NCBI RefSeq assembly: GCF_963676685.1
Contig: NC_092347.1
Location: 89,342,001-89,406,000, forward strand
Source: Mytilus edulis
Lineage: Eukaryota
Direction of reading: 5' to 3'
DNA length: 64,000 nucleotides
Shown here: one piece after another, positions 1-64,000 of the stretch
How the letters are laid out: each line of letters opens with the position of its first letter
Numbering within the stretch: the stretch's first letter is position 1
Program-made: the position numbers and the translations under genes
The notes under the pieces: model-generated
What the model was told of the DNA's origin: nothing
What the model saw: only the letters and a program-made list of their open reading frames with translations
Databases searched by the model: none

Positions 1-638
1 TGTCCTTATCATCTTAAAAGTTTCATGGAATTCTGTTTTGTGGTTTTAGAGGAGTTGCAATGACAATCTGTTGCAGTAGTATATTGGGACAAATAAGTTC
101 GAAAGGACATAACTCTTAGAAAAGATTGTAATCATAAATTCATGTCAATATGCACATATAAAACATCCAAGGCCACCAATGGGTCTTCAACACAGTGAGT
201 CTCTATATATCAGTTTATTGTAATCCTTGAATGTATTAAGCTTGTAGTTTTTTTTATCATGAAGAGAAGAATATTAATTGGCAGTACAATCAGACTGGAT
301 AACTAATCTTGTTAGCCATGGTTCAACACATCAACACAAATCAGTGCTTATTTTTTTTTAATAAATAATACCTCCTGAGCTCATGATTAAAATCAATAAT
401 GTATAATTGCATCAACAAATGTTTTTTTGCAAAATAGATTCAGAATCAAATTAGACAGATTTGATTATACTTTAAAACAGTTATTGAAAATAAAAACAAC
501 ATTGTTATTTTATATCATCGTGTCCTGATATAACTGATCTTCTTGATCCTGATTTTGGTAATATAGTTGTTGCTCCAATTTCCCAGTAATCCTGATGAAT
601 ATTGCCAATTGTTTTTATCAGACATCATATTACTTCTA

Positions 639-17070
<16,432 letters not shown>

Positions 17071-17975
17071 ATTGTTTATAGTAACACGAAAGACTTATAA
17101 ACAAGGGAAATAACCTACAATGATAAAATAAAAACACAAAATATTTGACAAAGTATATATATATATGGTCTTTTAACTATGCAATTCTTATTCTGCTCTA
17201 AAACTGATTGATAATTACGCATCTAACAGCTAACAGGTAACAGTTTGTTAGAGGTTTAAACATAACATGATAGGTGTTTCACAATGTTCTGTCCTTGGTC
17301 CTATACTTTTTTAATATTTTCTTAAATGATCTTTTAATAATGAGACCCACCATTGGGGGGGGGGGGGGACCATGGTGTCAAAGTAATCACATCATCATGG
17401 ATAAGTTTTTAATCAATATATTCAAGTAATCAAAAACAGACCAAGATGCTTAAATAATCAAATAATCATGAAATATTTTGTCTGATAATCAAATACTAGT
17501 CAGTATCACTATAGAAACGGCAAAGTAATTACATAATCAAAAACCCTACAAGGAGGCTCTTAAATTCCGTTTAACTTTATCCAGTTCACTATACAATTAT
17601 ATAATGTTCTATAATGATAAAGATAACCTTGACGAATCTCAGTCTTATGGATATTAATCATAGCTAGTATTTCTAGATCTACACTTGAGATCATTTGGCT
17701 TTGATAGACTGATTTTCTTCTAACCGGGGACTATTATACTAATTGGACTGGAAACCGTTACACCAATCAGTGTATTAGTCCCAGTTCTAAACCATACTAT
17801 GTTTGCACATTTCAGAAAAATAAGCTTTGGCAATTGGCCAAAAAAATAAATAACAATTGATAAAAATCTTACATCTGATAAGGCTGATAAAAGTTATCAA
17901 AGGTACCAAGATTATAATTTAGTACGCCAACAAACAAATTATCAAAACAAATGTGAAATGTGGTCAAATAGTTGA

Positions 17976-18495
17976 AAAGTAAAATAAGAAAAATACAAAA
18001 CTCCGAGGAAAATTCAAAACGGAAAGTCCGTAAATCAAATGGTAAAATCAAAAGCTCAAACACATCAAACTGGCATATTCCTGACTGCGTACCGGCTTTT
18101 TCTTATGTAGGAAATGGAGGACTTAACCTCTCACTTGTATGACAGTCGAATTAAATTTCACAATGTTGACATCGATTTGTGAACAAAAAAAATAAACATA
18201 AAAGGTCAAAATGTCAAAAATAAGGGTACTTATGGTGTTATAATGATCATAATCAAATGTAATAAAGAAACACAAAAGGCATATATAGACAAAACACATT
18301 TATAGCAAAAACGAAAGACAAGAATACAAAAATTTACTATAGCACAATAACACAATCAATGACGGATGTATAAGTACAGAGCCCTGTCAAATGGATATTA
18401 CCCAAAACAGACTAACCAGCGAAAGGAATGATTACTTTAATACCCATAAAGACAAATAAAAGAATATAATAATACGTTATTAAGATGATAGACAA
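17976..18495 (+). repeat. High-copy interspersed repeat (aaaagtaaaataacaaaaatac..aactccgaggaaaattcaaaacggaaagtcc); further copies at ~20868, 23352, 27160(-), 33200-33690(-), 53348, 55030-55260(-), 60581-60722(-)
   Basis: At least 8 recognisable copies within the window. Confidence 0.8.
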
Positions 18496-19429
18496 CGTGG
18501 TAATACTTTTAAACCGTTGCCTCTTATCTTTTGTGGTAAATAATAACCTTCCATAATTTTACAAACTCTGCCGCCTCGATCTCTGTTACATTTTAACGTT
18601 TAGTATTTTGTATAGTTTGATTATGTCACCTCCGATCCTTTTATAATAAAGGAATGATAGATTAAATTTCTGTATTTTTTCTTCGAAGTGAAGTTATTTA
18701 ATCTTGGTAGTTGTTTCGTTGCCCGTCAATGCACTTTCTCAATCATATGCATGTAAATATATTTTATTGTATATGGATGCCATACTGAGTTTGCAAACTC
18801 TACATGTGTTCTTAGAGTCAAGTGTCTTGTATAGTGGTGCATATATGTATCTGTATCAAAATAAATCTTACTTTCTCTTAAAGAGTTTGTGACCATTGCG
18901 TAAAATATGTATTTGCTTAGTGTTCCTTGAAAGGTAGAAATGTCGAAGAAACATAAAATTATATTACGTGAGTGAAAATTTTAGAAACTATAAGTGGATT
19001 AAAATAGCAGATAATCATGTTGTGTTGCATGTTTGGTCTCTGATATCACTGCTGCATGGTGGACGCAGCGGGGGTCCACGAGCATATTACTTTTTCAGTT
19101 GTCAGTAGTTATCATTGGTATGGATACAATCTGTAAATTTTCTGCTCTTAATTTTCGATTTATGTATAGCAATTACTAAAGAATGTTCTGCAGTAGGCAA
19201 GGATGGCTTTGCCAGACACAGACTGTCCGATTTTATGTATGTTGGCATTGGCTTTTGTTGTAGTTCAGTGTTTATGTTGTTCTGTTGTTGTTCTTATAGT
19301 GCATGTGTTTCTTTCGGTTTTACTGTTTGTTACCCGGGTTTGTTTTTACTTAATCGAATTAAGACTTTTGGACAGCGATATACTTCTGTTGCCTTTATAA
19401 ACCGTTTATGGCACATTTTCTTAAGTTTT

Positions 19430-20330
19430 GACTTGTAATGCTCTCAAACTTCGATTAGACCTTTCAGCTATTTTTATTCGGAGCGTCACTGGTGATGTTT
19501 TATGTAGACAAAACGATCGTCTAGAGTAAAACAATAGACCACTTTCGAGTTCATCCGTCACCGGAAAAAACTCGTCAATTATACGCGCCTTTATCATCGT
19601 CATTTGTGCGTTTAGGGGCGTCGTCACTTCCTTCCAATGTTGAGCGAGTGGTTTGGAAAACTATAATTCTATATTGTACGAATTATTCGGCAAATTGAAT
19701 TCTCAAAATTGACAATCAACACTGCTGTCATTAGGGAAATGTCAGTAAGTACCTACAGAGCAACCATTATTTCTAGTTTATCCTGCACAAAGACGATCAC
19801 TAAGACGCTTGATGAACGTAAATAGTGCAGGGATACAGGCGAGCCCCTCTATCTGGTAAATGACGTCATAAAGGCGTGTATAATTGACGAGTTTTTGCCG
19901 GTGACGGATGAACTCGAAAGTGGTCTATTATAAGCCTGGTACTTTTGACGAAATTTTACAACCACTGGGTCGATATCACTAGGTTGGTGTCACAGGCACT
20001 CTTCTCAGAAAAAAAAAATTCTATATAAAGGTATATTGGGAAACAAATCTGAGACGAGTGCCTGTGGTTGGTGTACATTTTTCTTCATCCAGTAGTCAGC
20101 AATTGGTATTGACATTGATAACCACAGTTAGGGACGTTTTTTGTATATTTTTAGTATTGTTTTGAAAAGTTTTGAAATCCTCCATACTAGACAATTTTTC
20201 GACCCACGGCTTGCTTTTGCCTTCATAACTTTATGCTATTCGAGTGGAACTGATGGGTCTTATGAAGACGACACGCGCTTCTAGCATAACAAATTGTAAG
20301 TCAAGTTTTCCAAAGGTGCAGTTAAATTCT
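19430..20330 (+). repeat. Degenerate tandem retrozyme-family copies interrupted by a MITE
   Basis: Decayed hammerheads at 19481-19527 and ~20243-20288; accactgggtcgat, ccagtagtcagc segments shared with the 354-nt unit. Confidence 0.6.
19535..19927. mobile_element. MITE with ~70-bp TIRs
   Basis: tagaccactttcgagttcatccgtcaccgg...ccggtgacggatgaactcgaaagtggtcta. Confidence 0.85.
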
Positions 20331-22543
20331 TGTCTTATTGACGACAGGCCAACATCTCTTTGATGAATTTAGTTTTGTGTTCAGTGAAAAGACGTACTAT
20401 AAAAAATCTTGAAAAATCTATTGAAGATGCGTCGAGAGATATTCCCATGTGAGTAAATAAAATTTGTCTCGAGAACAAAGCAGAACGCAGAAGAGCTCAA
20501 AAACTCGTTCAATGATATAAACGTTTCCCAACAAAGAAAGAAAAAAAATTGATTAATCTACGATGCAAGAGCGGTACAAACACGGTGTTTTAGTTTTAGA
20601 TATACCTTCGGTTGGTTATTTTGAATGACCATTTTTTGTTGTTGTCTTTATAAATTGTAAAAGACATTAATAATTGACCTTCTATCATATATCATCATTA
20701 GATACTATACATTATATACGCAATCAAACGAATTATATAATTCAATGACTTTTTTCCTACCTATACATGACATGTACGAGAATCATGAGTCATTGGTGCA
20801 AACAATAAACTCATCATATACACCCTATTTATAATTTTGTACGCAAAATGCGTGGTTCGTCTTAAAAAAAAGTAAAATAACAAAAATACAGAACTCCGAG
20901 GAAAATTCGAAACGGCTATTCCGTCATCAAAGGGCTAAATCAAACACTCAAACACATCAAACGAATACTAAAATAAAAAATATCAACTGTCCTATTCCTG
21001 ACATACATCTGGCGTTCAATATATTATTATAAGTATGGTTTATGTAATGAGTTATTCCATATTGTGCCTTTTGTAAGTCCATGAGGGTCTGGATCGAGGG
21101 CCCTATATTCTACACTATAAGCCTTTATATGTAATGCACAATATTCTCTATTCTTTATATTTTTGCACCCAAAACAAATCATTTTCTATTCATTACTACT
21201 TTGTCTGTTTTCTCTATTTTTCCTCCTACAAAAGATACAACAATGATACCAGAATAAGTAAAGTTAAAAAGACCGTATACAGTACGAAGCTGGAGAACAT
21301 CGAGAACCCAGTGTTCCGAAAGATATTGCCAAACTTTTTTCTGGGGAAGAACGTTCTAAGTAATTTTAAATAAGTTGTTTTATGTGTATTATTCTTCGTA
21401 GAAATAACGATAATGTAAACTTTTCATTATTGATTTATTTCAGTCACTGCAGCCAAACATTTCACTTAAAACAAAACGTCTAAATTAAGCTTTTCTTCGT
21501 GTAAATTTTCATGACAAGGAAGTTAGCATTTTGGATTTGATTGGATATTAAACTGTATCACATGCAAGTTATTGATATACCAACATTTAAGTTTTTGTTA
21601 AAAGTGTAGGTATGACCTGACACAAACTTTACCTGTAATGTGATAACAGGTAACAACATTTGTACTTAGATTTAAATTAAACAAAACAGTCCAAGGTATA
21701 TCGAAATGCTAGGATTTATACTTCCTTATACGAAAAGAATGTGGTTTTTACCCTTTAGTCAATGGTAAGAAATTTATCATTTATTTCGAAGATTTGAGAA
21801 GATTTGTTTAAAAGAAATAACTTTTACCATTTCCTTGTTGAACAAAGGTCACATATTTTCAGTCATTTCTTGTTTCTACAGTACCTAAACAAAACTATAC
21901 CATACGATTTAGTAATGACTATAGGGACTTTAACAAAACAACTGTGATAACACAATGATCATACACTATAAATAGATTATAATTTTTATTTTCAATGATA
22001 ATAGTAAATAATTTATTAATCTGTTTGAAATTGTATTTTTTGCTTATTTACAATATTTATGCTGGTTATTTCAACAAACAACTTCCTTATCAAGAATTAA
22101 ATTTTATTTGTTCAACGTAGAAGTTGGATTCAGTCTCTCAAGTACTATTAAGATATAGTCATTAAGTATTGAAGTACTTATGCGCAATTAGTCATCTAGT
22201 TATATTTTTAGAACAGTAAAATTTGATGACCAAATGTAGGAGAGATTTACATGTACTTATTAAACAGAAGATGATTGTTGTTTACATGTTTATGTATTAT
22301 TTGTGTGTATATACATATTTTGTAATTTTAATGTTCATATTTGGCAACCTTTTAAATATTGTATCGACATGATACGATATGAAAGAAGGAAGGATTATGA
22401 AAACTGATCTTTCGTCTGTTCTCACGTTTTTTTACATGTACATCCAAAAATATTTTATTCGGTCATTTACATGATTTGCTTATCCTTCTGATACACCTGA
22501 GATCATCCCCAGATTTTGATATGATTGGTTATAACCAATCTAA

Positions 22544-22674
22544 AGTTTCATTGGTAGTTTTTGTTGACTTATCAGTTTTTCTGCCAGTTTCATTGGTAGT
22601 TTTTGTTGACTTATCAGTTTTTCTGCCAGTTTCATTGGTAGTTTTTGTTGACTTATCAGTTTTCTGCCAGTTTC
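22544..22674. repeat. 42-bp tandem repeat, 3 copies
   Basis: agtttcattggtagtttttgttgacttatcagtttttctgcc; explains ORF-track entry 22476..22697. Confidence 0.92.
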
Positions 22675-24293
22675 TCTTCAATTTTTGTATTCCTTAAGAA
22701 GCTCCTGTTTTGTTAACAGTTTTTTTTAATCTTTTTTCTGTGATTTCATAGGATTGACGTCGCTCCTTCTGCAACTATCTGTGTAGTAGTTATGTTATCA
22801 GTTGTTTTCTTTTCTCTTAGACTTTTTCGTATTCCCACAGTGTTTCTGATTTTCTAGTTGTGGTTTTCGATAAGCCTTGTTAATTTCAATCTAAGCTAGA
22901 TACATGTGTGCTTTTGAGATAAAACTAAGTTTCACTTAACTTGATTTTTACTTAAAAAAGGGACGAAAGATACCAAAGGGACAGTCAAACTCATAAATCG
23001 AAAATAAACTGATAACGCCATGGCTAAAAATGAAAAAGACAAACAGACAAACAATAGTACACATGACACAACATAGAAAACTTAAGCGTCACTCAACATT
23101 GCAAAATATTTGTTTACTAACACAAAGTGAGAAGTTACCATTCGGGCAAACAAAAACACAAAGTCGAATAACATTAGATATAGTTCAGGTTGAAGCTAAT
23201 TATATAAAATTATAATGAGTTGTCGAAACGATTATTCTTTTTATGTTTATCAATATTTTAATAAAACTTCTACTAAAGGCATGATGTTAGTGTTCTTACA
23301 AACAAAATCGTAAAACAAAAAAAAACATTAGAACATTTTAACTAGATACGAAAAAAGTAAAATAACAAAAATAACGAATTTTAAAGGAAATTCAACACAA
23401 CACGGAAAGTCCTTTAAGAAATGGCATATATTGATGTTCAAAATTAATAATTATTTTTTCAATATATGTATTTGCATTAAGATAAACAATACAACACTGA
23501 AAGGAAAAACAATAGTTCAAGAAGGTATAAGTTTTTCCCTTAAATTGGAGTATGTCATGTCATTTCTTAAAACAAGTATTCGCTCTAGTGTTATGCAGGT
23601 GTATTAGTCTGTACATAGTTCCTGCATATATTCGCACTTTTCATGTGTTTATACTTTTGAAAAACGTTGGTAGCACATTTTAACCAAGGATAAATCTATT
23701 GTAAAAGATGTATAATGGCGCGAAATACCTCCTTAAACATATTTAGAAAATGTCAGTTGAAGTATTATGAAATTATTTTATAGAAGAACTTTTAAAAAAC
23801 AGATATAAAACAGACACATATTGGCTGAAAAACAAACGGTGTTCTATAAAGCATATTCATCAATGGTCCAATAAAAAATGGTTGAACCCTATTTCATCAA
23901 CAATTGACATTCACGCTCATTAATCAATTGTGTCTCCAAATTTGTACTTTGTAATGAACACTTTAACAGAATGAAACAAACTAATAATCTTAATATTTAA
24001 GATAAGAGTGAACATTTTATACCATACATTTTAATCTAAAAATAAATAATAAATTGAATAGAAAGCTTATCTTCATGTACATATAAAACTTAATGTAAAA
24101 TAAGTCAATACAATGTCAACATTATGTTCAATTATTACATGTACTACAAAACTGAGATACAACTTTCTTGTATTCTTCACTACAAAGGGTTCCACTGTAC
24201 CATTCCGTCAAAACCTAAATTATTGTAGTATTTATTCAGTCCTAAAAACAAAAACGTTTTTACTGAATGCCTTTTTTTTTTAGAAAATAAATC

Positions 24294-24476
24294 NNNNNNN
24301 NNNNNNNNNNNNNNNNNNNNNNNNNNNNNNNNNNNNNNNNNNNNNNNNNNNNNNNNNNNNNNNNNNNNNNNNNNNNNNNNNNNNNNNNNNNNNNNNNNNN
24401 NNNNNNNNNNNNNNNNNNNNNNNNNNNNNNNNNNNNNNNNNNNNNNNNNNNNNNNNNNNNNNNNNNNNNNNNNNNN
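24294..24476. other. Assembly gap (183 N)
   Basis: Run of N. Confidence 0.99.
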
Positions 24477-25035
24477 AATTTGTATAAGGTGTATTTTTCT
24501 ATCTTGAAGGCTTTTAGTTCTAGCACTGGATCGATACCTCTATCGTTACTTATACTAGTACTTGGTAACCAGTTTTTTAGCACTCTCGTTTGATATATAG
24601 AGATTAATACATGGCCTTTTCCATATCAGCCTGGGTATCATCCCGAGACCCCCATATCAGCCCGAGACGGTTTAGTACTTGCACCTGATATGGGTTATCA
24701 GCCCGGGTGGGAAGATATGGCTTGTGCACTTCCGCCCATTACACATATGCAAAAGCTATCATATTAATGCTAAGTATATGATAAATGCTTATATTTGCAC
24801 TGTCACTTGTTAACCAAATTTGATACTCGAACTTCTCTGCATCGGGTATAGATTACATGAGCTGTATTTGGAAAAACTTTTCGGAATTTTGTGTCCTATG
24901 CTTTTCAACTTTGTACTTTATTTTGCCTTTGTAACATTCATCATTCGAGCGTCACTGGCAAGTCATTTGTCGACGACAAGCGCGTATGGCACGGATACAA
25001 AATATCAATTATGGTATCTGTGATGAGTTTATTAT

Positions 25036-26221
25036 TTGTATATGTTGTGTACAAGTTATCATTTGGTACAAATCATAATTTGAACAAATAAATTGTACAA
25101 ATTATAATTTGTATTTTGACTTTGTATAAATTATTATTTGTACAAAAAGTGCCTGTACAAATTACAATTTGTACAATATTTGACGAAAATTCACTTATAA
25201 CTTGTACAACAATTTATAATATTGATTTTGGTGGGAAAAGCATTGATAACCACCACCATAGAACTGTTATTAAGTGACCATACTGTACATCTTATGTATA
25301 TAGTTCTTTATCATTCATTTAAGCGGGTGAGTGAATGATAGCATCAGGAATTTCATCTTTTGACTTTCACATTTATCTCTTCTTCGACACTTTGCAATGA
25401 CCAATTACTTTTGATCAATTGCTCTAATAAGTTTCCAAAGGTAAATATCCGAATTATTATTATTTACAGTTTTTCTAGTCATTTACTCAGTTGATGTAAT
25501 TGTGTAAACATGCCGGCATTGTTGATCAGAGGATGAAATTTGAAACTAATATCTTACCAAGAAAACGATACAATAACTTATAATAAGAACTTGTTGTTTT
25601 GGGTTAATATCATTATACATATTCCTCAGTATTATCGTGTCCAAACCAGTTCTCTAAATATCTAAGGCGTAATTGTTGAAACTTGAAATTTGTGTACCAC
25701 TTATACGAAAAGCTGTGTGAATTGTCAAAGGTTATTTATGTCTTATAGTTAATCTGAAGCTCTTAAAGGCGCATGTTAATTTACAGCATCGGTTCTTGTG
25801 CTTCAACTTTTGCTACGTAACAAAATTTAACAGCCTTAACACACAGGTTGTCCAGGGTTTCTTTCGTGTAAATGCATAGGCGGGAACAGCACTTCTGAAT
25901 GTAAATGTGATTGTCAAATGATATTGTGCAATTCCCGATGCCATAATTAACTCACCTGCTCAAACGAAATCACAAAGAACTACTGAATATCATTTTATAA
26001 CAATTCTGTTTTGTGTATCGAAGCTTTTTCCACCAAAATACATATAATTTATTGTACAAGCTACAAGTCAATTTTCGTTAAATTTTGTACAAATTGTAAT
26101 TTGTACAGGTACTTTTTGTACAAATTACAATTTGTATAAATTCAAAATACAAATTATAATTATTTTTTTTTGTACAAATTATAACTTGTACAAAATGATA
26201 ACTTGTACACAACATATACAA
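25036..26221. mobile_element. Foldback-like element with ~300-bp TIRs rich in ttgtacaa
   Basis: ttgtatatgttgtgtacaagttatcattt / aaatgataacttgtacacaacatatacaa; the arms stay alignable inward to ~25350 / ~25925. Confidence 0.8.
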
Positions 26222-29200
26222 CACAACAGAAAAGTACTGAAACTGTAAACATAGCACGAAATGTACATATAACAAATGGTATACAATACACTATGTGTTA
26301 TTTCCATCACATAGTCATGTTTAGGTGGAAACATGAATACTGTTATAAAAAGTAAACAATTAAGGTCCATCAGAGGAATTGCCAAGGTCAGTTACTAGTA
26401 TATGAAAATATGCAATCTTTCAAATAAAGTGACACGTTAGTTTACCGATATTCAAATCTCATAAATCTCACAAAGAGTAATACTAGCAGTGCAAGAATAA
26501 GTATGATAACGGTGTGATGATAAAAGTGATACACTTATGTGATTTTTAGTGTGCAGTTCTCTGCAATAGGCGTGTGTGCGGCAGTTTCGCATACCACTGT
26601 TCCTTCTATCACAGGATGAATACCTCTATGATTTCTGTATGAAGTATTTACTTCTATTGTTGCTGTCACGATGTAGATATCACTTTTTATATTATCACAG
26701 GGTGTATACATCTGTTGATACAGTCACTGGGTAGTTACCTCTATTGGTATTTCCACTGGAAAATACCACTATTGGTACTGTCAGAGGGTATGTAACGTGA
26801 TGGAATACCAATTACATATATTTTGACGTTTTTTGTTTCACTTACGTTTATTTAAATAACAAACAAAAGTTTTCATCCTGTCTTTATTCTTTAGGTTTTC
26901 ACTATAGAATTCCATATATTTAATTTTGAAATCATACTTTATTATAAAACAATTGTGTTGAGCCGACAAACGTGCGACTCAAGTTTGTTCTGTAATGAGG
27001 ATTACATGCTTCACTTTACATCTGTTCAATCTAAAAAGTGATGTTTTGTACTATTTCTCAACATTTTGAAGACAATTTGAGAATAGCCCCTGCATACTGT
27101 GCATTTTGTAGAAAAATGAAATTCTCTTAGGTTTAATCAAACAAAATTTCTACATAAAAAAATGCCTGTACCAAATCAGGAATATGACAGTTTTTACGCG
27201 TTATTGTGATGTGTTTGAGCCTTTAATTTTGCCATTTGATCAGAGACTGTCAATTTTAAATTATCCTCGGTGTTCATTTTTGGGGGGATTTTACATATTT
27301 TTACATATATTAAAAATAAGTAGATTATTGTCAATAGGACAACTATTCATAAAAAAAAGTTATATAAGTACGGCTATTAATGGCATGACATGACAAATAT
27401 GAAACAAATCAATTGAGAAAACTAATTAATCACAAAACAGTTTTCGAAAAACCAAATGTGACAGACATGAACCAATGACAACCACTGTACTACAGGCTCT
27501 AGGCTAAAGAGAGGCACATAAAGAATGTGGCAATGTTAAACACGTTTTTAGCGCTAAACAAATATTTGTTATAAATTGCTCAATAATATGATTAAAGGTT
27601 GATATTTTGTGGACGTCGCACGAGACTTTTCCGTAGATTATACTTGACTAGCATTTTTGGTGTATATTAAGTTACATGTATTTTGAAAGACGTGCATAAT
27701 GGCAAATTATAAAAATTATACAAGTTGTTTAATTTTTAAAAGAATCTGTCAGATTTATACTGAGTTTTGTTTCTCAAAATATGTACAAATTCGGTGCTCT
27801 GTGCAATTTGGGTAGTGTGCTTATACATTTATTGGTTATATTATATGATAGAAATATTGAAATTATTCAATTATTATCTATTGACTTCTCAGTTTTCATT
27901 CAATATGTTTGATCTCAATATTCATGGGATATGCTTCAGTGTTATTAAGGACGAAAGAATGGATTTTGATCATAATTCATTAAAAAAGTAAACAAAAAAA
28001 AACTGTCTGATTTCGGTTGCATAATAATGAAAGAAAATTAACATGCTAAGTAAGCTCAAAGACTCATTTCAAGGATAAATGAATACAAATATATGTAAGA
28101 GGTATACACCAGTGACGGCACAAAACTGTATAGCTGAATTGCAGTAATTGTAAAAGATCATATGCATAGAAATTAAAGCAGACATCTAATTTGCACTTTT
28201 TAAGATGAAAATTTAATAAAAATGTACTTCTTCAGTAATTTTATGGTGAGCTGTATTTCTTGGAGTCGTCGTGATAGATTTTTGTTGATTAAGTCGCAAA
28301 TTAAAAAGTACTACAATTTATAATCTGCATCTAAAGAAATAATAGGATAAAAAGATCAATATTACAACCAAGATTTAATGCAATACATTATTTTCAAACC
28401 TTATATATTGTTCCACCTAATTTGAAAATAATATGATAAAACATTTCTTTAATGCCTGGAAAAAATTTAATTAAGCTCACTCGGTGAATATACTTATCCA
28501 GTATTTTTGTAAAAACAAAAAACACTTTGTTATATGACATACTTACACCGGTTAAGTTGGTAAGCTTAACGATAAAGATACACTAAAAGCACAACGACTG
28601 TATACGTTTTTGCTGCCTAGAAACATTGTTATTGTGATTCGTTTTCATTCAATTTATTACTGCATGAATAGTTGCAGTGGCTTTTAATTGCTCGGATATT
28701 GAGTCCGCAATGCTCTACAATTTCATTCTTTATTAAGCCTTGTTAACTTTTTTTTTATTCGAGCGTCACTGTTGATTCTTTTGTATACAAAATGCGCGTA
28801 TGGTGTACACAATCTTTATCCTGGTATCTATAATGAGTTTCCTTACAGTAGACATTAAGTCTTTCTTTTATATTTATATATTTATGTTACATCATTCATA
28901 CAAATGTAACATTGAACTGTAGTCGACAAATTTATTTTTTATTATTGATTCAATCTTTAACGCATTATTGATCACGACTAAGTTTGATTTTTTTTGTAAA
29001 TATTTTTGTTAGTCTTGAAAAAAAACATATTTACTGCATAATTTCAATGTATAAAATTGTTTTTGAAAGTAAATTTTGAACTTTGAATGTTAAAACTTAA
29101 ATGATCTTCCGGTTTTTAAGCGATTCAGTGTTTTAAAGGTTGTAAATTTTAGCATCAGATAAGAAACACGATTACAACTCACTATTAAAAGAGAGTAGTT

Positions 29201-29575
29201 GATAAAGTCATAGAAAGTTTAAATACTCAGTGTACGATCCTTTGAAAATGAACAAAGATGTGAGTGTACCTTGAGGTAGAATGTTTAAGAATAGATGCAT
29301 GCCAAAAGTGTAATGTGTTTTAATATTGCCAGTAAACGAGTATTGCTATAAAGATTGGAGGCAAATATCGAAAAGAAAGGAAGCAGTTTCAATTGATATT
29401 TAAAATAACCTTTTGTTTCAAAAACCTTTCATTATAATATTTTTAAAACGAAAAACCAAATCACGTGAAAGAAAGGAGAAGGCTATAAAAGGGACACTAA
29501 AACCAATAAATCGAAAACAAACCGACAAAGACATGGCAAAACAAACCGAAAGGGAAAATAAAATCACAAAATTTC

Positions 29576-30303
29576 CGGTCCAACGATTTACAGAAAAGGG
29601 CGACGACTTACAGAAAAGAACCGAAAAGAACCGAAAAGGACCAAAAAGAACCGAAAATGACCGAAAAGAACCGAAAAGAGCATACATAATTATTGATTAT
29701 TATTTAAAGTTAAAACAATGTATATATCTAGTTTTATAAATTGACCATAAACCCACTTATTCATGGTATGGTATCAATATTTCTGACCTGACACTACGTA
29801 CTTATTATTGCTTAATAAATTAGAACTTAATATGCAATGTTTCGGGTTCTTTCGGGAATAATCCAAGGGTTTATGGTCAATTTATAAAACTAGGTCAGAA
29901 ATATTGATACCATACCATGAATAAGTGGGTTTATGGTCAATTTATAAAACTGTTTTCTATTCCATAAGATAGGCATCTGTATTGTCTATCTTCTGCCAAT
30001 TTAGGCACACCTCCACAAAAAATCGACCCTACCTATAATTTTTCACATGTACAGTAAGTTATTATATGTAGTCCTGTCGCAGTATAAGGTTTCAAAACCT
30101 AAGAATAAACTTTTGTGAAAAATATCTTTTTATTTATAATAGACTTATATAATTTTGCAATTTGCTAATTTTCTTCGATTACAAAAAAAACTTCGATCTC
30201 CTTTTCGGTTCTTTTCGGTCCTTTTCGGTTCTTTTTGGTCCTTTTCGGTCCTTTTCGGTTCTTTTCTGTAAATCGTCGCTCTTTTCTGTAAGTCGTCGAA
30301 CCC
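29576..30303. mobile_element. MuDR/foldback-like element with 9-bp TSD and 10-bp repeats in its TIRs
   Basis: TSD caaaatttc (29567-29575, 30304-30312); ~105-bp TIRs made of (gaccgaaaag)n; extra internal 60-bp inverted repeat. Confidence 0.85.
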
Positions 30304-30859
30304 CAAAATTTCTGAACCCTGACAGTGGTATGATAATCAACTCATCAAATATTCCATGATTATAATTCAAAGATTATAACAACTAAAAAGTTCGCCACTT
30401 TGAGAATACCAAAACCAAAAAATATATGCGTTAAATGTCATGGAGGCAGCAAATAAACATGACTCCTACTGTTAATTATTTAATTATTTCTATTTGTGTT
30501 TTAGTTATAAATTCAAACGAACATAAGTTATTTACACAAAAAAAAAACACCAACACCTCTGTATGAGACCATTCGCCTGAAAGTGTTAGAAAAGCTTTTA
30601 AATACATTTCATTGATTCCCTTGATTGCTGCTGTAAATTACCGTGTACTGCATGCAATTCTGGTTAGCAATATAGGCTCCTTGGAGACTCTTGATATTAT
30701 TACAGTCAATGAATTGTAATGTCATATATAGATATAGGAAGATGTGGTATAAGAGCCAATAAGACAACTCTCCATTCAAGTCACAATTTATAGACTGGTC
30801 ATAGATAGCAGGATTAAAATGTTGTACGCTAGACGGGAGTTTTATTTGCATAATTGATT

Positions 30860-31175
30860 TTCTTATGTCGTAACTACAACCCCATTCCCTTTTAACGAAT
30901 GTGACCTACCGAATTAGACTATTTACCAGGTTTGTAATAACATGAGAACCAAGACGGTTGCCACAGGCGGAGCAGGATCTGCTTACCCTTCCAGAGCACC
31001 TGAGATCACCCCCAGTTTTTGGTGGGGTTCGTGTTGCTTTGTCTTTAGTTTTCTATGTGTGTCTTGTGTACTGTTGTTTGTCTATTTGTCTTTTCCTTTT
31101 CAAGCCATGTAGTTGCCAGTTTGTTTTCAATTTGTGAGTTTGACTGTCCCACTGGTATCTTTTGTCCCTCTTTTA
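30860..31175. repeat. Interspersed repeat (ggagcaggatctgcttacccttcc..gagcacctgagatcacccccag); inverted partial copy at 22955-23082
   Basis: gagtttgactgtccc..tggtatcttt matches the reverse complement of aaagataccaaagggacagtcaaactc. Confidence 0.7.
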
Positions 31176-31436
31176 TGTAATTTGTATGTATTTGTTAACC
31201 TGTGTTTTTACTTTTTTTTCGTCCCAAGTCTAGGTTAGACGCATATTTTCTTCAAACCTCAACTGCAAATAAGATTATTGTATGTTTTTCTTTTTAAGTA
31301 TTCCTTTTATTTAGATACAATATAACAACATTTTTCACTCAAAGACATTTTCTTTTTTTTTTTTTCAGATAAAATAGTTATACACAACTACATTATGTAA
31401 ATTCAGGCGATAGCAGTTTACTTAATTGAGCTGAGA

Positions 31437-31482
31437 ATGAGTGATACTTACGCTAAAATCCCACAGCCATTTCAAAATATAG
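31437..31482 (+). CDS. SH3BP2: SH3BP2-like coding exon 1 (MSDTYAKIPQPFQNI-G); the exon begins at the acceptor at 31369, so a further 5' UTR exon lies upstream
   Basis: polypyrimidine tract + CAG ending at 31368, ATG 31437, donor GTAATA. Confidence 0.88.
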
Positions 31483-34400
31483 GTAATAAAATTTTATTTA
31501 CATTTTAAAGTATAGGTAGTGGTAATAAAAATCAAAGATGATAAAGCGAAGAAAATATCTTTCAAATCAACTTTTAACATTCCAGGTTTCAGATTAATAT
31601 CGTATATGAAAGACAATTGATGAGTTGATTTAAATAACGTTTTGTTCTGAAAAAAAACTTTCATGAACATTTCACTTTTTGTTGGATTTAAATCAAGAAA
31701 TATTGTGTATTTTGTCTTGTATTATAGGTTGTCAAGACTTGTTGAAGGAAGCCATTTCAAATTGCGGTTGGGTACGAAAACAACATTTTGCCAGTAAACT
31801 TAAATTATTCAGATGTAAGTCTACAAATCAGTTGACATATTGGTAGTCATTTTTTTAGAATAAAAATGAACGCAATTTGTGCATTTTTATTTGCAAACTT
31901 GACAGTTTGTATGAAATAAAGCCATGTGGTATGAATGCCAGTGATACAACTATTCGATATAGTCTTAATGATTGTTTGCCCTCAGTCACGATAACATTTC
32001 AAATAAATAAAGAGTTAGGTTCATCTAAACAGTATCTGTTATAAGAAATTAAAGGATACAAAGTATTTCAAAATATATTCGAAAATACAACAGATCACGC
32101 TAATCGTATTAAAAACTTATTGTATGATATTTCTTTTGGGTTCATCACATTCCCATATGTGTCTACAAATTGTCGTTCCTTTATGATTTCCTTATTTAGT
32201 TTCTATGACTTTTCATCTAGTTTCTACGTTGTTTTCAACAACTGATTCCTTTACGGTTACATTTAGCTTTGATATGTTTTATAGGTACTTTCCATCTGGT
32301 TTCAGTTAGTGTGGATATTTATGATGCTGTATCTTTCTGGATTAATCTAGCTTTAAATATTCTCGTGCAGTTCCTTTCTGGATTCATTCAGCTTTCGAAT
32401 GTTTGTATGCTGTTCCTTTCTGGACTAATTTAGCTCTAAAATGTTTTTCCTTGAGTACTTTCTGGATAACTCTACATTTAGAATGTTTTGATGCCGTTCC
32501 TTTCTGGAACCTATTTATCTTTAAAATTGTTTCATGCAGTTCCTTTCTTGTTAAGTTTAGATTCTGTAGGAGTAATTCTATGTTGATTAGGTTTTTTTTA
32601 TTCATTCTGCTTGGCTAATTTTGCAAGAATAACTACATGTATATTTGTATTCACTCTAATGTGACATTCCTTCTGTGCTGTTCATTCCAGGGCCTAAAGT
32701 ATATATGATCCTGAGCAGAGGGTGTATATATTACTTTCGAAATGAATACTGCAAAACTGCTTCAGGAAAGTTTTCTTTATTTGGATTCAATACGTAAGTA
32801 CTGAGATATTTCTTAAAAGACTTGTAATGAAGCATATCAAACTGAAAGTCTGTATCACCAATATCGACAGAAATTTATGATTTAACTTACACAAATTTTA
32901 TTATTATTAAATGGCATTCGAACAAAATAACGTAAAATTTATGGTAATACATATTTAAAAGAAATTATCAATTTATAATAATATTGTCTATTCGCCTTTG
33001 ACTAACGACAGCACATTTATTCTTTGTAATAAAGAAAAGAAATAAATTGAATAATTGTGGTATCTCTGATAAATTTTTCAAATTACAATTCTGTACACGA
33101 TGGTCTTAAAGTATAGATTCTGGGTACTGACATTGTTTATCATCTTAATAACGTCTTATAGTATTCTTTTATTTGTTTTTATGAATATAATTTTCACTCT
33201 TTATTCTGTTTTTGGTGATATCCATTTGACGTGGCTTTGTACTTATGGATACCGTCATTGTTTTATTGTGCTATGGTAAATTTTTGTATTGTTGTCTTTC
33301 ATTTTTGATTATGTAATGTGGGTATATGCCTTTTGTGTTTCTATTACGTGTTTTTTTTTATAGTGATTAAGACTATAACACAATGTTGACTGCTGTATTC
33401 CTTTTTTGGAATTTTTACCTATTATGTTTGTTTGTTTTGTTCACACATCGTTGTCTATATATTGAATTTATGCGACTGTCATAAAAAATAAAGGTTTACC
33501 TAGCTGTAAAACCGGGTTTTATTCACCCATATCACCATATTCTACATAAGAAAATGCCTGTACTCGGTCAGGAATATAACAGTTGTTATCCATTCGTTTG
33601 ATGTGTTTGAGCTTTTGATTTTTGCCATTTCTCTACGGACTTTTCGTGTTGAATTTTCCTCGGAGCTCGGTATTTTTGTTATTTTACTCTTTACACACTA
33701 TGAAATATCAATTAAAAAGGCATAACTCTAACAAAAAGGAATATTACTGTAAATGTATTGTTTGTGTGAAGTACAACTAGTTAGAAAAAAACAAATTGAG
33801 TCTTACCCTGGGCAAAGACGTAGACCATGATTTTTGTTTTTCGATGCTCAACTTCGTGATTGATTTTTTTCCAACTGTTTTTGATTTGTATGTGATTAAT
33901 GTGTCTTATGTAAATGAGTATTCCGCGACTTTCGAACTGAATTATAGGTCCTGTGTCTTTGTTGTTTGGATTTTTAAAAAACAAATTAGTATATAATTTC
34001 TATTTTCCAAGTTTAACTAAATTGAGCTGCAAACAAGAGATACTTACTCTAAAATTTCTCTCACATTTCAAAACATCAGCAACAAAATTGTATATATTGA
34101 CAAGTAATGGTAGTAGTTATAAAAATTGATATAGCTAAGGGGAGGGTTGGACGCTTACTCGTATGTTTAAAACCGTCAGATTATTAATGGGCGTGTTCTA
34201 AATCGCGAGCCTGTAGTGCATTGGTGATCGTAGGTTGCTGTTTGTCTTTTATACTTTTAGACAGTTGTTTTATTACTGATCAGGTCAACGATCGTTTTAT
34301 TTATTTCGCATTGATTTCAGGGTTGCAAGAGCTACAGAAGTTAGTGATGGGGAGGCAATGTATGCTTTCAAAATAAACCACACCCACCCTGAAGAGTTTA

Positions 34401-37400
34401 AATCTTACTTATTTGCCTGCTCATCGGAAAAAGAGATGAAGGTAATTATCTTATGACTTATTACTATCAGCATGTTTAGAAGAGAATAAAACAAAGCAAT
34501 CTGGTAATTTTGTTCAATTAATATACACTATAGCACAGTTGCCTTTAATTGAAGTGCAAAATCATTGACATGTGAATTCGAGTTAAACAAAATTCAAATT
34601 AATTTTATTTCCAGCAAAACTTTCAACTTAGCTAATATATTTGTACGTTAAAGTAAACAACACCACTATGGTTATTGTGAGTTGTCAAACTATGCATATT
34701 TTTTCATATGCTTTCGATGATCATTTTTTGACTTAATAGTTTTACACTTTTTAACGGTTTCAAACACTTCAAGTTATACAGAAAGGACTATATTCAATAT
34801 ATATTAATTTTCATCAACTAGTTCTGTCAAAAAAGAGGTGGAAGATACAACATGGATGATAAAAAAAACTCATAATTCGGAAGAAAAACCGACAATACTA
34901 TAGTAAAGAAAAAGAAAAAAAACATGAAAAGACCAAACATAAAGGGGCAAAAGTATACTAAAAAAATTAAAAAAATACTCTAGACTGGCGAAAACCAACT
35001 AAAAACTTAAGGGAAACTCTGAGAGTGCACCTCGTGTGGCATCCCGTCGTGTTAGTCATGAACAGATCATATTTGATAACTCGTAATTTAAGTTGCTGTT
35101 TTTATTATTTGATTTACCTTCTCTCCTCAGCGAATATTTCAAAATACTACGTTGAAAGATTACCTTTATTATATTGATGTTAATAAATTTAGAAATATTT
35201 AACCTTTGATCCAAATTAATCCGGCAAGATTTATTTTCGAAATAAAAAAGCTTTTCAGGTTTGAAATTTCTTGGAGTTCAGTATTTTTAGTTATTTTACT
35301 TTTTTTAAGAACTTATATTTGCTTTGCTTTTGAATACAAAAATGAAAAAAAAAACACTTTGTCTTGTAATGTTGTTCCCGAACTTTTTTTGAACCAACCT
35401 TTATCAGATTCAACACCTAACATTTGAAAGGCAATGATAAATCAGTGCAGAAACACATTATAAAATTGAGAATGGAAATGGGGAATATGCCAAAGAGACA
35501 ACAACCCGACCATAGAAAAAAACAACAGCAGAAGGTCACCAACAGGTCTTCAATGTAGCGAGAAATTCCCGCACCCGGAGCCGTCTTTCACCTGGCCCCT
35601 AAACAAATATATGCTAGTTCAGTGATAATGAACGCCATACTAATTTCCAAATTGTACACAAGAAACTAAAATTAAAAATAAAATATCTGTATTACAATAA
35701 GCATAAAGGATTAGAGATTTAGAAATGTTCATTAGGAAAATTATAACCAAAAACAGCAGTTCGGAAGAACCAGTTTGAAACTTGGAAATTGTACCCTAAG
35801 TGTCTTAAAGCTATATATCTTTTTTATTCTTCAGGAATGGATGAAGTGTATCAAAGAAGAATTGAAAATAGCCAACGATTCAGGCAAAAGAGATGGAGAT
35901 TATTATTATACGGACGGTTTTATGTAAGTTTTTTTTATTTACAACATGATGTATCAATGTTGTTAGATATCCTGCATTTCTCAATCATTGTCTTTAAAAA
36001 AAAAAGGTCCGTCTGCGAAAGACGACCCTACAACAAATTATTGAAATTTGTGATATGTCCTATTATAAGATATCATGGTGAAATTACTAATGTTTCTGAT
36101 ACCGGTACTTGAGGTCGATTGTCTACGTTTCTTTTCACATCATGATTTGTCTGATAGCGAATTACTACTTACAAGGAAGATACATACGGACGCATTTATG
36201 ATTTTGTCAATCCATTGTGGCAAATTATGTTCGCAGTGGAACACGGATATATTACACTTGTCGTAACCACTATTCCGGTCAGTTTTCCAAGATTGTGCCA
36301 TTACCGAATGCTTCATATCATTATATGTTACTGCAATATCAACGTGAGGGGTGTCATATGTCATATTTATTTTTGTCTTTCTGTCATTTTTATTTTTGAT
36401 CTTAGTGTTTTCCGTCTTTGATAACCAGTCTATATAATTTTTTTTCTGTTTTCATATTGTTTTCAACAGACGCGAAGCAAACAAAACTTAACAATTAGTA
36501 TCGAATTACTAATCAAGCATCACAGAAGAATCTGACCCTTTCGGACCATCTGGTTTCGGTTGGAATTGCAACAATTAAATATCACCTTCACGTTCCTATT
36601 AACCCTGTGCTTTCATAGTATTTATATTGTAGGCATAAACAAACTCCGGAAGCGCAAGGATCTTCTGCTGATAGTGGATTTGGTCCATCTGCTGATGGTG
36701 ATACAACCAGTATCTCGTACAAAGATATAGAAGAAAGTATATATGATGATCCAACGTCTTTTCAACCGCCGTCAGACTATGGCTTATATGCTAAAAAGGC
36801 GGATGAAGGTAATCCTCATTCCGAACAGATTTGATAACAAGACCACAATTTCACATATTTGTTTGATGATTTATAATGCAGATTTTTTTTATTTACACCA
36901 TGATGTTCAGTAGTTGTCGTTTGTTGATGTGTTTCATAAGTAATTTTTGTTTCTCATTTTTATATCGTGGAACCATCGATTTTCCCCGTTTGATTGGTTA
37001 TACTAGTTATGTTTTGGGCCCTTTATAGCTTGAAGTTCGGTCTGAGCCAAGGCTCCTCGTTGAAGACCATACCTATAATGGTTTTTCTTTTATAAATTGT
37101 GACTTAGGTGGAGAGTTTTCTCAATGGCACTCATAACACATCTTCGTATATCTATCTCCCAGAAGTTTGGCGTTAACAATCAAACATAAACTTTATGTTA
37201 ACGGTTTGAAGAAATTTGGTAAAACTCCGTTTTACTAAATATGTACTTAGATTTAAGCAAACAATAAAGAAATAACATTATTCAAAACATACCTTTTTTA
37301 ATTGTCCAGTTTTAGATTAATACGATATCGAGTAAAGGTTTAAATTGATTTGGGCGAAGTTAAACTTTGATATCTTTTTGTTATAATATTAGATCCTTTT

Positions 37401-40400
37401 GGTCAAAGAGTTCTTCAACTTGTTCTGTTTTTACACAACCTAGTATTTCTAGAATTTCGGATTTGGGCGTTCTGTATGAAAGTAAATACAGGAAAAAGAT
37501 TCGGGCGTATATATTTTTTTAAAGGGTCTTTTTATTAATTTATCATTTTATAATCAAATATGTTTTCATATTATACAACCTTAATAGTCAATGTACTGGT
37601 TTTACAATCTTTACCTAACCTAAAGCACCTATATGGGATAATTCATATCTTTAATCCTACTTCAATATTTATATGCTTCTTCCTCAATAAAATAATATTT
37701 TTTGATAAATAAATATGTGTTCATCCACATGCCCTATACATCAGGTTATAAAAAATCAAATGTATTCTTAGTTTGACACATTAATGATATTGAAGCTTAA
37801 TGCATAAATAAACAAAATTTCTAAGAGACAGACACAGTTTCGGGGAAAATTCCTGGTAAAGGACAGGGACATATATATATATGACAGGAATAAACTTCTA
37901 TGTACCGGTCCACTTTATCTGTGAATGAAATAAAACGGCTCAAGTTAGCATACACAATATGTAAATAAAATGCAACTATTAAATGAACTTATTATGTCTA
38001 TTTAAGCATCCGATGATGAAGATATACCTAATGAACCACCGCCTGTGCCACCAAGATTAGCGAATGCGGAACCAAACCCAAAGACTAAGAGAAAGAAGAA
38101 GAGAAAGAAGAAAAAGGAAAAGATGGATGAACTAGACCAATTACCAGGTATAGTAGTTTTTAACCTAACAAACAAAGATAAGTAAACTAAAAATAAGATA
38201 TCGGGCTATCAGAACTTCAAATTAAAAACATGTTGTTTGGTAAAAACATGGAAAAGGGAAATATTAGGGATGAACAACCATCTTTTATATTACTTAAAGT
38301 CATATGACACTTCAAATTAAGAACAAAATTATGAATAGGTTTTTTATAACTATGTGGCTAGTTGTACATATACTTTTTTTCTAAAGAAAATTCTATAATT
38401 TGTCCAAATTTTGAAAAACTTTACTTTTTTTAATTGTTTGCTTCGCCGATATGTTTTTCGTATGCAGTGAACTCAACTTGACCTTTATCGTAAAATTCTG
38501 GTGATTACAATACGACAATTTATAAGCTGCCACATTTTCACATCATAACAGACCAAGAGAAGAAAAGAATTACTATTATACGATATGGATGCGTAAAATG
38601 ATAAAATCGTGCACAGAAACTACGTTTGTGATAAATACATGCATTTGTTAAGAATTGAATAAACATTATTTTGCACCAGTCACTCGTTTCATATGACTTT
38701 AAATATAAGGAAATACTATAGAAAGCCCACTTTTTGTCTAATCTCTAAAGCTATACGAATTCGTTGTTTTATCGTTAGATTGATACATTGATAAACCTTC
38801 AAGCAGGTTTTGCATTATTATGTTTCATTCTTATTTGAAACCTTCACTAAGCTGTTGGGTGCTATGTTCATGAGGAACACCTGATATATTCCATGGTTAC
38901 TATGGGGCTCATGTTGTTTATCTTAGAATTGTGTAATATGATGTAGAATTCTGTTTATGTTTTCGTCGTTTGTCATAGTTTTTTCTGTCGGTTTTTCTTC
39001 AACATTTGAATTTAAATCGTTTATCTAGTTTCCTTTTGTTTTTAATATCACTCACCAAAACTGTGCTGAATAGTATTCAACTATTGAGATGTTTGAGAAC
39101 CTTTTTATTGCATTAATTTTTACTGAAAATAACTGAAAGTAACAAAAAAAAGTGAAAATCATGCGTTATAAATTTCAGTTGTTCGAAGCACTTTTCTCGA
39201 TTTACCTCCCTCAGAAACGCTCAAAGTCGAACCTTAAAAAGTCAAGGATTTATAAGATGAAAAAAATGGAGAGCTTTACCAAAAAGGATTTTAAAAATAG
39301 CCAAATGCGTCTAAGGTCAACTTTGCCTGAGGAAGTTGAAACCTTAGTATCATATAATTTCAAACTTATCACTGTCGGATTTACATTTTTCTTCAAACTT
39401 GCAGATATATCAAAAGTTGCAGTTTCACGCACTGAGAGTGCAGCAAAACTGCAGGCAGATGCCATCTCTGTGAGTATAATCATTATGCACGAAACGCGTT
39501 GACTGTCATCAGGTATTCTCGATAGACAGAGCTCGAGTTAGATGATGTCTAAATTTTAAAAAAAAACATCATTATAAAGAAGGACATAAATAAGAAGAAG
39601 AAAACTGACGATATATGGTCTAAAAAGAAAATGATGAAGAGAAAATGAATTGTTTAAACAACACTAAATAGACGAATAGCTGACTAAGCAACCACGAAAT
39701 AAGAAGAAGAAAACTGACGATATATGGTCTAAAAAGAAAAATGATGAAGAGAAAATAAATTGTTTAAACAACACTAAATAGACAAATAGCTGACTAAGCA
39801 ACCATGACCCAAACCCGACACCATGATTTATATTTTGGGTTGAAAGTGAACCCTACTCCAACTCGCCTGAAATGCCTGGACTTAGCAGCACAACTGCATA
39901 GTTTATTAACCAAAATGAAAGTGTATCAAATATATATTAGTGAAACAATGAAATTGGTGTAAAACATAACATCTTTTACGTATTCTTTGGGTATTCTGTT
40001 AACATCTAACCTCCTCACAATCCCCCTTAATGGTTACAATATTGACAGTATCAAGTTTAATGCACCAGAATCGTATTTCGACAATCAATGTATCTTCAGT
40101 GACTCTCGTGGCCAAAATATGTGAAAATCCATTGAATGGATGACACAAAAATGTAGATGCTTTGATGGGTAAGATATGAAAATAGAAAACGCTGGTCAGT
40201 TTTAAGTGAAAAATACAAGTGATATTTGAACTTAGTTACGTTGTATACCGATCGAAACTCTACTTTTACAAAACTTTGAAGGGACATAAGAAAGAGACAT
40301 TCTTTAAATCACCTAATGCAAAAAACATCTTTAAGTGCAGTCAAGTCTGTCTCTAACTGTAAATGGTCAACTGTTTGGCTTTTAAACTATTTTTGTCTGA

Positions 40401-43400
40401 ACGTCATTGATGAGTCTAATATAGACGAAACGAGCGTCTGACGTATTAATATATAAACCTGATACCTTTGATAACTAGTTAATATATTGAACTTGTCATT
40501 TTATTTTTTTAAATTGCAGGCAGAAATGAAGAATATGTTCGGAAAGGAGTAAGTCATTATTATACCTATTCAATTAATCTCCTGTAGCATATTGAATATT
40601 TTAACACCTTTTAGTTAAACATAAAATTTAGTCTGAATACTCAAAATAATGTTATCAGAATCATTTCAACAAATCTTTAAAGTGGGAAATTAAAATCAAA
40701 ATACAAGAGTATGGGTTATGTATATTTATTGTGTTTTTTATTGGTATTGTACTAAATTTAAGGGAAATTGTCAAAAATTGTCCAATTTTGAATAACATCA
40801 GCACGCACTTTCGAATAAAAAGAATCTAACAGATAAACGTATAACTAGAATACCAAACTTAAATATAAATTCAAAAGGTGAAAGTCCACAAAAGCAGACA
40901 AAATCAAATGTTATTGAGCAACAGAAAAAGAACCGTCATAACACGTCTTGTTTGTTGCCAATAAACATACTTAAATGACCTATGATTTGCATTCCGGAAT
41001 AAATAAAATAAACTTACAATAGCATAAATCTCAATCTTTTGTACGTTCTGTTGTAAAGTTGTTTCTGTTGCAGTCATTCTCCCTATACAATTACATTAAT
41101 AATAACTCATATTGAATATCTATTCTCCAATATGTGTGTTATCAAACAAAACCACGAGACTCGTCAATAAGTTTTGACAGTTGAAATGTCAAAAAGGTGT
41201 GATTAAGCCACTAATGTAGCATGATGTGCTTATCATTCCGGGAAACAGATATCATATCTTTTGGGTGAGCTTCGTGTTGCTTAGTCTTAAATTTGTTAGG
41301 TAGTTTGTGAACTTTTGTCCTTTTTAACCGGATTTTTAGTGACAAAAATGTCGGTTAATGAATTGGGGATGTACGGCAGGCGGGCGGGCGGGCGGGCGGT
41401 CGGGCGGGCGGGCGGCAATCAAATGTTGTCCGTGTTTAACTCATGAACCGTTCAACCAAAGCTTTTAAAATTTTAATATGTTGTTACTGACAACTAAATG
41501 AAGGTCAAGTTCAATAATGGCGATTTTGACTTTTACCGTTCAGGAGTTATGGTTCTTGAAAGATTGAAAAATGGAGTTTCCAGTCGTGTCCGTGTATTTA
41601 CGCATGAACTGTTCTACCAAAGCTTCCCTAATTTTAATATGTTGTTACTGATGACAAAATAGAGGTCAATTCCAATAATGACGATTTTGACTTTTACCGT
41701 TCAGGAGTTATGGTTCTTGAAAGATTGAAAAATGGTGTTTCCAGTCGTGTCCGTGCATTTTCTCATTAACCATTCAACCAAAGCTTTTAAAATTTTTATA
41801 TGTTGTTACTGATGACAAAATAGAGGTCAAGTTCAATAATGACGATTTTGACTTTTACCGTTCAGGAGTTATGGTTCTTGAAGGATTGTAAAATGGCGTT
41901 TCTATTCACGTTGTTGCATTTACTCATGAACCATTCAATCTAAGCTTTTCAAATTTTAATATGTTGATACTGATGACAAAATGGAGGTCAAATTTGATAT
42001 TGACGATTTTCCCTTTCACCATTCATCAGTAATGGTTCTTGTGATATTGCCAGGACACAAATAAATGTTAATAAATCCGGTTTGCTGTCGTTGTGACAGC
42101 CTCTTGTTCTGGGTTTGTGTTGCCATTTATTTCTCTTTGTTCGAGTTTGGTATGTTTCTTTGATATCTTGTGTCATTTTTAAAAAATAAATGTAGAGTTT
42201 ATAATTGGTCTAATGCCACAACTAATGAACCTTATTTTCATTGTCGATAAATATAAGTTGTATTGTACTTTTTCGTAACTTTTTTCCTTTTCTCATTAAT
42301 TTCTTAGTGTTGGTGCGAGTGAAATAGTAGAAGTGATTTTAGATAAATTTATGGATGTTTCATTTTTACTGTTAAGTTGCATGAAGGAGCGGTCAAGTGA
42401 GATGCCAAAAATATTTTTTCGAAACACGTCTTGATTTGAACTAACGACAAGGAAGTGTACGGACTGGCAACATTTATAAACTGTAAAACATTTGGTTTTT
42501 TTCTAAATAAAAGCAAGAGTAGTGTACCGATGTTCAAAATGTTAGTTAGATTTTGATTTTGTAAAAATAAAATGTGAAGAAAAGTTAAGTGAATTGTGGT
42601 TTATGACCAACTATCTTTAAACAAAACAAATTGTATTTAAACAGAAAACAAAAAAGCACAGAATCTGAACCCTCCTCGACGACGAGTCGAAACAAGAAAC
42701 AGCCGAGTGTAGAACCACCGGAAGTTGAGGATGTTGATGAGGTAATTTTATGTTGTTTATTTACGTGATTAACTTTGGTTACATGAGCTATTTATGCAAT
42801 CAAATATTTTGACTAAGTCAATTTATGAACAATAAGTGTAAAAGCTTCGTTTGTAGCAATTGTAGGAGATATAGAGCAGAATAATTTTTCAGTTATTGAG
42901 TATTCAGTTATGTATTATACAAATTGTGCTCCAATATGATATTCTGCAATATTTCGGACTTAATTAAATGTTTGGCTTTGGTTGTTAACACTACAAGTTT
43001 TGTTGTTTCTAACTTGGGTTGTCTGTATTTAAAGGGCTCAGATAGGTTAATTTCCCACAGTATCATATGGACACATATTTTCGGTTACTTTTAATTTAGT
43101 ATAACTTGATATCAACAGGTCAACTGATTGCAAATAAAACACACTTGTCCGTTATCAAGCAGTTTTATTTGTTGAAAAGATATATCGCAGCCGATGTCGG
43201 CTAGGTAGTTTTACTGCATATTGTAAACTCTTCTTAAATAAATTCTTGTTTAGAATCTTTAAGAAAATCGTTAGGTATTATCCAATGAAAATGGAAGAAG
43301 TGAGCAAAGCAGACCGATACTAAATGTGAAAAAATATCGAAGTGAAATAAAGGTTAGCTTTAACAAGGTCTACTTCAAATCTGGGTTTATTACTGAATAT

Positions 43401-46391
43401 TGATACATGTCTCAGTTGATACGTAACGTTAGTGCAAGTTCAGATTATTCAACCTTTTTTTACAAGAGGGTGTCTCTGACATAAAATGTGAACGACTGAA
43501 TTCAACAATTAAGGAATGACTGTAATATGTTTTCTGTCTATGAAGAAATAGCATAAAAAAAATTGGTGCACACTGAATAACGCCCGTAGCGGGTTATTTA
43601 ACAGTGCGCACCACATTTGTTATGTTATTTCGAATAGACAGAAAAAATATTACAGTCATTTTTTATAATTTAATTCTAAATTCCATTTTAAACCGTAAAA
43701 AACCATAACAACCGTTGATGATGACTATAAATTATGTATATATGGGCTGATAACAAAATAACGTCAGCCAATCAGAAGATGCGTTACATCCAAAATAAAA
43801 TTATTACATATTATTACGGTCACTATCAAGACCAATACTACTACTTCTGGTGTATAACACTAATAGTAGATATACTTGTTGACAATATAAACATTGTCAT
43901 ATTAAAATATTATCTTTGATGATATCGTAAAGAATATTTTATTAACACAATTGTTTTCAAAATTACATTTTGTTTGTTATTTTCAATAAGGAGGAAGAGG
44001 AAGAGGATGAAGGAGATAAGTATTGGCAATCAATTCATTTTGAAGGAGAAAAGGAGAAGGCTAGCGAGTAAGTGTTAACTCGCTTTGAAAAGTAGTATGA
44101 CTAGAATGAATATATGTTTCAAATACATGCAGTCTGTCACTTGTATTGCAGGAACAGCGCAGATTCTTGTTTTGTATGAACAATGATAACACCTGTTTTA
44201 TTGTTTGAATTAATTACTGTTGGTATCCAAACATTTATAGTACCTACCAATAATAATCTCAGATGATTACATTTCAATGCTTATTTAAACCTTTGCTGCT
44301 TATTTCAGTATGCCAAATAAGTACCTTGTACAGATTTTAGTAGGTTAGAGAACAATGTTTAGGAAATCTAACAATTTGTGGTTCATTTCATACGTTTTCT
44401 GCATAAATTTACGGCAAGACAACCTATTATCCCAACGTTTAAATGTTCAGCTGTACTATAGATAAGGCAACCAACGATTTAATCAAACATAAGGGGTTAC
44501 CGATTACGTATGAATCAGGAGTCATACTACCAACGAGATGTTCTTTTTCACTCTACCACATAAATATTTGCACAGGTTATCTTGTATCGTCTATTTTTAG
44601 AATTATTCGAGATATTGGCGAAAATGGTGTTTTCTTAGTGCGAAATGGTGATGACGGCGGAAAGGTATTTTATCAGCATTATTTCTTTTTTTGATAGGGG
44701 TGACAATCCATCTTCACGATTAAAAATTAAAAAAGGGGGAAAATTACAAAAAATATTTACAATTAATGTATCTACAGTGATGATCAATCGAGGACAAAAA
44801 AATTGAAAATTAAATTCCCAAAACAAATTTTCTAAGATTATAAATCTAAGAAGGACCAGAATAATATCCAAATCTAGATAGAATAGGAATAAGAGCTCTA
44901 CGGTACTTAGGCAGGTTTAAGATTATTGTAATTTTCCAAGAACAAAAAAAAACTTTTTTATCGACCGCATGTTTATAATTGGTTTTTGGTAAATTGATAT
45001 TTCATTTGACAGTCGGTATTTCGTTTGTCTGATAGCCGACATGTTCCAGTATTTAAATTGATATACAGTATAATATACAAGAAGAAAATTAATATCAAAA
45101 TTAAACATTATCTGACAAAATCTATTACTTTTCCTATTTTTTTCTTAGAATTTGTTCTTATTGCAACTAAAAACCTATTTTCTATGTAACGTAGATTCTC
45201 TAGTCAAATTCCCAACAACTTTTTGCTTCTTTACTCTATTTTTATTTTTATCAAACAACATAAATATTACATTATATGTTAGTCCGTGGAGGTTCTCCAC
45301 CTACTTAATATTTGTTTGACATTTTCAACACTTTGACACTTTCAGGTATTAGTAGTTTTTGCAGACAATATGCCAAAAAAGTATAAAGTTAATTGTAAGG
45401 TAAGTTTTAAAACATTGATATGTGCTAAGTTTTTGTTATTAGAAACAGTTGGTGCTGATTTTAGATTCCTGATTGCATAAAGTCTTCCGCCACAACTTTT
45501 ACGATTTTCGGATCTACATATTCTTGTTATAAAATTTGATTTACCATAAACATCAGTACAAACATATCAAGCTCCAAGGCATATTCAATAAGGGGAAGTC
45601 AATAAAAACTGGAAAAAAAATTAAACGCTATGAATCAACAGATCAAATGAAAAAAATACCATATTCAGGACTCAATACAGTCATTTTTCCAATGCAATGG
45701 TGGAATAAGTAGATATAACAAGATGTGGTTTAAGTTCCAGTGAGACAACTCTCCCTCTAATACACAGTGTTTAAAAGTAAACCATAAGTTTAAAGTATGG
45801 TCTTGTTCTATAGCTAGCTAAACTTCCCACTTGTATGACAGGTGTTTATAGTTTCATTATATTGACAGCAACCCAATCAGACATACAATGTATTAGGTTA
45901 ATGTGAAAATATTTGGGTTTAAGCCATATGTATCGCCAATTTTTTTAAAAACGGTAATGCATTAGTAAATCAATCATTTAAACATAAATTTGCCTAAATC
46001 ATTCATATAACAAAAATTTTGTCGTAAACACTCATGTTACCGTAGATTTTTCAAAGGTCATACGGTGACATATACTTGCTTTCATTCGAATAATTTTACT
46101 CTTGTATATAGTTATTTTTATGGTGTCCCATATGTCTGATAACGTTTTAACACGTATATCTAACAAATTATATGCTAAATTCACAAAATAAATGGAACTG
46201 TTACAATACCAGATTTTTAGTAAATAAAAATTATGTATTTTCTTTTGAAGGATAATGAGTACTTCATTGCAACAGCAGGACCACATGCAGAAACTTTGGA
46301 AGAAATGTTATTTGAATATTTTACGACAGACTTGCCTAACACAACCGTAAAATTAACAACGCCTTTTCAGCTACATCCTAGCCAGCAATGA
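31437..46391 (+). CDS. SH3BP2: SH3 domain-binding protein 2-like adaptor (N-terminal PH, central acidic/Pro-rich/polybasic linker, C-terminal SH2), 14 coding exons, 429 aa
   Basis: join(31437-31482, 31728-31814, 32691-32793, 34321-34441, 35835-35923, 36633-36808, 38007-38147, 39405-39469, 40520-40548, 42645-42741, 43991-44067, 44601-44664, 45346-45399, 46251-46391) = 1290 nt, open throughout, all GT-AG. N-terminus IPQPFQNIGCQDLL..GWVRK..LFRWPKVYMILSRGCIYYFRNE..GKFSLFGFNTVARA..AFKINH..YLFACSSEKEMKEWM parallels the 3BP2 PH domain as I recall it (PVPMKAIGAQNLL..WPLRFVIIHKRCVYYFKS..GAFSLSGYNRVMRA); SH2 signature NGVFLVR. It could be a paralog rather than the 1:1 ortholog. Confidence 0.88.
31728..31814 (+). 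CDS. SH3BP2: SH3BP2-like exon 2 (GCQDLLKEAISNCGWVRKQHFASKLKLFR-W)
   Basis: tatag acceptor, GTAAGT donor, start of PH domain. Confidence 0.9.
32320..32560. repeat. Degenerate ~42-bp tandem repeat in SH3BP2-like intron 2
   Basis: ttcctttctgga recurs about every 42 bp. Confidence 0.7.
32691..32793 (+). CDS. SH3BP2: SH3BP2-like exon 3 (WPKVYMILSRGCIYYFRNEYCKTASGKFSLFGFNT)
   Basis: ttccag acceptor, GTAAGT donor, PH core. Confidence 0.92.
34011..34130 (+). pseudogene. Decayed duplicate of SH3BP2-like coding exon 1 and its flanks, inside intron 3
   Basis: gtttaactaaattgagctgcaaacaagagatacttactctaaaat...catttcaaaacatcagcaacaaaatt aligns to 31416-31535 gtttacttaattgagctgagaatgagtgatacttacgctaaaat...catttcaaaatataggtaataaaatt; the ATG and the GT donor are both lost. 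Confidence 0.75.
34321..34441 (+). CDS. SH3BP2: SH3BP2-like exon 4 (VARATEVSDGEAMYAFKINHTHPEEFKSYLFACSSEKEMK)
   Basis: tttcag acceptor, GTAATT donor. Confidence 0.92.
35835..35923 (+). CDS. SH3BP2: SH3BP2-like exon 5 (EWMKCIKEELKIANDSGKRDGDYYYTDGF-M)
   Basis: cttcag acceptor, GTAAGT donor, conserved PH-helix Trp. Confidence 0.9.
36633..36808 (+). CDS. SH3BP2: SH3BP2-like exon 6 (HKQTPEAQGSS...SYKDIEESIYDDPTSFQPPSDYGLYAKKADE)
   Basis: ttgtag acceptor, GTAATC donor, phase 2-1, open. Confidence 0.85.
38007..38147 (+). CDS. SH3BP2: SH3BP2-like exon 7 (SDDEDIPNEPPPVPPRLANAEPNPKTKRKKKRKKKKEKMDELDQLP)
   Basis: tttaag acceptor, GTATAG donor, PxxPxR SH3 ligand. Confidence 0.85.
38298..38698. mobile_element. 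TTAA-TSD MITE (Kolobok-type)
   Basis: ttaa|agtcatatga ... tcatatgact|ttaa. Confidence 0.75.
39405..39469 (+). CDS. SH3BP2: SH3BP2-like exon 8 (DISKVAVSRTESAAKLQADAIS)
   Basis: ttgcag acceptor, GTGAGT donor, phase 1-0. Confidence 0.78.
39588..39804. repeat. ~110-bp tandem duplication
   Basis: aaataagaagaagaaaactgacgatatatggtc...gactaagcaacca twice. Confidence 0.9.
40401..40444 (+). ncRNA. Solitary hammerhead ribozyme copy (C3U) in SH3BP2-like intron 8, sense orientation
   Basis: acguca UUGAUGA gucua(aua)uagac GAAA cgagcg UC^ugacgu; perfect 6-bp stem I and 5-bp stem II. Confidence 0.7.
40520..40548 (+). CDS. SH3BP2: SH3BP2-like exon 9, 29-nt mini-exon (AEMKNMFGK-E)
   Basis: ttgcag acceptor, GTAAGT donor; needed to bridge phase 0 to phase 2. 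Confidence 0.78.
41323..42108 (+). mobile_element. HINE/pearl-like element: subterminal inverted repeats, (GGGC)n microsatellite, ~161-bp tandem array, 3' hairpin
   Basis: aaccggattt...aaatccggtt; gctgtc-gttgt-gacagc hairpin; tcaggagttatgg recurs at 41540, 41701, 41862. Confidence 0.85.
42645..42741 (+). CDS. SH3BP2: SH3BP2-like exon 10 (KQKSTESEPSSTTSRNKKQPSVEPPEVEDVDE)
   Basis: aaacag acceptor, GTAATT donor. Confidence 0.8.
43510..43806. mobile_element. Asymmetric hairpin element
   Basis: aatgactgtaatat..tctgtcta / tagacaga..atattacagtcatt arms around a cgcccgtagcggg loop, followed by a tail. Confidence 0.65.
43991..44067 (+). CDS. SH3BP2: SH3BP2-like exon 11 (EEEEEDEGDKYWQSIHFEGEKEKAS-E)
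   Basis: aataag acceptor, GTAAGT donor; start of SH2. Confidence 0.85.
44601..44664 (+). CDS. SH3BP2: SH3BP2-like exon 12 (IIRDIGENGVFLVRNGDDGGK)
   Basis: ttttag acceptor, GTATTT donor, SH2 FLVR motif. Confidence 0.9.
45346..45399 (+). CDS. SH3BP2: SH3BP2-like exon 13 (VLVVFADNMPKKYKVNCK)
   Basis: tttcag acceptor, GTAAGT donor. Confidence 0.88.
46251..46391 (+). CDS. SH3BP2: SH3BP2-like last coding exon (DNEYFIATAGPHAETLEEMLFEYFTTDLPNTTVKLTTPFQLHPSQQ*)
   Basis: ttttgaag acceptor, TGA 46389-46391, SH2 C-terminal pattern (TLEEM..Y...LP....L..P). Confidence 0.9.
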   Translation, partial: DNEYFIATAGPHAETLEEMLFEYFTTDLPNTTVKLTTPFQLHPSQQ

Positions 46392-48084
46392 CACAGCTCA
46401 GTTTGTATGAGAAAAGATACATAAACCATGTGTTGTATGCAACAAAAAGTATATAACAAACTGTATTATGGGTAGATTGATAAATTGTGCTTTGCTTGAC
46501 CTAAGTTCTGATAACAGTTATTCAGAAAGATTTCATTTCCTGTCATTTCCCGAGCTTTTTATAAGTTTCTTCACATTTTCTTAGATACGCTTATAACTTG
46601 AAAAAAATAAATGAGATATAATTGATATAGTAGATATACTAGAAAGTACTCGATTTTTAAATATTTTAACCAACCTCAACGAGATTCTAAAATACTGAGC
46701 TTAGAAAATATCTTTAAAATTTCGATGATATATTTAAAATTTGTTAATGAAATAATCCTCTTATTTCCATAGATGTCATGAACACTATTTTGTAACGTAT
46801 GTTATTTTAAAATCAACTTTTATCATTTGAGAAAAATATAATTGTCAAAGAGATTTCAACTGAACTACGAAAGTAAACATTAAGATAATGGTGAGCATAG
46901 CGTTTACGTCCTATCCCTATAAGTTCTGTGAATTGATACTGCAATGAAACCCTTTTTTATAAACCATTATTATTGCTTGATTTAATTATGGCTTCCTTTT
47001 GTATAACGGTCTCCACATATACTTGTAACTAAGCTTGTCATTTTACAAATATCTGTGATCATCCTTTCCATATTTTATTGATATTTGTACAAGCCAGTAC
47101 ATGGATAAGGATTATATGAAACACTTATCTCGTATCATTTAAATTGCAAATTTTTACTTATCTTGTCAATCATTTTAGTGTGTAATACATTTATGCCTTT
47201 GTTTATCATGCTATTATGTATTTTGTATGCCAAAGATATTCATGTTTGATAATTACTGCATTGTATATTTCATCTGTCTTATGTTTGTCTTATTTATTTC
47301 GTTTTTTGTATAAGTGCAATTGATTATTTACGAGCAGTGAGCACAAGGTACCTGTTTTGTATTACAACATCTAGATTCCGATTAAGTAAAAAATATATTG
47401 TACTTTTGTATAGGAAATCTTCACTCATTTTTTTCTATTTAATTTGTAACTTCGAAACATCTACCTTATGTAAAATACCTCTAACCAGGAACGCGGAGGG
47501 ATGTCAGAAGTACTGAAAACAGCAAAAAGTGATATTGATTTATAGCTTTTGTCTCATTGCTTTGTAATCTTCAGTGCCTGTTGCACTTGTTGTGGCGTAA
47601 AATCATTATTATAATTTTTTAAATACATATTATGTACCTAGACTTTGTAATGATTTTTTTTCTTTTGATTAAAGATCCGATGTGATGCTTCAATCACTGC
47701 TTTAGCTGTTGCGAAATATTTGATTCCTCATTTTAGATCAGATTGTATCTAGTTGCAAACGTATTCGTACTTTTATACCGGTGATAAGGGGCTGTGAAGT
47801 GTTATATCTCACAAGTACCTTCAATGTAGCAGAAATAGCTTACCCTTAGGAAATACCTAAATTAACAACATGGTTGCTCAATTTGTAGGTTTCTATGATA
47901 TGTTTTTCTATGTTATTTTGTTTTTTCGTGTTGTGTCTTTCTATTTGGCCGTTGCGTTATCTGTTTTTATGCTCCTGTGGGTTTATTCTCATTCGTCAAA
48001 CACGAAACTCTGGTGAAGTCGTCTTTTATTTTTTAAGGGTGTGGAACGTTAAACAAACTAATATTAGACGATGTAATCACTTAA

Positions 48085-48798
48085 GGTAGCACAATACAAA
48101 GATTTTGTCACTCCCAATCAGACAACTTTAAACTGATGTAATTCATTTTATCCTTCTTCATATTTTATAAATGAGGTACCAAAAGAAAGAAGAAGGATTA
48201 ATCTTTCAAATTGTGATAATTTCATTATGACATAATTATTACATAATTAATTATTATGTAATTAATTGCTATATTGTGATGTCCACACTTGAATGAATTT
48301 AGCTTCTTTGTTCTTCATAGCATTCCAAAATATTTTATATATTTTTGTACAACACAGCTTGACCTCTAAAACTGTGTCTCAGATTTCCAAAAACATCAAT
48401 AGAACAAATTTTATACCCAATTGAATTTAGTGGTCTCTTATGAATTAATGTTGCAAACTTCATTAAAGATTTGTGAGAGAATGAAATACAATAGGAAAAA
48501 TCTGAGACACAGTTTTGGAGGTCAAACTGTGTTGTGCAAGAATCTATAAAATATTTTGGGATGCTATGAATAACAAAGAAGCTAAATTCATTCAAGTATA
48601 GACATCACAATATGGCAACTATTTACATAATAATTAATGATGTAATAATTATGTTATAATGAAATTATCACAATTTGAAAGATTAATCCTTCTTCTTTCT
48701 TTTGGTACCTCAATTATAAAATTTAAAGAAAGATGAGTGGAATTACATTAGTTTAAAGATGTCTGATTGGGGATGAAAAATCTTTGTATTGTGCTACC
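48085..48798. mobile_element. Near-fully palindromic MITE with TTAA TSD (Kolobok-type ends)
   Basis: ttaa|ggtagcacaatacaaagatttt ... aaaatctttgtattgtgctacc|ttaa; ~310-bp arms. Confidence 0.9.
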
Positions 48799-51496
48799 TT
48801 AAAGATATGTGTAACTAAGAATTGCAACATTTATAACTAATTAATCTGCAAGCCCTCGTACAACATCACCAAGAGATGAAAGTAATGTCATATCAGGCCA
48901 TAGTATACTTACAACTGGTGGTATATTGGTACCATTTATAAAATTATATAAATCCTAATCTGATTCTGGAAAAATCATAGTTCATTATTGTCCTTCATGA
49001 AAGGGGGCGGTTTACGAGAATAGCCCTATATGAATATGTCGTTGGGGTGAATTTCTAGGAAATAAATGAAAACGAAAAACATCAGTCTTATTAGACTTAT
49101 ACCGTTTTAATTTCGTTAACATTAACATGATAACACCAGTAGAGGTATTATCAATCAAATTCTTAACAAACACATATTCATTTCGTTAGAATAATCTAGA
49201 TAACTGTCGGATTTACTCATCACACTACTTGATACTAATCATGACTTAGTGTTGCTTTGGTTGTTTTTTTGTTGGTACACTAATTATGAATACCAAAAGA
49301 AATCATCTTTCAATTAATCAAGATTAATCAACAACAAACATTTTCTTCTCACTTCTTTTCTTATGTTACCAGTGAGGACTTGATACCCGTATGTGTATAC
49401 AATGTATTGATTGTGATAATAACTACTACAATAACATTTGGTGATTATACATATTGGAAATTTATGTTTTCATATTTAGAAAGTTTATATAAATACATAT
49501 TAACTTTGTAAATACATTATTATGTTTTTTTATATATAAATATGTCAATAAAGTCTACAGATTATTTAATATGCCAAGATAATATTAGTATGTTGCTACT
49601 TTATATACTTGAAAAATCAGTTCTTTTCTTTCATAATTAATCTGATCGTTATGTTAAATATGGTAAATAAATACCAAATTTATAGAGACAAGGAATACTA
49701 AACCGACACACTCTAAAAACCCCAAGATCATTTCAAAATTGAGCCAATAAAAATGAATTTCTTTGAATATGAACTGAAGGAAATGAATACATTTAGACCT
49801 GAACTTCAAGGAGATTTAGTACGTAAATTATGAATTTTACCGGGTATCTTTGATGAATTTTTACGATCACTGTTGAACTCCATTTCATGTGGACGTTTCG
49901 ATCTCAATGATTGCGTTTACATATCACTTGATCAGTAAAATGGTGAATGTTCACACTATTCTGACTTCATTAACAGCGGTGAGCACCTTAGATAGGAAAA
50001 CAAGTTAGAACTTTAGTTTCGCATTACGCTATGGTGAATTTTTCAAATATGAAATTGTTTGTACTGTAACAATGAAATCGATTTGTAGATAGCTTACGAA
50101 CAATATAGCATTCTTAGTTGGTTTGAATCAACATTAAGACTGGTTTTTGCATGTTTTTATAGGTCATCTTTCTGTTTGACAGTCAGTATTTTCTTATTCG
50201 TACCGCCCATTGATCTAGACATTATTGCAATGTTTTTCAACAAAGATTTGACGATCGAACTTTTCAAAACAATTTTATGGAAAAATAAGTTGAAATGCAA
50301 ATGATGTTTTTACCTCTTAATAGATAAATGTCTATGCTTTCAGAAAACGTATCACTCTTATTGATTGAACTTCTCCTTTGGGACAAATTTTGGGGACCTT
50401 TTTTTAATGTTTCATCTTTCCTTTTGCAATATTTCGTATCAAATAAATGCAGATTGTTGCCATGTTTCCACACAAAAAAAGAAATAATATTTCACCAATA
50501 TAGTTATTGGAAATCAAATATAACCTTATTTTTAGAAACCAAGGAAAGGATGGTGGTTAACAATCATGGGTATCAATTTAAAGTTATATTCCTAGCTGTG
50601 TATTACAACCTGACACATAAAACTGCTCCAACAGAGTTATAAAGAAAACAACTGAATTCGACTCTACACAAAGTTTAATGTCATCATCACTTATTAGTTG
50701 ACTGATACGATTTGTTGGTGTCTCATCTCACTAGCGACATGTGTCTGCAGTCTTAACCAGATGCTCTGCAGGGCGCAGCTTAATACGACCGCAGAGTTCG
50801 AACCCTGAACAGTTGGGGCTAGTATGGACACAACATTCAAGTCTGATACAGCTCTGAATTTGGATTGTAATTAAATAGTTGACACAGAATGAATGTGCTC
50901 TAAGAACTTAAACTTAAAAACTTAAAAATTTTAAATTGGACATTTACCTATTATGGTGCAATATCCAACATCTAAATACATGGTTAGATTCAGCATATCA
51001 AAGAACCCCAAGCATTCAATTTTTGATGAAATCAGACAAAGTTTAATTTTGGACACCGATTTGGACCAACTTGAAAACTGGGCCTATAATCAAAACTTTA
51101 AATACATGTTTAGATTTAGCATATCAAAGAACCCCATGGATTCAATTTTTGTTAAAATCAAACAAATTTTAATTTGGGACCACGATTTTGACCAACTTGA
51201 AAACTGGCCCCATAACCATAAATCCTAATACATGTTTAGATTCAGCATATCAAAGAACCCCAAGGATTCAATTTTTGTTGAAATCAAACAAAGTTTAATT
51301 TTGGACCCCGATTGAGACCAACTTGAAAACTGGACTCATAATCAAAAATCTAAGTACATGTTTAGATTCAGCATATCAAAGAACCCCAAGAATTCAATTT
51401 TTGTTAAAATCAAACTAAGTTCAATTTTGGACCCTTTGGACCTTAATGTAAACCAATTTGATTATAGTTATCAAAGATACCAGGATTATAGTTTAG

Positions 51497-51543
51497 TACG
51501 CCAGATGCGCGTTTCGTCTACATAAGACTCATCAGTGACGCTC
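51497..51543 (-). ncRNA. Minimal type I hammerhead ribozyme (core intact, C.A mismatch in stem III)
   Basis: gagcguca CUGAUGA gucuuauguagac GAAA cgcgca UC^uggcgua; stem I gcguca/uggcgu. Confidence 0.8.
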
Positions 51544-51850
51544 AAATCAGAATATTTATAAAACCAATCAAGTGCAAAGTTGAAGAGCATTGAGGATCCA
51601 AAATTCCAAAACGTTGTGCCAAATACGGCTAAGGTAATATATGCCTGGGGTAAGAAAATCCTTAGTCTTTCGAAAAATTCAAACTTTTGAAACAGAAAAT
51701 TTATATACATGACCACATTATTGATATTCATGTCAACACCGAAGTGTTGACTACTGGGCTGGTGATACCCTCGGGGACGAAACGCCCACCAGCAGTGGCA
51801 TCGACCAAGTGGTGTTAATAGTTATCAAAGGTACCAGCATTATAATTCAG

Positions 51851-51897
51851 TACGCCAGACTCGCGTTTCGTCTACATAAGACTCATTAGTGACGCTC
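51851..51897 (-). ncRNA. Minimal type I hammerhead ribozyme, core mutated (CUAAUGA)
   Basis: gagcguca CUAAUGA gucuuauguagac GAAA cgcgag UC uggcgua. Confidence 0.7.
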
Positions 51898-54369
51898 AAA
51901 TCAAAATATCTATAAAGCCAAACAAGTACAAAGTTGAAGAGCATTGAGGATCCAAAATTCCAAAACGTTGTGCCAAATACATACACAGTTAGATTCGGCA
52001 TATCAAAGAACCCCAATTATTCATTTTTTTATGAAATCAAACAAAGTTTAATTTTGGACCCTTTGGGCCCCTAATTCCTAAACTGTTGGGACCAAAACTC
52101 CCATAATCAATCCTAACCTTCCTTTTATGGTCATAAACCTTATGTTTAAATTTCATAGATTTCTATTCACTTATACTAAAGTAATTGTGCGAAAACCGAG
52201 AAAAATGCTTATTTGGGCCCTTTTTTGTCCCTAATTCCTAAACTGTTGGGACCAAACCTCCTAAATAAAGGCAACAGTAGTATACCGCTGTTCAAAACTC
52301 ATAAATCCATGGACAAAAAACAAAATCGGGGTAACAAACTTAAACCGAGGGAAACGCATTAAATATAAGAGGAGAACAACGACACAACACTAAAATGTAA
52401 CACACACAGAAACGGACCAAGCATCAGACAAAATCCCACGAGAACAACAAATATAACATCAAAACCAAATACATGAATTTGGGATAGACAAGTACCGTGA
52501 CACGTCTTATCGCAATGTGAAATAACACTCATAAATAAGAGAAAACAAATGACGCAACGTTAAAATGTAACACACACAGAAACGAACAAAAATATAACAA
52601 TGGCCATATTCCTGACTTGGTACAGGACATTTTTAAAGGAAAAAAATGGTGGGTTGGACCTGGTTTTGTGGCATGCCAAACTTCGCACTTTAATGGCAAT
52701 GTTAAATATAACATTGAAATGACACCATAATATTACAGGACTACAATGCAAACAAATAGGAGAACGTATTAGACAAAGAAACACAAGATTAATAGATAAC
52801 AAAAAGCATCAGGTTTAAAATTCAATACGCCAAAAACGCGCCACGTCCACACAAGACTCACCAGTGACGCCCAGATATAAAAGATCGAAAGTTAAAAAAA
52901 GTACAAAGTTGTACAGCACTAAGATCAAAAGTTGAAAAAGGTTGTGTCAAATACGGCTATGTTTTTATGCTTGGGATAAGAACATCCTTATTATTTAAAA
53001 CAATTAATGCTATTGCAAACAGTAAATTTTATCAAATGAATATAAAGATATACATTATGAAACTGAAGTATTAACTTATTACAGAAAACAAAACCCGAAT
53101 ACATAATGCAAAGACCAACACAGAATAGACAAACCCGACTCAGTCCAGGCCTCAACGCAATAAATCATAAAAATGACGTCACATAACCAACCTTCCTTTT
53201 GTGGTCATAAACCTTGTGTTTAAATTTCGTAGATTTCTATTCACTTATACTATAGTTCTAGTGCGAAAACCAATGTGTCTTCGGACGCGGACGAAGAGGC
53301 CAACGCCATACCAATATACGACCGCAAAATTTTTTTGCGGTCGTATAAAAAGTAAAATCATAAAAATACTGAACTCCGAGGAAAATTCAAAACGGAAAGT
53401 CCCTAATGAAATGGAAAAATCAAATGACAAAACATATCAAACGAATTGACAACAACTGTCATATTCCTGACTTGGTACAGACATTTTCAAATGAAGAAAA
53501 TGGTTGATTAAACCTGGTTTTAAAGCGCTATATATCACTTGTATGACTTAAAATACCGGTCAGTCGTCTGATCTGTAATTTGACCGATTGTGTCCAATAA
53601 TTGTGACATTTTGACTGAATATTAACTCGTATATCGGGTGATGTATGCATAGCTAGAGACCCTACACCGTTGACGCACCAGACCTCGTTGCTTTCGGAGT
53701 TATTTTGTATTGTTATCTTGATGTGTCTCTTCCTACTCGTGATTTGAACATCGGTAAACTTCTGTGTTTTTAGTTTTTGATTTTTTTCTGTGTTCCGTTA
53801 TTTCGTTGTTTCTGTGTTCTGTTATTTCGTCGTTTTCTTCTTACAGTTGATGTGTTTCCCTCGGTTTTAGTTTGTAACCAAGATATGTTTTCTCTCAATC
53901 TATTTATGACTTTTGAACAGCGGTATACTACTGTTGCCTTTATATGTCACCAGCTCATTACTTAGCACTCTTATGTCGCTATGAGAACATTGATAAAGTA
54001 ATTTTCGAATCATTCACTTGTCATGTAAATGTAAAATATTATTCGAAACAAGAAGTTGTTCTACTACCATCTATTTTTAATTCAATTTCAATAATTATGT
54101 TCTAACAGAACAATGCTATGAACAATAACAGGTTTACAAGTTTGGACACTAGACGCACATCTTGTCCTTATAAGACTCTTCATAATTAAGGGTAAAGAAA
54201 ACAATTAAAATAAACATTATGACATGTGATCAAGATGCAGATATTTCACAAAAATGTGAGAAAAAAAATGTTAAGAAAACATCGATGAAACAAAAATATT
54301 TAGTTTTCTTGATGTCATCGAAAACTTAACATTTCAATTTTCTAATAGCATTTGTTTTTCATACTTTAT

Positions 54370-55000
54370 AAACACCAGGTTTCTAATTTGTTACGCTAGA
54401 CGCGCATTTATTCTACATAAGACTCATTAGATTGTCGAATAAAAAAAAGTTAAAAGGAAACGTTTCGAACATTTGTGCCAAATACCGCTTTTTTCATATG
54501 TGCCTGGCGGTAGAAAAACCTTCAGTGCTTCGAGTAATTATTATTTTTATAAACAGAAAATTTACAGAAAATGAACATCTTAAAAATAGTTCATGCCAAC
54601 ACAAAAGTGATAACTACTAGGCTGGTGATATGCATTGGGACGAAACGTGAACTTTCAGTCATATAGCTCCATCTGTTGTTAATACTCAACAAAGATTCCA
54701 GGATTGCAATTTGTCAAGCCAGACGCTCCGTTCGTCTACTTGTCACTCATCAGTGGAGCTTGATTAGAAGAGTTGAAAGACCAACTAGGCACGAAGTTGA
54801 AGAGTATGTCAATCAAAAATTAAAGTCGTACCGTTAAAGCGTATATGTCGGAGTGTAATAACCTTAATGTTTGGAGTAATCCATTAAAATATAGAGATCA
54901 TTCTGATAATGATATTTCGTATCTACTCGACAAGTGATTCCAACTCGTACGAAACGTCCACAAGCAGTGGCATCGTGTTAACCTCATCAAGGATATCAGG
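54370..55000 (-). repeat. Older, degenerate tandem copies of the same hammerhead-bearing repeat
   Basis: Decayed motifs at ~54393-54432 and ~54716-54760; gctggtga..ggacgaaacg and cagtggcatcg segments shared with 51750-51810. Confidence 0.65.
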
Positions 55001-55304
55001 CTTAAATATGATTTACAGCAGACAATTGTACCTTGTCAATATATTGGAATTTTATGCGACTGTCATACAGGTGAGATATATCTATCTATAAAACCAGGTT
55101 TAACATATCATTTTCAACATAAGGAAATGCCTGTACCAAGAAGGGAATATGACATTTGTTATCCATTCGTTTGATGTGTTTGAGCTTTTGATTTTTTCAT
55201 ATATAAAGGACTTCCCGTTTTGAATTTCCTTCGGAGTTCGGTATTTTTGTTATTTATTTTTTCTATCTTCATAATACTAATTAATGGCATTCTAATCAAA
55301 CAGT

Positions 55305-55535
55305 GAAGCCCCTCATGGGGGGGGGGGGGGTCCTAGTAATCACATAATCACCATTTTTTGCCAATATAATCACATAATCATTAAATATTTGCTTATCTTT
55401 AGTAATCAAATAATCATAAACTAAAAATACAGTCCTAGGTAATCAAATAATCATGAAATATTTGGCTTAATAATCAAATAATCATTAAAAAAACGGCCAA
55501 GTAATCACATAATCAAAAACCCCATGAGGGCCCTC
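55305..55535. mobile_element. MITE with poly-G tract and taatca repeats; related copy at ~17342-17560
   Basis: gaagcccctcatgggg ... ccccatgagggccctc; 6-bp TSD aacagt. Confidence 0.75.
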
Positions 55536-56031
55536 AACAGTAGACAGTTCATCAAACATGAACTCGAAAGAAAAAGGTATTCAAGGAATCATATCTGCTT
55601 GTCAGAAAACATAATAAAAGGCACGCCTGTGTCTGAATATCTCACCTTGTAAGAAAAAAATCACCAGTTTGCTTGCGACTTACATACACACATAGAAGCT
55701 CTTTGTGTGGCTGATCCTTTTGTTATTTAAATGTGTGACCTAGGTCTTATATGTTTTTAATTAAACAGACAAAACAACAAAAACAGTTAAAATTACAATT
55801 TAAGGGGCAAAAACTCCAAACGACTTGTCAAAATTAGCGAATATAGATTTTGTCATGCTTATCATTTTTGCAGAGGATACTTTAAACCTAGTTCCTGTAA
55901 CTTTCAAAACAACAGAAATCTAATGTGATAGACTGAAAAACTATATATTTCAAAAAAATAACTAAAAATAAGTCTTTTTTTCTTAAATTTTCAGGGATGA
56001 TAGATCTTGTACTGATCAATTTTACATTTAA

Positions 56032-56621
56032 GGTGGTATGGGTGTCTTCCTCCATCTTGGATTGTAAAAAACAGAGAATCAAAGGTCCAGATTTTCCATC
56101 AAGTTAGCAAAATTTGATGCAGGAATGCAGATATTTAATGTACATTTTCATTTAAAAGTACCAATTTATAAGAATATAACTTCTAAATATTGATATTTTT
56201 GCAAATGTTAATTATTTATGGTTGTTTTTATTTTGTTTAAAAATTGACATTTTAAGGGGAAACTCTAAAAAAGAGCATTTTCTGAAGGATTCTGTATGGA
56301 ATTTTCCTATTTTGTATTTTAGCCGGAAAAAACGTACGGTGACCCTATCTTTTCTTTTGATATTCTCAAAGCAGTGTCTGAAAGCTATCTTTTCCTGAAA
56401 AATTTAACAATTCTATCATTTTGTTTAGTTTCTAATCACAAAATGGTGTTTTTTCCTGTATAATCCATACAAAATGTGTCATTTTGTCCCGTCCTGTAGC
56501 TTGAGAAAATGCACAGTGACCTATCATCTTTATTATATTTTTCAACATGTATCAATAGATACAACGTTTGGCAAAGTATGAAAAAAATTCTATCATTTTT
56601 ATTTTAGACTCCCATACCACC
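56032..56621. mobile_element. TTAA-TSD MITE (Kolobok-type)
   Basis: ttaa|ggtggtatgggtgtct ... agactcccataccacc|ttaa. Confidence 0.85.
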
Positions 56622-58886
56622 TTAAACAGCCAAAATCTGCAAAAATGCAGGTTTACATATGTTTCAATAAATTTTCTTTGTATATACATCGTATAGTGCA
56701 AAATTTATTTGCAGCTGACACTTAAACCTAGTTCTTATATTTTCAATGACATTTAAAAAAATCTGCAAAAACAATTAGTTCAGGTGCAACAACTCTTAAA
56801 CAGGTTACAGGTTCTACATTTCCCTTCATTCTATGCAATCAGCTGTAATGAAATAATTTCCTGGCAAAGTAAACACCAACTAATAAGTTTAAAACAATGT
56901 AAAACATGCACTCACTGAATCATGCTTACACTTCTAGAATAAGTCCAGAGGATCCCGTTAGGTCAAGGTCATCACCATGCTGAAGGACCTGATAGAAATT
57001 TTATCTCCTAACTGTAAATCTCTACTTGATGCGTTTTACCCAACGTTTGCAGGTTGTATATCTGACAAACCCTTGCACATTGACCTAAAAATCAGCTTCA
57101 AAAAAGATTTTCCTGTTAAACCTAGTCCAACTATCCAATCATTTCCCAATATTATCATGATTATATTTGAAAAAAATTAGGCCTTGTATGTCGATAGTGA
57201 TAGAGATGCATAATTGGCTTTAAAGTTTTCTTGTTGACAATTTCACCTAAGCCTTTAAATGAAGATTGTGTGTAAATGTTAACAAACAATAACAGTCATC
57301 AAATAATTGCAACAGCGCACAGTGACTCTTAAAACACAGTGACCAAAAGTTCTTAATTTCTGTGTCATTTGGTCTCTGGTGAAGAGTTGTCTCATTGGCA
57401 ATTGTACCACATCTTGAGTTATAATGAAAAGAGACTAGAAAACTTTTGCTATATTAAATAACAATCTTTACTAATATCAACAACTGGATGGATATACGTC
57501 AACTGTATTATTTTAAAAAATGTAAATAAATCATTATATACACACACAATAACAATTCTCTTTAAATCAAGCTAGTTTATCATTCTAAAATATATCTTTG
57601 AAATAAAAAAAAAGTTATTATGAATTTAAAGATAGATGTAGTTTCTGAGAGAAAGGAAAGTGTCAATTTTCAGGGTTTTTATTACTACAATATGTATACA
57701 TTGAAAAAATTAAAGACAAACTGACTTAGCACAAAACTGACTTAGCACAAATTTTTGAGTCAGCAATTGGGATTTCCGAACCTTTCAAGATAACCTGAAT
57801 TTCCCACTATTTTAATGGGACTCCTATTGTTAGTCTTTAGATTTTCAAGCAGGAAATATTTAGTCATCTTTTCTATTCACATAAGGGATTAAAAAGTACA
57901 AAGTAAGGTATGATGTATCCCTTATTTAAAGTTCAATCAGCAATATGTGATGCACAAAATTACCAATCTAATCATTTCAGATGTTTTGAAAAAATATATT
58001 TAACTGATTTTTTTTCCCGTAAAAAGTAAGCCATTTATAATGAATGAGTGATGTAAGATAAGTCATCAAACAAACTAAACTTTTACCATTAAAAAATATA
58101 ACCAACTTAAAAACACTTTAAAAAATGTTCATAAAAAATTTGATAATAATAAAAAAAATAAAATTATTATTCCCCCAAAAAGTAAATATGTCTGTTTTGC
58201 AAATGTTAACCACATGGGAGAGCAAACTCAAAAGAGCCTTGAAGTCAAACTTGTTGCACTAGAGACAAAAACATAAAAAAAATATATTGGTCAGATCTTT
58301 AGTGTAGTATAAAGTTTAGGTACATTCAGAACAAATATATCAATTAATAAAGGTTCCCTTAATATTTCTCGTTTTACTTTTATTTTTATAAATTCTATAT
58401 AAATTCTATAAAGTATTGTTTGTGATTTTGACAATCTCACCTTTATGAATTTTGAACCCAAACTATACCTATAAGGCATTCAATCAAAATCATCTTTTTG
58501 AAAATACTGTTACAAACAGCATTCTTCAAAGAAATATGAGACAAAACAAAAGTTAGTGTGGATTCAGTATAATTCGTTGGATACCAATTTTCATGTGTTT
58601 CTTTGGTACAGATGAACCACAGATTCAAATGTTCAACAAATTTTTAATTTTCTATAGTGTTTATATGCAGAGATTGACAAAACCACGAAATCAAATATCC
58701 ATGAAAATGCAAGTTTTCCTCAAACCACGAAAATAAATGAATCCACAGAAGATCTCTCTGCAGTATAAACACTAACACATCAACAGAAACTTCATATTTT
58801 TCTGCATTTTTCAGCTGAAAAACTGTCCCCCTTCAGATTGGAGACATATCAGAATATAGGATGTAAATGAATGAAAAACCAAAACT

Positions 58887-59329
58887 AAAACCAAAGAATG
58901 ACAAAATCAGATGATACAAACTCAGGCATAAAACCAAAGAATGACAAAATCAGATGTTACAAACTCAGGCATATAACTAAAGAATGACAAAATCAGATGG
59001 TGCAAACTCAGGCTTAAAAACCAATTCAAAGAGCAGAATGCTCTGAGGGATATGATTGCCATAGTTTTCATTGACACATGTATAGCAGTTCTGCCAACTT
59101 TTTATTAAGCAAATGCGTGAGATTTGGCCAAAATTGAAAAGATCAGAGGAAAAAAATAGATTCAAGGATACTGCGGCAAAAAAGCATGAACATGCGTAAG
59201 TCTCACGCATTTTTGGCAGCCCTGGTACAGCTGGATAGTATTATTTCAAAACTAATTCAACTCAGGCATAAAGCCAAAGAATGACAAAATCAGATGATAC
59301 AAACTCAGGCATAAAACCAAAGAATGACA
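58887..59329. repeat. 43-bp tandem repeat (3 + ~2 copies) split by an insertion
   Basis: aaaaccaaagaatgacaaaatcagatgatacaaactcaggcat. Confidence 0.85.
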
Positions 59330-60318
59330 GATTTTTGCGCAATTCATAATTAATTTGTTTGTGCAAAATTCAAACCATATCAGGAATTTCAAATATCATG
59401 AATATTCATCTAAATTTGTGTTTGATAGATGGTATAAATTCAATTTTTCACCAAAAAAAACTGTTATGATGTCACAAAAATATTTATTATACCAAAAAGG
59501 ATCATTATTTATCTTTTTTTTGTTTTTGCATTGCATTGCCTTATCTTTAAAACTGACATAAATGAACATCTGGAATCAAAATTTATATTTTAGCTAAAAG
59601 TTAAACAGATCCTGTTCTTTTTAAGTTTATTTTTATAAAAAATGAAAAACATTTGTATTTCATTTGAAATCATAAAAAGATTTTACAGCACTAAAGAGAC
59701 TGAGTAAAAGTCTTGACAAAGATTGTGTCCAAATATCAAATTATAATAACAATTATATATATCAATAAATCTTACAACATAAATAAATGTTTGTACATGC
59801 TGCCTTCACAAGTTACCATAACAATATACATAGCATCAGAAATATCTGTACACTGTACATAACAAAATATGCAGACAAAAATATCTTTGTAAACTACACA
59901 TAACAAAATAAATATATGAGAAAATCTCTACACATAACAATTTACAGGGAAAATTCCTCAAAATATTAATTCAGATCTTTTATTAGAAATATAATCTCAC
60001 AGGACAGACCATTTTTAGCACTTTATTTAAGACTTTTATAATGAGAATTTAAATCAAACTGTGACATGTATTATTTGATGATATGATAATATATTTTTAT
60101 CTCAATAATTTTTAGATAGCAAACAACTCAATTGTTTAATTTTTTATCAGATCAAAGTTTTTTCCACTACTAAACACATAAAAAAACTAAAATACTACTC
60201 CTGTTAAAAATAACACTTAACATATTGGTTTCATATCTAGTATGAAACTAAAGCACTATTAGCTATAACATTTTCATGCTCACTGAGCATTGTTTAGTCA
60301 ACTGATTTCTGCATTTAA

Positions 60319-60577
60319 GGTGGTACCTAACACTACAGGGAGATAACTCTGTAAGGTCAGCTAAATGTTTTAATTACGTTGTGTTGTAAAAGGAATATTA
60401 AGCTTCTCAATGATCAAAATTGGTGTTTGTCAAACTGCTATATAACCAGTGTAATTTTTCTGACAAAACGGTTGGTTCAAAATTTATGATTTTTTTTTAT
60501 TTTTGTTAAAGGGTCGACAAAATTTTATGAAAATTAAACGAGCCAAATTAATTTTAGTGAAAGTGTTGGGTACCACC
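60319..60577. mobile_element. TTAA-TSD MITE (Kolobok-type)
   Basis: ttaa|ggtggtacctaacact ... agtgttgggtaccacc|ttaa. Confidence 0.85.
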
Positions 60578-61619
60578 TTAAGAAAATGCCTGTACCAAGT
60601 CAGGAATAAAGCAGTTGTTTTCCATTATTTTGATGTGTTTGAGTTTTTGATTTAGCCATTATCAAGGGACTTTATGTTTTAAATTTTCATTGGAGTTTGG
60701 TACTTTTGTTACTTTACTTTTTTCATACATTAATTGGTTAACTTCATTTTGAATATGTAAAGTAAATTCATGGCTGATGTGACCACAAACTACACTTGAC
60801 CAAAATTTTAACAAATCTTAAATCAAAACTAAAATCTGATACAGAACTTGGAGAAAGATGGATTATTTAACTGACAGACTAATGGGCCAATGGACACATA
60901 GACTGGAATCAGAATTCCCGTCTTCTCTCATGGACAGGGCAATAAAAAGCTATCCACAATACAGATGATTGATATCAATTCAAATCTGAAGAAATTGTCT
61001 TATCCAAATGAGTTCAGTTATCAAAATATCATAATATAACAAGATCTGTCTATCCTAAAAATGTTATTATATGATGCCTTTAGCTGCAAGTTCTTCTCTC
61101 ACCCTGTTCATATAAGTAGAATCTGGATAGCCAAATCTGGAAAAAAATAAAAACATATATAACAAGATGTCACATGGTTAAGTTTGGTGCCATATATTGA
61201 TGTGATATGATTATTATCTTAATTTACAGTGCCTCAAGATTGGTGTATAAACCTTTACTAGATTAATGTACAGTTTCACTATACATTTGAACATGAAGAA
61301 GCTCTGATTTTGAAAAATTCTTCATCAATGTGTTAGGGAGAGACAGATAGAAGGACAGAAAGAGGTGAATCATCCTTTCCAATGTGGAAGATGTAAAAAA
61401 AAAGAATGGCAATTTTTTGTAGAATAGGGTTCTCAGTTCCAATAATAGTAAGTACTTGAATACTCAGAAATCTGCTATAAGTGTAAAAAAAAAATAAGTT
61501 TTTTTTTTCTTTCTTTATTTGCCATGACATAACTTTTTCCTACTTAATCCTGAATTTTATGAATGCTATCATTTACTTTGTCAGTCCCTAATCTACAAAT
61601 CAAAACTAGTTTTATTGAT

Positions 61620-64000
61620 GATATAACTTACTTGGTTGGTCCACCATCCACATTGGTTTTATGGTGGATACAACTTAATTGGTTGGTCTCCCTTCCATAT
61701 TGGTTTTATTGTGGATAAAACTTACTTGGTTTTACCCCCATCCACATTGGTTTTGTGGAAGATATAACTTACTTGGTTGGTCCCCCATCCACATTGGTTT
61801 AATGGTGGATAAAATATACTTGGTTGGTCCCCATCCATATTAGTTTTATGGTGGATAAAACTAACTTGATTGGTCCCTTGTTCACATTGGTTTGATGGTG
61901 GATATAACTTACTTGGTTGGTCCCCAATCTATATTGTTTTTGTTGTGGATATAACTTACTAGGTTTATTCCCCATTCACATTGGTTTTGTAGGGGATAAA
62001 GATTACTTGGTTAGTCCCCCATCCACATTGGTTTTGTGGTGGGTATAACCTACTTTGGGTGGTCCCTCATCCACATTGGTTTTATGGTGGACAAAACTTA
62101 CTTGGTTGGTCTTCCTTCAACATTGTTTTTGAGGTGGATAAAACGCACTTGGTTGGTCGCTCGTCCACATTGGTTTTATGATGGATATAACTTACTTGAT
62201 TGGTCCAAATCCACATTGGTTTTGTAGGGGATATAGCTTACTTGGTTGGTCCCCCATCCACATTGGTTTTGTGGTCGATATAACTTACTTGGTTGGTTCC
62301 TATCCACATTGGTTTTGTGGTGGATATAACTTACTTGGTTGGTCCCCAATCCACATTGGTTTTGTGGAAGATATATAACCAACTTTGGGTGGTCCCTCAT
62401 CCACATTGGTTTTATGGTTGACATAACTTACTTGGTTTGTCTTCCTTCCACATTGTTTTTGTGGTGGAAAAAACGTACTTGATTGGTTCCCAATCCACAT
62501 TGGTTTTGTGGTGGATATAACTTACTTGGTTGGTCCCCAATCCACACTGGTTTTGTGGTGGATATAACTTACTTGGTTGGTCCCTAATCCATATTGGTTT
62601 TGTGTTGTATATAACTTCTTGGTTGGTCCCCCATCCATATTGGTTTTATGGTGGATATAACTTACTTGGTTGGTCCAAAATCCACATTGGTTTTATGGTG
62701 GATAATACATACTAGGTTGGTTCCCAATCCACATTGGTTTTATGTTGGATAAAACGTACTTGGTTGGTCGTTCGTCCACATTGGTTTTATGGTGGATATA
62801 ACTTTCTTGGTTGGTCCCCTGTATAAATTGGTTCTGTAGTGGATATAAATTACTTGGTTGGTCCCCCATCATTCATATTATTTTTGTGGTGGATATCACT
62901 TACTAGGTTTATTCCCCATCTGCATTGGTTTTGTAGGGATATAGCTTATTTGGTTAGTCCCCCATCCACATTGGTTTTGTGGTGGATATTACCTACTTTG
63001 GGTGGTCCCACATACACATTGGTTGTATGGTGGACATAACTTACTTGGTTGGTCTTCCTTCCACATTGTTTTTGTGGTGGATAAAACGTTCTTGGTTGGT
63101 CGCCCATCCACATTGGTTTTATGGTGGATATAACTTACTTGGTTGGTCCCCAATCCACATTAGTTTTGTGGTGGATATAGTTTACTTGGTTGGTCCCCAA
63201 TCTTCATTGGTTTTGTGGTGGATATAATATACTTGGTTGGTCCCCAACCTACATTGGTTTTGTGTTGGATATAACTTACTTGGTTGGTCCCCAATCCACA
63301 TTTGTTTTGTGGTGGATATAACTTACTTAGTTGGTCCCAAATCCACATTGGTTTAATGGTTGATATAACTTGCTTGGTTGGTCCCCCATCCATATTGGTT
63401 TTATGGTGGATGAAAATTACTTGGTTGGTCCCCAATCCACATTGGTTTTATGGTGGATATAACTTACTTGGTTGGTCCCCCATCTACATTAGTTGTGGTG
63501 GATATAACTTACCTGGTTGGTCCCCCATCCACATTGGTTGTATGGTGGATATTACTTACTTGGTTGGTCCCCCATCCACATTGGTTGTATGGTGGATATT
63601 ACTTACTTGGTTGGTCCCCCATCCACATTGGTTTGATGGTGGATATAACTTAGTTGGTTGGTCACCCATCCATATTGTTTTTAAGGTGGATATAACTTAC
63701 TAGGTTTATTCATCATCCGCATTGGTTTTGTAGGGGATATAGCTTACTTGGTTGGTCCCCCATCCACATTGGTTTTGTGGTGGATATAACCTACTTTGGG
63801 TGGTCCCTCATTCACATTGGTTTTATGGTGGACATAACATACTTGATTGGTCTTCCTTTCACATTGTTTTTGTGGTGGATAAAACGTAATTGGTTGGTCG
63901 CCCGTCCACATTGGTTTTATGGTGAATATAACTTACTTGGTTGGTCCCCATTCCACATTGGTTTTGAGGTGGATATAACTAACTTGATTGGTCCCCAATC
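61620..64000. repeat. 47-bp tandem array (~50 copies, runs past the window end) with higher-order structure
   Basis: ggatataacttacttggttggtcccccatccacattggttttgtggt. Confidence 0.96.

Follow-up and report, generated by a model that had tools for sequence, protein, structure and literature searches.

A decayed mussel retrozyme whose relatives share a hairpin domain with Naiad and are likely copied by its reverse transcriptase

What kind of element is a short tandem repeat that carries two hammerhead ribozymes and encodes no protein, and which enzyme copies it? A 64,000-nt stretch of the Mytilus edulis genome (the window) raises this question at a single insertion. Penelope-like elements have been proposed as retrozyme helpers (PMC7229834), and the relevant passages of a 2020 review report no motif pointing to a helper (PMC7761336). 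Which enzyme mobilises the retrozymes of animals was an unsettled matter in 2020; a 2026 preprint addresses their origin by similarity, in frogs only (10.64898/2026.07.22.740005). Our sequence comparisons suggest that the window holds a decayed copy, the relatives of which are likely copied by the Naiad reverse transcriptase starting beside a hairpin domain common to both.

A damaged retrozyme copy inside a Helentron

The insertion spans 517 nt, or 1.46 units, on the minus strand of a non-autonomous Helentron (HINE). The features of the locus are as follows.

51464..51980, minus strand: retrozyme insertion of family A, 517 nt = 1.46 units; in RNA sense it runs from 51980 (5') to 51464 (3')
51852..51895, minus strand: upstream type I hammerhead, likely inactive; core change G5A (51887) and a change in helix III (51861), with cleavage predicted at 51858/51857
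51498..51541, minus strand: downstream type I hammerhead, likely impaired; core intact, C.A at pair 15.2-16.2 (51506), predicted cleavage 51504/51503
51504..51857, minus strand: ribozyme-to-ribozyme monomer, 354 nt (family mode 355)
51753..51818, minus strand: hairpin domain common to Naiad, putative reverse-transcriptase start signal; P1 (51810-51804 with 51759-51753), P2 and inner hairpin P3
51464..51503, minus strand: tail of 40 nt between the cleavage site and the fixed 3' end; the next domain is missing, and the 3' end falls 19 nt short of where its GUCGAUG anchor would finish
51978..51980, minus strand: 3-nt microhomology at the 5' junction
51750..51800, plus strand: look-alike of a hammerhead in antisense, with an A6G core; it is the hairpin domain's reverse complement and was rejected as a ribozyme
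50755..53350, minus strand: host HINE
53315-53347: HINE subTIR with inverted repeat
near 53282: HINE GTCC/GTC-like microsatellite
50963-51434: HINE 126-bp tandem array
50780-50793: second HINE subTIR

The two minus-strand cores begin at 51889 (CUAAUGA, G5A at 51887) and 51535 (CUGAUGA), 354 nt apart within a 168-nt direct repeat of 92% identity, where the original prediction had placed them. Cleavage is predicted after 51858 and after 51504, which reproduces the proposed monomer of 51857->51504 (354 nt). Both lesions blamed for impairment were located: G5A, which served as an inactive control in PMC4075628, and the C.A at pair 15.2-16.2 of the 51535 ribozyme (51506), a position occupied by G in 49 of 50 other monomers. 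A further change at 51861, absent from the earlier list, disrupts pair three of helix III in the 51889 ribozyme. An active copy would keep both flanking hammerheads intact; here one has the G5A change and the other the helix III mismatch. These two changes and the rarity of its own alleles in RNA-seq indicate that the window copy is probably dead, and the 354-nt circle once predicted from this locus is unlikely since both ribozymes are mutated. In the proposed Rfam search, Hammerhead_1 gave the window copies only 20.3 bits (E 0.35) and Hammerhead_3 gave 27.4 bits (E 0.012), below the gathering score in each case; intact copies from another locus reached 33.0 bits against Hammerhead_1 (cut-off 34) with an E value of 4.8e-5.

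Judged from its sequence, the ribozyme is of the canonical invertebrate/metazoan type. In most of 51 monomers the helix III sequence is ACGCGCGU, self-complementary as first noted, with 2–3 bp and a palindromic loop; helix II has 4 bp. Pairing is retained in all three hammerhead helices across families A, C and D, and the hammerhead does not stand out in local folding energy (z +0.4 to +0.8). The label 'minimal' is therefore inapt, as the minimal hammerhead of Penelope-like elements lacks helix III, has a long helix II and needs a dimer (PMC4209133). Nor does the expectation of cleavage as dimers carry over to mussels: a cloned mussel repeat with a single ribozyme cleaves alone, at about 0.1 per min, and the dimer requirement concerns amphibians (PMC7229834).

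At the insertion site, 24 letters present between 51461 and 51978 in other host-repeat copies are missing, and no target-site duplication is evident there, nor by eye among the BLAST-chained loci described below; the site apparently carries a target-site deletion without duplication. The two window units have two rare letters in common, and the window monomer is 92–95% identical to other genomic units. The longest stop-to-stop frame over the element has 111 residues, and the GC of the surrounding 2 kb is 34%. The Helentron-like host that had been proposed is borne out by its parts, namely a subTIR with inverted repeat, a microsatellite, a central 126-bp tandem array and a second subTIR, which follow the HINE feature list of PMC7492417; the short 3' palindrome was assessed by eye only. 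A second copy of the host element lies at about 5945-7964. The window locus is one dead copy among thousands of an already described kind of element, and the anatomy of the family matters more than the locus.

An abundant and transcribed family

The family has the features of a metazoan non-LTR retrozyme: a hammerhead in each unit, units of 150–450 bp, GC<50%, no coding capacity and transcription. The intact 32-nt ribozyme motif has 8,118 exact matches in the genome, compared with 0 for a reversed-pattern control. Four ribozyme-bearing families (A, B, C and D; 350–364 nt) are mutually 70–85% alike, and the modal length in the window copy's family is 355 nt (40/51 monomers). Arrays are dispersed and range from 1.5 to more than 7 units of 354–355 nt. 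Identity within arrays (97.9%) is only slightly above that between arrays (96.8%), and 15 of 17 multi-unit arrays have a non-majority letter common to all their units. By description it fits the published type of Mytilus non-LTR retrozyme, as originally proposed, and is likely of the kind shown to form RNA circles; by analogy, intact relatives likely cut themselves and circularise.

Family RNA is abundant in three raw RNA runs, with the window copy's own alleles rare among it; in 6% of two runs its depth is about 1000x. Runs available only as contigs and with small word shares were excluded as evidence, bar one used in RNA-seq mapping. Reads spanning the cleavage site mostly have intact ribozyme letters. 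Read ends show no pile-up at cleavage sites, and short reads cannot separate circles from uncleaved multimers. Folded as circles, three monomers show no unusual stability (sense z -0.16 to -0.74; 40 shuffles each), and helix I is absent from the predicted circle ensembles. An antisense-like stretch locking the ribozyme core in the circle was predicted for the window copy only (probability 0.82) and was rejected as a family feature, as the probability was <=0.05 in each of the 43 others among the 44 folded monomers.

Insertion ends and the hairpin domain

Insertions of the four families have random 5' ends and a fixed 3' end, just before a hairpin domain of ~60 nt. Among 96 BLAST chains in 95 loci, the 3' end falls at query 310–317 in 59, at 1–16 in 26 and elsewhere in 11; many of the 26 belong to family B, the tail of which does not align. 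The 5' ends of the same chains are scattered over query 26 to 355. Measured from the domain anchor by a method that detects offsets of 0–25 only, ends lie 15–20 nt away in 63/72 copies of family A, 15/20 of B, 19/20 of C and 18/21 of Naiad. Family D, for which the expectation was set beforehand, has 16/24 ends at that offset. The distance from cleavage site to anchor varies by family (59, 66, 51 and 56 nt), so the insertion end tracks the domain and not the ribozyme. As a possible trace of cleavage in vivo, the 5' ends of 3 of 37 uncensored insertions lie within -5..+1 of the cleavage site (expected 1.2, P about 0.12), in a mixed sample of 0.8 Mb unselected DNA plus bystander copies in which about five internal copies were wrongly taken as terminal.

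Naiad, which has no hammerhead, carries the hairpin domain with compensatory changes at the opening of its ORF, and its copies end at an equal offset. Pairing holds in 98% of domain cells, and three P1 pairs are altered on both sides, which together amount to a single contrast between lineages, Naiad against retrozymes. When intact, the domains of A, C and Naiad fold with z -2.7 to -3.7; a pair-count control was not significant (180/500 shuffles). The window copy's domain is altered at 51807 (P1) and 51785 (P3). With E<=1e-13, the domain model picks up family D as well as two outside records. In a screen of 20 Penelope-like regions that included one Naiad family, the ORF-located match was in Naiad only, by construction; none of the 19 other regions has the domain at an ORF, and the remaining match, L169, is a retrozyme remnant. 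Canonical Penelope-like regions (DKG, C-terminal endonuclease) have no similarity to retrozymes except for inserted retrozyme remnants. The candidate helper ORF has an N-terminal GIY-YIG, CxC and DKA, and closely matches the N-terminus of Naiad_Mgal (PMC8557442 supplement).

Retrozymes and an autonomous element thus have a 3'-end signal and an end position in common. The shared domain indicates ancestry or a common signal, not which enzyme acts today. Taken together, the shared domain, the equal end offset and the absence from the 19 other regions suggest that the circles are likely copied by the Naiad reverse transcriptase from an internal start. Naiad reportedly prefers (TA)n in many species, with no preference listed for Mytilus Naiads, and no (TA)n bias was seen by eye in retrozyme flanks.

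The domain could instead be a relic of descent, if the arrays were Penelope-like terminal-repeat derivatives locally amplified by unequal crossover. A preprint shows that Xenopus retrozymes are kin to pLTRs and makes the case that their tandem amplification was local (10.64898/2026.07.22.740005), and long arrays do occur in the M. edulis genome. However, copies scattered by the thousand, with one fixed 3' end and 5' ends in random phase, do not fit this origin, nor does the retention of domain pairing across four families only 70–85% alike; we regard it as improbable. Still less credible is a viroid-like replicon with ribozymes in both polarities, in which plus-strand 51750-51800 would be the second hammerhead. 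The family A plus strand does resemble a hammerhead, with 4,055 exact copies, published clones are heterogeneous (PMC7229834), and opposite-polarity stranded reads are raised in the element (about 1/6 to 1/3) compared with the host repeat (about 3–6%). Such reads are explained by antisense copies lying inside host transcripts. The look-alike has an A6G core, and only 104 copies have its canonical form, roughly as many as random decay would give. Its GAAAC half is missing from families B, C, D and Naiad, all of which retain the sense-strand hairpin; the G.U pairs of family B work in sense only, and the plus-strand fold has z +0.12. We rejected the antisense hammerhead on its A6G core and unconserved GAAAC half.

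A proposed copying route and known systems

We favour, with some reserve, the view that mussel retrozymes are chimeras of a hammerhead module and a Naiad start domain, with the Naiad protein starting inside the circle and rolling round it. Arrays would be transcribed, probably on the ribozyme strand; family RNA is seen, and its strand follows from library convention. Hammerheads would excise monomers of ~355 nt, and a host RtcB-type ligase would close them, as published for M. galloprovincialis (PMC7229834). The Naiad protein would then bind the domain, and target-primed reverse transcription would begin just 5' of it, in family A about 40 nt beyond the cleavage site. The fixed ends, and the analogy with internal initiation shown for an anole Penelope-like element, are the reasons for placing the start there. 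The enzyme would run a variable distance and leave non-integer arrays with random 5' ends, a geometry that is observed, on a template that we infer. Integration may leave microhomology or small deletions and no clear duplication, as seen at the window site, where the copy presumably decayed after insertion. The description of a protein-free, viroid-like mobile RNA holds insofar as no protein is encoded; it is otherwise unsupported, because the insertion geometry points to a reverse transcriptase in trans and circularisation requires a protein ligase (PMC7229834).

From the proposed start, a cleaved linear monomer would yield no more than ~40 nt of cDNA; for longer insertions the template must be a circle or an uncleaved multimer. 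An alternative template is an uncleaved or partly cleaved linear multimer of the same element, with ribozyme and circle as passengers. The cleavage site is read through by 34/37 uncensored insertions, which a circle permits likewise; site-crossing RNA reads mostly have intact ribozyme letters, and for the anole element hammerhead cleavage is dispensable in vitro, with unprocessed RNA the main substrate (PMC11167929). Against passengers, the ribozyme is retained with compensated helices in all four families, published mussel northerns are dominated by circles (PMC7229834), and some young arrays consist of identical units with private variants in common. We consider the linear template unlikely, though worth keeping in view, and prefer the circle.

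With a covarying domain and a start position in common, both a candidate enzyme and a signal of ~60 nt can be named. An internal start at the domain would also account for a circle, which has no 3' end, serving as a template. If true, the copying of an animal circular RNA into DNA would for the first time have a defined cis signal, and the domain would give a telomerase-related reverse transcriptase a portable recognition element. Our literature search, with most subscription papers outside its coverage, found no retrozyme–Naiad link in print.

Avsunviroidae and other viroid-like circles are likewise small non-coding circles with a hammerhead (PMC7761336). The mussel retrozyme differs from them in having no ribozyme conserved in both polarities and no unusually stable, rod-like circular fold, and, unlike Avsunviroidae, it is genome-encoded and has the geometry of retrotransposition. 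Its closest counterparts are the non-LTR retrozymes of M. galloprovincialis (Cervera and de la Pena 2020, PMC7229834), with a type I hammerhead, low-GC tandem repeats of ~350 bp and thousands of expressed copies with no ORF. The clones of that study are listed there as GenBank MN642551-MN642576. Unlike these retrozymes, the window copy has both ribozymes mutated. M. edulis has four ribozyme-bearing families versus two there, and the fixed end and shared domain seen here are not described in the main text of that study.

Vertebrate pLTR-derived retrozymes (Li et al. 2026, 10.64898/2026.07.22.740005) have a similar kinship with Penelope-like termini; the evidence set out in that preprint is sequence-based, from Xenopus only, with no molluscs and no start-site signal, and it detects Naiad only in coral. 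In the Anolis Poseidon element PAc (Frangieh et al. 2024, PMC11167929), reverse transcription also starts within the RNA, and this start sets the genomic 3' end; it lies downstream of a hammerhead, where an AC-rich stem-loop is found close to the beginning of the ORF. PAc belongs to another clade, and the assay was performed in vitro on linear RNA, with no circle or non-autonomous partner. Naiad itself (Craig et al. 2021, PMC8557442) has 5'-truncated partial tandems and no clear target-site duplication, as retrozymes do. Unlike them it is autonomous (an ORF of about 1010 aa), does not carry a canonical hammerhead, and its version of the domain contains an additional 10-bp hairpin; within the M. 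edulis genome it has the hairpin domain and the end offset in common with the retrozymes.

An impaired retrozyme copy in a Helentron-like host

The insertion at 51464–51980 carries two type I hammerhead motifs on the minus strand, spaced 354 nt apart within a direct repeat, as the original prediction had proposed. The repeated stretch is 168 nt long and 92% identical, and helices I and II are paired in both motifs. Sequence changes also fit the impairment expected of this copy: the hammerhead with its core at 51889 has a G5A change at 51887, and its third pair in helix III is a G.A, and the one with its core at 51535 has a C.A at pair 15.2–16.2. PMC4075628 employs G5A as its inactive control and lists changes at G5 with a >100-fold loss of activity. 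In the proposed comparison with Rfam, the window copies score below threshold and intact relatives come close, at 33 bits against a cut-off of 34. The locus is an ordinary and probably inactive copy of an already known kind of element.

The suggested Helentron-like host was recognized from its components: read along the minus strand, the segment between about 53350 and 50755 is built like a non-autonomous Helentron. Host-repeat reads from other copies link 51461 to 51978 through 24 different letters; therefore, the retrozyme appears to have replaced about 24 nt of its target. Its 5' junction has a microhomology of 3 nt. Another copy of this Helentron-type host lies at 5945–7964 and contains a 136-bp and a 35-bp array. 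At 41427–42041, a 161-bp tandem array following a (GGCG)n run probably marks another Helentron-type element, and at 61620–64000 a 47-bp tandem unit is present in >50 copies, the array continuing past the window end.

Four RNA runs were aligned to 51000–52400 at 88% likeness, with about 6% of the reads used from each of the two stranded runs. In these two, depth over the element interior was about 1000–1350 with the first mate on plus and about 175–325 with the first mate on minus, an imbalance that suggests ribozyme-strand RNA, provided that the libraries were stranded in the usual way. Family letters prevail in the reads over the window copy's own (in the plus first-mate reads of run X21, 838/840 at 51550, 1033/1039 at 51785 and 731/749 at 51887), and the animals sampled for RNA may lack this insertion. 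Read ends did not accumulate at the cleavage sites in the RNA-seq data over 51000–52400. RNA depth over the host repeat (51235–52268) reached about 14,000, with one strand favoured about 20–40:1.

Retrozyme families and insertion templates

With the element as query, 79 matches were obtained from 40 candidates scored among 9,788, and the intact 32-nt ribozyme motif occurs 8,118 times in the genome. The monomer length is 355 nt in 40 of 51 full monomers. Beside family A, to which the window copy belongs, there are three related families, and the helix sequences of C and D differ from those of A with pairing nonetheless kept.

Retrozyme families related to family A
Family B: unit about 364 nt; ribozyme the same as in family A
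Family C: unit 350 nt; 1,694 exact matches to the domain shared with Naiad
Family D: unit about 350 nt; 1,596 exact ribozyme matches

PMC7229834 describes Mytilus retrozymes of 350–390 bp, a single ribozyme cleaving at about 0.1 per min, abundant circles, and ligation by RtcB; the family here is likely that of the published clones. Older retrozyme-group remnants (70–89% identity) lie at 52787–53081, 54374–54975, 40372–40482, 24845–25024, 28696–28829 and 19481–19515. In the comparison records L208 (1500–1990), L094 and L279, copies of different families directly abut or lie one within another, which may reflect template switching or nested insertion.

Retrozyme insertions begin at random 5' positions but share a fixed 3' end. 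The 3' end falls at query positions 310–317 in 59 of 96 chains, and in 0.8 Mb of unselected DNA 17/17 terminal copies end 14–20 nt before GUCGAUG, the anchor of the shared domain, by a method blind to offsets >20 nt. A non-majority letter is common to all units in 15 of 17 multi-unit arrays, and two rare letters are common to both window units, as expected from one template. If copying begins 40 nt beyond the cleavage site, a cleaved linear monomer would yield only 40 nt; yet 34 of the 37 uncensored insertions cross that site, from which we infer that the template was mostly circular or uncleaved. A solo 40-nt piece at 17890–17929 (minus strand) covers precisely the stretch between the cleavage site and the fixed 3' end and matches the expected product of self-cleaved linear RNA. 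The excess of such pieces among the 37 uncensored insertions was not significant.

The shared domain and Naiad as a likely helper

Helper candidates were sought by a GIY-YIG search, after which 20 Penelope-like regions were retrieved. One is a Naiad (N-terminal GIY-YIG, CxC and DKA) whose protein closely matches Naiad_Mgal; the rest of the long RT frames carry DKG or an endonuclease motif at the C-terminus. A homologue of the hairpin domain at 51818–51753 (minus strand) lies directly upstream of the Naiad start codon, and the Naiad terminal repeats end immediately before it. Within a visible range of 0–25 nt, ends fall 15–20 nt from the anchor in 63/72 cases for family A, 15/20 for B, 19/20 for C and 18/21 for Naiad. 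For family D, where the offset had been predicted beforehand, the count is 16/24.

Helices P1 and P2 are paired in 98% of cells across 16 aligned sequences, for which the pair-count control was not significant. P1 has three pairs with both sides changed between Naiad and the retrozymes, amounting to one lineage contrast, and the inner hairpin P3 has compensated changes among A, B and C as well. The domain model matches family D and two metagenome records outside its building set (L266:330–720 and L262:579–656); apart from Naiad, which it matches by construction, its one match among the 20 Penelope-like regions is a retrozyme remnant. L266 holds a retrozyme-like repeat with a different hammerhead, and in this one case the end lies at the same offset by eye. 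The repeat is located within Naiad-like RT sequence in the opposite orientation.

The plus strand at 51750–51800 is hammerhead-like, and a hammerhead on this strand too would be a sign of a viroid-like RNA. The A6G form of its core has 4,055 exact copies and the canonical form 104, and families B, C and D as well as Naiad have lost the motif. It was rejected as a ribozyme and corresponds to the shared domain read in reverse complement.

PMC11167929 shows that reverse transcription by a Penelope-like protein begins internally on its RNA; the start lies at a stem-loop close to where the ORF begins, and it determines the genomic end. Together with such internal initiation, the fixed ends and the shared domain make Naiad the likely retrozyme helper. 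Naiad 3' terminal repeat fragments occur at 53346–53530, 55034–55262, 52605–52694, 33124–33694, 17975–18496, 20867–20966, 27128–27304 and 60582–60722. Among canonical Penelope-like elements, L121 (2599–2640) and L122 (2598–2640) have a hammerhead-like motif 3' of the ORF that shares no sequence relationship with the retrozyme ribozymes, and in L154, L155 and L159 the RT frame is preceded by a separate frame of 400–425 aa.

Literature searches on retrozymes together with Naiad, on an initiation-site mechanism and on non-autonomous Naiad partners in bivalves did not bring up the Naiad–retrozyme link, a point on which supplements outside that search, chiefly those of PMC7229834, may bear. The family-level domain signal offers a testable answer to the question of the retrozyme helper. 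For Xenopus, a preprint (10.64898/2026.07.22.740005) describes a relationship between retrozymes and Penelope-like termini.
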